In this document: positions 1 to 64,000 of the stretch, piece by piece
Layout: each line of letters opens with the position of its first letter
Position numbering within the stretch: position 1 is the stretch's first letter
The notes under the pieces: model-generated
Told to the model about the DNA's origin: nothing
Databases searched by the model: none
What the model saw: the letters and a program-made list of their open reading frames with translations, nothing else
Program-made: the position numbers and the translations under genes
NCBI GenBank assembly: GCA_973895155.1
Contig: OZ316895.1
Span: forward strand, 16,222,070-16,286,069
Direction: 5' to 3'
Length of the DNA stretch: 64,000 bases
Source: Marsupella aquatica
Lineage: Eukaryota > Plantae > Marchantiophyta

Positions 1-2924
1 GAACGATTCCCAGAGTGAGTGATGCGAGATTTTGCAACCAGGTGGTGAGCCCCGTTCTCCTCTCTCTGGACCACAGTAACAATCAGGGCCTTTGCTGCTC
101 CCCGACAGTTGATCCTCACCCGAGTTCCCTTTCTCAGATGCGATAATTTTCTCCCCGGTGTCTTCCTATCTTTCTTCGACTTGAACACCTTTCGCTTTTG
201 GAGATGCTCTTCTGGTCTGCTCTCTCATCTCTCATCACTCCGAAAGACCACTGGCGAATCACCGTACAGGGAACTGATGGGGTCCTGACGTGATTGGTTG
301 GCACTGACGAAAAAGCTGCAACCGAGCTTTATTTATTTGTCTTGTTGCTTTCTGTCGTGCTCTGTGATGATAAGTAGTACCTAGTTTTCCTTCGTCCTGA
401 GTGGCAGCTCTCGACAGAACCAGCGAGAGTGGGAGAGACACAACAATGGCTGTGTCATCTTTTCTAAACTAGTCTTTTGGGGGAGCAGCACGAGGGGCAC
501 GCAAGCACTCAGTCATTCCTCCGACTCATGACTGGCAACTGCTCTCTCCTGTCGTCTGTCCCCCATTGACGAGGAGGTCAATCTCCCTTCCTCCGTCCCT
601 CGACTGTAGCGAGAGTTGCTGCTATTGGGTCGAATATCACATGTCGAAGCAAATTCCGCGGGCCTGGGCGAGCCTCCGCACTAGGACATTGAACATTCGC
701 AATCAGGCAGGCAGAAATGAAGCCCGGCAGGCGGGGGGCAAAGGGCATTCGCAGAGTCTCATCACTCTGCAGCAGCAGCCCACAAAGCTATACTTACTCA
801 TTCTGATCAGTGATTGATTGTTGGAGTCAACTACTTGCTGGAAAAGCAACATCGTGTTCGGAACAGGTTGGGTCGGGGAATAATTGTTGGCCAAGAACGC
901 GGAAGGGCTCTACTACTACTACTGTCGATCTACTCAGTCTACAGCGCAGTCATCATAGGAGTGTTCCAGGATATCGAGCATGAAAGTTCATAATGATCGA
1001 TCTCGTAAATGACCCCGTCACCCACTCTAGCTTGGGAATTGATGGACTAAAGCAATTTTCAAAGGTCACTCTGCATGATAGTATTTCGGCAAAGGCGGGT
1101 CAAATGTTCTCGATCAGTGAAGGAGAACACGACTCGCAGTCACACATCTCCCTCTTGCTTTTCCGTCAGTAGGTCTCACTTCAACTTTACTCTAGGTCAT
1201 TGCAACCATACCTGAGCGGCGTGATCACGTTCGTAGCATGCTGGAAATCGAATGAATTTGAGAAAGAGCAATTGACGTTACGCTGCATCGATGATGCTTC
1301 ATTAGTATGCTGATCGAACGTAATTAGAGACACCCCGTTTGCGGATGGTGTAGATGGAATCTCATGAGGTGTATGCGGCTCCCTGCTAGAGAAGACTAGG
1401 AGGGGAGGGGCACAGAGACACAAGTAATCTGAACTATACCGTTCGATTATAATTTACACTAGTGGGCCCGAGACTAGTAAATATGTAACATCGACTTGCG
1501 CTCGCGTGATCGCTGGAGTAGATTTCCTGTACGACCTTTTGAGAAGTCTGGTCAGAAGTTCTTCATTCCGCACCGCTGAATAATATGCCACCCAACAGCT
1601 GAATAACTGCACCCGCACAAGCCTGGTATAGTATCATCATCATCACAATTCTGCGGTAGTGCAGTAGGTTCAACGCACCCGGGCCTACACTCCTCCTCCT
1701 CCTCCTCCTCCTGCACAACGATCAATCCCGCGACAGTAGCCGTGTTGTTTGTCATCACAGACAACCACCAATTCGTGTGCAAATGCACGAGCACCACAAG
1801 AAGAGGCAAGCACATTAAATCATTAATCGCTCGAAAAGCAGGGAGGGATCCGGAATGAATCGAAAGTGGGTCTGACTACGTCTGCAAAAAGTGATTGAAA
1901 CGCAATCTCAAGGAGAACCTGGCGAGAGGTACATGCTCACCTGTTGCACACAGTACCGTCCTTGACTGTACTGTTTGAACCGTAGGTTACGAGGTCCAAT
2001 GTCCTATTGGGATTCGAATTTTCTCATAAAGCGACGATAGCTGATGAGCTTACCATTCTGATTCTCAGATGCGGCCTACCGTACAGATGGCAAGAAATCA
2101 ACAACTCCCATCCTCAGGGTATTATTAGATTGTCGGATAATAATGAGTTCATCAGTTGCTTTTGAGATCCCTGTCATCAAGCCTGCTGTACATCGCAACA
2201 TCCTTTTGGAATTATTACGAGGTCAGATGACCTGCTAAGCAGCTTTATTGATGGAGCCTCCATAGGGCACTCATCACAACCCCAATATTAGCGATGTTTT
2301 CTATCTCTAATGTACATTGTGCACTGAACATGTTCCAAGACACAAAAGCCCCGGGTAACCACTAATGCTGCCTGCATACAGTATCACTCTTCCCTTTCCA
2401 AAGAGGCACTCAACCCCCACCATTTTGTTATCTGGATTTAAAAGCACAAGCCACCATAGTATAGTGCCAATGTCGACATCCACAATTCCAGTTCCACAGA
2501 GGTGGAGCATTCAGCACCCTCAATCTGGATATCATTTTGCCTCTGGATCATACCCTGTTCAGGTCTAAAGAAACGAGCCTCCCCCTCCTGTTTGACCACC
2601 AGTTTTTCCAGACAATCAGGTCCGAATTCCCTTACGGAGTGGATGGAGTTTCCATATGGCATCAAACGCCTCAGGGACCCCTAGCAAGTAACACATTTCA
2701 TTTGGGGTCCCATCAAGCAAATCACTCTCAAGGGCCCCCACATATGTACATTTGTTATCTGGATTGTGCCAAATGCAAGCTTTATTTTTTTAGTTTTCCT
2801 ATCAAGTGGGGTTCTAAAGATACCAGCCCTCCATTCCATACCGATCTTGTCCTTGATCCTGTGTAGGCAAACAGTCCAACTCCTTTCACAACACAAATAA
2901 CAATGATTTAGCTGATTGGGTCTC

Positions 2925-3284
2925 TGTCATGCCGAGGGACAGTGCCTTTTGTGCACATCGGCATGTCCCTCGCATGCCCGCTAGGTATGTAGTTAGGGCT
3001 AGTGTACTACTTGAGTTAGTGTCATGTTCTTGTAGCGAGTCTGGGCTGTTCTTGAAGCAAAAGGGGTTTGTTAGTGTGGCGCCTGGACCTGGTCCTACTT
3101 AGGGCATGTTTTTCTTTATCGTTCTTCAGTTCTTCTTGAATCGCTGTTGACAGAGCTCAGACAGTGCTCGTCGGTTCCGTACACAGGATTCACACAGTGA
3201 TTCGTTAGATGCTCCCGGCCGATCTTGGCATCCCGCCAGTTTTTGATTCAATTTCAGTACGATTGTTTCTCTTACGCCTTTTAT
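2925..3284 (+). repeat. Terminal segment A (360 bp) of copy 1
   Basis: Homologous to 38907-39266 and 48448-48805. The right boundary is set by where the 48448 copy stops matching (…CGCCTTTTAT). Confidence 0.88.
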
Positions 3285-3297
3285 TCAAGAAGAACTG
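3283..3297 (+). promoter_or_regulatory. Putative self-priming primer-binding site
   Basis: ATTCAAGAAGAACTG at the A boundary is the exact reverse complement of CAGTTCTTCTTGAAT at 3127-3141. There is no TGG-starting tRNA-type PBS here. Confidence 0.6.
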
Positions 3298-6200
3298 CCG
3301 AGTTGGCGGTGAGGGGAAGAAGATAGAAGACATTCTCGTCTCAGATGTTTATGTCGGTTCAGACAATTTCCGTCGAAACCGGTGCAATTTCTTTGAGCAA
3401 CAATGGAGGGACGAGTTGAAATTATGGGTTCAATATGGTGTTATGTGTATACTTAACATAAGTATACACATAACGCTCCCGTTGGAGCCTGACTTTTCTT
3501 CCCAGTTGTACCCGGGGACCCTTTGCTGCTTCCGACTGTGGCTGCTGACTGCCACTACCTTTTTCGGGCCAATTTTGCGATGTTTTTGCAGGAGGGGCTG
3601 TCTGCATAGGGCCACGAGCCCCTTCTTGGCTGCGCCTCCCTGCGCCATGCTACCTTCCGGCCGGCTACAAGCCACGGGTTGCAGGTCGATGCCTTTACTC
3701 TTGCTCGGAGCCCTGTAAAGGGTCGCACGCCAGGTTTATTTTCGCCTCACGGCTGTGTTCGTACTGCGTCCTTCTCCCTCTGTGTATACACATCGGGGGC
3801 GACAACCTTCCCTTACCATTTTCTTTTCCTTCTGCTCACCGGTACGTGCATAGGGCATCGTGCCCTCCACTCGATTAGGACTCGTTTTCTTTCTTTCCCC
3901 TTTGCCGTTTTCTTTCCTTCCCCCCGGTTGCCAGCACTTAATAGGGGAGAGGGAGCGAGTACAAGCGAGAGCTGAGAGAGAGAGGGCACGAGGCCCTATG
4001 AAGAATTAAGGAGGGGAGGGGGAGTTCACGTCGACTCCCCTCGGGAGCCCTGCCAAGCACGAGGCCCAACTTACAGGGCATTAGAGGAGGGGAAGGGAAG
4101 CGCAAGGAGTGGGCACGAAGCCCTATGCTGACATAAAGAGGGGGAGGGGGAGTAATCATTCGACTCCCTCTCTCGGGAGTCATCCTGCAGGGCACAGAGC
4201 CCACTTTTAGCATTAAAGCAGGGGAGGGGGAATTCAATTAGACTCCCTTCTCTTGGGGGTAGGTTCACCTGTGGCCAGGCAGGAGCGCAAGGAGAGGGCA
4301 CCCGGCCCTAGGCAGCATTAAGAGGGAGTCGATTCCTTTTGCCAGGCCCAAAACTCATTTAAGGAGGGGAGGGGGAGTTAGTCGCTCCCTTCTCTTCGGG
4401 AGCACATCAGGAGCCAGGAGGGGGGGCGTGAAGCCCTATGCAGGGCCCGAGCCATTGATTGGGGCCCCATTTCTTTCCTTTCGCTGTGCCCTCGCCCTTT
4501 TCTTTTTCGCCTCGCTTCGCTTTCTCTTTTATTCACCTGCAGCAAAGCGCACGGTGCCCCCGAGTGTGTATACACACTCGTTCGGTTGCCGGTCCCCACC
4601 TGATTTTTCTTTTCGGTAGACGCGCACCTTCTGTCAGTTCCCGGGTCCACATCGGGGCCCAATGTATACACATAACTGGGCCCCATGTTTATACATTTGA
4701 AAAGGCCCAGGTATACACATGGGACGGCAATCCGACATCGCCTATGTATACACATAGGCAAGCACAACGGGGACACAATTTGAGGTTTTAAGGGTCCCTT
4801 TCCCTGATGGTTTTTCGACGGTGACGGGTTTTCTCAGTGCTTACACATTCTACACATTTTTGCCTCGCATTGTTTGTTTCCTTTGTGGGTTTCATTTCCT
4901 AGCCTTGGGGCTGCCATTTCTTTTTCTTGTCAGTTTCTTTCCCATCGGCACCCCAAGTGAGCATGCAGCATGTCAGCAGAGGAGCCGACTCATAGCAGCT
5001 CATCGCCACCAACACCCAGGTACCACTTGCGGAGTGATCCACGATCGTTGGTGCCAATTTCATTGGAGTCTCGGCAATTTCGATGACGTCAACAGACAGC
5101 AGCAGCACCCACACCACGCAATCCTTCTGCTACATTTGGCGGTCGCTTCACCTCTACCCGAAGCCTGCTATCACTTCTTTGCCTTTTTCTCCTTCTGCAT
5201 CAGTGATTGTTCCAGCTTCACCGACATACAGCATGGATGCCAGTCACTCATCTAGCTGCATTGAGCGCTTCAGCGGGCGGCCAGGCACTGTCTCTTTACG
5301 TGAGTTCAAATCCACTTTCTACACTGTCGTTTATGAATTGGTGTTGAAGTATGGCAGCAATTTCACAAATGCTTTTGCATTTAAGTAGCTAGCCAGGTAT
5401 GTGCACCATGAGGCTTTGGATGTGTATGAGCAGCACTCTCAACGGCTGCTTGCTGTCACACAGTTGCCTAACCCTACGTATGCCAGTGCAATTGCGGCGG
5501 CCTCACAATTGGCCTTACAGAATGCCATTGCAGCCCATGCTGCTGCTCCTGCCACTTCCCCTCCTACTCCAGTTCCTACCACTGCGCCAGTTACTCCCAC
5601 TGTCTTGGCACAGGCTACATCAGGCATTTGTCCCACCATTGATTCCCCTGCCTTTGCTGATCCAATGGCTGAGTTTTTCCAGGTTCTTGAATTGGAATTC
5701 CCAATCAAGAGTGCTGATAAAATCATGCAGTTGGCCACCTTTGTGAGGCAGCGCGATGAAACATTGAAGATGATGTATCGCCGGCTTCTCAAGCTAAAGG
5801 AGGACACCCAGAGCATCACTGACCTGGAAGCTGCTCATCGCTATCTTTGCGCATTGGAGGGCACACCAGCTCTCCATTTTCAAGTGTTGTAGCAAGTATT
5901 CTCAGAGTTTGGAGACAACTACACCTTGCTCAATGTCTATGACACTGCTGAGAAACTTGAGTTGGCCCATGCACATTATGAGGCCAGTATTGCGCGTCCA
6001 CCGCGATCCAGGTACCAAGCTACTGCCCCTACACTGGCCACTCCTTCCCGTGTGCCACAGTATGGTTCCAAGATCAAGCCAGCACATGCTGCTTCATGCT
6101 GCCATCTTGCAACTACTGTGGTAACCCTAATCACAAGGCTAATGAATATGATATTGTTGTTGAGGACCTGTCTTGTGATTTTTGCGGGAAAGTGGGCCAC

Positions 6201-8079
6201 TTGGAGGCAGTTTGTTTTGCCAAATTCCCCGATAAAAAGCAGCTACGACAGCAGGCCACTCATCCTGCTCCTGTTTCCACTCCCCCACCAGCTAGGAGGG
6301 CTCCTACTGCATCAATTGCTCCTCCTTCCAGTGGCAAAGCATCCAGTCATAACAAATTGCCCAAGCAGCAACAGAAGCAACCAGCTCAGAAGGACGCTCA
6401 CAACGCACAGGCAACTCAACTCCAGTCTCTGACTCATGAGGTTGAGTCATTACGTGCCCAACTTGCCAACATCAAAGGCAAGTCCACTGCCTCTCCTAGT
6501 CCTTCTCAACCGGCTGGTCACGTGCAACCCATCCCTAGCCTAGGCACCACTGACAGTTCATCACCCATACCCGCTCTTTCTATGGCTTGCCATTTGATGC
6601 TCATATGGGTGAGTGTGTGCTGTCCTCTGCTACACAGCCTGGCCGTACAGCAGAATTTTCAGATTCATTCTGCCCTTCCTATTTTGCTTACCAGCAGGCC
6701 AGTGCTGCCTCCCGTATTGCTCCCACACGCCGCATTGTACAGGCTGATGGTCTTGCTGCTGGTCCTATGACTAGAGCCAGGGGAGCTCGGGCTGTCATGC
6801 CCCAATCTTTTCAGCCACTCACACTTGCTGAAGAGCGCACCTTGTTGGCGAGGGGCGAGGGAGCTGTAGCTACATCCATTCCACCACCAGGTGCTGCTGA
6901 CATTTCACAGGGAGTTGTTTTTCCTGAGCTGCTTGAGCATTTCACCTTCGGTATGGCACAAAGGATTCTTACCACTCCACTTTTCAGTTGCCATGATTTA
7001 CAGTTGGATGCTAGAGCTGTCATCAGAGCGCTAGAGGGCTCACTGCATTCTTCATCAGCCCCTGTGACACCGGTTTTGGAGGTCCAATCTCATGTACATC
7101 CTGGACCTTCTTCTTCTCCATTACATGCTTCCACTGGTTTGGCTATCCCAGTACCGATTTCTAGTGGTAGAGATGACAGTATTGCTGCAGATTGTGTGAC
7201 CAGAGCTACACTTGATTCTGGTCATGCTGCTCCATCTTTCTTGGCTATGCTGTTGAGTGGGAAGACCGTGGACACTAACTCCCTTCACAAGGTACCTCAT
7301 CATTTGCCAAAAGTGGTGCCTAGTGACAGGACTTTAGTTTCCACCACCATTGCCATTGTTGACAACAGGAATTCAGCAGTCAAGTTGGAGGGTCACACTC
7401 CTCAGGTGGTCATGCTAGACACAAGCGCTCAACCAGTAATCTTGGGCATTCAGTTTGCCAAGAAGATGGGACTGCTGACTGATCATTTACAGCAATCCAG
7501 GTGGCACATTCGGACTGCTAGTGGCACTATGAAGGATGTGTTGGGTGAGAGTTCTACTTTACTCACTCTCACTTTTAATGGAGGTACAGATCAGGAACTG
7601 CATTTCCCAGTCAGATGTTTGGTTACCAATGCCACTACGTATGATGTGCTCATTGGCCAAGAGGCTTTGTTCCCACCAGGTTTTACCATTAACAACTGGC
7701 ATGAGCATGCATACTACAGAGTTGATTGGCATACGGATGGCTCACACTTGGGATACATTCCACTTGATTTGCATGGTGCCCATACCCCTATGGCTCACCA
7801 CTGTGTGTTGAAAGCAGTGCACACAGCTACCTATGTCAACCACCCATTGCAGGATTGGATTGAGGAGGATGATGATGAGGTGGCTACTGCACATGCTGCT
7901 GCACGTATAGCAGCCCTTTCCAGCAACGTGGATCATCAACCAGAGGTGGTACAACGGCTCCAAGCAGCCCATGGACCTTTGGTGGCTGCATTGCACAAAT
8001 TTGAGGACCTTGGGCAGCACAATGGACAACCAATAGCCCCAATCTTGAGCGCACCAGTTACATGGACTCCTCCTTCAGA

Positions 8080-9020
8080 TGGCCTTACATTGCTTGAGCT
8101 TTTTGGTGGCATTTCTACAGGCCTGGAAGCTCTCCTAAAGTCTGGCATGGTGGTGAAGCAGTACATCTATGTGGATATTGATCCAGGTGCAAGGCAAGTG
8201 GCTGAATCCCGTCTGCTGGAATTTTCAGAGCGATTTCCCCAACAGTTTCCGCATAGTGCATGGACGTCTGCATTTTCTTTCTTCCCTCCAGATATCCAGC
8301 TTGTCCAGCACCGGCACTTAACCCTTCTTGGCTCCCTTGATTTGATCATAGCTGGTTGGGAATGCCAAGGGTTTTCAGCTGCTGGTCACGGTGCTGGACT
8401 GCATGATTCTCGTTCTGGCCTTTTCACAGCATTGGTTCAAATTCTCACCTGGGCTCAATCCCTTTATCCTGCTATTGGTTATATCATTGAGAATACTCCA
8501 TCTCAGTTTGACCAGCGTCCACAGGTCAAAGAGGATTTCAGTGTGGTCCAGCACTACTTGGGACCACCCCTTCTCATTGATGCAGTGCACTGTGGTTCTT
8601 ATGCACATCGTCTTCGTAACTTTTGGACTAACCTTGCACCACCTTCCTTGCTGGAGATGGCTCTTCACCACACATCCAGGGACACTAACCTCACAGTGGA
8701 CCAGATTTTGGATGCTGACAGTCCTTGCGAACCAGTTACACGGCAAGAGCCAACACCTTGGTATCCAGCCAATACCATTGGACAACCCCGTGCTGCTTGG
8801 CCTACATTTGTGTCCTTTCCAGGTGCACATGCTTTTTAGGGTGATGGTCCTGGTCTGGTTTATCGACATTCTACCGGTACATGGGATGAACCTAGTCCTG
8901 AGGAGAGAGAACGGGCTATGGGCTTCCAACCCGGTACTACAGGTCACACCAAAATCACCAGGCTGGCCAGGAATGCTTTACTTGGCAGGGTAATGGATCT
9001 CAATGCTCTCACTTGGCTTA
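8080..9020 (+). other. DNMT3/DRM-like C5 DNA cytosine methyltransferase domain within the polyprotein
   Basis: Motif I LLELFGGIS, IV IIAGWECQGFS (Cys kept), VI YIIENT, VIII AHRLRNFWTNL, IX EERERAMGFQPGTT, X RLARNALLGR. These resemble DNMT3 AHRARYFWGNL / EMERVFGFP / RLARQRLLGR. There is an in-frame TAG at 8837-8839. Confidence 0.88.
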
Positions 9021-12000
9021 TGGTCACTTGCATCCTTTTTCAGGTGTCCATTCCTCCAGCATTAGGAGCTCCAGCCCTACCACTCCACAGTGTTGTTGCA
9101 TGGCATCCAGACCAGGTGCACTTACCTCTGTCCAACACTCACCACTTCAGTCCAAGTGTTGGGGGGGAGGAGGTCCCTTGTAATGCGGCTGACATTATTT
9201 CTGAGTTTCATGGTGTGGACCACTTCAGATCAGCAGGTACAACAGGCCTTGGAGAGGCCTCATCACCTTATCAGCAGCATGCTAGCAGCTTGGACAGTGG
9301 AGAGGCTGGCACTTCTGGCTCTTCAAGCACGAGTACATCAGGTCCTATTCCTAGTGTTGCCAACTACACATTTATCATGGGCAACCACCTGAGTAAAAGA
9401 CAGAAGGACCAACTGCTGAATTTTCTCCTCAAGCATGAGAATGTGTTTGCTTTCTCTATGAAGGACTTGGGTAAGTGCAAGACTATGCAGTTCTCCATTG
9501 AGTTGGTTGATGAAACACCTATCTTCAGGCGGAGACACCGTTTGAGTAAGCATGAGTGGCAGCTGGTGGATGAGAGGTGCCAAGAGCTCTATGAAGCTGG
9601 TCTTATTCAGCCATCTACATCAGATTTTGCAGCAGCTACAGTGATGCCAGCAAAGAAGGATTCCAGTGGATTGTGGACAGAGAAGCGCATGTGTGGGGAC
9701 TACAGGCCATTGAACCTGGTCACACCCCATGACAGGTACCCCATGCCGCGGCCAGAGGAGCTATTTGACAGTATTGGAGACTCAGACATCTTCACTCTTG
9801 TGGATCTAAGGCAAGGCTTCAACCAGATTTTGCTGCTTGCAAAGGATCGCAAGAAAACATCTTTCCATGGTAGTAACCAACTATGGGAGTGGTTGGTGAT
9901 GCCATTTGGCTTGAAGAATGCGCCCATATTCTTTCAAAGAGTCATGGACCAGGTTCTTCAAGGTGCTGAGTTTCTGAAATGCTACATTGATGATGTGTTG
10001 GTCCACAGCAAAGGATTTGACCAGCATCTACTTGACCTTGAGGAGCTATTCATGAGGCTTAAGAAGGTGAACCTAAAGATACAGCCCAAGAAGTGTGAAT
10101 TTGCTGTCAGATCAGTAGTATACCTTGGGCACCGCATTCTTCCAAATGGAACCATGGCTCACTGGGCCAAGGTGGCATCCATCTTGGAAATGCCCACTCC
10201 TACCGACGTTCACACTTTGAGGAGCTTTATTGGGTTGTGCAATTACTACCGGATCTACATCAAAGATTTTAGTACCATTGCACACCCATTGTACTCTTTG
10301 TTGAAAAACAATGTGCCTTGGACATGGAGTACAGATGCTGAGGCAACATTTGCCACTTTGAAGGAGAAGCTCTCAAAATACCCAATGCTAAGAAGACCTG
10401 ATTTCAGCAAGGTCTTTGTGCTACACACAGATTGGAGTGCCCTTGGGATTGGTGCCATTCTGGGCCAGCATGATGAGGAAGGTAAAGAGTATGTCATTGC
10501 CTATGCATCCAGGAGCAACAATCAGGCAGAGAGTCATTATTCTTCTTATGAGGGTGAATGCCTTGCTGTTGTGTGGGCTATCATACATTACAGGCCCTAC
10601 CTCTATGGGACCAGGTTTGTTCTCTACACCGACCACCAGCCCTTGAAGTGGTTGATGACCAATGACAAGCTTACTGGCAAGCTTGCTCGTTGGGCGCTCA
10701 TACTCCAGGAGTATGATTTTGAGGTAATTCATAGGCCTGGTGTGACACATCAAAATGCTGACACTATGTCCTGCAGCCCTTTGATTGCCTCTGATGATCC
10801 CTCAGATGCACGGTAGGATTTTGACCAGGTTTCCATCCTGCCTACATTTCATGCATCTACCTATCTTGCTTTGTTGCCATGCTACATTGTTGACCAACCT
10901 GTGGTGGACATATGGGAGAACAACGACACTCTGAGATTTTTGCAGGATGGGGAGTACCCCACCCATGTTACTGCTGCCCAGAGAGACCGAATTCAGCAAA
11001 GGTCCAAGCGCTACTTGTGAAAGGGAGATTATCTTGTGCCGCTGCTTGCCAGACAGGGAAGTGGTGGTTCCACCCATTCATGAGAGGGTTGGCCTTATCC
11101 GTAAGGTACATTCTAAGCTTGGTCATTTTGGTGTTAAGAGGACTTATAGCCTCTTGGTCCCCCATTATCATTGGAGAGGCATGCATGGCTAGGTTCGAGA
11201 TGTTATTGCCCGGTGTGAGCAATGTGATAGGGTAAGGACTTCTTTCACATCTCGGCAACCCACACTTCATCCACTCCCTATTCAGGGCATGTTTTATCGT
11301 TGGTCATGTGATTTGGCTGGAGAATTACCCCTCACATCTCGGGGTAATCTCTACATCATGATCATGATAGAGCATTTCTCCAAGTGGATAGAACTTGTGG
11401 CATTGCCAGATAAGACCTCCCGTAGCACCAGCCAGGCATTCTTGCAACAAGTTCTCAGCCGCTTTGGAGCTTGTGCATAATGTCTCACTGACCAGGGCTC
11501 AGAGTTTAGAGGAGAGTTCCAGGAGCTGCTTGATCAGGCTCTCATTGATCATCGCCGGACATCACGAGATCACCCACAGGCAAATGGCTTGGCAGAGCGC
11601 ATGGTTCAGACATGCAAGAAGGGCCTTCGGAAGATCTGCCTCACCAAAAACAAGGAGGATTGGGACCTGGCCTTACCCTACATTGCCATGGGGTATAGGA
11701 TGTCCAGACATGCATCATTGTCTAACTTTTCTCCCTACTTCTTGTTGTTTGGTCGTCACCCAGTTCCACCTTCTGCTATTGCTTCTCACATGCTTCAGGT
11801 GGTGGACTTGGATTCAGCTGTGACTTGGTCTGATGTGATCTCTGAGAGGGCTGCCCTATTCAGGAGGGTTATGCCCATGGCCATGGAGAATTTGGCCATT
11901 GCACAGCTCAGGGACACACTGCGTTATGCACACACACGAGGGGGCACTTTTCAGCCCAAGGTCAGGAAGTTTGAAGTGGGAGATTTTGTGTACTTGCAGC

Positions 12001-12203
12001 GGCAAGCTAACGACACCCTGGACACCTCTACCAGTCGCACTATTCTCAGGGTCAAAGCTATTCGACCGTTTGGAGTGCTAGAGTTACAAGGGGCAGATGG
12101 GCGCACAATTGCTGACAATGCCAAGAATTGCGCCCCTTGTCATCTGCCTAACCTGGATCCCACCATTGTGACTTCTACTTGGATTCCACCTGTGGACTAC
12201 CCT

Positions 12204-12338
12204 TGCAAAGTGTGTTTGCGAATTGATGATGCTTACCAGATGCCGCTGTGTGACAATTGCAATGGAGGGTACCATCTTTTCTGCCTTCGGCCTGAACTTC
12301 CCCAGGTGCCAGAAGGGTTATGGTTTTGCCCTTCCTGT
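12204..12338 (+). other. PHD finger at integrase C-terminus
   Basis: CKVC-x9-CDNC-x4-H-x2-C-x14-WFCPSC, a C4HC3 pattern. It recurs at ~48078-48212 and, degenerate, at ~28366-28505. Confidence 0.92.
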
Positions 12339-12388
12339 GCTCCACGTGCTATCTGACTTTTCTTCAGCCCTCCTTTTGGCTGTGGTCT

Positions 12389-12395
12389 GGGGGGG
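12389..12395 (+). promoter_or_regulatory. Putative polypurine tract (G7) abutting segment B
   Basis: GGGGGGG lies directly before ATACAGAGG, the first bases of B. The same arrangement is at 48263-48269, and GGGAGG precedes B in the 27.3-28.7 kb copy. Confidence 0.65.
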
Positions 12396-12571
12396 ATACA
12401 GAGGTTTACACCTCCACTACGTACATACCACCTCAGTTGCTTTTTCTTGGCACTTGTGAATGTGATTGAACTTTTTCTATGCATGTTGGTTGCTAGCAGC
12501 TTGCACATATGCATTGCCGGTGACTTGTATGTTTTCGATACACTATGGCTACGATACTATATGTCACGACA
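12396..12571 (+). repeat. Terminal segment B (176 bp) of copy 1
   Basis: Same length and near-identical sequence to 48270-48445 and 48806-48981. Confidence 0.9.
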
Positions 12572-14639
12572 TCTCCCACTTAGCCAATGCCACTGCTTTT
12601 TGCTCAGACTGCTCCAGAAATGTTTTGCACCAACCCAAAATTTTGCAACCATCCAAGCCTCCTAAACCCTGCCAAAAGCCCATTCAAAATGTCAGTAGGA
12701 AGAACTCAGCTGCCAACCAAAGAGAATAAGTTGAAGGTCATCTTGACCGCTAAAGCCTGAGACTAAAATTAAGGCGCTGCAATTTAAAGTAAATTGTCTC
12801 AGTCCATAAGAATGAAACAGAGCAGCTGGTTAATCTCGAGGAGGGATTATCCAAATTGCCGAAAGAATCATGGAGGGAAGAACTGGGTAAACCAAGTGCA
12901 AGTGAAGTTTTCAGCACCTTAATAATTTTTTCTCAAGGATATTGAATGCAGATCAATCAAGCTACCATATTTGAGGCATTGGACCACATGAGAGAACTGA
13001 AAAATTTAGAGACAGTTTGCAAATTGAGAAAAATATGAAATTCCTGTGCTTAAACAACAAATATTTGTAAATTGATAGTTGGAGATGCTAGTAGACAAAT
13101 GAAGACCTTAAACAACTCTTGCCTCAATGCCTCGATGTTGAATACCAACCTAAACACTAAACACTTGCTTGGGGAAACAAATCCAGAGGAATGCCCGAAG
13201 TGTGAAAGACCACACAAGCCAAGTGAACAACAGAAGCAAACCAAGGCCATCCCAAAGATACAAGACACGGCTAAGAATCCAACTGACAAGTGTATGCTAA
13301 ATTCAACTCAATAGTTTGGAAGCTTAAGACCATTGTTGTGGAAAGAGAAGAAATCGGGAGGACCGTTCACCCCTTCTACATGTTTAGGTTTTGGTTTCAT
13401 TTCATGCTCCTGCTTTGTTTGGTGATTGATCTTCATCCACTCCCAGCCTCAGCTATTTTGGGTGATCTTGGAGCCCCCTGGGATTTTGGGCACTATGGCT
13501 TTTGGTTGAAGTGTGCCTTGGCCCTTTGGGTCTGTTTTGTCGTTGCCCCCATTGGTCTTTACTGCGGTGGTCCTTTCAAATCCATTGGCGCACTGTTGCT
13601 TTCCTATTTCTTTTAAAAGGATTGTAATTAAAATAAAGGGAAGGAACGGTTCGTTGGTCCACGCATGTCCCAAGGGGGTGCAAACAGAAAATAAAATGTT
13701 TGAAGTACACGGGTCGGGGTATCTTTGAACTGGTGTGGGGGAAACTTTTCTTTTTAACTAATGTTAGTTTTAATTTTCTGGGAAACTTGAATACCCGTTA
13801 TTAAAGTAAGTACGCATGTGTAAGCGTGTGCTTTCTACAATGTACTGAATGGCTGCGTTCCACTTTTCGCTTCCCTTTTTGTTCGCTTTCTCCCCTGTCT
13901 TATTAATCGTAACGACCAGAATAACTTTATCAAAGGAATTAGAATTTGAAATCCATCTGTTAGCTTAATAAAGAGGCACACGTTTCCACTGGAAGTGCAA
14001 TGCCGCGCTTTTTATGTAAAAAAGGAGTATGCAAAGATACCCTTCATTCCCGTCCAGGTAAAAGAGGTGAAGTAAAGTTAAATACAGACGCTCTTACCAG
14101 CTCATCTCATCAGTCGATTATTCAGAGCAACTACCTGCAAAGTTACTCAGAGTTGTCAGGTTGTAAAGTTCCAAAAAATAATATCATCAATCATGTGTGT
14201 CTGGCTTGGGCTCGTAGCCAATCTACTGGTTTAATTGTGATTGCTGATGACAGTAATGATGTGGACAACGGGTTCCAAGAGCGTTGGCAAAAACACCCTT
14301 ACAATAGTGAGATTCTCTTAAGAATTTCTGGGATGGTTTACTATTACAATGAAAAATGGAAGGCTTTCTGGGTTATAGTTAGGTGTGCATATTGAGTTGA
14401 GCTCAGCAACCAAGGTGTAGGTAGTCATACTTTGAATATGAAGTCCCTAAGGTGAAAGACGAGGATGATAGATGGAGGAGGTTCAACTTACCGTGTTGTC
14501 CTTCCTGTCAAGACTTGATGGTGGATGGTAAGGAGTTCAGATGTTTCTAACTTTCATACATGCTCATGCCACTTCATGGTAAGTGATGATGCTGTCAAAG
14601 ACTATCCCACATGTAGGGATACTCTCTTATTTTAGGCCA

Positions 14640-15510
14640 TGCCTCGATACATTGTTGTAAGTGCCACTCTCTCTGCATGACAGCAAAGAAACCACGCATT
14701 TTGGCTCTTGGTTTGAGTTTAGTTTGCCCAAGTTAGGGCCATAGTTGAGTTGGTATTCTAGCTTGCAAGATGAACTGGGTCTTCTTGAAGCAAAGCCGTT
14801 GTTAAGGGCACCTTTGGCATCATCCTCTATTTAGGTCTGACTGGGCCCATTGTCACTTAGTTTTCTTGAATTATTGTTGAGGCATAGCTCGCCACTTGGT
14901 AGATGGATTTTTAGACAGTGATTTGTTGGATACTCTCTTACATTCCAATTTTAGTACTCATTTTCTTCTATGGCCCTGCGTTTGCCCATTTGCATCCTTT
15001 GTGCCTTCGTCACCCACAACCATGGCCATCCCCTTTGGGCTTTTAGTATGTTTAGTGGCCTCCTGCACTTCCTCCACAAGTTTCTGTTTGTTTCTAGCCG
15101 TGACAACACCTGCAGGTTTTCATCCATTTTCAGGCCTGTAGCTCCTCCTTTTCCTGCACTTTCCAGCTGTGCACATATATGCACTTTGGGGACAGTCAAC
15201 AACGTGATGGGCCTTTTCTGGTCCATATTTTTCACAAGGAAATAAGGGCTGAGCACTGTTTGCCTCACTTTACTCAACCTTTTTGGCTCTCGCACCTGTG
15301 TACACGAAGCAATGGGGCCATTTTTATGCCTGTCCCCATGTTTTGTAGGATGTCTCAACATGCATCATTATCTAGTTCCTCTACTTAGGTTTGGCTATTT
15401 GGGTAGGCACCCACTTCTACCTTCTCCTATAGCCGTCCATCATTATCTAGTTCCTCTCCTTAGGTTTGGCTATTTGGGTAGGCACCCACTTCTACCTTCT
15501 TCTAGCCGTC
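14640..15510 (+). mobile_element. Old relic related to the DNMT/PHD retroelement family
   Basis: A-like pieces (AGTTAGGGCC, CTTCTTGAAGCAAAGCC, TAGTTTTCTTGAATTATT) and an integrase piece (GTAGGATGTCTCAACATGCATCATTATCTA…TTTGGGTAGGCACCCA, cf. RMSRHASLS…FGRHP). Contains a 75-bp tandem duplication at 15363-15510. Boundaries are approximate. Confidence 0.55.
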
Positions 15511-16129
15511 GTGACTAATAATAGAACCTAGCCAGTATATCAAAGTCATGTAACTCATCAGTAGTCAACTTGCACACAATCTCACTGAAAACTTACATAC
15601 TAGCATAAATAGGTGTGTTGAGCCAGGTGTCACATGATACACCAAAAAAGTAAATATATGCAATCTATATAACTAGAGAAAGCTAGATTTGGGGTTAGGC
15701 TTTTAGAGTGACTACTCTAGAGGGTGACTGTAGGGCCCCGCCAAACCAAAATTTATGTGGATAGAAAGAAGGATGAGATGTTATGTATGTGTAAATAATA
15801 TTAGTTGTCCCAGCATGAGTGACCAGTGGTAGCAGTCTTCATTGCCGAGTGCGATTATGAGTTTAAGTTTTATAAGTATATTTTGCATAAACAGCCATCC
15901 CAAAGTTCAACAAAGCCTTTTGCCCACAAAGTACTTTACACTTAAATTAATGTGTATCAACCAAATGGAGATGGGCAGGCCCAAGGGTTTATAAGTGGGT
16001 TCCAGGAACTAAAGCGAATACTCAGAAAATCTCACCAAGTATAGTGAATATTTTTGTTTTCTGTCACACCAATGCTTTTTGAAGGTTTGTGCATAAATTC
16101 AAAGAGCTGATGCTGTCTCGTTAAGGAAG

Positions 16130-16460
16130 TAGCTTGAAATTGATACCAGAGTCATAGCTCACATTATTCTGGGTTGTGATACTCGCTCGTTAATGCTAAA
16201 GCTTGAACTTGATACTAAAGTCACACCAAATATTATTATGGGTTGTGATGCTGTTCCGTTGATGTTAAAGCTTGAAATTGATACCAGAGTCACACCAAAC
16301 ATTACGGGTACTCTGGGGTGTGGTCCTGGCTCGTTAATGCTACAGTTTGGAAGTTGGAACTGATACCAGAGTCACACCAAATATCATTCTCGGTTGTGCA
16401 TAAACTCGAAGAGCTGATACTGGCTCTTCAATTAATGCTAAAGCTTGAACTTGATACCAG
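16130..16460. repeat. Degenerate tandem repeat, ~70-80-bp unit
   Basis: Recurring core GCTTGAA(A/C)TTGATACCAGAGTCACACCAAA, about 5 copies. Confidence 0.7.
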
Positions 16461-17230
16461 CCAATCAGTTAACCTCGCCCTCTGCAGCTCAGCAGCTGAA
16501 CTTAGCGATCAATGACCGTTTTGTAATAACCACACAGTATCAACAAATAAGTACACTGAATCAACATGAGCTGGTCTAGCTTGCAAGCGTGCGGCCAGGT
16601 ACAGGACAGCATTGAGTCCAGTACTGGCACTGATACTGGACTGTACTTTACTGTACTTTGTCCGAGTGAATGACTGAAGAACTCAACATCTTGGAGTCTA
16701 CCTAAATCTCTGGTACAGCACAAGAGAGCGAAAGTGAGGTCACTGTGTTAAGGGTACGTACGGCCGTAGGAACCTGTCATGGATCTCTCATCTCTCTCTC
16801 TTCCTTCGTGCAGTACAGTGCATTGTAATAATTAATGGGTACAGGCTTCCCATTTGACCTGCTCCTCTGTTGTTCTCCGTGATCAATCTTCGCAATCCAC
16901 TTTTAAAAAATGCTGGGAAAAATGCTGGATCTACATTGTACTAATTGATGGGTACAGGGCTACAGGCTTCCCATTTGACCTGCTCCTGTGTTGTTCTGCG
17001 TGACCAATCTTTGCAAATTGCAATCCAATTTTTAAAACATGGTGAATCTATTGAATGGTGGCAATAATTATTATGGTAACTGGGGTCTGGTCACTTCTGC
17101 AGAGTTCTGCCCTGTCCCCGCTGGAAACTGTAGGGCACTCTGCGCCCAATTCTAGGACTGCATTGTTGTGGTTGGACCCTTTGCTTAGTTCTGCAGCAGC
17201 CAGCATGATAGGAAATCATGCCCAAAAGCT

Positions 17231-17430
17231 CAGCCTCTGCAGCAGCCGAACAAATCGTGTACCGGTATCGATCAGTCTCTCATGCAACTCACCAGTCATA
17301 GGGACGCCTGCAGCAGCAGGAAGCTCATCACTCGTCGCCCCAGCCTCTGCAGCAGCCGAACAAAATGTACCGGTATCGATCAGTGTCGCATGCAACTCAC
17401 CAGTCATTATAGGGGACGCCTGCAGAAAGC
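17231..17430. repeat. Local tandem duplication, ~110 bp
   Basis: CAGCCTCTGCAGCAGCCGAACAAA…GTACCGGTATCGATCAGT…CATGCAACTCACCAGTCAT starts at 17231 and again at 17341. Confidence 0.8.
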
Positions 17431-19210
17431 TCATCTACTGTCTCCCACGAGTCCCATGGGAGCTCAGAATATACTCCGTAAAGTTCGTGCAATTATGTCA
17501 CACACGGTGCAAAGACGCACCTAAAAAGCACTTGAACTAAATCAGAATTGGATTATCTGTAACACCACCGGACAAACGAAAGGGATAAGGGATAAGATTT
17601 TCTGCCGATGAGCTTCATTTGAGCAGATGAGAGCGGTGGAAGACCACAAATCGTCCAATGAATGACCTCAGGTCCTCAACAAATCAGATCTTCCAGAGAC
17701 GCCGCAGAAAGAAAGTAATTAAGCTGTAGGAATGCACAATCATGAACTTTTCTGACCTAAAAGTGGAGTGAGGACAGCTCTGAAAGCGCATAGAGCCGAG
17801 AGACCAAGTCTGTCCACTATTTTGCGGCGGCCAATGACGCTCACTCAGAAGAAGAGGCGGCAACCATATAGGGTAAGGCATTGGATCTTGGATAATTAAT
17901 TGGAACTTGGAAGGGACCTCTTGCATTTGGTTGGACGAGAGGAGGACTGAGTAGTTGGCCCCTCCATGTTCCCAGGTCGACGTTTATGACATCCTTAAAT
18001 TAGTGAGCAATGGCTATCTGTACTCCGTACTCTTTCGTGTTACGTCCTTCTTTTGTTGGCCATGAGCGGATGCTGTGGGATCACCCTGAGCTCGTCAAAG
18101 CTTGGCCAATGTCTCATCCACAACCTTCGACAGCACTACAGTGAGCTAGGCTCCTCACACGAACCTGGGCCAGTCTTCGGAGTCAGGTTGAGGATAGGGA
18201 CAGTGTTCAGCGACCTAAGAACTGACGGTGCCATAGCTTTCCAGCTTCTCTCGATAACTGGGAAAAACAAATGCCAGTTGCATTCCACGTAGAAATGATG
18301 AATGCACGTCAAGTCATCATCAGTCTCCCAGAGTCCCAGGCAACTAGGCAAGCATGTCACCAACTGCTTATCTGAACTTAATGAAGCTGTGCATCAATGA
18401 GGATTTTACTTGTATCAAATTGCAGCCCATTAGGTTGTCTCCAACCTCAAAATTGTAGGGACCTTAGCTTAGCCCTCAAGGGTACCCAATTGAAAAGTTA
18501 TGGACTACCAATTCATGATCCGTAATTTTTTGCTTGCCATTGAGTTTGGCCATATAGCATGCATTTTTTGCTTGCCATTGAGGTTGGCCATATAGCATGC
18601 TGCATGCTCATCCTGGAACATGCTTGCTTAATTAGTGATTCTCTTCCAACCTAGAGATAGAATACTTTTTCACTTTAAAAAAGACAACATTAACTATTGT
18701 ACACTGTATTTAACTATTGCACTGTGGGTACAATATTAATTGAAAGAGAAATACATGAATTTTTAACCTTTAATTTTGAGCTTTACTTTTCAGGACTGAT
18801 TCAGGTGACACTTATTGATGTATAACTGTTGAGTTCCAGTTACCCGGTGGAGCCTGGTGGAGAGTCTCTCCTTCTCAGAAATAAGGCCCAATTGAGCAGA
18901 GCAAAGTAGAGTCATAAAATGATCAACATTTACTCTACGAGTACCTGATTGAAACTAAGACATTTAAAAAATTAAGGGGGTTAGAAGAAATTACTAAATT
19001 TGAAATAATACAAAACAAAAGCCTAGACTAGGTCAAATGCATATAAAAATACATGACAAGCAACATGAGTAAGACAAGACAACCAAAAGGTGTTTCGCCA
19101 TTGAGGTTGGTCATATGCCATGTATGTGCCCCTCACTATAGAGGCTAATGAAAAAAAAACAAAAGTTTTGAATACACCCTGTGAAATCCTAGGGCCAATA
19201 TTTTAAATAC

Positions 19211-19541
19211 TGTTGAACTAAGATGTCATTCGCAACGACCATACAACCATGACTCATTCCATGCACACGTAGTCGACAAAATCTCTACGTGGTTCACCTC
19301 TTCTCCAAGGCTACGTCCACACGAACACTCAAGCTTTACTTCAAGAGTAGACGAACACACATTCCTCCCTCTTCCTCAAGTTTCTCCGTTACAATGAGTA
19401 AGCATCACATACTAGTGGCTTACACTAGCCCTGGTATATACAAGGTCACACACGACTAACCTAACCTCAGCTAAGACCCTAACTGTGGTTAGCCTAAGTG
19501 CCGTAATCTTTGAGTCACAAGACTAAGAGCAATCCTTAACA
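19211..19541. mobile_element. Solo LTR (Copia-related), 331 bp
   Basis: TGTTGA…TTAACA ends and an AATAC 5-bp TSD. Shares GTAGTCGAC…ACGTGGTTCACCTC…GGCTACGTCCAC with the Copia LTRs at 32103 and 37942. Confidence 0.85.
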
Positions 19542-20150
19542 AATACACCCTGTGAAAGCCATCAGCCATATCTATGAAGCATTGAGACTCCCTATTGTTA
19601 CCAGGTAGACCAAACTCAATTCTAGGCTAATCACGAGCATGCCCACTCCCAACCGTAGTGTTGAAATAAATATTATACTAAGTAGGCAAACTAGGAACCA
19701 GACATTAACCAAGCGAGAGATCAATCCAGTAGGGCAAGCATGTGCAAAGGTGCCCACTGCCTGACCATAGTATTGAAATGAACATTATACTAGGCATGAT
19801 AGGAACCAAAGGGTAACCAAAGCATGGATCAATGAGAGACCAATCAAATAGGCAAGCGGGTGTAAAGGTTGAATCCTTCTAAAGACTTTACTTCATCCCA
19901 CCCAAAAGTGGGTTCACAAAAATTTTAGACACTTAGAAAACATGACCATAGTTTATGCATCAGACAAAGGGGCAACCTGGAATGAGTGCTTAGGGCTCAT
20001 TAAAGCCTTTGACCTGAATAAATTTCATATGGAAGTTAGTAAATTTGGTGGGCACATGTGTAGCCAGGGGTACTGCCTTATGCTTAAATCCTATACAATT
20101 TTGGTATTCTGTTTGATAGTATAAACAAAGCATAGTGTGTCAGGCATCTA

Positions 20151-20682
20151 CCAAGAAAAGACTTAACAGGATCTCTCTAGCATCTCTTGGACTTAACAGT
20201 CCAGCAAGATGCCATGAAGACTTAATAGGACTCCTTAACAGGACCTCTATGACTGCCAATCTTGCCCAGGTCTTGATGGCATTTTACTCACAAGGGTCCG
20301 GTTAAGTCCAAAAGATGTGTTAAGGATTCCTCTTAGTCCTGTGACTCATAGGTTATGGCGTTTAGGCTAACCACAGTTAAGGACTTAGCTGAGGTTAGGT
20401 TAGTCGTGTATGACCTTGCATATACTAGAGCTAGTGTAAGTCGTTGGTAGGTGGTGCTTGCTCATTGTAACGGAGCAACTTGAGGAAGAGAGAGAGCTTT
20501 GTGTGCGACTATTCTGAAGTAAAGTTGTTGTGTTCATGTGGACGTAGCCTTGGAGAAGAGGTGAACCACGTATGGATTGTGTCGACTACATGAGCATGGT
20601 ATGAGTCATGATCGTATCGTCATGAAGGAAGACGTCATAGTTCAACAAGATGCCAGAGGGGTCTTGTTAAGTCTTTTCTTGG
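20151..20682. mobile_element. MITE-like element with ~35-bp TIRs, interrupted by a solo LTR
   Basis: CCAAGAAAAGACTTAACAGGATCTCTCTAGCATCT (20151) versus AGATGCCAGAGGGGTCTTGTTAAGTCTTTTCTTGG (20648-20682), with internal GACTTAACAG repeats. TSD unclear. Confidence 0.6.
20318..20647. mobile_element. Solo LTR, same family as 19211-19541, opposite orientation (330 bp)
   Basis: TGTTAA…TCAACA ends and an AGATG 5-bp TSD. Reverse-complement match to 19211-19541. Confidence 0.85.
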
Positions 20683-23600
20683 GCATTTACTTGTAGTTCT
20701 AAAGTTACTATATACCTGCAGTTAGTCTAACAATATTCAGCCTGGTTAAAGTAAGAATTGTTAGGGTAGGTTCCCACCAAGTGTTAGGGATTGTTAGAGT
20801 GACTAGGAGTTAGCTATCATGAATTATAGAAAGCTATCTTTACAAAAGTTACCTATTCCTGAAGTGTATTTTTGGTCTAACTTGGCTACGAGTCTCTAGA
20901 TCAATTTTTGTTGTCCTTAACATGAGGTGAAAAGTATCAACATTTACCGTCATTTCAGCGGGATTTATTCCGTGCTCACTCTCCTGCCTATCTCGTTTTG
21001 TACCCCTACACTGATGGCCTCCAAGAGAATTGGTAACCCTGTCCCCCCCCCCCTCCCCGCATGGTCTTTGATAGAGTAGAGACTGTACTGAGACTGAGAC
21101 TGACAGTCATCATTGATCTGAACTTTCACGAGTGAGAGAGATTACTCGTCTCGACAGTTAAATTACAGCAGCCTCATTAAGTCCTGGGTTGACTCCCTGT
21201 TTAATTTAAGTCCAATCACAAAATGACTTGACCTTCCTCTACTCCAAACGTATTTAATGAAAGGAGTCATATAGAGTCCTTCTCCAGGGCAGAGAAGAGA
21301 CTTCATGATTCATGATTGCAACATTGAGAATTTATGTTGGCAGAGGATTTAGGAACACTAGAAGAAAATGCTCCATTTTGAGACCCTCCCCTATGTTACT
21401 TGTGCGAGACCTTCAGAAATATGTGACTCCAAGTTTGTGGGTGTCATGTTAGTTACATCATACCAATTGATTTCTGGTGAGGTTGTAGGAAGTCATGCTT
21501 GCAACTTTTGGGAAAGTCACAATTGTAACACTGGTAAGTCAGAAATAGGTAAGTTATATCAGTTACTCCACAATAGTGGAATATGAATTAGAGCACAAGT
21601 TACACTGCAATGAGACCTCGCGCTGAACATACAAGTTTCACTATATGATATTTGGTCCCCAACTATAGTATAGTGATAGCACTTTTTGCCATCTTCAATT
21701 ACCAGTGTGACACACTTATATATACAATGTAAGTTTGGCCCATATTAAATAATAATCTCGGCCCGCATCCAAAATCCAACCCATACATATTGTGTATATA
21801 TGATTGACAAAATGTGGGTGTGAGGATTGGAGGTGGGTGTGGTCGCAAGTCGAGTGCCATGTCACTGGTCGTTGTATATATTGAAGGCATCATACAAAAC
21901 TCTAGACACACAAAATTCACTTCACCCACTACCATCATTTAAAAAAATTTCAGCATACCCCAGTAGCCAATATCGGATGACTATCCCTAATTCAGGTTGA
22001 ATAAGTCCAAAATTTGATAGTAGGACAGCTGCAATCAAACAATGGCCCAAAGCCAAGGTACTGACATACTGCTTTCTTGCTCCGGTATGTTATCGCTCCA
22101 TTTGAGTGTTGGATTCATCGCTAGTCTCGAGTGCAATTTCCTTACCACTACATGCATTCCTTTAGAAACATAGCTTTCACCTGTTTTTGTACTCTTGCAT
22201 ATAGCATGTTCATCCTAATACATGCCTATTTTCACTTATCCAAAAGAAAATTGAAACAACCATTATAAGAGTTCATGTGAGGAGACATGTTAATTTGACT
22301 AGTTTATGAAAAACAAATATTGAAATAATTACTAAAAAAACGTTCATGGAAAACCTGCACCCATTTTTAAAAGTGAAAAATAGTACAATATTTAATGGGT
22401 GAGACAAGTTCATTAATTTGAAGGTACTAGTCAATGTACCTGTACAGGTAAGTACTTTATGATTCAAAGAAGAGTGTGTTAACTTTGTTTTTTTTAATAA
22501 TTTTCTGCTCTATTTGGTGAGGCTCTTTATTTAGGTGACACATGTTGATCAATAAACCATGAACATTGTAAACTTTATAACCAATGGCATTTGAGCTGCA
22601 TTGAATACTAGTTGCTTGGTTGAAGTGTCTAACCTTCCTCTGCAAGCAAGGAAAAATGCTATAAAGAACAGGGAACCTAATCAAAACTAACTGAATCAAA
22701 AAACTTAAAGGGGCTGCCAAAAATGATTAAATTCTAAACAGTACATGGATAAAGCCTGGATTAGGCCAGATTAACATAAAATAGATTGTAAGCAATTTGA
22801 ATGAGACAAGGTAAACAAAGAGTGTCCCACCACATAGCCGTTTTATTTTCCCCTACCTTGAAATCGCTGCCCCTTTAATTTATACTTCGTTGTTTAGTAT
22901 TGCTAACATTGTTGTGTTGCGTATTTCAATACTGTGGTTGTCTTTGGATTTTGGCGCGTTCACTTCATGCCTAGTCTGAACTCTGCTTACTTCTTCTTTA
23001 TTGTTCAGAGTAAATTCCTCCTGTCCATCTTGTTTTTGTGGTGTGTCGTTGTAATAATTCCATGATACACACATAAGAGTTAGGACAGGGCGCCTTGTTT
23101 GGAATGTCGCCACAAAATTTCCTTAACAATGAGACCAAACATGGTTGGAATTGAAAAAGTATGCATTCTCAATTCGGGAGTAATTTGTGTTAGCCGTAGA
23201 GTATCAGTTTTGTCCACATCATGGCACAATAGTTTGTTTAGGAATGTACTGTGCTACCTTAGGGTGTTCTTGTAGCTGGCTTTTTGCATGCATGTTCTTT
23301 TTTGGTTCCTTGTGCTTTAACTCTTTGACTTGGTGGAGCCTATTGGGACCCTTTTCATTTTCTTAATGTACACTTCCCCATTCATCCGGCCACCATCTGA
23401 TGGGGTGCCAGAAGGTGTATATGACAAAGGGAAAACTAAGTACACAATTCCAATACAGACCTGCGGCAAAGAAATACTTTTGCATCCTTTTGGGTTTGTT
23501 GTATCCGTCCATGGTCATGCTTGAAGCACAGCAATCTGGGACACTTCTGGAACTTTCAGCTCAAACCCAAGGTCATAAATTAGATGTCAAAGGTCGGGCA

Positions 23601-25894
23601 GTCTTTCATATTTGTGTTTTTGGAAACAGTCAATCATTCACAATGTTCTGATAACACTAATAATTCAAGTATGTAGCTAAATGTCTTGCAATGTTTATGA
23701 GTGCTAGCACTACAGCTAGAATGTTGTCTAGTGAATGAAAATGTCACTCACCCAAAAACTGCCTTTCACACTAATTACTGATTGAAAGTCACATTTGCTA
23801 CCTTCCACTACTTGCGTAGTCATGGTTACAACATCTGCAAACTCCACTTCAAATCTCTTAGTTACAAAGATGACTATGTTGAGGCCCAGAGGTTTTTTTT
23901 CCAACTTGGCACAGTTGTAAAGGCTGTCTATGTTGTGACAATACATATCCCACAGCTGTTGTTGATAACTGAGGTGAGCTTTTGATAGCTGGCAATAACC
24001 ATCCCATAAAACCAAATCACCCAGAGAATTCCACTTTGCCCTGTCAAATCAATCGCCCCAGCAGTAGCACTTCCAGATATAAGAGATGTTGCTGCCACTT
24101 GCCCTGCTCCAACTCCTCCTCTGCTCACAACAATAGGCTTCGCTTTGACAAACTTTGCACCTTCCATAAACAATTGCAAACTGAACTTTGGGCTGGCATG
24201 AGGTCCCTCAACAGAGATTCCCAGACAACTTGGCCTGGCTACAAATGTTTGCGTCGATGCATATGACAAACCAAATCCAACAAAGCTAAGCAAATCCTCT
24301 TTGCTCGCACCATTTTACTTGCACCTCAGGCAAAACGATGTGATCCCGGCCTCTGACTGTGGGATACAGAAAAAAGTTTAAGTCATACGCTTTTTGGAAC
24401 TTGACTTTCTAGTTAAGTACTCGCACAACAACTGATACGAACTAGTGATTGTTAGTGCTTTTTACTATGAGATTGATGTGATATGGTACCAGAGTCAAGA
24501 TTACCCAAATATAGTGGAAATATTGAAAATTTTAAACTTTTAGACCCTTAAGTATGCACTTGGACAAGTTATTGAATAATTCACAATTCTAAGCCATGCT
24601 TAAGTTGTAACCTTTCCTTGGAAAAGATGTTGAGACAAAAGAAAGGGAAACCTACTTTGGTTTGAAGTTATTTTGAGAAGCAAAGATGAAAAACTTATTC
24701 TCAATTGGGCATTATATAAGTAAATTAGGAGAGTACCACAACCTCTATTTAGATGAAATTTGAAGATCAAGAGGAGCTGGTTGGATCAATAAGCGACGAT
24801 TGCTAGAAGCTCTTTCCTAGGCAGTACTTGAAGAACAAAGCCCACAAGGAAGTTGTAGATTCAGTAGTTAGCTTGATATCCCTTGATTAACTTTGACCCT
24901 AACCCATAGTTATATGAGTTTCCTTTCTTTACACTTGGAAAGTATACTCTTTTGGGTTTGACTACTTTGATTACTCTTCTAAGTGGAGTTGTCACTACTG
25001 TTTACTTTTGAGATTAGTTTTAGATTTTGGGGATGAGGCCCGGGATGAAGAGGCATGTCACTTCATTCACCCTTGCCATTGGGCCATCCTACCTAGAAAT
25101 TAGACTCATAATTATGGAGCCATCTAGGACAGGGAGAGGAAGGTGGACACCTCCAGTCTAAGTCCTGCAGGCACACTTTCTCTTTGAATACTTGCTCACT
25201 CCAAGTGAAGTACACAAAGAAACCATTTACACTTGGAAAAAATCACTAGAGGGAAAGGTGTGTGACCGGGGCAGCACAAGTGGAAGGGGCAGACAGGAAG
25301 TCTCGAGGCTCATCAATCTAGGTATTAATGAGCCTTGAGACTCCCCAAGGTTTCGCATCATTATAACACCTAATCTCCAATTCACAATGATGTCAATACA
25401 CCTTTGAACTTGAATTGAGGCCATACTTGTTGTGCGTTTTGTTTTGGGGTGGGAAAAGATGGTTGCTATCTTACCCCCAACCTCAAAATCAATGGTTGGA
25501 GGTAAGATTCAAATACAGGGGTTGCTGTGCCATGATTCTCACCGCCAACACCCTTGTTTTTGCCGAATTTTAATCATACACTTTACTTACTCCTCACAGT
25601 GTCATTCATTCCATTATGTCAAAGACAGTAAGAGAGGCAAGTAAAGTGTAATTCTAAATTGCTAATATATCTCCATTGTTCTTGAGAGAAGACAGTAAGA
25701 AATGGTCATCCATTGTCTTCCTGGGATGCCATTAATCACTACGGTATACTCTTGAACAACTTATTATCCTATAGACAAGCATAGTGTGTGACTGGTGCCC
25801 ATATTATGCAACTCATGACACAGTGTACCAAAAGGTATCTACTCCACCCAATTTTTGATACCTTTGCATGTTACATGCACTCTAGTCTCTTGAA

Positions 25895-26260
25895 ACTTGA
25901 GGTGCATGTTGTTTCCGTTTTTCCCCATAGGCAAAACATTGTTGTTATCGTCAATCTCTCTGGCCCCAGGTGTCTGTACTGTGCAATATCGATTATTGTG
26001 CACAAGCTTGACAACACCCTAAACCCTACAGAGCTCAGCACCAACGGTCTATATCCCCTATTCTCTAATGATTATATCCTAGAGGGCTAAACCATGACTT
26101 GAGGTGCATGTTGCCGTTTTTTTTTCCCAAAGGCAAAACATTGTTGTTATCGTCGGTATGTCCCCAGGTGTCTGTACTTTGCAATATCGATTATTGTGCA
26201 CAAGTGTAACAACACCTTAACAACCCTTACAAAGCTCAGCACCCAACGGTCCATATCCAA
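25895..26260. repeat. Local tandem duplication, ~200-bp period
   Basis: CTTGAGGTGCATGTTG…GGCAAAACATTGTTGTTATCGTC…GCAATATCGATTATTGTGCACAAG…AACGGTC occurs twice. Confidence 0.8.
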
Positions 26261-27345
26261 CAAGGCAAAAGAATGCTTTGAATTGTCAACTCATGCACAA
26301 CAATGACCATGCAAGTGCCCCCAGCCCCCCAGCGCCAGGAATTTGACCTGCATGTGCATGAGCATTTGTGGTACTGTACAGTCAGGACTGTCAAGTAACC
26401 TAAGTTCATTTAGTCATGGCACCATAACCTGGACCTGACCAAAGCTACCTGATCATATTAAACTGAACAATAAAAAGTGTGACTGTAGGGTTCTGACAAC
26501 AAGATAAGATGGACAAATACCGCTTGAGGCCCATCACAATAAGCCAATAATTCTTTTAATGAAAATGATAATGATGTTCCACGCATGAACTTGAAATCTT
26601 TTAAGAGTGTCTCAGACAATTGAGCTCAAGTACAATCTGCACATTTTATACCCTGTAAGGTGGCGGTTTAAACCCCTCTTTTTGTGAAATAATGTTTTTT
26701 GGCTGTTCTTCTTTAAATAGAAATTGGCTCGCTGTGGGTGCGCGAAGCACATTCAACAGTGTTTTTGCTTGCTTTCATGTCCACAGTGAAGCGTACTTAG
26801 CTGATACGCAAAACATTCTCTACAAGAGTAAGTACACATTCATGCAGCTCCAGCACTATAGCATCAACAAGTGTGATATAGCTTTAATAGTTAGAATCAA
26901 AAGTTAAATGAGAATTCTAAATTTTTACATGGAATTGTACGATCAAATACATGTTTCTGTGTGTATTTGTGACACAAAACCCAAACCCTTATATGCATGG
27001 ATACTGGAATGATATATAATACATAGTCATCAAACTATCTAATGTTAAGGAAAGAGACAGAAGTAAGGGAGATTATGACTATTAGGTAGGGATAGGTTAG
27101 TTAGTGATTAGCGAGGAAGCCCATGGCAGTACACCTGAAGGAGACATGATCATGCCACCTACTTAGTGGTTGTCACTATCAAACCTGACTGCGGTAGAAA
27201 AGAATCAATATGAACATAACAAGTACATCCACCATAGTCTAGCTCCACAAGCTCCGCTATGACATGATCTCTCTCACCCTCCACAACCTTTGCACACAGA
27301 AGACTGAATGTGAGCACGCATTGAGTTCCCCTTGGGTATACCCCA

Positions 27346-28697
27346 TGTCATGCCTAGGTACATGGCTGTCGGTTCTGCTCGCCATGGTCCTCGCATGACT
27401 GCCAAGCCTTTGGTACCATTATGTTTTTGTCGGCTTATAATTTGGGTTTTGTTTTCCCAAGTTATGGCCCAATTAGGGCCATGGTTGACTTTATGTTCTT
27501 GTAGGGCAAGTATGGGTGTTCTTCAAGCAAAGCCATTTTTAAAAGACACCTTTTTGCTTCATCTGTTGTAGTTGACATTTTGTTCTTGTGGTGCGTTTTT
27601 GTGTTCTTTGAAGCAAAGTCATTTTGCTTCATTCACTACTTAGGTAGAGTCTTGCTCACTTGTTAGCTAGTTTTTCTTGAATTATTCTCGAGAAAGTGTG
27701 AGCAATTCAGATAGCTCTCCATTCCATACAGGGAATTAGACGTTGATTTGTTAGATGCTCCAGATTGATCTGGCATCCTGTCTGTTTTCATTTCATTGTC
27801 GGTTAGTTAAGTACACCCGTTTCTATGACGCATTTTTATTCAAGAAAAACTTGATGGCTTCCATGGGGTATAGGATGTCTTAGCATGCATCATTGTCTAA
27901 TTTTTCTTCCTACTTTTTGCTGTTAGGTAGGCACCCAATTCCACCTTGTGCTATTGTGCCTCCATGCTTGCGATGGTGGATTTGGACTCAATGGTAACCT
28001 GGTCTGATGTGATCTCTGAATGGGTTGCTCTATTCAAGAGGGTTACGCCGATGGCCATGGAGAATTTGGCCATATCACAACATAGGGAGACACTCCGGTT
28101 TGCACACACCGGTGTGGGCAATTTTCAGCCCAAGGTGAGAAAGTTTGAAGTAGGGAATTTTGTTTATTTGCAGCGGCAGCCCAATGACACCTTGGATACT
28201 TCTACTAGTCCTACCTTTCTCAGGGTTAAGTCCATTTGGCCACCCGGAGTGCTACAGTTACAAGGGGTAGATGGGCACACAATTTCTGATAATGCTAAGA
28301 ATTGTGTTCCTCGTCACTTGCCTAACCTTGATCCCACTATTGTGACTTCAACTTGGATTCCACCTGTGTAAGGTGTGTTTGTGCATTGACGATGCTGATC
28401 AGATGTTACTGTGTGATGATTGCAATAGTGGCTACGTACCATCTCTTCTGCCTCCGGCCTGAATTGACACAAGTACCAGAAAACTTATGGTTTTGCCCTC
28501 CATGTTCACCACTTGCAACTTGATTTGCTTCAGATCTCTTAATCTTTCTTGGCTATGGTCTGGGAGGATATAGAGGTTTACACCTCCACTACGTACATAC
28601 CATCTCATTGTTTGAGTACATTTGCAACATGTTTCATGTTTTTGAGTTTTATGAACTTAATGGTTTTGTCACATGTTTACAATGTTTATGTCACAAC
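27346..28697 (+). mobile_element. Internally deleted, diverged copy 3 of the DNMT/PHD retroelement family
   Basis: Starts TGTCATGCC. An A-like segment ends TTTTATTCAAGAAAAAC, then the sequence jumps to integrase (ORF 27946-28371: VDLDSMVTWSDVISE…NLDPTIVTSTWIPPV), a degenerate PHD, GGGAGG-ATATAGAGGTTTACACCTCC (B start) and ends ATGTCACAAC. The TSD is degraded (CCCA / CCTA?). Confidence 0.82.
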
Positions 28698-29361
28698 CCT
28701 ACACCATCCCCTGGTCTATGTGACCCTGGAACTCAAATGAGTGTTATCCTAGTCTTCAAATTCCTAACTAGTACTATTGAAGTAAATAGGTTATAATAGT
28801 GGCATAACCTAACATACCTCTTTTGTACGTTATCACACAAGCCTTGATGTCGGTGGTACTTCAAGCCAAACAGTTCAAACAACCAATGAGATGAGCTGAC
28901 AATCCAGCTCATGAATTTCTCAACAGGCAAGAGGCTTGGTCTAAACAAATTCCATCAACTGTGAAATACTAAATCACTGGTTTGACAAAACAGGATTTGA
29001 AAAAACTGAATACATAATATCTTTGGAGACTGTGAGCCACTGCAACATCTCCAAAAACCATGTATCAAGTTGCAAGTTAAAATCTGAATCACCAAATTTT
29101 TCAAGAAACCAAGAGACCCTTGGAAAGAGACCCAAACACCAAAGTTTCTCAAGAATCCTAAGATACACAAAATGTTTTTTGTGATTGTAATCGACCCAAA
29201 GAAGGTTTAGTTTAGTTTAGTTTAGTTCAGTTTCTCCTTGACTGGGGAGAATGTATTGACAAGTGATTCCTTTGCTTCTTGACTTCAAATTGTATTGGAT
29301 TCTCTGTTTGTACTCCAGCTCTCGCTCCAGCTAGATATGGATGTCATAATTGGAACCTCAA

Positions 29362-29663
29362 ACCAATTGGCTTAGGTCAATTGGCTAGGGGATTTGCCTG
29401 GAACTGAGAAGTTCCAGGTTTCAATCCCCCCTCCACACACTGGGGTGTGGAGGGTATATGTCGGTGGGATGGGTTTTGTGGGTAGTGGATTGGAGTTCTG
29501 ATTATCTGCTCGGCCCCTGGTTGCCCACTTTGTGGCCCTGATTTAATCCTCTCTTCTTCATGGTGCGGGTCCCTGTCCCGATCCATTGGGGGTCACCCTG
29601 GTCACATAGGGGTGGGGGGAGTCTAATTGTATTTCCTCCCCATTTCCTTTCAAGACAAAAAAA
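29362..29663 (+). mobile_element. tRNA-derived SINE-like retroposon
   Basis: Perfect 17-bp flanking direct repeat CATAATTGGAACCTCAA (29345-29361, 29664-29680), A7 tail, A-box-like TGGCTTAGGTCAATTGG and B-box-like GGTTTCAATCC (29417-29427). Confidence 0.75.
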
Positions 29664-32102
29664 CATAATTGGAACCTCAAGGTCAACAGAACTTAGAATA
29701 GCTTTCTTGCTGGGCACCTATGCTCTTTCAGGGCAACTTAAGCACAATTTGCATCTAACTGAAGCTAGATCCTCAAGTAAGCCATATAGTCCATATTGAT
29801 ACAGATGGGAAAACCCCCTTTGGCACTATGGGGTTGTTTAGTAGTCTTTTTCACACCATAGATGTACCACGTGGGAAAGTACACTTGTGCATTATGGGGC
29901 TGAACTCTCAGAATTGGCAATAGATGCACTCACTCACTCACAGGTAGTGAACTGCTTTGCGAAAGTTGAGGAGGGGCCCCTCAACCTATTTTCCCACTAT
30001 AACTCTGAGCATGAACTAGACAAAACTGAAATTCCTCAAGTACTCATCACTTACATTGAGAGTTAGATTCTGTAATTGTAGGTTTAGCAGGCTTCTCAAG
30101 AATAATATAAGTCACTTCTGGTCTCAGTTTCTAAGGTTGAGGTCCACTCTTGGTGTGTCATCAAGACAGTGTCCCATGGCACGTCACTCAAGAGATTTCC
30201 CACTCTTTCAAATGTGTTTCAAACAGACATGATCTTACAAAAGAACAAACTGAACACCAAAATCCATTGGTTACCTCACTAAGCTCAACCACTCAAGCTT
30301 TCCACACCCAATACAATTATCCTCCAGCCCAACCATAACTATTGCAGCTGGATGATGTGATTGTGAAACATTTGTCCATGCACCCTATCGACCACTATTA
30401 ATTGCAACCGTCTGCACTTCTGTTGCCAACGCAAAGGCCAGCCCAAAATGTCTGCCTCTATTGCTCAGTCTCTACTGCAGAATAACTTTCTTTGATATCC
30501 ATCTCCATTATGCTTCCAGCATGCGAGCCTGTGGATCCAAAAATGCAGAATTCTAGCTCTGACAAAATCTAGCAAAATTGGGTGGAGCAGCAACAAAGAG
30601 ATGAAGGAAAGAAGGCACACAAGTGAATCACAAGGCAACTGCATGATAGACAGCACAGTTTACAATGTAGGTCAATAACAAGAAGAGGTAAAGTAAATTA
30701 ATAGCAATCCATGGAAAGGAAGACAACCGAGTATAGTTTGGTTATGATAAACTCTCATATACCAATATGAAATGATAAAATCTGAAAGGTAACCCTTCTC
30801 ACTCTTTGTTGTTTGGAATACAATTTTTATTTTTTAAAACTCTTTTTATGAGTCTTGAGCACAATTGTTTTTGCCCTTCTTATCTCAAACAGAAACAGAC
30901 AAGTCATAGACAGCAATGACATGACAACACAATTTACAGTGACAAAAGTCACCTAGACAAACAATGATATGACAACAAGATGTGCCTGGAATTTTGAAAA
31001 GAACCTGTCAAGCCATTCATAATCTTTATTGGTCTACATGACATTCATTTCTTGTTGCAATTATCAATACATTCAACAAAAGATACAATAGACACTACTA
31101 TGTATTTTTACATCTGTCAAATCCTCTTTTGCAAACTAATACAGAATGTACATTGCAAGCTTACCATTACCTCCCAAGATGATTGAAATGGAAGACAGTA
31201 ATCTTTTCATTGAAGATTGGAGAAGTGAAACATTTGTGATGGACACCTACTATCCCGGGTACTATCCTGCTCATAGAATAATTAATCCGTGTAGTCCCTT
31301 GTTTGTTTGGATAATTAGGGTGTTTTAATTATGGACCCCCATGAGAGATCCCTTGCAAATTTCCTGTCACGAGGTTGTGCCACATCAGCACAACCGGACA
31401 CAAACAAGACAGATCCTATTTTTGACAGTAACAAAAGCGCACATTCATGTTTGTGGCAAAAGCAACGTAATTTTTGGGACGCCATGCCATAAGTATTAAG
31501 CATAAAAAACTAGAATACAAAGGAAGAGATGTCATTTAGTAAAATAAAGTTACCATTTTGATGTTTGTCAATGATATATCAGTGTTTTAAATCAAAGTGC
31601 TTGTATTTTTTAATTGCTTGCAAGTTTGAAAAAATAACCAATCGATAGAAATGTACATAGTTAGAACCCCTTTGGTTCCACATTGTAAAACTAAATAATC
31701 AATCTCCTTAGTATTTGATGAAATCTGTCAATGTTTGATTCATTGGAAAGTTCAAGATCAAGAAACTCATGACCTCTTAAATAGTACTGTCTTGATAAAA
31801 TCTATCAATGTCACATTCATTGGAAAGCTAGAGTAAAATTAGAAACTCATAATCTCCTTAAGTACTTGACAAAATCTATCAATGTTAGGCTCATTGGAAA
31901 GCTAGAGAAATTAGATACTCAAGATCTCTCTAATTCTTGACAAATACTCCCAATGTCACACATTAGAAAGCTAGAGAGATTGAAATCCTCATGATCTCGT
32001 GACAAAATCTAACATGAAATTTGTCAATGTCGGACTCAATGTTGGAAAGCTAAAAGAATTCATGAACTCATGATCAAAAATTCTTATTGTCACACTCATT
32101 GG

Positions 32103-32559
32103 TGTTGAGTATAGACGATAATCGCAACGGTAAGCACATGACATATCCAACATGCAAGTAGTCGACACAAGAGATACGTGGTTCACCTCCTTGAGGCTAC
32201 GTCCACGGGAACACACAAGAGAGCTTTACTGAATTTTAAGCCCGTCGGCTATACCGAGTCTCCACAGTGTAAGCTCTCCCTATCTCTCAAGTGGCTCTAT
32301 AACAATGAGCCTTGGTTCTACTTCTCCAAGCACACGTGCCTCTTATGATATAGTGTGCAACTTAGTTAACCTAACCACATTGTTGTACCTAATCACGTAG
32401 TTGTACCTAACCACATTGTTGTACCTAATCACGTAGTTGTACCTAACCACATTGTTGTACCTAATCACGTAGTTGTACCAAACCATGTTGTTGTACCAAC
32501 CCACGTTGTTGTACCAACCACGTCATACCTAACCTAGACGTAAGAGTAAATACCCAACA
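32103..32559 (-). repeat. Copia 3' LTR (457 bp)
   Basis: Direct repeat of 37942-38326 with extra 18-bp GTTGTACCTAA… units. Confidence 0.93.
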
Positions 32560-32772
32560 CTCTTCCCCTTGACTCTGGTCTAGGGGAGAGTAATACTGCC
32601 AATGTATATGATCCCTCAGCGGAAAGTTCTGGACAAAAACCAAACCGGTTTCCCTCTCTAACTAGAGCAAACCAGAATAAGCCGTAGCCTTATACATAGG
32701 AATGAGGAAGAGCATATATCAGTAATTACAATGAATGTTAAGAAAACTCTACTTGTGATGCAATTGCAAAAC

Positions 32773-35700
32773 CTACAATACGTCATGGTGTCTAGAGAAA
32801 CTCTCCAAAGGAATCACTTTGGTAAATGCGTCAGCCGGGTTGAGTTTACCATCAATCTTGACTAGCTCAAACAAATTATCAGACACAGCCTGCCTGATAA
32901 AATGGTACCTAACGTCAATGTGCTTCACTCTGCTGTCCATCACCTGGTTCACAGCAAGGTGGAGCGCACTTTGACTATCACAATGGAGCTTCACATTCCC
33001 CTGTGGCAATCCCATTTCAGTGATAAGTCTATCCAACCAAATCGCTTTCTTTGCTGCTTCCGCAACTGCAACATACTCCGCTTCTATAGTAGACTGAGCA
33101 ATACACTTCTGCAAAGTAGACCTCCAACTTATGCATCCACCGCCAAGTGTGAACACGTATCCTGTTGTTGATCTCCTTCGGTCCAGATCTTGTCCATAGT
33201 CAGAATCTACATAGCCAATCAATGATCTAGCATTCTTTGCATTCGCATCAAATAAAAGACCATGATCCACGGTACCCTTCAAGTACCTGATAATCCACTT
33301 AACTGCTTCCCAATGTACCTTCCCTGGATTTGACATGTACCTACTCACCTTGCCCATAGCCATGGCAAGATCAGGTCTAGTGCAAGTCATCAAATACATG
33401 AGACTTCTCACTGCCTTATCATAAGGAACCTTTGACATCAGCCCCTTCTCTGTCGCATCTATGGGACAGAAAGCTGATGACAATTTGAAGTGTGCAGCCA
33501 AAGGGGTACTTACTGGCTTGCTATCTCCCATGTTGAACCTAGCAATTACCTTCCTTGCATAACTGCTCTGTGTCAACCATAGCTTACCAGCCTCCAAGTC
33601 CCTAGTGATCTCCATACCCAAAATCCTCTTAGCTGGCCCCAGGTCCTTCATCTTAAACTCTGCATTGAGCAGTGCCTTAAGCTTAACAATCTCAGACCTA
33701 TCCTTGGCCGCAATAAGCATGTCATCCACATAAAGTACTAATACAATAAACCCAAAGACAACATTCTTCACCGGTTTCAAATACACACAAGGGTCAAATA
33801 CACTTCTGTGAAAACTTTGTGACCGAATCCAATCGTCAAACCGCTTGTTCCACTGTCTTGGTGACTGCTTCAACCCATACAAGGATTTCAGCAATCTGCA
33901 AACCAATTCCTCCTGTCCTCTCTTTACAAAACCTGGCGGTTGTCTCATGAAGATCACATCTTCCAAGGTGCCATAGAGAAAAGTTGTGACAACATCCATC
34001 TGATCTAGCAGCAGACCAAACATTACAACAAGTACACACAATAGCCGTATTGTAGAGTATTTAGCAACTGGTGAGAAGACCTCATTGTAATCCACACCTT
34101 TCTCTTGTGTGAATCCCTTTGCTACCAACCTAGCCTTGTAGACCTTCGATCCACCTCCTGTGGAATTATCCTTCAGCTTGTAAATCCACTTGCTGTTCAC
34201 CACTTGCTGACTCTTAGGCAGCTTAACAAGCTCCCAAGTTTTGTTATCATTTAGTGATTGCATCTCCGTTTGCATTGATGCAGTCCACTTCTGCTTCTCC
34301 TTTGAAGCACTTGCCTCATGAAATGAAGAAGGTTCCCCTTCTTCCAAAATTAACGCATCACCCTCATCATCAGTTGCAAAATCATCCTCTTGCAGTTGAG
34401 ATGAATCAACCCACTGTCCATACCTAGGAGGAGCGCGTACAGTACGACCAGATGTTCTTCTAGCCGATGACTTCGGTTGAATTGCGTCTACTGGTACAAT
34501 TTGAAGCTCAACAGCATCCATTTGTTGCTCACCAGCATCAATAAACTCCTCTTGTTCCTCTGGCATAGGAACCAGCTCCATGCTTGGAGCACCTCTTTCT
34601 CTCCAATCATGCACTTCATGATCAATCTCCCCCTCAACGAGATCCGAGATAGGAGATTTTCCTTTGTCAGTACGGGAGACCTGGGTATTCTCCCCTTCCT
34701 TCAATAATCTGGATTGATTGAAAGAAACATCCCTACTGACAACGAGCTTACAGGCAATAGGATCCCATAACCTGTAGGCCTTCACACCACTTTGATACCC
34801 AAGAAAAATACATTTCTTGGACGTAGGATCCAACTTGGTCCTATTCTGCTTTGGTGTGAGAGCATATGCATCACTTCCAAAAACTACCAAGCCATGATAG
34901 TCTGCTTGCCGCTTATAACGCATTTCAAACGGCATTTTGAAATTGATTGCACTAGAAGGAGAAAGATTTACCAAATAAATTGCAGTATTGACAGCTTCTG
35001 CCCAAAATTCCTGTGGTAAACCTGATTGGCTCAGCATACTCCGTGACCGCTCCAATAGTGTTCGATTGAGCCTCTCAGCTACACCATTCTGTTGTGGAGT
35101 ATAAATTATGGTGAGATGACGAGTTATCCCCTATTCTGCACAGTACTCTTCAAATTCTATTGAAGTATACTCCCCGCCGTTGTCTGACCTTAGACTCTTC
35201 ACCCTTGTATCCAAACACTTAACCGTGTTTCCTGTCTGATTCTCTACTTGGGCCTTCCACTTTGTAAAAATGGACAAGACATCAGACTTATGCGTCATGA
35301 AATAAATCCATACAAATCTTGAGTAATCGTCAATAAAGGATACATAGTACAATTTTCTAGAATGTGAGGGAGTCGGGGATGGTCCCCACACGTCACTATG
35401 TATGTACTCAAGAACCGCTTTGGAATGATGAGTTCCAACACCGAAAGCACGACGATGATGCTTTCCAAATATGCAATGCTCACAGAAATCCAATTTACAA
35501 GACTGCAAATCAGAAATGAGCCCATTCTTTGGCAAGATAGCCAAACCCTTCTCACTCATGTGGCCTAGCCGTGAATGCCACAGTTGAGTCATTTCCTCGT
35601 GAGACTTGGTCACATTGGCCTCTCCACATACTGTATTGCCCTACAACACATACAAATTCTTCTATCTGCGCCCCTTCAAAACCACTGTCTCTCCCAACAT

Positions 35701-36888
35701 GACTTGAAGTTCACCATCAATTACTCGCCATTGATGACCATTTATATCCAACACACCGAGTGAAATCAAATTCTTACGCATGCTAGGTACAAACCTGACT
35801 CCGGACACTATGCGCACAATGCCATCAAACATTTGAATCTTTACAGACCCAATACCCTCAACTTGACAGGAGTGATCATTTCCCATCAAAACTGAACCGT
35901 TTGACACAGAATAAGAATTGAAATACTCGCAAATGTAACAAATGTGAAAGGAGCAAGCACAATCAAGAATCCACACATCATTTACTCTCCTAGATGATGT
36001 GCACAGGGCATACTCCTGACTTCATAAAACATACTCATCGTTGAGTAAATCAACTTCTCCATCAACACTAGCCACATTGGCTGATGAAGATTCAGCTGCC
36101 TTACCCTTACAATCCCTCTTAATGTGGCCAGTCTTGCCACACTTCCAGCATACTACCGGCTTCCTCTCTTGGGACTTCCCCCTTGAAGCAAATATTGTCC
36201 TAGATTTACTTCTTCCCCTGCCATCTGTGTGGTGCTCTAGATGCTTCTGTGACCTCCCACGATTCACATTCAAGGCAGCACCAGACGACGATGATGGTTG
36301 AGAGGGCATGGTCAATTTTTGCTGCAAGTCATCAGTCAACAGAGCACTTACAACTTCATTATAAGTGATAGTCAGCCTGTCACGATGAAGCAGCACTCGT
36401 GACAATGACTGATACGACAAGGGTAAAGAGCTAAGCAAGTGAAGAGTCTGCCGCTCATCACTCAAATCCTCCCCCAGATTTTGCAAATCAATGACCAGGT
36501 CGTTGAAACCATCGATATGGTCCTGAATCTTTGCACTTCCCTCCTTCATCTTGAAGCTCATAAGCTTCAAAGATGTGTAGAGCCGATTTGATAGCTCCTT
36601 TTGATGGTACTTTTGCTCCAACGCAGCAAACAATGATGCACAATTGACATGGTCTACCAATTGCTTGATGACATTAGGCTGAAGATAGAGCATCACGGTG
36701 CTCACAGCCTGCTCCTACATGTCCTGCCAATCATCATTGTCGACATCATTTGGCTGGTCCTTCAACAATTTCCCAAGCCCGGTTGCACGGAGTACCCCCT
36801 TCACTTGCCGCTCCCACAACAAGTAGTCCGTGCGACCATCGTATTTTGTAACCTCAAACTTGGGACCTCCAAGCTTGATTGTTCCCAT
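32773..36888 (-). pseudogene. Copia Gag-PR-IN-RT-RNase H polyprotein, disrupted
   Basis: KYDGRTDYLLW Gag, CWKCGKTGHIKRDC knuckle, WILDCACSFH protease, LWHSRLGH…CEHC, HSDVWGP / RSDNGGEY integrase, KARLVAKGF and LYVDDM RT, CDSQSA / NPADAFTK RNase H. Split over ORFs 36912-36715, 36705-36022, 35976-35662, 35613-35131 and 35055-32773. Confidence 0.95.
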
Positions 36889-37941
36889 CCTTTTTCTTGT
36901 CACTCGCCGCAATACCGGTGACTACAATTCCGCTAGATCTTCTGCTTCCTCCTCTGTTCTCTCCGGTGACTCAACAGAACCCTCCTCCAAGTCACTCATG
37001 TGAGAAATCAAGAAAAATGATATTTTTCTTAACTTCTCCAAACACTCAAAGGTTATCACTACCACGTAGCCCACGAGCCTAGCTTTCCAACGCTGAAAAC
37101 CAGAATCAAAACCAAACTTTGACGTAAAAGTTATTCACTTTTCGGTCGGGATGGGTAAAACTTGGAATTCTCCCCCGTTTTGACCATCTCGGGGAATAAC
37201 CAAAATGTGAACTAGTACCCGACGTCGGAAATGCAATTCAATTTGTGCACCGTGTTGCCAACTCTGATGGCTTGTCAACAACGAATGTTGATGAATTGCA
37301 CAGTTTGGTACCGTCACCAAGTCCAACAAGGTAATTGATTTCGCTTAGCCTTCCTCTTCCCATCAAAGAGCCAATCCTGGACTCAAAACAATCGTCTTGC
37401 CTCAATCTCTCCGTTGAGTCAAAACACTTGACGCTTCTCCCTCCGAGTTGATCGCAACGACAAGAAATCCCGCTCAGGCAAAAGAGGACTCCATAGCCGG
37501 TCAGAAAATCAGAATGCTTCTTTTGCTCGTTGCGACGCACTCGTTACACACTCGACAATAAACCATCTACCAAAATGATCAGCTCATCCCGATCTACAAG
37601 CAGAGCTACAACATGCGACGCCTTCTTCGCCGTAGAGCTCACACCGTCGAGAAAACACACTCTGGTCCCTCCTCCAAAAAATCGTTGAACACGAATGTTG
37701 CCGACTTTCTTCACAAAATCCAGAATGACAAAAACTTAGATCTCTCCGCACCATGAGCTCCGTTCAGCGATTTCTTCACACCGTTAGAAAGCCTTTGCCC
37801 AGATCTATCCGTTGAGCCCATAAACTCCAAGTTCCATGCGATGGAACTTTGGGAAATCCACCGACACTCAACGCTGAAAAAAACCGTCACAAAATCCCAT
37901 CACGAACACATGTCACCTCCCAGGCATGCTCTGATACCAAT

Positions 37942-38326
37942 TGTTGAGTATAGACGATAATCGCAACGGTAAGCACATGACATATCCAACATGCAAGTAG
38001 TCGACACAAGAGATACGTGGTTCACCTCCTTGAGGCTACGTCCACGGGAACACACAAGAGAGCTTTACTGAACTCTAAGCCCGTCGGCTATACCGAGTCT
38101 CCACAGTGTAAGCTCTCCCTATCTCTCAAGTGGCTCCATAACAATGAGCCTTGGTTCTACTTCTCCAAGCACACGTGCCTCTTATGATATAGTGTGCAAC
38201 TTAGTTAACCTAACCACATTATTGTACCTAATCACGTAGTTGTACCTAACCACGTAGTTGTACCAAACCATGTTGTTGTATCAACCACGTCATACCTAAC
38301 CTAGACGTAAGAGTAAATACCCAACA
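37942..38326 (-). repeat. Copia 5' LTR (385 bp)
   Basis: Adjacent to the PBS; direct repeat of 32103-32559. Confidence 0.93.
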
Positions 38327-41097
38327 ATTGGAAAGGCAAAGAAATTCAAAAACTCATTTGGAACTTGACAAAATTTGTCAATCTGAGGCTCATTGGAAAC
38401 ACTTTCTTGATTAAGAGATGTCACAATCTCGTCACCGTCACAAACTTAGCCATTGCAAATTGATTTTTTGATTACATCGCCATCGCTTTTCTGCAACCCT
38501 TGCTTCTTGGCTTGAGTTGTTCACGTCCCTCCAATCTTCAACTGAAGCTCACTCTGAACACAGGTTGACACCAAATGCAGCCTCTATGTTGAAGAAACAA
38601 TCGCTGGTCTCCCCCTCACACCATAGCTTTCTTAAATAAAAAACTACAAAACCTTCATGTGAAGTGATGGCTCGTCCATTTTGTGCGTTCTTTCCACCAA
38701 AACGACAAGCACTCTTTTGCCAACAATTGAGTGTTGTCCTTCAATTTGTCTTGTGGCAATAATGCTCAATGTAACTCACAAATGATCAATCAAGATTGGT
38801 AGAAACACGATTTCTCCAATATGTAAGCAAAAACCATAAAACAACTCAATTCCTCCATATTCAACCTTCTGTTTGATAAACCAGAGAGATCATCTCAACT
38901 AGATTGTGTCATGCCGAGGGACAGTGCCTCTTATGCACATCGGCATGTCCCTCACATGCCCGCTAGGTATGTAGTTAGGGCTATTGTACTACTTGAGTTA
39001 GCGACATGTTCTTATAGCAAATGCCAGGCATTCTTGAAGCAAACACACGCTTGTTAGTGTGACGCCATGACTTTGTTTACTTAGGGCATGTCTTTCTTTG
39101 TGGGTTTTCAGTTCTTCTTGAATCGCTGTTGACAGAGCTCAGACAGTGCTCGTCGGTTTCGTACACGGGATTCACACAATGATTCCTTAGATGCTCCCGG
39201 CCGATCTTGGCATCCTGCCGGTTTTCGATTTGATTTCAGTACGATTGTTTCTCTTACACCTTTTATTCAAGAAGAACTGCTGAGATAGCGGTGAGGGGAG
39301 GAAGAAGACAATTTATGGTGAAGCCATTGCAATTTCTTCGACGGACATCGGAGGGATGAGTTGAAATTATGGGTTCAATATGGTGTTATGTGTATACTTA
39401 ACATAAGTATACACATAACGCTCCCGTTGGAGCCCGACTTTTGCTTTCCAGTTGCATCTGGGGACCCTTTGCTGCTTTCGACTATGGCTGTCGGTTGCTG
39501 ACTGCCACAACCTTTTTCGGGCCATATTCGGTGTTTTCCGGTCATAGCGCGACCACCTTCCCTTTGCCTTACGTTTTCACGACCCTTTGGGGTCCCGTTC
39601 TTTCTTTTCCCTCACCGGCCCACCTCCCCTCGCAGCTACCGTCGCGAGGTGCCTCCCAGTCCTGCCTGTGTATACACATGCGGGGCTCATCATTGCCCCT
39701 GGGTCGCGCATAGAGCCGCGCGCCCTCCCTTCGGCGTTTTTCTTCCTCCTGCGCCCGTTGCCAGCATCTCGGCCAACATTTAATTAAGCGCGAGGAGGGG
39801 GAGCCGACCAGGAGCACAAGCGCAAGGAGAGGGCACGAGGCCCTATGAAGATTTAAAGAGGGAGGGGGAGTTAACGTCAACCCCCTTCGGGAGTCCTTCT
39901 GCAGGGCACGGAGCCCACTGTCAGCATTGAAGAGGGGGGGAGTAAACGTAGACTCCTTTCGGGAGTCCTCTTGCAGGGCACAAAGCCCTTCAGTAGCATT
40001 AAAGCCAGGAGGAGGGGAGCAGGAGCGCAAGGAGTGGGCACGAGGCACTATGCTGCAATAAAAGGAGGCCAGGAGGGGGAGCGAGAGTGCCAGGAGAGGG
40101 CACAAGGCCCAAGCTGCATTAAAGGAGGGGAGGGGAGTTCAATTCAAACTCCCTCACACGGGAGTACTTAGGCCTGCCAGGGCACGAAGCCCCAAGGAGG
40201 CTTCGGGAGCTCATAAGGAGGGGGAGGGGGGTGCGAAGCCCTATGCAGGGCTCATTTCTTTTTCTTCGCCTCACTCTTCCCGTTTTCTTTTCGCTTTTTT
40301 TGGCTTGTCTCGCTTTTTTGCCGCGCGACGATCGACCTGTTTCCATCTCTCAGGTCCACATCGGGCTGATGTGTATACACTTTAGGGGGGCCCTTTCACA
40401 TTTTGTAGGGCCCATTTCTTTCCGTTTGCTCTTACCTTGCCATCGACGACCTCCATAGAGCACCGTGCCCGGATACTGTGTCCCACTTGGCCCGGTTTCC
40501 TTTCCCCGCTGACGCACGCCTCTTTGGTTTCCCTTTTCCTGCCAGTTTTTGGGTCCACATAGGGGCCCGATGTATACACTTAAGGGGGGGGCACTTCTAT
40601 TTTCTTTTCCCAGATTTCTTTATTGCCGCCAACATTAGGCCTTTTCGGAGTTTTTAAGGGGCTTTTCTTTGCTGACGGTTTTTCTCTGTGACGGTTTTTC
40701 TGTGTGTTTACACATTCGACACATTGCTGCCTTGCACCGGTTGCCTCCTTTGTGGGTTTCATTTCCTAGCCTTGGGGTTGCCACTCCTTTTTCTTGTCAA
40801 TTTCTTTCCCATTGGCACCCCGGGTGAGCATGCAGCATGTCAGCCGACAAGCCAAGATGTAGCAGCTCATCACCACCGACACCCAAGTACCATTTACGGA
40901 GTGATCCACGACCATTGGTGCCAATTTTATTGGAGTCTCGGCAATTTCAATGACATCCACAGACAGCAGCAGCACCCACACCACGCAATCCTGCTCAATT
41001 TGGCGGTCGCTTCACCACTACTCCAAAGCCTGCTATCACTTCATTGCCATTTACCCCTTCTGCATCTGTGATTATTCCTGCTTCACCAACATATAGC

Positions 41098-44000
41098 ATG
41101 GACGCCAGCCACTCATCTGGCCGCATTGAACGCTTCAGTGGGCGGCCAGGCACTGTTTCTTTACGTGAGTTCAAATCCACTTTCTACACTGTCATTTACG
41201 AATTGGAGTTGAAGTACGACAGCAATTTCACAAATGCTTTTGCATTTAAGCAGCTAGCTAGGTATGTGCACCATGAGGCTTTGGATGTGTATGAGCAGCA
41301 CTCTCAATGGCTGCTTGGTGTCACACAGTTGCCTAACCCTACCTATGCCAGTGCAATTGCGGCAGCTTCACAATTGGCCTTACAGAATGCCATTGCAGCC
41401 CATGCTGCTGCTCCTACCACTTCCCCTCCTACTCCAATTCCTACCATTGCGCCAGTTACTCCCACTGTCTTGGCACAGGCTACATCAGGCATTTCTCCCA
41501 CCATTGATTCTCCTGCTTTTGCTGATCCAGTGGCTGAGTTTTTCCAGGTTCTTGAATTGGAATTCCCAATCAAGAGTGTTGACAAAATCATGCAATTGGC
41601 CACCTTTGTGAGGCAGCGCGATGAAACCTTGAAGATGATGTATCACCGGCTTCTCAAGCTGAAGGAGGATACCCAAAGCATCACTGACCTGGAAACTGCT
41701 CATCGCTATCTTCGCGCATTGGAGGGCACACCAGCTCTCCATTCGCAAGTGTTGCAGCAAGTATTCTCAGAGTTTGGAGACAGCTACATCCTGCTCAATG
41801 TCTATGACACTGCTGAGAAACTTGAGTTGGCCCATGCACATTATGAGGTCAGTATTGCACGTCCACCGCGATCCAGGTACCAGGCTGCTGCCCCTACACT
41901 GGCCACCCCTTCCCGTGTGCCACAGTATGGTTCCAAGACCAAGCCAGCCCATGCTGCTTTCATGCTGCCATCTTGCAACTACTGTGGTAACCCAATCACA
42001 AGGCTAATGAATGTGATATTGTTGCTGAGGACCTGTCTTGTGATTTTTGTGGGAAAGTGGGTCACTTGGAGGCAGTTTGTTTTGCCAAATTCCCCGAGAG
42101 GAAGCAGCTACGACAACAGGCCCCTCATCCTACTCCTGCTTCCACTCCCCCACCAGCTAGGAGGGCTCCAATTGCCTCAGTTGCTCCTCCTTTCAGTGGC
42201 AAAGCACCTGGTGCCAACAAATTGCCCAAGCATCAACAGAAGCAACCAGCTCAGAAGGAGGCTCACAACGCACAGGCAACTCAACTCCAATCTCTGACTC
42301 ATGAGGTTGAGTCCCTACGTGCCCAACTTGCCAACATCAAAGGCAAGTCAATTGCCTCTACTGGTCCTTCTCAACTGGTTGGTCACGTGCAACCCATCCC
42401 TGGCCCAGGCACCACTGACAGTTCAACACCTCTACCCCGCTCTTTCTATGGCTTGCCATTTGATGCTCATATGGGTGAGTGTGTGCTGTCCTCTGCTACA
42501 CAGCCTGGTCTTACAGTAGAATTTTCAGATTCATTCTGCCCATCCTATTTTGCTTACCAACAAGCCAGTGCTGCCTCTCGTATTGCTCCCACACACCGCA
42601 TTGTACAGGCTGATGGTCTTGCTGCCGGTCCTATGACTAGAGCCAGGGGAGCTCAGGCTGTCTTGCCCCAATCTTTTCAGCCACTCACACTTGCTGAAGA
42701 GCGCACCTTGTTGGCGAGGGGGGAGGGAGCTGTAGCTACATCCATTCCACCACCAGGTGCTGCTGACATTTCACAGGGAGTTGTTTCTCTTGAGCTGCTT
42801 GAGCATTTCACCTCCGGTATGGCACAAAGGATTCTTACAACTCCACTTTTCAGTTGCCATGATTTACAACTGGATGCTAGAGCTGTCATGAGAGTGCTAG
42901 AGGGCTCACTGCATTCTTCATCAGCCCCTGTGCCACCGGTTTTGGAGGTCCAATCTCATGTACATACTGGACCTTCTTCTTCTCCATTACATGCTTCCAC
43001 TAGTTTGGCTATCCCAATACCAATTTCCAGTGGTAGAGATGACAGTATTGCTACAGATTGTGTGACCAGAGCTACACTTGATTCTGGTCATGCTGCTCCA
43101 TCTTTCCTGGCTATGCTGTTGAGTGGGAAGACCGTGGACACTAACTCCCTTCACAAGGTACCTCATCATTTGCCAAAAGTGGTGCCTAGTGACAGGACTT
43201 TAGTTTCCACCACCATTGCCATTGTTGACAACAGGAATTCAGCGGTCAAGTTGGAGGGTCACACTCCTCAGGTGGTCATGCTAGACACAGACGCTCAACT
43301 AGTGATAAATTGGGCATTCAGTTTGCCAAGAAGATGGGACTGTTGACTGATCATTTACAGCAATCCAGGTGGCACATTCGGACTGCTAGTGGCATTGTGG
43401 AGGATGTGTTGGGTGAGAGTTCTACTTTACTCACTCTCACTTTCAATGGAGGTACAGATCAGGAATTGCATTTCGCAGTCAGATGTTTGGTTACCAATGC
43501 CACTACGTATGATGTGCTCAATGGCCAGGAGGCTTTGTTCCCACCAGGTTTTACCATTGACAATTGGCATGAGCACGCATACTACAGAGTTGATTGGCAT
43601 ACGGATGGCTCACACTTGGGCTACATTCCACTTGATTTGCATGGTGCCCATACACCTATGGCTCACCATTGTGTGTTGAAAGCAGTGCATATAACGACCT
43701 ATGTCAACCACCCATTGCAGGATTGGATTGAGGAGGATGATGATGAGGTGGCTGCTGCACATGCTGCTGCACGTATAGCAGCACTTTCCATCAGCGTGGA
43801 TCATCAACCAGAGGTGGTACTACGGCTCCAAGCAGCCCATGGACCTTTGGGGGCTGCATTGCGCAAATTTGAGGACTTGGGTAGCACAATGGACAACCGA
43901 TAGCCCCAATCTTGAGCGCACCAGTTACATGGACTCCTCCTTCAGATGGCCTTACATTGCTTGAGCTTTTTGGTGGCATTTCTACAGGCCTGGAAGCTCT

Positions 44001-47000
44001 CCTACAGTCTAGTATGGTGGTGAAGCAGTACATTTACGTGGACATTGATCTAGGCGCAAGGCACGTGGCTGAATCCCATTTGCTAGAATTTTCAGAGCAA
44101 TTTCCCCCACTCAGCAGTTTCCACACAGTGCATGGAAGTCTGCAATTTCTTTCTTCCCTCCAGATATCCAGCTTGTCCAGCACCGGCACTTAACCCTTCT
44201 TGGCTCCCTTGATTTGATCATAGCTGGTTGGGAATGCCAAGGGTTTTCAACTGCTGGTCACGGTGCTGGATTGCATGATTCTAGTTCTGGCCTTTTCGTG
44301 TGGCATTGGTTCAGATTCTCACCTGGGCTCAATCCCTTTATCCTGCTGTTAGTTATATCATTGAGAATACTCCATCTCAGTTTGACCAGCGTTCACAGGT
44401 CAAAGAGGATTTCAGTGTGGTCCAGCATTACTTGGGACCACCCCTTCTCATTGATGCAGTGCACTGTGGTTCTTATGCACATCGTCTTCGTAACTTTTGG
44501 ACTAACCTTGCACCACCTTCCTTGCTAGAGTTAGCTCTTCACCACACATCCAGGGACACTAACCTCACAGTGGACCAGATTTTGGATCCTGACAGTTCTT
44601 GCCAACCAGTTACACGGCAAGAGCCAGCACCTTGGTATCCAGCCAATACCATTGGACAGCCCCATGCTGCTTGGCCTACATTTGTGTCCTTTCCAGGTGC
44701 ACATGCTTTTTAGGGTGATGGTCCTGGCCTGATTTATCGACATTCTACCGGTACATGGGATGAACCTAGTCCTGAGGAGAGAGAACGGGCTATGGGCTTC
44801 CAACCCGGTACTATAGGCCACACCAAAATCACCAAGCTGGCCAGGAATGCTTTACTTGGTAGGGTAATGGATCTTAATGCTCTCACTTGGCTTCTGGTCA
44901 CTTGCATCCTTTTTCAGATGTACATTCATCCAGCATCAGGAGTTCCAGCCCTACCACTCCATGGTGCTGCTACATGGCATCCAGACCAAGTGCACTTACC
45001 TCTATTCAACACTCATCGCTTCAGTCCAAGTGTTGGGGGGAAGGAGGTCCCTTGTAATGTGGCTGATATTATTTCTGAGTTTCATGGTGTGGATGAGACC
45101 AGCGTAACAAATACAACAGGCCTTGGAGAGGCCTCGTCACCTTATCAGCAACATGCTAGCAGCTTGGATAGTGGAGAGGCTGGCACTTCTGGCTCTTCAA
45201 GCACGAGTACATTAGGTCCTATTCCTAGTGTTGCCAACTACACATTCATCATGGGCAACCACCTGAGTAAAAGACAGAAGGACCAGCTGCTAAATTTGCT
45301 CCTCAAGCATGAGAACGTGTTTGCTTTCTCTATGAAGGACTTGGGTAAGTGCAAGACCATGCAGTTCTCCATTGAGTTGGCTGATGAAACACCTATCTTC
45401 AGGCGAAGACTTTGTTTGAGTAAGCATGAGTGGCAACTGGTGGATGAGAGGTGCCAAGAGTTATATGAAGCTGGTTTTATTCAGCCATCTACATCAGATT
45501 TTGCAGCAGCTACAATGATGCCAGCAAAGAAGGATTCCAGTGGATTGTGGACAGAGAAGCGCATGTGTGGGAACTACAGGGCACTGAACCTGGTCACACC
45601 CCAGGACAGGTACCCCATGCCACGGCCAGAGGAGCTATTTGACAGCATTGGAGACTCAGACATCTTCACTCTTGTGGATCTAAGGCAAGGCTTTAACCAG
45701 ATTTTGCTGCTTGCAAAGGACCGCAAGAAAACAACTTTCCATGGTACTAACCAACTATGGGAGTGGTTGGTGATGCCATTTGGCTTGAAGAATGCGCCCA
45801 TATTCTTTCAAAGAGTCATGGACCAGGTTCTTCAAGGTGCTGAGTTTCTGAAATGCTACATTGATGATGTGTTGGTCCACAACAAAGGATTTGACCAACA
45901 TCTACTTGACCTTGAGGAGCTATTCATGAGGCTTAAGAAGGTGAACCTAAAGATACACCCCAAGAAGTGTGAATTTTCTGTCAGATCAGTAGTATACCTT
46001 GGGCACCGCATTCTTCCAAATGGAACCATGGTTCACTGGGCCAAGGTGGCATCCATCTTGGAAATGCCCACTCCTACCGATGTCCACACTTTGAGGAGTT
46101 TTATTGGGTTGTGCAATTACTATCGGATCTACATCAAAGATTTTAGCACCATTGCACACCCATTGTATGCTTTGTTGAAAAAGAATGTGACTTGGACATG
46201 GAGTACAGATGCTGAGGTAGCATTTGCCACTTTGAAGGAGAAGCTCTCAGAATACCCGGTGCTGAGAAGACCTGATTTCAGCAAGGTCTTTGTGCTACAC
46301 ACAGATTGGAGTGCCCTTGGGATTGGTGCCATTCTGGGCCAGCATGATGAGGAAGGTAAAGAGTACGTCATTGCCTATGCATCCAGGAGCAACAATCAGG
46401 CAGAGAGTCATTATTCTTCTTATGAGGGTGAATGCCTTGCTGTTGTGTGGGCTGTCATACATTACAGGCCCTACCTCTATGGGACCGAGTTTGTTCTCTA
46501 CACCGACCACCAGCCCTTGCAGTGGTTGATGACCAATGACAAGCTTACTGGCAAGCTTGCTCGTTGGGTGCTCATACTCCAAGAGTATGATTTTGAGGTA
46601 ATTCATAGGCCTGGTGTGACACATCAAAATGCTGACACTATGTCCCGTAGCCCTTTGATTGCCTCTGATGATTCCTCAGATGCATGGCAGGATTTTGACC
46701 AGGTTTCCATCCTGCCTACATTTCATGCATCTACCTATCTTGCTTTGCTGCCATGCTACGTTGTTGACCAACCTGTGGTGGACATATGGGAGGACAACGA
46801 CACTCTGAGATTTTTGCAGCATGGGGGGTACCCCATACATGTTATTGCAACCTAGAGAGACCGAATTCAGCAAAGGTCCAAGCGTTACTTGTGGAAGGGA
46901 AATCATCTTGTGCGCTGCTTGCCAGACAGGGAAGTGGTGGTTCCACCCATTCATGAGAGGGTTGGCCTTATCCATAAGGTACATTCTGAGCTTGGTCATT

Positions 47001-48230
47001 TTGGTGTTAAGAGGACTTACAGCCTTTTGGTCCCTCATTATCATTGGAGAAGCATGCATGGCCAGGTTCGAGATGTTATTGCCCGGTGTGAACAGTGTGA
47101 TAGGGTGAGGACTTCTTTCACATCTCGGCAACCCACACTTCATCCACTCCCTATTCAGGGCATGTTTTTATCGCTGGTCATGTGATTTGGCTAGAGAATT
47201 ACCCCTCACGTCTCGGGGTAATCTCTACATCATGATCATGATAGAGCATTTCTCCAAGTGGATAGAACTTGTGGCATTGCCGGATAAGACCTCCCGTAGC
47301 ACCAGCCAGGCATTCTTGCAACAAGTTCTCAGCCGCTTTGGAGCTTGTGCAGAATGTCTCACTGACCAGGGCTCAAAGTTTAGAGGAGAGTTCCAGGAGC
47401 TGCTTGATCAGGCCCTCATTGATCATCGTTGGACATCACGAGATCACCCACAGGCCGATGGCTTGGCAGAGCGCATGGTTCAGACATGCAAGAAGGGCCT
47501 CCGGAAGATTTGCCTCACCAAAAACAAGGAGGATTGGGACCTGGCCTTACCCTACATTGCCATGGGGTATAGGATGTCCAGACATGTATCACTGTCTAAC
47601 TTTTCTCCCTACTTCTTGTTGTTTGGTCGTCACCCAATTCCACCTTCTGCTATTGCTGCTCACATGCTTCAGGTGGTAGACTTGGATTCAGCTGTGACTT
47701 GGTCTGATGTGATCTCTAAGAGGGCTGCCCTATTCAGGAGGGTTATGCCCATGGCCATGGAGAATTTGGCCATCGCACAGCACAGGGACACACTACGTTA
47801 TGCACTTACACGAGGGGGCACTTTTCAGCCCAAGGTCAGGAATTTTGAAGTGAGAGATTTTGTGTACTTGCAGCGGCAAGCTAACGACACCCTGGACACC
47901 TCTACCAGTCGTACTATTCTCAGGGTTAAAGCTATTCGACCGTCTAGAGTGCTAGAGTTACAAGGGGTAGATGGGCGCACAATTGCTGACAATGCCAAGA
48001 ATTGCGCCCCTTGTCATCTGCCTAACCTGGATCCCACCATTGTGACTTCTACTTGGATTCCACCTGTGGACTACCCTTGCAAAGTGTGTTTGCAAATTGA
48101 TGATGCTGACCAAATGCTGTTGTGTGACAATTGCAATGGAGGGTACCATCTTTTCTGCCTTCGGCCTGAACTTACCCAGGTGCCAGAAGGGTTATGGTTT
48201 TGCCCTTCCTGTGCTCCACGTGCTACCTGA
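41098..48230 (+). pseudogene. Disrupted Gag-PR-DNMT-RT-RH-IN-PHD polyprotein, copy 2
   Basis: Same domains as 5233-12356 (LDTDA protease, LLELFGGIS…AGWECQGFS…IENT MTase at ~43950-44890, YIDD, TDWS, TDQG/AER, PHD), with mostly different frameshifts and stops. Confidence 0.92.
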
Positions 48231-48269
48231 ATTTTCTTCAGCCCTCCTTTTGGCTGTGGTCTGGGGGGG

Positions 48270-48981
48270 ATACAGAGGTTTACACCTTCACTACGTACAT
48301 ACCACTTCATTTGATTTTTCTTGGCACTTGTGAATGTGATTGGACTTTTTCTATGCATGTTGGTTGCTAGCAGCTTGCACATATGCCTTGCCGGCGACTT
48401 GTATGTTTTTGATACACTATGGCTATGATACTATATGTCACGACAGCTGTCATGCCGAGGGACAGTGCCTCTTATGCACATCGGCATGTCCCTCGCATGC
48501 CCGCTAGGTATGTAGTTAGGGCTAGTGTACTACTTGAGTTAGCGACATGTTCTTATAGCAAATGCCAGGCGTTCTTGAAGCAAACACGCTTGTTAGTGTG
48601 ACGCCAGGACTTTGTTTACTTAGGGCATGTCTTTCTTTGTGGGTTTTCAATTCTTCTTGAATCGCTGTTGACAGAGCTCAGACAATGCTCGTCGGTTCCG
48701 TACACGGGATTCACACAGTGATTCGTTAGATGCTCCCGACCGATCTTGGCATCCCGCCGGTTTTTGATTCGGTTTCAGTACAATTGTTTCTCTTACGCCT
48801 TTTATATATAGAGGTTTACACCTCCACTACGTACATACAACTTCATTTGCTTTTTCTTGGCACTTGTGAATGTGATTGGATTTTTTCTATGCATGTTGGT
48901 TGCTAGCAGCTTGCACATATGCCTTGCCGGCGACTTGTATGTTTTTGATACACTATGGCTACGATACTATATGTCACGACA
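48270..48981 (+). repeat. B1-gc-A2-B2 split-direct-repeat block
   Basis: B1 and B2 are each 176 bp and A2 is 358 bp. The junctions read CACGACA-GC-TGTCATG and CCTTTTAT-ATATAGAGG. Confidence 0.92.
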
Positions 48982-49479
48982 ATTGATCTTTTCTATCTTT
49001 CGAGCGTTTTTTTTTACAAGCACACACCAAGACCACCGGGAGACTCAAAACCATCGGTTATTGCCTTGTTGAAAATTGATTTCACTTCATCGCACACACA
49101 TTCCTTGGATGAACATGGGGGTCCACGGATTAATTCATTAGGTTAGTTGGAGTTTATGAATTAATGAATGGATTGAAGGAATGGCAAGCAGAGAATGGAG
49201 CAGCTTTCCCACAAGAAGACAGTCATAGCAAAGATTTGGCTAGTGAGGTTTGCGGACTATATCATTGGCAGTCTGAGGTCCAATTTCACTTTGGGTCAAC
49301 CAAATGAGTATTATTCTTGTTGTGATTGGTTAGATGAAAAGGTTGATTCAAGAGACACGATTGTTCATCTATGAATATAATCTCCATGTGATATAGATAT
49401 ACTTAGGGTTTGGTTAGAGAGGACCTATACATCACAAAGGGCTATTGAGGTTTTAACGCAACGCGTCAAAAATCTAGAG

Positions 49480-50560
49480 AATGTTTTTGTAGACAAGCTA
49501 TCATTCCTTTCATAATGTCACATCAAACACATAGCAGAGCAAATGACAATTGCTCTGGGTGAAAGAGCAAAAAATATAAACCATTCAGCGGCATGAACAT
49601 GATCTTTTTTGGTGACTATGAACAATTATCAAAACCAAGAGACTATCCAATGTACTACGGAGCTCATGCAGAAGAATCACTAAACGCTGAAGATTTGAAA
49701 ATGTGGTTTGCAAGTGAGGTACAAATACACATGAACAAGACGTCATACGACCCAAGCGACCCATATCTTGGAAAAAACTTGTGGATGTCCATAAATGTGA
49801 TTAGAACTTAATTGTGCAAAAAAGACAAGATAACACAGGAGCAGGAAACTATTGGCAAGATGCAAAACACTCCAAAATGAAACATTTGATTGAATTTTTT
49901 TTACTCCATTCAAGAAAAAGCCATTGGGATGAAATCAGGTCCAGATATGAATTCATCAACATGGTCCAACCCTCTATATATTGTAATGCGCCACGCTCTC
50001 AGGGTTTTGATAGATTTCAATGAACCAATATATCAAGCGAACCTTAATGGCAAAAGAATTATTTGTTGGAAAACACAAGACACAGTTTTCAACAAACCAC
50101 TTCATTCTCCTTTACAACTTGTTGCCGACAATATTTTAATTGACAAAATACCAATATTACTACCATGGCATGGCTATTGCTTTCCTTGACAATAAATATT
50201 TTGATGTAGGAAACGCGACAAACAATCTAGAATATGCTTTTTCTATGCCTCTCAATTCTAACAAACCACTAGATGACATAACAAAACCATATCGAACTCT
50301 AGCATATCTCCCAGAACATGTATTCATTTATGTTCCAAATTCCAGAATGCTTGCTCTCATACCTACCACAAAAAGTTATTCCCATGAAACCAGAAAGACA
50401 CTCCAAAAAAATCCGTCTTGGAGATGACATATACAATTTGCAAAACGGAATGAGTTTTCCAAGCATTTTAATAACTAGAATGGCAATGCGTTGGCTTAGA
50501 TTCATGCATTAACACAAATTTTCAGCCAAGGAATGAGCCTTGTTGGACTGAAATGTATTA
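49480..50560 (+). pseudogene. Decayed PIF1-family (SF1B) helicase fragment
   Basis: Motifs in the right order across frames: VFVDKLSFL (Walker B-like), KPFSGMNMIFFGDYEQL (PFGG…GDFxQL), VQKRQ and SQGMSL. No Walker A seen; many stops. Confidence 0.6.
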
Positions 50561-53500
50561 TAGATTTAAGAATCCTTGTAGGAGAAGGTAATATCAAGGA
50601 TTGCACAATCAGATTTGATAGGAGATTGGGCACTCCTACATCCAATTTGGACTACTAGAAATCAATTTGAGAGATTATCAACTATTCAAAACATGATTAA
50701 ATTGCTGAAAAGAGATCCCGACTTAAAAGCAGAACTTAGAAGAATTAATAAAATAGAATACAATAACACTGAATTAAAACTTCATAATGTATTGGACTAC
50801 TATACACAACTCAAGTATTATTTAAATAGAGTACATTAATAACAAAATAACAAAATTTTGAATTAGTATTTTATAGACACATCTTAAAACTATTTGTCTT
50901 GAAATTCAGTAATTACAAAAAATCACCATATCTATTTTTTTACTTAATTCAATTAATACGTGGACCCCCATGTTCATCCAAGGAATGTGTGTGATAAAGT
51001 GATATCAATTTTCTACAAGGCGGTAACCGATGGTTTTGAGTCTCCCGATGATCTTGGTGTGTGCTCGTACCAAAGAGAACGCTCAAAAAGATAGAGGTCA
51101 TCGATCTGGTTGAGATGATCTCTTTGGTTCATCAAACCAAAGGTTGAATGTGTAGGAATTTTTGGGACTGTTTTTGCTCACACATTGGAGAAATTATGTT
51201 TCTACCATTCCTGATTGATTGATTGTTTGTGAATTACGTTGAGCATTACCGCCACAAGACAGACCGGAGAACATCACTCAGCTGTTGGCAAAAGGGTGCT
51301 TGTCATTTTGGGGGGAAGAACGCACAAAACGGACGAGCCATCACTTCACATACAGGTTTTGTATTTTTTCTAATTTAAGAAAGCTATTGTGTGAGGGGGA
51401 GACCAACGATTGTTTCTTTGACACAGAGGCTGCATTTGGCATCAACATGTGTTCAGAGTGAGCTTCGTTGAAGCCTAGACTGACGCAAACAATTCAAGTC
51501 AGGCAGCAAGCATTGCGGAGAAGCGATGACAACGTAATCAAAGAAATTAATTTGCAGTGGCTAAGTTTGTGACGGTGACGGGATTGTGATGTCTCTTAAT
51601 AGAGAAAGGGTTTCTCATGAGCCTTGGATTGACAAATTTTGTCAAGTTCCAAATGAGTTTTTGAATATCTTTCTTTCCAATGAGTGTGACAATAAGAAAT
51701 TTTGATCATGAGTTCATGAATTCTTTTAGCTTTTCAACATTGAGCCCGACATTGACAAATTTCATGTCAGATTTTGTCACGGTACTAAAGAGATCATGAG
51801 GTTTTCAATCTCTCTAACTTTCTAATGTGTGACATTGGAAGTATTCGTCAAGAATTAGAGAGATAATGAGTATCTTAATTTATCTAGCTTTCCAATGAAC
51901 TTAACATTGATAGATTTTGTCAAGTACTAAGGAGATGATGAGTTTCTAATTTCGCTTTAGCTTAGTTTCCAATGAATGTGACATTGAGAGATTTTATGAA
52001 GACAATCCTAAAGAGGTCATGAGTTTCTAAATTTTGATCTTCAACTTTCTGATGAATCAAACATTGACTTTTTCTTCACAACCACTACTAAAATAAATTA
52101 ATTATTTACCATAAATAGTCCATAACGAGGGCCATTTTTTTCACAGCCACTACTAAATTTTCTATTTTTAACAATATTTATTCATTTTTGAAAAGGAAAA
52201 AATCCAGCTGTAGATCTTGTTGAGATCTTTCTCTTGAGCCCTACATCGCCTTCTAAAATGGATGGACAAGATAGCTAGAGGCAAACAAAAATGGATGGCC
52301 AAGATGGAAGGAATTCAAATTTGAATAGACGGCCCAGATCTCAGAAATTTGAAAATCCACCAAAAATATTGAAGAGATTTGTTTTCCTTTTTTCTCCCTC
52401 AATACTTTATATTTTTGGCTGAAATTTTTATATCCGTAGATCTCGGTGAGATCTTTCGTTGAGCCCTTGATCACATCTAATGGTTGAGAATAGGTGCAGG
52501 GGCGAGCAAAATCCAACAGCTGATGGGAGGCGCATAGAGCGCCTCACGTTTTTCGAGGAAAGAATAGTTTTAGAGTGAGCACGGAGCCTCTTGGATGAGG
52601 AGTTGTGGTTTAAGGGAAAGAATTGAACAATTTTGCTGACTGAATCAAACGACAAGACGAGACCAAGCCTCGAGCCTTGGATCCATAGATTCTGTATATC
52701 TCCCACATGCAAGATTCTGTATATCTCCCACATGCAGGTGGTCCTTTCAAGGAGACAATACATATAGGGTGAAAACATGGTCACATGAACACTATGGCTC
52801 ATTCAATTGTAATTATTCAGCTTTATCTGACTTTAATCAAAGTCAGTTGGCAAAAACCGTCTTTCATTAGACAATGTTACTAAGTTTATATGTCAAGAGC
52901 GTTAATGAAGTGTATGTTCTGTACAAGTAGTTCTGGTTTATATTTACTAGAAGGCCTCTTGCATCTAGAGTCAATTCTCTTATAAATGCTCAGAAATTTT
53001 CAGTCTCATTGTCGGGCTCTCATAGATTTGCACATCAGAAGATGATGATTGCAAAACTGTCACTGTTGGGCTCATATAGATTTGCACAGTGCAAGATGAT
53101 AATTGCAAAAGTGCCTGGGTGCAAAATTAATCGTCCTAGCTCTCACTAGCGGAATTCTCAATTGAGACACTAGCTTTGCAGGAAGATTTGAGCGGTTGTC
53201 AATGTAGCCTGCTCTTTTTGATCCGGCCTCAAATGGTCTTGGAATGGAAGACATTGATTTTACAGATTTTTTCAGCATAGCCGAAGCTGTTGTTGTCGAT
53301 TGCAGCATTGATAGGACTGAACAGGTATTTTGCTATGTAATGGGTCCATATGACTCTTCAGGATCATTCTCTTCTTAGCATGCATTCTTTGGTTAAAAAT
53401 AGACCAAAACCTTGTGACCATCAGAGAGCAGACATAAATTTATCAAAGTTCAAGGTGAGTGAAAAGTAAAACCGTGCTCTGGTGGTGGGCGATTATAAAA

Positions 53501-56500
53501 GCGCATCCCCACCTCCGTCTCCCCACTTGCATCTTTTTGATCTTGATCCTCATCAAATCTCTTGTTGTCTCTTGTTCTGTTTTCGATCCTCTGAGCTACT
53601 GTATTACTTCTACTACTTTTCTTTTCTGCCTGCCTTATAGAGCTAATTCTGATATTGATCACTCCCAATTCTTCTGCGGTTCGGTCTTTCCCATGCAGAC
53701 ACACATTCATTTCCTTTTCGTTCTTTGTCCTTCAGTCCTGCCTCCTCTGGATGCAATGATGTTTACCTCCTCGTCCCCCGCATTCAATACTCTCAATGAC
53801 TCATCACCATTAATTCTTCGCTTTGTCTATTCCTCAAAGGAACTTCTGCTTAAAGTTATTAACAAACTTTAATCCGAATGTTATTTAACAAAGATTCCCG
53901 CTCAATGTACTCATGCTAGTTGGTACATTGTAGAAGGAGAATTGACAACACACAAATATGCACCCAATTTAAAAATTTGCATCTGATGAAGACCAGTTTG
54001 TTCATACCTTATCGCCTTGAAGGCCAAAATTCCCAAGACTAGAAAACAAATCGCCTCGTACACCCCAACCCTAAACCCTAAACCCTTGTTTTACTTTCGA
54101 GAACTCTTTTGCCCCTATGGACAATAATTCCAACCTTCCGTTCTTTCCTTGGAATGAATTAGCATGTGCAAGCTGGCTAAGTGTATTGTTTTCAACATGC
54201 TCAGAAAAGGTGAATCTGAAACTAGAATTTTAGAAGAAACCTTTAAAGTCTCAAAATTGTCCACAATTGAGAACAAATTCATGCATAAAAGCAAAGAAGA
54301 GTTTCACAACAGTAGTCCAGTTACTAGGGGTTGTGAAAGAATGAAGCTAAAGCTCACGAAGGATTCTACAATCCTTCGTTAGTAGGGAGATAGATAGCGA
54401 GCTAATACCATGCTAATGGACCTCAAATCACATGTAAACACAAAGAGGAGTTTCAAAACACCAGTCCCCTTCATATATTTTGTTTATAAACGAATCAAGC
54501 TCAGTCTCACCAAGGATTTTAATATTTCAAGTAGAGACATAGGGAGCTTGTACCATAATTTTGGACCGAGACTAGAACGACATAGTATTATTCAAATGCA
54601 CGAGCAAGTCTCATGACGGCAGATGTTACAGATTCAACGCATGAGCCTCTATGAACTCATCCAAGTGACGAAACGATTTCTATAACCCTGCATTATGCAG
54701 AGTCGTAATTTTTTTGATATGGGTACCTGATGACGAAGTCGCCACGAGAAGCCATGCACCAGGATTACTTGTCCTGTTGACGTCAATGAAACGAATTATG
54801 ATCCCATTTGTATGATTTCGCAACATTTTAGGGTGCTTTACAAGTCCCGGTTCGGTTCCAAAGCTGGCAATGGGAGTAGATACGACGTCGTAGCACATGT
54901 CCTAAAGCTGGAAGATTGAAACCTCTGGGACTGCAATCATTGTGCTGCATCATCTGTACTACAGGTAATTCTGTGCGTTGCCTTTACCGTGGACCAATCT
55001 GATTCTGTCGAGAGACTCCAAAATCTGAAGGTAGGCAGATATAATACAAGCCTGTACATCTGTACCGCCTCAACATTACGCGGGTGCACCAGACGTGACT
55101 CAAAACTGTGGAGTCAGTAGACTAAACCAAAGACTTCCCAACATCCATTCATGAAGGCTTTGTGGATATATCACTGGACACGGCCCTTCCACATGACCTG
55201 GAGGGAATTGACATGGACTGTGCAGTCATTTCACGTTGGTTGCGTGCAGTCGCAAAATTGAGAGTGGCTCGTAGTTGCCGCAAACCTGCAATATCCGCTT
55301 TTTCCCGTTCCCTTGCGCAGGAATCAAAGTCATCATTGCAAGGGAACCAATTACACGGGTATAATTACACAAATACTGATCAGGACAACCAAATTCCTAC
55401 AGATTAAAAGCAATAAAGATGAGAAAGGACAGAAATTTCTCTCCCTCAGGGATTAAGCACAGTCGGTTCTCTCGTTCTGACATGGATGGCCAAAACTCAA
55501 AAACACATTGCTAGTACTGAAGGTGCTATGTGGAAAGGCATTAAATGGTTTAGAGAGCAAACATTGTCTTCGATAAACTACTGTCATCTTGAGACTTATG
55601 CGATCGTTGCTATGCATCTCCTGTAGGCAATTCTTCAATGTCAGCGCAACTGGAAGCCTTTCTATCTTGACAGATATGGTTCCACGGTCAGAGAGTCGTC
55701 CATTGACTTTCTGGGCTAATGGAAGCTCTTCCGGTCTCGTTGAGTAAACTCTTCTGCCGAGGGAAATTTGAAATAAGTAAAACTACTGTAATGGCATTCC
55801 GTTCCTTGTCTGCCAATGACTAAACAAGCGGTGACGAAAGATTAGCAAGCCTTACATTCGCCATGAATATTGCGATAACCTTGTCAGGGTCAAGCAGCAT
55901 ACTATTTCCGAGACAAAGAGCAGGGATAGGACATCCACTAGTGCAGCATTGGCGGACTGGAACTACCCACGCTTACCCCCTCCTCGTCTCCTGCCGCCTG
56001 CAGAGCAACTGGTGGTTTCAATGGCTTCTCCTCTCATCACTCCTGCAGCACATGGAGGTGCGTCCTCGTCCAGGAAGGCCCTCATGTGTGTACTAGATCA
56101 CAGTATTTTTGGTATTCCAAAAAATCCTTCTACGCTTTTGAGGCTTTGTTTCTAGACCTCATACCAGCCCCAAATTGGTACCTTAAATTCACGTCCACCC
56201 CAGCGAGTGATTCACAATCTCCACCGTATTTTGACGTTGTGTAAATTGGCAGGGCTCCATACTTCTACCGTCAATTAACGTCCAACCCAGCGAACGAGTC
56301 ACTGTCCCCACCATACTCTGAAGTTAGGTCAATTAGAGTTCTACATACTTGAATTTAAGGGGATCAAACGCCGATCATGCTCATCATCATTCTGTTTAGA
56401 GGCTTCCATTCTAGAAGCCTGCAGGGTTTAGAGAATACAAGAGTTCATCGACGAACGCTTCCAAGAGTTCTAATCCTACCAAGCTGAGACACTTCAAGGT

Positions 56501-59374
56501 GTCCATACAAATCCTAAAAACACTGGAAGATGTTATTCCAACTGACGATTGAGTCCTGGGTGTAATTTGCAAGTCGAGCAAAGATTTCCTGCATATACTA
56601 TTTTGGAGCACAAACACGAAGATTAATGACGTCGTGCAGCTGTTAGTAAGTGGGGCCCGTGTTCAGTTACCGAGCTCCAATTGTTTTCCAAAAAGACTTT
56701 GTGATTAGAATATATGATATTTGAAGTTGCCCTAAAGTACGTTGGATTTGGTGCAATCTGTCGCACAAGCTTTTGGCACAGCTGAGATGTACATTGGCCT
56801 TGCTTAGAGAGATTTGCAAGAACCTATAGGCTGATTCTTGGAAAGAACTTGACTTACGAAGGAAAAAATTATAAAGTAAAAGTAGACAAAGCTTTACTTT
56901 TGGAGCAAGTCTATTCAACAAACCATCTTCCCCTTGGCACAACTACAGTAGCACTACCACTTCTGTCCCATTTTGCATTCTTTATTATGGAACCAAGGCA
57001 CCCTGGTTAATCATGGAGTGTCTATACTCATCGGAACGAGAGAGGATCGGTTTACTCTGGTTGACCATTGACAGCCGGCACCCCTAGCGGTCGCATTGAC
57101 CCCTCCTCACGTAAGACTCACCTATTCGAAGTGCCCCTGGTCATCTCGAAAGCTTACTAAGATTAAGAAAAATAACCTCAACAGCAATAATCATCGAGCT
57201 TAACCGATGTAAAACAGGGAGCATTATAAATCTTCCGAAGCAAAGGCCTTTGATGATTTTCAGTAACATCCACGGTGATCTAGCAAGAATACGTAAACCA
57301 ACACGTCCAATAAACAAAGCTATACACAACTACATAAGCTAGTTCTCAGCTATACCATGTACCTTTAGATCTGTACTACGAAGTATTAGTTGTTACCGAT
57401 AAAAATACTGGAAAACACAGCGGGGTTCCAAAAAAATCTGGCAGATGAATTTCCTTGGTCAAATCCCTGAGGGTCTCCTGACGGAGGAAATGTGTTTCTG
57501 GTGGCATAATCCACCCTCTTGAGGTCACATTTTACGGCCTATTTGATTTCTCTAATTTATCCCGCCCCTTTTTATAAATCTATCGAAACAACTCTGTAAC
57601 CGCGAATTGTCAATCTCCAATGGGAGTTGACCAGATGAAGTATCATTGCTGTATTCCTCCTTAATACATACCACTTGGGAAAAAACGACACAATAAATAT
57701 CTTACTGCATAAAAGTTACCTTATGTCTATTGCACCGCACTGCTCACATATTCCAAGGAGAAGAACGCCAATCCATCCCCAATCTGTAGAGAACTCAAGT
57801 CTGGTCGAAAGTAGAACATCAGCTGCAAAAATGCAAATTTGAGAAGCATCATCATCTCACTCGAATGTTCAAAGTGTTCAGGCCAAGACCCAGAGTGGTA
57901 CCAAAGCCTCAAGTGATGCTAGCAGTTCCAACATTGAACTACGTGCTGTAATTCGTAACCACGATAGTTGCCTAGCCACTGGGCTGGCCCTACAGAATTG
58001 GACAACCCTCTTTTTACTCCTACTAGAAACTAAGAACACCACCTCACCAGCCCATGTTGGAAGCTTTTATATACTATCAAGCTGCATTTAACTAGGCTAC
58101 CCCCGAAAAATGACTTTATCGCTCATTTAAATTGACAAATGCATATCGAAATATCATCTACACCAGAAGAAGCATACGTCACAACATTAGTTTGGGACCT
58201 GTCACTTAACTGCTGTGGTCGACCTACAAACCGGGAAGACTACTTTTTTCTCAAAACGCGTGCAGCAGACACTAGTCAAATATTCCAGACATAAAGTCAG
58301 CCTTGTCTCTTCAGCATGCACAGCTTCAGACATTCTCGGAGACAGATGGAGGCTACAACCACTCAACATCTATTCATTGACTCATTTGTGATTCCCATTT
58401 GATATACTGTTGACCAAAAGCCTATAAATTGACGGTGTACAAGGCCGATAGAGCCAGAAGCCCAGGTCGGGCAACCAAAACAAGTCGTGAGATTCCCTTA
58501 AGAGTTCACACAGATTTCACTTCATTGAAGAGGCCTCCTCTGTCTGCCTTGCTGCAAACCGACACAGCTGCCACACAGATCCAAGAGACAGACACGTACG
58601 CAGCTGAAAGTGAAAAATGACATCTGAAATACAAAACGTATAAAAGTCCATCCCAAATAAGCTGATTTTCATAGCGAAGAGCAATTAGCAGATAGGAACA
58701 GGTCACCAGAAGAATTCCTGAAAAAGTATATACAGCCCTATCCCGCACAGTTGTAAAGCCAGCAAGCTGTTGCACACAGCCTCAGGTTTTCAAGACTGGT
58801 CTGCAAATTCCTTTTATAGGTCTACAACTGGATTATGCAGTGAACCATGTTGCTACATACTTCACAACCATTAATCCAAAGGGAGATAACAATGTTGGTA
58901 CACCAAGCCTTGGTCATTTCATATCTATACCACCTGCTGTCAGAATGTCTAAAGACCTATTTGGCAGTTGCAGGCACGCCATATGACGGCCCTCCACGAA
59001 CCGCTTGGGCAAATCCTTTGCTTCGAGACCACGCTGGTTATCTTGCTGTACATTTGTAACCGAGCAGACATCCTACCAAACGCCATTGCAGCATTTGCTT
59101 CGAGGTCCTGGTTTGCTTGTCGACTCTGACCAAAACAAGGAAAATCGGGATCAACCCACGTAACGAGAAATAATCCCACTAATTTCCAAAAACATCAACT
59201 CTAGTTGTCCCAACTATACAGGGGAAAGTGAAAGAAAAGATCCATAGGATTTCCTGACACCAGACGGAAGCTGAAGAAAGAGTAGCACAGTATTCAGTTG
59301 GCTTAAACACGTCATACCAAAAGCAAGGAGTTACCAAAGAAAGGAAACGGTTTTGAGTTGGGAGGAGGCCAAAC

Positions 59375-59785
59375 CTAAATCTGAAGATTTGTCATTTGGT
59401 CTACAACCAGTGCAGGTGGCGGCATGATTGGCAATCTCATCAGACCAGAATCAGACAATTTTGTCAATCTTGATGTTGAGACATCCGGAGCGTTTCGGAG
59501 GGTTGCAGCAGCTTGTGCCGAGGCAGATGCAAGTGCCTGCAATGTCATAATTACCTCCATAGTGTCATCCAAATAATATTTCGCTTTGCTTGGCTTCCGC
59601 CCAACAGTGCAAGCAAAGACCTTTGCTTGAGATGCGTAGGGAGGCAGTGCCATGGTGTCCTCGATACTTTCAAACATGTCTTCGTCAGATCTATCATCAC
59701 CGATACACAGCACAAAGTCTGCGGGTGGCCCCTTTTCTGCTATGATTGATAGAAGTTGTTCAACCACCAAGCCTTTACTGACGCC
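59375..59785 (-). CDS. TPS: Class II trehalose-6-phosphate synthase/phosphatase, exon 3
   Basis: TGCAG|GGCGTC acceptor, GVSKG…CIGDDRSDEDMF…ACTVGRKPSKAKYYLDD, stop at 59375. Confidence 0.92.
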   Translation of the reverse strand, partial: GVSKGLVVEQLLSIIAEKGPPADFVLCIGDDRSDEDMFESIEDTMALPPYASQAKVFACTVGRKPSKAKYYLDDTMEVIMTLQALASASAQAAATLRNAPDVSTSRLTKLSDSGLMRLPIMPPPALVVDQMTNLQI

Positions 59786-59893
59786 CTGCAAATGCATGTC
59801 CGCGTGAGTTCCTCACTGGTAAGAAGATCAATCGAAACAATTTGCTGAAGATATGACAGAACTACATAATTGTAGGAGCCTAAATTAGATTAC

Positions 59894-60167
59894 CTGTGGT
59901 TTAACTTCTACAATATGCTGGCCACTTTTTACTGAAACTGATTCATTGGCCAATACACTCTCCAGATGATCCAACAACTCCTTTGCTTGCCAAGATCCAA
60001 AGTCCGGATCTGCATCTCGAAATTGCCAGACCAGCGCACTTTCCTTTTTTTCTACTTCAGACCCATCCGTGGACTCCTTGTACAAATTCATAATCGGTTC
60101 TACCAACTCTTTCCATTCATAGTCATGGACTGCCACAGACGTGACCCACTCTTCTTCTCTGCGCCAC
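59894..60167 (-). CDS. TPS: Class II trehalose-6-phosphate synthase/phosphatase, exon 2
   Basis: GACAG|G acceptor and CAG|GTAAT donor; STDGS…KESALVW…ADPDFGSWQAKELLDHLE…VEVKPQ. Phases are consistent with exons 1 and 3. Confidence 0.92.
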
Positions 60168-60369
60168 CTGTCACAAACAGACAGAAAAGTCAGGTAAGAA
60201 AAGTATTTCATCATTTGTCATTTGAGGCCGTATCCAGGCAGTACGATGCCGAGAAAACAGCTCTGACTGCCAACTCCTATGTGGTCCGGCAGTAAATTTC
60301 GAGAAAGACAAAACCGAATTTTTCTTCTCTAAAGCCATAGTGCTGGTGCAGCCAAGAAAAACATGTCAC

Positions 60370-62333
60370 CTGTAAAAGAATCCATGCTCGGCAGCGATCC
60401 CTAACTTCTCACACTTCTCAAAACATTTGCTTAAGATCGTTTTCTCGCGGCCGCTAACGATGAAGACCACATTCTTGGGGTCTGCAGTGAGGGTGTTCAA
60501 AAGGGATATAATCTGAGGACTAGGATCCCTATCGTGCCAATTCTGAGGGATCATTGTACCATCATAGTCCAATAAAATGGCACGGCTAGCACTTCTCTTA
60601 TAAGCTGAAACGATGTGTTCCGTTTGAAGTTTTCGAAAATTAGGGCCAAGGGCAACTACTCTAAATCCCAAACCGAAGCCAATGCCATAGGTGTTCCTCT
60701 TGTGATGCTCTTCGCATGTCCGCTCCAAATCTCCGACGAAACTTCGTGCCCAGCACGCAACATCGTGTGTACTGACATACTTGAAATGCTTTTCATGTCG
60801 GATGTGCTTCTCAGATTCGGGCAAGGTGATGGCCGCATTCATGGCCTCTGCCACAGCTTCAATATTCCAGGGATTTACTCGAATTGCTCCACTGAGTGAC
60901 GGAGAACAACCAATAAACTCTGAGATGACCAACATACTCTTCTTCGGTCTTTCGGAAATTCCTGACCCAGTCTCAAGAGCAGGTGGACTGCCTTGTCTAC
61001 ATACAATATACTCGTACGGAATAAGATTCATCCCATCACGAACGGCTGTCACTACGCAGCATTCTGCGACGGTGTAGTAGGCAATCCTTTCAGCCATAGG
61101 AGTATTTCTTTCAATGAGCATTACTGGCTGGTAGTTTTTGCTTCCAAATTCGCTGTTGATCTTGTCCACTAATGCATACACCTCAATTTGAACCTCAGCG
61201 ACGTCCTTACCACGACTTCGAGCTGGATTTGCTATCTGTACCAACACCACCTTCTCTCGCCACTCGATGTGCTGCAGTAAAAGCTGCTCCATAGCCAACA
61301 GCTTCAGGCTGAGGCCTTTGAAGACATCCATGTCATCCACACCAAGAAGGACCGTTTTCCCTGCCAATTGCTCATGAAGATCTGCTATTCGCTTCCGAGC
61401 ATCTGGATCCTCCAATGACGTTTCCAGTTGCCCCATGTGAATTCCAGCGGGCATGATCTTGATTCCCACCATCCGGCCATAGTACTCCAATCCGATGTAT
61501 CCTCTCTTCGATTCATACTCTAATCCAAGCATTCGACTACAACATGAGAGGAAATGACGTGCATAATCAAATGTGTGGAAGCCAATCAAATCGGCGTTCA
61601 GCAGGGACCTCAAAATTTCGTCCCGGACTGGCAATGTCCTGTAAATCTCAGAAGATGGAAAGGGGCTGTGGAGGAAAAACCCCATCCGGATCCTGTTGAA
61701 TCTCTTCCTTAGAAAGGTGGGCAGAACGAGCAGATGGTAGTCATGAACCCACACATAGTCATCATCTGGGCTGATAACTTCCATTACCTTATCCGCAAAT
61801 ATTCTGTTCACGTAAACATAAGCTTGCCACTGGGACCGGTCGAACCGACCACCCTGACCTCCACTCAGGGGCAGCATATAGTGAAAGAGTGGCCACAACT
61901 GCTGCTTACAAAAGCCAACGTAATAATTGTTTTTTACCGCAGGCGGCAGAAATGCGGGTACGCAATTGAAGTCCACCAGTAGCCTTGCTGCCACTTCGTC
62001 TTGTTCACTGACATCCACATCCTCTCTCAAGCACCCAATGTAGATCACCTCCCTGTCCGCTGCTATCCCATCTTTAAGCTGCAACAGCAACGACTCGTCG
62101 TCCCACCGAAAGTTCCACTTCCCATCTTCGCCTCTCTCTGTGTGCAACGGCAACATATGCCCCACTATGATCATATGCTCTAGCGGTGAGACCGAGCTCC
62201 GAGGGCTCGGGCAAGCATCCATCTCGTTGACAAGCCCCGCCACTGTCATCACTCGAGGTATTCGTCTACCCCAGCGGGGTGACTCCGCTCCCGCACCCAG
62301 ATCCAACAAGTTGGCATAAGATCTCGACACCAT
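60370..62333 (-). CDS. TPS: Class II trehalose-6-phosphate synthase/phosphatase, exon 1 (spliced CDS 2649 nt, 882 aa)
   Basis: MVSRSYANLLDL class II N-terminus; GT20 motifs WVHDYHL, GFFLHSPFPSSE, RDGMNL, SEFIGCSPSL; HAD motif LLDYDGT; AG|GTGAC donor. Two introns in the TPP part are typical of plant class II TPS. Confidence 0.95.
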
Positions 62334-64000
62334 CTTTGCCTGCTTTAACCTACCTTCCTATTTGCTTTCCCTCTCTTCCAAACACCCCGACTATCTGCCA
62401 AACCAATCTCCCGCGTACCCTTACAAGTTTTCTTCTCACATCCGATCATGAATTTCAGTTATCATCGTCTCATTTCCGAATTCCCCACCGACGTATCAGC
62501 AATGAGCAGCTTCCCCTTCCCCGCCCCCCTTCCTCGCCTAGACTAGGAGTTTCTTAACCTTCCACTCCGAACACAAATTTCCAGCCGAGTAATTGCCATC
62601 CGTTTCGTCCAGCGGAGTTGAATCTGTCTTGAATATCTCACGTTGAGACCCTCATCCTCGACCCCCAACTAGCTCGTCAGACAACCTCCCCTCTACCTGT
62701 GTCACAACGGAGGATAACGCTACGAGAAAGCTGGTAGTTGTGGCGACCTAACATCCTCGTCCTTGAGCGAAGGAACACAACGTTGGACTGCTGCTTCTCC
62801 CGGCAGAGAAAAAAGAAGAAGGATGGATATGCTAGTAGTACGCTCCTCCCGGCCACGGCTGCTGCTGCTGCCTCCGCCTCCTTTCCCATCGTAAAAGCAT
62901 TATTAGGAAAATGCCAGGCCTCCTCCACACCAAACCGAACAGAACCTCCTCGTCCGTCTGTCGCCAAACTCCGTCCTCGTCACCACTGATCCATCAACAA
63001 CAGCATTTGCATGTCCAGCTTGCCTTCCGTGATCGAAAAAGCTGCTTCGAACACAATCTAATTCCTTTCCGTGCTCCTATTCCCCGCGCTACTTCTTCGT
63101 CACTCTCCTCCAGCCCACCCGAACCAAACTTCAAAAAGGCTGCTCTCCTGCTGTTGCTTTGCGCGGCTCAGCCCTGCTCGACTCAAGCTCCCCCGCTTCC
63201 TCACTTGGAGTCACTTATTAGAGCTACCTACAGCAGCTTTCTCTCTATCTGTCGGAGACTACTACTACTCTAGACTCCTTCCTCCACCTCCTTCGCGGAA
63301 TCGCGGCGTTCCTCGCAATGGACGTGAGCAGACAACAGAACAGCGGCAGCCGCGGCATCCACACGGACTGCGAGCCGTACTCAGCTTATCCACACACGCG
63401 CCCGGGAATCATGACCTCCTTTCTCTCCGCTCCCAATATCTCCCTCTATACAATGCGTTTGCTCTGCCTGCTCCAGTTTTCAACTCATCCGGCCACTCCG
63501 GCCCAGATCAGCACGGAGCTACGGACATACGACGGCCGCGCTTCACACCCGTCCTGCACGCGTCTTCTGCGTATTCAAGACAGTGAGTAGATCAACGTCA
63601 CCAAGACCCTCCCGAAAAATCTTTTTCACGGCAAACAACGCATATCACCGCCCCAAACAGGCTTCCTCTCGTTCTCTTCGACGAAGTAATCAAAGTAAGA
63701 AGGTGACTGTCACCAACAGCCTCTCCCTCTCCTCATCCTCGTCTAGTACTAGGACCATCATCCGTCTCCGTCACCGAGAGTCTCTTCCCCTCCCCCCTCG
63801 CTTCCCATCACTCACTCCAAGGGCTTGGTGTCCATCCTCTTTCCCGTTTCGCGTTGCAAAAACAATTTTCCAGACACCACGAGACAGGACAGCGTACACT
63901 AGTGTCTAGCAGCAGTAGTCCCGCTTCTCTCGTTTTCTTTCCAGCATTCCTATGCAAGCTTTCCAAATGTAAGCCAGGTAAACGAGCGCATTCTTCTCCC

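Follow-up and report, generated by a model that had tools for sequence, protein, structure and literature searches.

Two questions were raised by this locus: what primes the reverse transcription of a retrotransposon in which the site expected to bind a primer is complementary to a segment of the repeat before it, and how an element with such an order of repeats would integrate. The locus lies in a 64 kb stretch (64,000 nucleotides) of the genome of the liverwort Marsupella aquatica, and this whole stretch, as analysed, is what we call the window. It holds three copies of the element, all on the forward strand: copies 1 (2925-12571) and 2 (38907-48981), which are 94% identical over 7.8 kb, and copy 3 (27346 to about 28698), a diverged, internally deleted relative. 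They are built from two repeats, A and B, and an internal region (int), copies 1 and 3 having the layout A-int-B and copy 2 the layout A1-int-B1-GC-A2-B2. In copy 1, repeat A (2925-3284) starts TGTCATG and would comprise the 3' part of U3 plus R-U5, its U5 end being taken from the A2|B2 joint of copy 2; a G7 polypurine tract (12389-12395) precedes repeat B (12396-12571), the putative 5' part of U3, which ends CACGACA, and there the element stops, with no second A. The corresponding features of copy 2 are A1 (38907-39266), a G7 tract (48263-48269), B1 (48270-48445), A2 (48448-48805) and B2 (48806-48981), where B1+GC+A2 forms the only whole LTR. Copy 3, whose repeat A (27346-27839) represents a diverged subfamily, has lost most of its interior, leaving the 3' end of the integrase-PHD coding DNA and a purine tract (27861-28567) ahead of repeat B (28568-28698, end approximate); as A, primer-binding site (PBS), purine tract and B are all kept around this 700-bp remnant, it is a possible non-autonomous miniature form. 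The long 5' leader contains palindromic TATACACA/TGTGTATA repeats at 3420-3480 and 4560-4760, and GC-rich repeats with purine/pyrimidine skew at 3830-4520, where copies 1 and 2 differ strongly. Elsewhere in the window are a trehalose-6-phosphate synthase gene (60366-62333, minus strand; a 655-aa ORF with a glycosyltransferase 20 domain plus the first part of a trehalose-phosphatase domain), and a pair of 335-bp inverted repeats (19211-19544 and 20315-20647), 84% identical and ~770 bp apart, possibly a DNA-transposon remnant.

The element, with the coding order PR-DNMT-RT-RH-integrase-PHD, belongs to the DNMT3-PHD clade of Ty3/gypsy retrotransposons and is a relative of KnitGypsy-Dnmt3. The gag-pol coding is interrupted by stops and frameshifts, and in copy 1 it survives as ORF pieces for an aspartyl protease with a C5 cytosine methyltransferase (6605-8839), for RT and RNase H (8918-10816), and for the end of the integrase with a PHD finger (11601-12356). 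The decayed gag-pol of copy 2 (40954-48230) additionally has a gag-like part with zinc-knuckle-like motifs, followed by PR, DNMT, RT, RH, integrase and PHD. The order PR-RT-RH-IN was accompanied by a Ty3-type RT, to which the closest solved structures were those of Ty3 RT (E 3e-67), and by a DDE integrase with an HHCC zinc finger, the HHCC and D-D-35-E residues being kept here and across the relatives. The methyltransferase, located between PR and RT, matched PF00145 (E 3e-6) and is assigned at the level of C5 methyltransferase. At the integrase C-terminus there was no match to a chromodomain and a PHD finger stood in its place; a tyrosine recombinase had no match in the ORF pieces scanned, which represent part of the ORFs of decayed copies. 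Named relatives are found in Calypogeia fissa (a liverwort, 85% in integrase-PHD), Sphagnum magellanicum, Klebsormidium nitens and Closterium. In a FastTree analysis of RT-RH (121 rows and 444 columns, with no named Tf1, sushi or Tcn1 sequence included), the window RT fell in a 17-member clade with a local support of 0.999 that held all 9 DNMT-labelled rows, 5 of the 6 PHD-only rows and 0 of the 10 chromodomain-labelled rows. The DNMT-bearing pol P0027 of K. nitens is inside this clade.

A scan of metagenome contigs provided a larger set for comparison, with 568 stretches confirmed, of which the best 80, at 62-78% identity, are the relatives referred to below. Their repeats align with those of the window by blastn over 22 terminal bases at most, and they were therefore treated as a second family. 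They derive from one search of short-read metagenome assemblies, which can collapse B-A-B to B, and apparently from a small number of samples related to one another; duplicates were accordingly removed on the basis of their flanks. This left 20 distinct 5' A copies (24 minus three duplicates and the truncated L039) and 37 distinct 3' ends (48 minus nine duplicates found by script, L064, which duplicates L026, and L020, which is cut by its contig end); 32 of the best 80 loci had no B match and were left unclassed. Viral contigs yielded 0 matches to the arm pattern described next and 0 of 49 confirmed in a protein search; the 31 matches to the junction pattern in these contigs included none with RT similarity and were taken as chance.

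The original prediction had drawn attention to a 15-mer in the position of a PBS in copy 1 (3283-3297) that pairs perfectly with another inside A (3127-3141), to the same pair in copy 2 (39109-39123 and 39265-39279), and to arms in copy 3 (27669-27682 and 27838-27851) in which both partners had changed. On re-reading the sequence, the letters at all six coordinates were exactly as given, with perfect pairing in copy 1, an identical pair in copy 2 and changes on both sides in copy 3. Across the whole 64 kb window, these are the only three perfect inverted repeats of at least 14 bp whose arms are 60-300 nt apart. When each A+PBS region was shuffled with its dinucleotides preserved, 0 of 1000 shuffles reached the observed pairing length, i.e., 15 against a shuffle maximum of 12 for copy 1, 14 against 13 for copy 3, and 15 against 11 for the relative L050. 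The duplex was present in both the minimum-energy and the centroid folds of the predicted leaders of these same three copies; the fold energy of the whole leader was unremarkable for copies 1 (z -1.47) and 3 (z -1.21) and unusual for L050 (z -3.22). The base pair 3127/3297 is absent from copy 3 and mostly missing in the relatives, so the conserved duplex begins at A3128. In copy 1, the 3' arm consists of 2 nt of U5, repeat A ending at 3284, and a 12-nt PBS at 3285-3296.

This boundary bears on the size of the primer. The A2|B2 joint gives an independent mark for the end of A, past which exactly 12 nt of complement are found in both families; the A|B joint would record the end of the cDNA and therefore predicts the length of the primer. 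The predicted start and self-primer are placed at 3128-3139 in copy 1 (where pairing extends to 3141), 39110-39121 in copy 2 and 27669-27680 in copy 3, and the predicted PBSs, directly after A, at 3285-3296 (complementary to 3128-3139), 39267-39278 and 27840-27851, respectively. A start near position ~203 of A had been proposed, and the start now predicted lies one base further on, at 3128 (A position 204); likewise, the 15-nt pairing holds and the predicted primer within it is ~12 nt, not 15. In the 20 distinct 5' A copies from relatives among the best 80 of 568, on which the TATA and pairing counts are based, a TATAAA box starts 32 nt (18/20) or 31 nt (2/20) before the 5' arm. Between the first 12 positions and the site after A there were at least 9 Watson-Crick pairs in 18 of these 20 and at least 10 in 15, with just 7/12 in two, counts that are biased upward by the location of the 3' arm through best complementarity. 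The window copies have no canonical TATA box. They carry a TACTTAGG motif at -32 (3096-3103 in copy 1, with equal spacing in copies 2 and 3) of uncertain role, which was downgraded as the window's TATA equivalent on finding that the relatives carry the motif ~30 nt further upstream.

What, then, would be the primer? The TGG expected of a tRNA 3' end is absent at the PBS position, and the letters of the PBS differ between the two families, each matching its own family's 5' arm. On this basis, self-priming of the Tf1 type was supported as the best explanation, and with a primer of ~12 nt we regard it as highly probable; where transcription starts, cutting by RNase H and the priming itself are all inferred. 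Tf1-like is meant here of the mechanism only, the element having a PHD finger and no chromodomain. Alternatively, priming might fall to half of a host tRNA or to some other small RNA, with the 5' arm mirroring the PBS for folding, dimerisation or packaging. In both families the last bases of the arm may resemble a Ser anticodon loop, which we took to count for such a primer, and half-tRNA priming is described for plant copia lineages in the accessible part of PMC6317226. Against it are the missing TGG, the existence of three PBS variants that each match their own arm, the coincidence of the arm with the TATA-predicted start in 20/20 relatives, and an Rfam search of 2900-3500 that returned no tRNA-like match, only 2 weak miRNA-family matches far under threshold. 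We consider a primer of this kind quite improbable. ARAGORN made 3 doubtful tRNA calls on the loci and the window, which were not used.

Covariation across family members had been named beforehand as a check on the duplex, and it was borne out in that paired changes were found and pairing is conserved across copies. In an eight-row alignment, which includes 5 relatives chosen from the 20 for good pairing, three column pairs change on both sides, and 100% of cells pair in register versus 41-59% when slid. Duplex position 5 is C-G in copies 1 and 2 versus T-A in copy 3 and the relatives; position 10 has a double change, T-A to A-T, that sets the window family apart from the relatives; and position 8 has a double-sided change in one relative. 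As we read the alignment, the covariation is about three independent events, no large sample. Taken alone, the change in copy 3 (C>T with G>A) is compatible with two methylation-type transitions. Because copy 3 has its T-A in common with the relatives, it is probably C-G, as in copies 1 and 2, that is derived, and the change at position 5 would therefore not be a methylation artefact.

The second question concerned the order of the repeats. With the purine tract placed before B and the PBS after A, the true LTR produced by reverse transcription should be B+A, and repeat A, so interpreted, is the 3' part only of that LTR. The tips of this LTR, ATAC... and ...AT, are not TG...CA. It is the inserted ends, TGTCATG...CACGACA, that have this form, and they meet inside the LTR at a palindromic CA-GC-TG with a 2-nt spacer. 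The sole intact inner attachment-like site in the window, at 48436-48454 in copy 2, consists of CACGACA at the end of B, the spacer GC (48446-48447) and TGTCATG at the start of A. B2 of the same copy is fused to the U5 end of A2 without a PBS or purine tract, a putative end-to-end joint of cDNA. A B before the 5' A was found in 0/20 relatives (among the best 80 of 568) and 0/3 window copies, and neither the relatives nor the window copies have the two whole LTRs at the insert ends by which Ty3/gypsy elements are recognised. Instead, exact 4-bp duplications lie at the A start and B end of copies 1 (TCTC, 2921-2924, repeated at 12572-12575) and 2 (ATTG, 38903-38906, repeated at 48982-48985); copy 3 has no clear target duplication. 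Further CATG-centred inverted repeats occur at the A start in both families (window 2925-2990; L009 4027-4075), and in the relatives B closes with its terminal motif repeated in tandem (14 nt), both being possible subterminal integrase-binding sites. Some 5' A copies tandemly duplicate their first 13-100 bases (L026, 3674-4063; L011, 4581-4615).

Copy 2 sits in a repeat, and an empty paralogue of this site, on the minus strand near 51100, has the ATTG 4-mer once. The repeat family involved (31727-32102, 38327-38904 and 48992-49135) has been split in turn by a Ty1/copia element (32103-38326, minus strand; RVT_2, copia gag and zinc knuckle, with ~96% identical terminal repeats and an 18-bp tandem array inside) and by copy 2, and an uninterrupted inverted copy of it at about 50951-52068 provides the empty site. 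Contigs of four public runs covered all 30 bins of copy 2, with 2,580-12,171 contigs per bin, and among the matches listed there were contigs that join across the whole element (empty sites).

Among the relatives (best 80 of 568), the 37 distinct 3' ends comprised 19 with B-A-B, 2 with a partly deleted B-A-B and 16 with B alone. All 21 of the B-A-B forms have a B|A spacer of 2 nt, mostly GC or transition variants of it. The A|B joint of these same 21 forms is precise in 9, has indels of 1-3 nt in 10 and large deletions in 2. A variable joint is the pattern expected of end joining. For 13 complete relatives (best 80 of 568), the 4-bp duplications were exact in 7 (L060 read directly and 6 by global alignment alone), off by one in 3 and not clear in 3, and in controls exact matches occurred in 0/156 cross pairs and 0/13 for 5-mers. 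In the five relatives in which the repeats of one element were compared (best 80 of 568), A1 was nearest its own A2 in 5/5 and B1 nearest its own B2 in 3/5. At the level of sequence, the inner attachment site and the permuted layout are present in two families.

Could these layouts have arisen by later rearrangement of ordinary LTR elements, or by assembly error? Recombination from B to B could convert A-int-B-A-B to A-int-B with the duplication retained, and assemblies can collapse repeats. Neither process accounts for the 0/20 5' ends with B, for the empty paralogous site or for duplications located at the start of A and the end of B, and the layout recurs in the window, in the second family and, going by the figure legend available for it, in Klebsormidium, so we consider this origin very improbable.

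The reading that we favour is that integrase acts at the inner site of a circle. The transcript would start at 3128/39110 inside A1 and end inside A2, RNA bases 1-14 would pair with the U5 end plus the PBS, and RNase H would cut after about base 12, as in Tf1. Ordinary reverse transcription and strand transfers would then yield linear B-A-int-B-A DNA whose ends lack TG...CA, and either the linear ends would be joined to give a 2-LTR circle or recombination would give a 1-LTR circle. Integrase would cut both strands of CA-GC-TG, each of them after CA, and this stagger would leave 2-nt 5' overhangs, the same ends as those of normal 3' processing; upon insertion the spacer would be lost and the 4-bp duplication made. 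The B|A spacer is absent from the insert ends, matching the proposed cut. A 2-LTR circle cut at the CA-GC-TG of the LTR preceding the PBS would become A-int-B-A-B, which is transcribable and has R at both ends. The A-int-B form would come from a 1-LTR circle, from cutting at both sites or from later B-to-B recombination; this form needs no circle, and with neither a 3' R nor a complete U3 it would be a dead end as far as movement in cis is concerned. The A|B joint would not come from reverse transcriptase rounding its circular intermediate, because a PBS would then follow U5, and without a PBS there the joint therefore needs the two cDNA ends to have been joined.

All of these steps are read from inserted copies, and their strengths differ. 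Cutting by integrase at the inner LTR site we hold to be very likely, and a circle as the substrate likely. That integrase opens 1- or 2-LTR circles at this site, and that only the 2-LTR form can retranspose, is probable, and the same measured confidence applies to the whole model of an element that is both self-primed and circle-integrating. A self-primed element whose inner sites are cut in linear DNA is its main competitor: cutting both inner sites of one cDNA would give A-int-B, and head-to-tail cDNA dimers, formed by end joining or an end-to-end jump of reverse transcriptase, would give A-int-B-A-B. These two linear routes, taken jointly, we consider unlikely. They would produce the very inserts observed, with the A|B joint variable as it is, and inserts cannot separate them from circles; linear DNA, moreover, is the proven precursor in retroviruses according to the sections available of PMC11054761. 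Counting against them, they require the joining of two molecules to be frequent enough for 21/37 ends (best 80 of 568), whereas reverse transcription commonly yields one-molecule circles as by-products, and no tandem whole elements occurred among the relatives within the 10-kb flanks.

The layout has precedents, none of which has the same combination of parts. KnitGypsy-Dnmt3 of Klebsormidium nitens (de Mendoza et al. 2018, PMC5890265) was described in the legend of Fig. 4c as having DIRS-like repeats and Gypsy domains, and, as drawn there, it shares with the window element a Gypsy pol with a cytosine methyltransferase and, with copy 2 and the relatives, A..B-A-B repeats. The portion of that paper available to us gives no priming mechanism, target duplication, inner attachment site, A-int-B form or layout model, and 'PHD' appears 0 times in its main text. 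PAT-like elements, Ngaro, VIPER and TATE likewise begin with A1 and finish with B1-A2-B2, and it is in tyrosine-recombinase elements that split direct repeats have otherwise been described (PMC6681497, in part). PAT-like and Ngaro elements carry a tyrosine recombinase, whereas the window element has a DDE integrase, TG...CA ends, 4-bp duplications, a PBS and a purine tract. Should the window element nonetheless move as they do, its transcript would run from the A1 start to the B2 end, its circle would close through A and B, a tyrosine recombinase would be supplied in trans, and the arms would be leader structure. The A..B-A-B layout common to Ngaro, PAT, VIPER (PMC6681497, in part) and the KnitGypsy-Dnmt3 drawing is in keeping with this. 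The TG...CA ends, the 4-bp duplications of unrelated targets, the conserved DDE residues, the TATA box inside A, the purine tract before B and the lack of a recombinase match in the ORFs scanned all point away from it, and we give it hardly any credence.

As for priming, the self-priming signal by itself would add one more lineage to a known mechanism. The RNA of Tf1 pairs through its first 11 bases and is cut by RNase H between bases 11 and 12 (PMC7175516, in the text available), and Tf1/Tf2, Tj1, Tf1/sushi and the plant Tcn1 and TAR lineages have a PBS complementary to the 5' end of their own RNA, as predicted here (PMC7175516, PMC4600332, PMC6317226 and PMC2864245, each in part). In so far as those sources cover the Tf1 group, the window element differs from it in a primer of ~12 nt, in having PHD and DNMT instead of a chromodomain, and in LTRs that are non-terminal in the inserted copy, and self-priming, demonstrated for Tf1, is for the window element predicted.

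For integration, the closest parallel is an old one. The 2-LTR circle-junction model of Panganiban and Temin (1984), like the proposal made here, had integrase act on a symmetric internal circle junction, and it was rejected for retroviruses, in which linear DNA is the precursor and 2-base, not 4-base, 5' extensions were found (PMC11054761, in the sections available). Unlike in that model, the cut site here lies within U3, not at the circle joint, and the 2-nt spacer would give 2-base extensions. The copy-out-paste-in insertion sequences of the IS3 and IS30 families have in common with the proposal made here a DDE enzyme that cuts abutted ends with a 2-3 bp spacer in a circle. These are bacterial DNA elements with a junction made by transposase, while the junction of the window element is a permanent part of its LTR, copied by reverse transcriptase. 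Teaching on retroviruses and LTR elements treats circles as dead ends. How the Gypsy-DNMT3 clade primes or integrates was described nowhere in the literature searched, which covered few subscription journals and Repbase reports, and a 2026 preprint (bioRxiv 10.64898/2026.05.21.726589), in the part available, mentions streptophyte Gypsy-DNMT3 only in passing.

For the family as a whole, we lean slightly towards a broader statement: that a clade of Ty3/gypsy elements in bryophytes and streptophyte algae may be self-primed and may have moved its attachment site into U3, with the 2-LTR circle as the required precursor of every retransposable copy, a built-in palindromic junction that is cut, and a split-repeat layout reached independently of the tyrosine-recombinase elements. 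Tools that seek two terminal LTRs would overlook such elements. If the proposal is true, split direct repeats could be read as permuted 2-LTR circles, an idea that is testable on PAT and Ngaro elements, and here would be a retroviral-type integrase that normally acts on an uninterrupted internal junction, with a 19-bp site available for its test in vitro.

Follow-up and report, generated by a model that had tools for sequence, protein, structure and literature searches.

The retrotransposon that occupies positions 38907-48981 (copy 2) of a 64,000-nucleotide stretch of Marsupella aquatica contig OZ316895.1, referred to here as the window, is a broken element of Ty3/Gypsy type with permuted terminal repeats, the ends of which fall in the middle of the repeat. 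It has the order A1-internal-B1-gc-A2-B2 and is bracketed by a 4-bp target duplication (table 1). We lean towards the view that this inserted form is a permutation of an ordinary two-LTR genome, which would arise by self-primed reverse transcription, cutting of an internal palindrome and joining of the free ends. All steps of this cycle are read from insertion products.

Structure and coding capacity of the element

An earlier note on this DNA had placed split direct repeats inside one ATTG duplication, and this is borne out by the repeat identities (95.0% between A1 and A2, 96.6% between B1 and B2), by both flanks and by a paralogous empty site. Copy 2 lies within a long inverted repeat, in which the opposite arm (51210-50945) is empty at this site and carries a single ATCG; the target duplication of copy 2 is therefore 4 bp. 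The termini themselves show an inversion of a few bases only. The observation that A2 shares the subfamily bases of A1 against copy 1 also holds, as 31 columns unite A1 and A2 against copy 1, compared with 12 and 6 for the other two pairings. For the B repeats the corresponding numbers are 6 columns for B1 with B2, and 3 and 3.

Table 1. Features of the window related to copy 2 and its two neighbouring copies.
Feature	Position	Strand	Remarks
Copy 1	2925..12571	+	A-internal-B only; TSD TCTC (4 bp); ~94% identity to copy 2
Copy 3	27346..28697 (right end approximate)	+	old, internally deleted A...B derivative
Left TSD ATTG	38903..38906	+	single copy at the paralogous empty site, inverted arm 51210-50945
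A1	38907..39266	+	starts TGTCATG; 95% identity to A2; predicted to contain part of the promoter, the transcript start, R and U5
Predicted self-primer, RNA 5' end	39109..39123	+	exact 15-nt reverse complement of 39265-39279
Self-priming primer-binding site	39265..39279	+	overlaps the final two bases of A1; position kept in relatives and L088
Perfect hairpin, 5' leader	39385..39419	.	16-bp stem; identical in copy 1
gag region	40954..43346	+	two overlapping frames, broken; CCHC-like knuckles; weak match to first ORF of L088
Aspartyl protease region	43229..43903	+	frameshifted from gag; matches L088 residues 531-639
DNMT3-like cytosine methyltransferase domain	43897..44917	+	three frames, broken; PF00145, E 9e-5; motifs I, IV, VI, with Glu-Cys in motif IV
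Reverse transcriptase and RNase H, Ty3/Gypsy type	45236..46855	+	Pfam RVT_1, two RT_RNaseH models
Integrase: zinc finger, D,D(34)E core, C-terminal part	46856..48077	+	rve, E 2e-13; Ty3 and PFV integrase matches; frameshift near 47165
PHD finger at integrase C terminus	48078..48212	+	PF00628, E 8e-12
G7 tract	48263..48269	+	predicted plus-strand primer (PPT); directly followed by B in copy 2, copy 1 and relatives
B1	48270..48445	+	ends CACGACA
10-bp palindrome across B1/gc/A2	48442..48451	.	perfect; predicted integrase cleavage site
A2	48448..48805	+	from repeat comparison with A1
B2	48806..48981	+	the two cDNA ends are predicted to be joined at the A2/B2 boundary, 48805/48806
Right TSD ATTG	48982..48985	+	matches the left TSD

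The boundaries of the repeats coincide with the predicted priming sites of reverse transcription. That B starts after the G7 tract and that A ends at the primer site had been recognised before, and both points stand; what had been missed is that the primer site is of the self-priming kind. The LTR made by reverse transcription is most likely B-gc-A, with the G-tract and the primer site as its limits, in agreement with the earlier reading. Among 1000 shuffles of A, complementarity of 15 nt was never obtained and 14 nt was reached once. The pairing is the same in copy 1; in copy 3 it covers 14 nt and has changed on both sides, and two-sided changes occur between families as well. In 22 of 23 related 5' ends the antisense of the primer site lies 31-34 nt downstream of a TATA box, and the promoter and transcript start predicted in A1 rest on this spacing in relatives; in the window's own family a TATA box upstream of the primer is not evident. 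A primer site of tRNA type was dropped from consideration, because TGG is absent after A and the self-complementarity accounts for the boundary. The hairpin of the leader is not conserved in 24 related 5' leaders; only five of these contain a stem of at least 9 bp, none of them the same, and the hairpin was rejected as a cue for site choice.

The coding region follows the order protease, reverse transcriptase, RNase H, integrase that is typical of Ty3/Gypsy elements (Metaviridae). It had been described as that of a DDE-integrase element also encoding a DNA methyltransferase (DNMT) and a PHD finger, and the Pfam matches of copy 2 to rve, DNA_methylase and PHD bear this out. The best PDB match of the reverse transcriptase-RNase H region is the Ty3 reverse transcriptase (E 7e-67), ahead of those of caulimoviruses and retroviruses. 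The methyltransferase domain of the intact relative L088 finds its best PDB matches in DNMT3A/3B, and the PHD finger matches those of WSTF, CHD4, ATXR5, KDM5 and BAZ2. The gag region of copy 2 has no Pfam match; for the protease, a Pfam aspartyl protease match is present in the corresponding frame of copy 1. The PHD finger probably directs the element towards chromatin in which H3K4 is unmethylated, and the methyltransferase probably acts on CG in the new cDNA. Copy 2 is dead: frameshifts and stops interrupt its gag, protease, DNMT and integrase frames. No tyrosine recombinase family was detected by Pfam in 27 frames, including the stop-free frames of at least 150 aa within copy 2, as had been claimed from the sequence, and L088 likewise lacks one.

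Related insertions outside the window

Relatives were collected from short-read metagenome contigs that do not come from the window's genome; they share about 70% protein identity with the window element and have different repeat sequences. Among 33 distinct related 3' ends, 20 have the form B-nn-A-B, 11 end with B only and 2 end as B-nn-A. The absence of any other copy with B-gc-A-B, which had been named as the result that would speak against the layout, is thus not what was found. The spacer of the B-A junction is 2 nt in all 22 distinct related junctions, and 21 of these spacers are GC or its deamination products AC, GT and AT. The more distant L088 (44% protein identity) has the same palindrome, 2-nt spacer, G-tract and self-primer. 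A pattern check of the junction between G-tract and B succeeded in 27 of 33 cases, and four of the six misses are wrong grabs by the pattern; the ordinary case in the same data, with TG directly after the G-tract, is represented by L081. In 12 distinct elements with both ends present, the 4-bp TSD is exact in five, matches at three of four bases in six and at two of four in one. No mirror form occurs among 24 distinct related 5' ends. Contigs that span both joints are also present in public runs of three organisms (Logan contigs); X11 gave one contig and X5 gave no coverage of the B-A junction. The viral contigs gave seven loci by alignment, none of this clade, and no match to P0158, to the L088 Pol or to the pattern of G-tract plus palindrome.

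The joint between A and B is less uniform. In 20 relatives it is exact in ten, carries one extra base in four (in two of them T, the first base of the primer site), lacks one to three bases in three and has large deletions in three; among the latter, L009 retains the end of A exactly and L029 the start of B to within 2 nt. The two A repeats of one element are sisters in four of eight elements, and in the remaining four they belong to the same unresolved subfamily. By raw identity, B2 is closest to the B1 of the same element in only 3 of 20 cases, which is a weak test, given heavy deamination and 80-96% identity among copies. Four of eight complete related elements show a difference of one 19-nt tandem unit between A1 and A2, and in 3 of 20 relatives a 15-nt terminal unit distinguishes B1 from B2. 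Strict copying predicts identical repeats, and these differences therefore need slippage, later deletion, template switching or assembly error.

A proposed insertion cycle and its alternatives

We are confident in the first four steps of the cycle, which are shared by several of the readings considered here, although they are deduced from the products. The RNA would begin inside A1, about 32 nt past a TATA box, and terminate inside A2. Its first 12-13 nt, which pair just after A, would then prime the minus strand as in Tf1, and the G-tract, at which B begins, would prime the plus strand, giving the cDNA [B-gc-A]-internal-[B-gc-A]. If the two strands of the palindrome were each cut after CA, in a staggered manner, two ordinary integrase ends with 2-nt overhangs would result, and their concerted insertion would leave the products observed, namely a 4-bp TSD and the loss of 'gc'. 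As proposed in the earlier note, the DDE integrase most likely opens an internal ACA-gc-TGT site, for which the cutting of two-LTR junctions by the integrases of HIV-1 and foamy virus is a precedent.

The fifth step concerns the order of cutting and joining, and here our preference, a cautious one, is that the left site is cut and the free cDNA ends are joined afterwards. The left site may be chosen as the first stably double-stranded one after the second strand transfer; the integrase would hold the short B piece, and A would be sealed to B by end-joining of the host. R is retained in two copies only by the form A...B-gc-A-B. Copies of the form A...B would be dead ends, derived from a one-LTR intermediate, from a double cut or from later recombination between B1 and B2.

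Alternatively, the blunt cDNA ends could be ligated into a two-LTR circle before the integrase opens one of the two palindromes, which would yield the same product; we regard this order as unlikely, though as the most serious of the rivals. The imprecise A/B joints resemble circle junctions, and a solo A/B element with its own 4-bp TSD exists in L037. Integrase cutting of an internal palindrome has a precedent in the two-LTR junctions of HIV-1 and foamy virus, where such circles are described as able to integrate (PMC1905944, PMC4372172, PMC1180852, in the portions available). There, as proposed here, the integrase cuts the palindrome formed by two head-to-head ends. In those viruses, however, the palindrome is described as a by-product of end ligation and serves a side route, whereas here it is encoded in the LTR and is apparently the sole site used. 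In a circle both sites would lie in identical 500-bp contexts, so mirror forms are expected, and their absence from 24 5' ends has a probability of about 1e-5 under equal cutting of either site. An extra cue near the primer site would be needed, and the leader hairpin is not conserved. In addition, two 3' ends (L017 and L071) lie exactly at the raw end of A; both contigs lack their 5' ends, and later insertions at the joint or chimeric contigs could also produce them. Taken from the insertion products, the missing mirror forms and the raw A ends (2/33) fit a linear substrate at least as well as a circle. The earlier proposal is supported as to the opening of the internal site; the free two-LTR circle that it assumed, with the mirror insertions expected from it, is the less likely route. 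The circular form of contig L088 was set aside as evidence for circles, because a collapsed repeat gives the same.

It is rather improbable that the A/B joint is made by the reverse transcriptase itself, jumping from the end of the finished plus strand to the start of B in a manner resembling a rolling circle and without host ligation. Such a jump would be one-directional and would account for the missing mirror forms, and the one-base additions at 4 of 20 joints fit non-templated addition. However, two of the four added bases are T and possibly remnants of the primer, and end-joining is an equally good fit for the deletions that L009, L029 and L079 show on either or both flanks of the joint.

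The three remaining explanations are highly improbable. If the unit were A...B and A2-B2 an independent mini-element that landed alongside, the A...B form of two of the three window copies and of 11 of 33 related 3' ends would be explained, as would the solo A/B of L037; yet one TSD encloses the whole, the spacer is 2 nt in 22 of 22 and not a 4-bp duplication, A2 bears the subfamily marks of its own element, A...B without a repeated R cannot make the first strand transfer, and the family-wide count of B-nn-A-B ends contradicts it. Fainter still is the prospect of a tyrosine recombinase acting in trans on the repeats: the layout is the same as in PAT or Ngaro, as far as these are described in the available text of PMC8969392 and PMC8547959, but the 4-bp TSDs, the TG...CA ends, the loss of a 2-nt spacer and the conserved DDE integrase argue against it, and neither copy 2 nor the intact L088 contains a recombinase. 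An assembly artefact is just as hard to credit, for although repeats 500 bp apart are hard for short-read assembly, A1/A2 and B1/B2 differ by 3-5%, the TSD agrees with the empty site, and the layout is seen again in 20 unrelated insertions as well as in the Logan contigs.

Place among known elements

The element agrees with Ty3/Gypsy in its domain order, its TG...CA termini and a TSD within the range of 4-6 bp. It departs from the type in lacking two complete direct terminal LTRs, the PBS following A1 and the PPT preceding B1, and in its integrase, in which the D,D(35)E spacing is 34 and GP[YF] is absent in 20 of 20 clade integrases matching the pattern; in other Ty3/Gypsy integrases the spacing is 35 in 11 of 11 and GP[YF] is present in 8 of 11. 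The reverse transcriptase clade includes proteins of Closterium, Marchantia, Calypogeia and Pycnococcus and stands on the opposite side of a branch (SH-aLRT 99%) from the chromodomain-bearing rows, in a tree built without DIRS, BEL or Troyka rows that does not give the place of the clade within Gypsy. Ginger DNA transposons have a Gypsy-like integrase, no reverse transcriptase and terminal inverted repeats; membership there was rejected, as reverse transcriptase and RNase H are present here and the terminal inversion covers a few bases.

The same layout is already in print, in one figure-legend line, and the novelty suggested for it earlier was overstated. KnitGypsy-Dnmt3 of Klebsormidium nitens (de Mendoza et al. 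2018, PMC5890265) has, according to the legend of Fig. 4c, the repeat layout of a DIRS retrotransposon, and it shares with our element the Gypsy domain set and a DNMT3-related domain in Pol. The available text of that paper gives the family only from K. nitens and does not mention a TSD, termini, primer, palindrome, PHD or mechanism. No Klebsormidium-labelled sequence was among the 120 and 49 proteins listed, so that the two are compared by description. A mechanism for a split-repeat layout in Gypsy was not found in the openly accessible literature searched, in which one preprint also cites the KnitGypsy family in passing. New here are the Tf1-like self-primer, the G-tract before B, the imprecise A/B joint, the lack of mirror forms and the clade-specific D,D(34)E integrase.

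With PAT, Ngaro and TOC1-type elements of the DIRS order the element shares the A1-internal-B1-A2-B2 layout and solo AB repeats. These elements are described, in the parts available of PMC8969392 and PMC8547959, as having a tyrosine recombinase and no TSDs; ours, in contrast, has a DDE integrase, 4-bp TSDs and a Ty3-like reverse transcriptase, and membership of the DIRS order was rejected. The chromoviruses Tf1/sushi and Tcn1, in which the minus strand is self-primed according to the available text of PMC6317226, have in common with it the Ty3/Gypsy domain order and a self-priming PBS, here recognised by sequence pairing. They differ in having ordinary end-to-end LTRs and a chromodomain, where our element has a PHD, a DNMT, permuted repeats and a separate reverse transcriptase clade. 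Troyka, suggested earlier for comparison, turned out to be of little help: atypical ends for an LTR retrotransposon, the Gypsy domain order and the lack of a GPF/Y motif are shared, but Troyka elements, as far as the accessible text of Kojima (2025, PMC12440569) describes them, have CG...CG termini, 3-bp TSDs and ordinary paired LTRs and are confined to animals, so the TG...CA ends and 4-bp TSD exclude membership.

It is fairly probable that an old LTR clade of green plants abandoned integration through its cDNA ends, in favour of a palindromic attachment site of its own within the LTR, a D,D(34)E integrase used as a site-specific cutter and obligate host end-joining. The ends of linear cDNA are held to be the substrate of the DDE integrases of retroviruses and LTR retrotransposons, with the cutting of two-LTR circle junctions as a side route under debate. 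The entire family described here appears to depend on an internal palindrome for insertion, and this opens the reaction to testing in a natural system that provides a 10-bp site and an integrase specific to the clade. The proposed cycle shows in concrete terms how the A...B-A-B layout could be derived from an ordinary two-LTR cDNA and, if true, adds a third insertion route for LTR-type elements and a working model for the origin of split direct repeats, those of tyrosine-recombinase elements included. Programs that search for LTRs are likely to overlook elements of this kind, and the Gag-protease-DNMT protein of the clade has relatives among Marchantia gene models that bear the label hypothetical. 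On both grounds this clade of DNMT3- and PHD-bearing transposons is probably under-annotated in liverworts and algae.

The split terminal repeat and its recurrence

The repeat layout of copy 2, A1-internal-B1-gc-A2-B2, is real, family-wide and mechanistically unusual. Both repeat pairs were recovered at the positions assigned to them in the earlier note, and the element starts with TGTCATG and ends with CACGACA. That one target site duplication (TSD) brackets the whole array also held: ATTG flanks copy 2 on the left and right, and ATCG is found once only at the empty site, which is the opposite arm of a long inverted repeat. As had been claimed, A2 carries the subfamily bases of A1: the two agree against copy 1 at 31 columns, versus 12 and 6 for the remaining pairings, and B1 and B2 do so at 6 (versus 3 and 3).

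Features in and around copy 2 (window positions)
Feature	Position	Strand	Remarks
Copy 1	2925-12571		A...B only; TSD TCTC
Copy 3	27346 to about 28697		A...B only; old, deleted
Copy 2	38907-48981
A1	38907-39266		95.0% identity to A2
A2	48448-48805
B1	48270-48445		96.6% identity to B2
B2	48806-48981
Primer site	39265-39279		exact reverse complement of 39109-39123 (in A1)
Leader hairpin	39385-39419		perfect, 16 bp
Leader TGTATACAC motifs	39668, 40371, 40571
Foldback-like element	31702-32102, 38327-38906, 48982-49135 vs 50951-52068		arms about 1.1 kb, 84-88% complementary; left arm received both retrotransposon insertions (Ty1/Copia, copy 2), right arm supplies empty site
Ty1/Copia element	32103-38326	-	gag, integrase and RT; LTR identity 95-99%, 18-nt tandem units in the LTRs; shares an inverted-repeat arm with copy 2, about 600 bp away
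Second inverted-repeat element	19211-20647		arms about 330 nt, 83-85%
Tandem array	16108-16396		69-nt units
Trehalose-6-phosphate synthase/phosphatase exon	60366-62357	-	Glyco_transf_20, Trehalose_PPase; ordinary plant gene

Relatives were taken from a metagenome scan; all counts of their ends and repeats refer to the best 80 of 581 related loci (55-80% protein identity), which are old copies on short-read contigs from a host other than that of the window. Outside the B-A junction, neither A nor B of these loci aligns to its counterpart in the window. Forty 3' ends could be classified and, after removal of 7 duplicates of the same insertion, 33 were distinct: 20 have the form B-nn-A-B (nn, the spacer), so that the 3' end of copy 2 recurs across the family, 11 pass from B to flank and 2 from B-nn-A to flank. 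The 4-bp TSD was exact in 5 of the 12 distinct elements with both ends, and matched at three positions in 6 and at two in 1. The spacer is 2 nt in 22/22 (GC 9, AC 6, GT 3, AT 3, TA 1), versus a variable A|B joint (n=20): 10 exact, 4 with one added base, 3 lacking 1-3 bases and 3 with large deletions. In one locus (L009) just the final 29 nt of B are left, and the TSD is nevertheless perfect. In another (L037, 17317-17795), A|B stands alone within a 4-bp TSD, as a mini-element equivalent to a solo LTR. In the public runs, the A start and B end are each joined to many different flanks; contigs cross B-gc-A in X1 (record 3) and X2 (record 13), and A|B in X2 (record 15) and X5 (record 29, with 30 letters on the short side).

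Priming signals and a proposed route of integration

The 15-nt self-complementary pair of copy 2, a length attained by 0/1000 shuffles, is identical in copy 1, and copy 3 has a 14-nt pair altered on both sides. Within the related family, the 12-nt primer site has its antisense 31-34 nt past a TATA box in 22 of 23 5' ends (the remaining one of 24 did not fit the pattern), and 9-12 of the 12 positions match; at least 11 matches occurred in 8 of 1150 trials with shuffled sites. L088, an intact relative with 44% protein identity, has a 13-nt pair of other sequence. According to passages of PMC6317226, the same self-priming arrangement, recognised here from sequence pairing, is known in Tf1/sushi and Tcn1. 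A G-tract stands immediately 5' of B in all three families and the primer site overlaps the A1 end, in agreement with the claim that B begins right after the G-tract and A ends at the putative primer site. These signals set the cDNA ends at the B start and the A end, and therefore support the proposal that the reverse-transcription LTR is B-gc-A. The 5' leader hairpin and repeated TGTATACAC motifs are common to copies 1 and 2 and are not kept in the related family, whose A (L001 8996-9285 and other copies) contains, upstream of TATA, TTAGGG and GGCCCA motifs, which we take to be telo-box-like and site-II-like, and whose B terminates in three CACGACA-like units.

Boundaries, palindrome, TSD and product classes are observed, and from these insertion products we infer the cDNA form, the cut, the insertion and the end joining. 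The cDNA would carry B-gc-A on either side of the internal region. If both strands of GACAGCTGTC were cut after CA in a staggered fashion, the ends would be those that integrases normally obtain by trimming two bases; concerted insertion would follow, and the raw A end would be joined to the raw B start as the A|B joint. An invariant B-gc-A junction beside a variable A|B joint is what templating of the former and repair of the latter would be expected to produce. PMC1905944, PMC4372172 and PMC1180852 report cleavage of palindromes of this type, at two-LTR junctions, by retroviral integrases.

The A|B joint might instead arise from an end-to-end jump of the reverse transcriptase. Alternatively, a two-LTR circle might form before integrase opens the palindrome, as the earlier note proposed. 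The opening of an internal palindrome is the favoured part of that proposal, and the prior circle is less favoured, because a closed circle has two equal sites and should yield mirror forms (B upstream of the 5' end); these were found in 0/24 distinct elements among 26 full-length 5' ends (P about 1e-5), a count that leaves out the decayed or inverted 5' ends of L011, L035 and L059. A linear or unfinished cDNA is therefore favoured, on which integrase would engage the left site. In the standard LTR scheme, displacement synthesis over about 500 nt suffices to complete the left site, whereas the right one is not complete until about 9 kb of the plus strand have been made. Capture prior to displacement would yield A...B, for which a one-LTR intermediate, a double cut or later recombination may be the origin. 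Two elements terminating at the raw A end are compatible with a free end. Strict copying does not predict the 19-nt tandem unit by which A1 differs from A2 in 4/8 complete relatives, or the 15-nt unit that sets B1 apart from B2 in 3/20; A1 and A2 of one element are sisters in 4 of the 8 and unresolved in the other 4.

Known elements, coding content and affinity

The copy 2 family most likely belongs, as a land-plant representative, to the kind of element of which KnitGypsy-Dnmt3 in Klebsormidium (de Mendoza et al. 2018, PMC5890265) was the first example. The Fig. 4c legend there gives a DIRS-like repeat arrangement with Gypsy domains, and the text (section 9, passages and three supplement text files) contains no TSD, PHD, primer or mechanism for it; streptophyte Gypsy-DNMT3 elements receive a brief mention in a 2026 preprint. 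The repeat layout and DNMT of such elements are thus already in print. The integration route, self-primer, one-sidedness and altered integrase appear undescribed so far, and each is open to direct testing; no account of the integration mechanism was found in the open-access literature searched. The comparison with Troyka that the earlier note called for shows no match: in the descriptions consulted its termini, TSD and host range all differ. DIRS split-repeat elements, as far as the sources consulted describe them, have a tyrosine recombinase and no TSD, whereas copy 2 has a 4-bp TSD and, as the first reading had it, no recombinase of that kind could be detected in it, nor in L088.

The coding order of copy 2 is Gag, protease, DNMT, RT, RNase H, integrase and PHD, in frames interrupted at several places; among solved structures, its RT-RNase H best matches Ty3. 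L088 (1-9285), an open-frame clade member, is on a contig filed under a cyanobacterial metagenome-assembled genome, probably as eukaryotic contamination. Its only two long frames, Gag-protease-DNMT and RT-RNase H-integrase-PHD, are separated by one in-frame stop, which suggests read-through, and its DNMT best matches DNMT3A/3B among solved structures. DNMT motif IV is GWECQG in the window and in 31/38 motif matches (window plus best 80 of 581 loci) and GWPCQG in 33/38 collected proteins; the predicted catalytic Cys is retained. The PHD matches fingers of WSTF, CHD4, ATXR5, KDM5 and BAZ2, a kind that mostly reads unmethylated H3K4. Among proteins with an integrase core and a pattern match, some clade members being truncated, the second Asp-to-Glu spacing is 34 residues in 20/20 clade proteins, which lack the GP[YF] motif, and 35 in 11/11 non-clade Ty3/Gypsy proteins.

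In a quick-search, midpoint-rooted RT-RNase H tree of the 110/172 collected proteins that span at least 340 of 400 core residues, with no DIRS, Troyka or Klebsormidium rows, a branch with 99% SH-aLRT sets every PHD- or DNMT-bearing row apart from the chromodomain-bearing rows. The PHD/DNMT side includes Calypogeia, Marchantia, Closterium and Pycnococcus proteins, and the closest named relative is a protein of the liverwort Calypogeia fissa (80% identity). Seven Marchantia polymorpha 'hypothetical protein' models (P0142, P0145, P0147, P0149, P0150, P0152, P0153), whose identity to the protease-DNMT portion of L088 is 37-42%, are probably clade copies.
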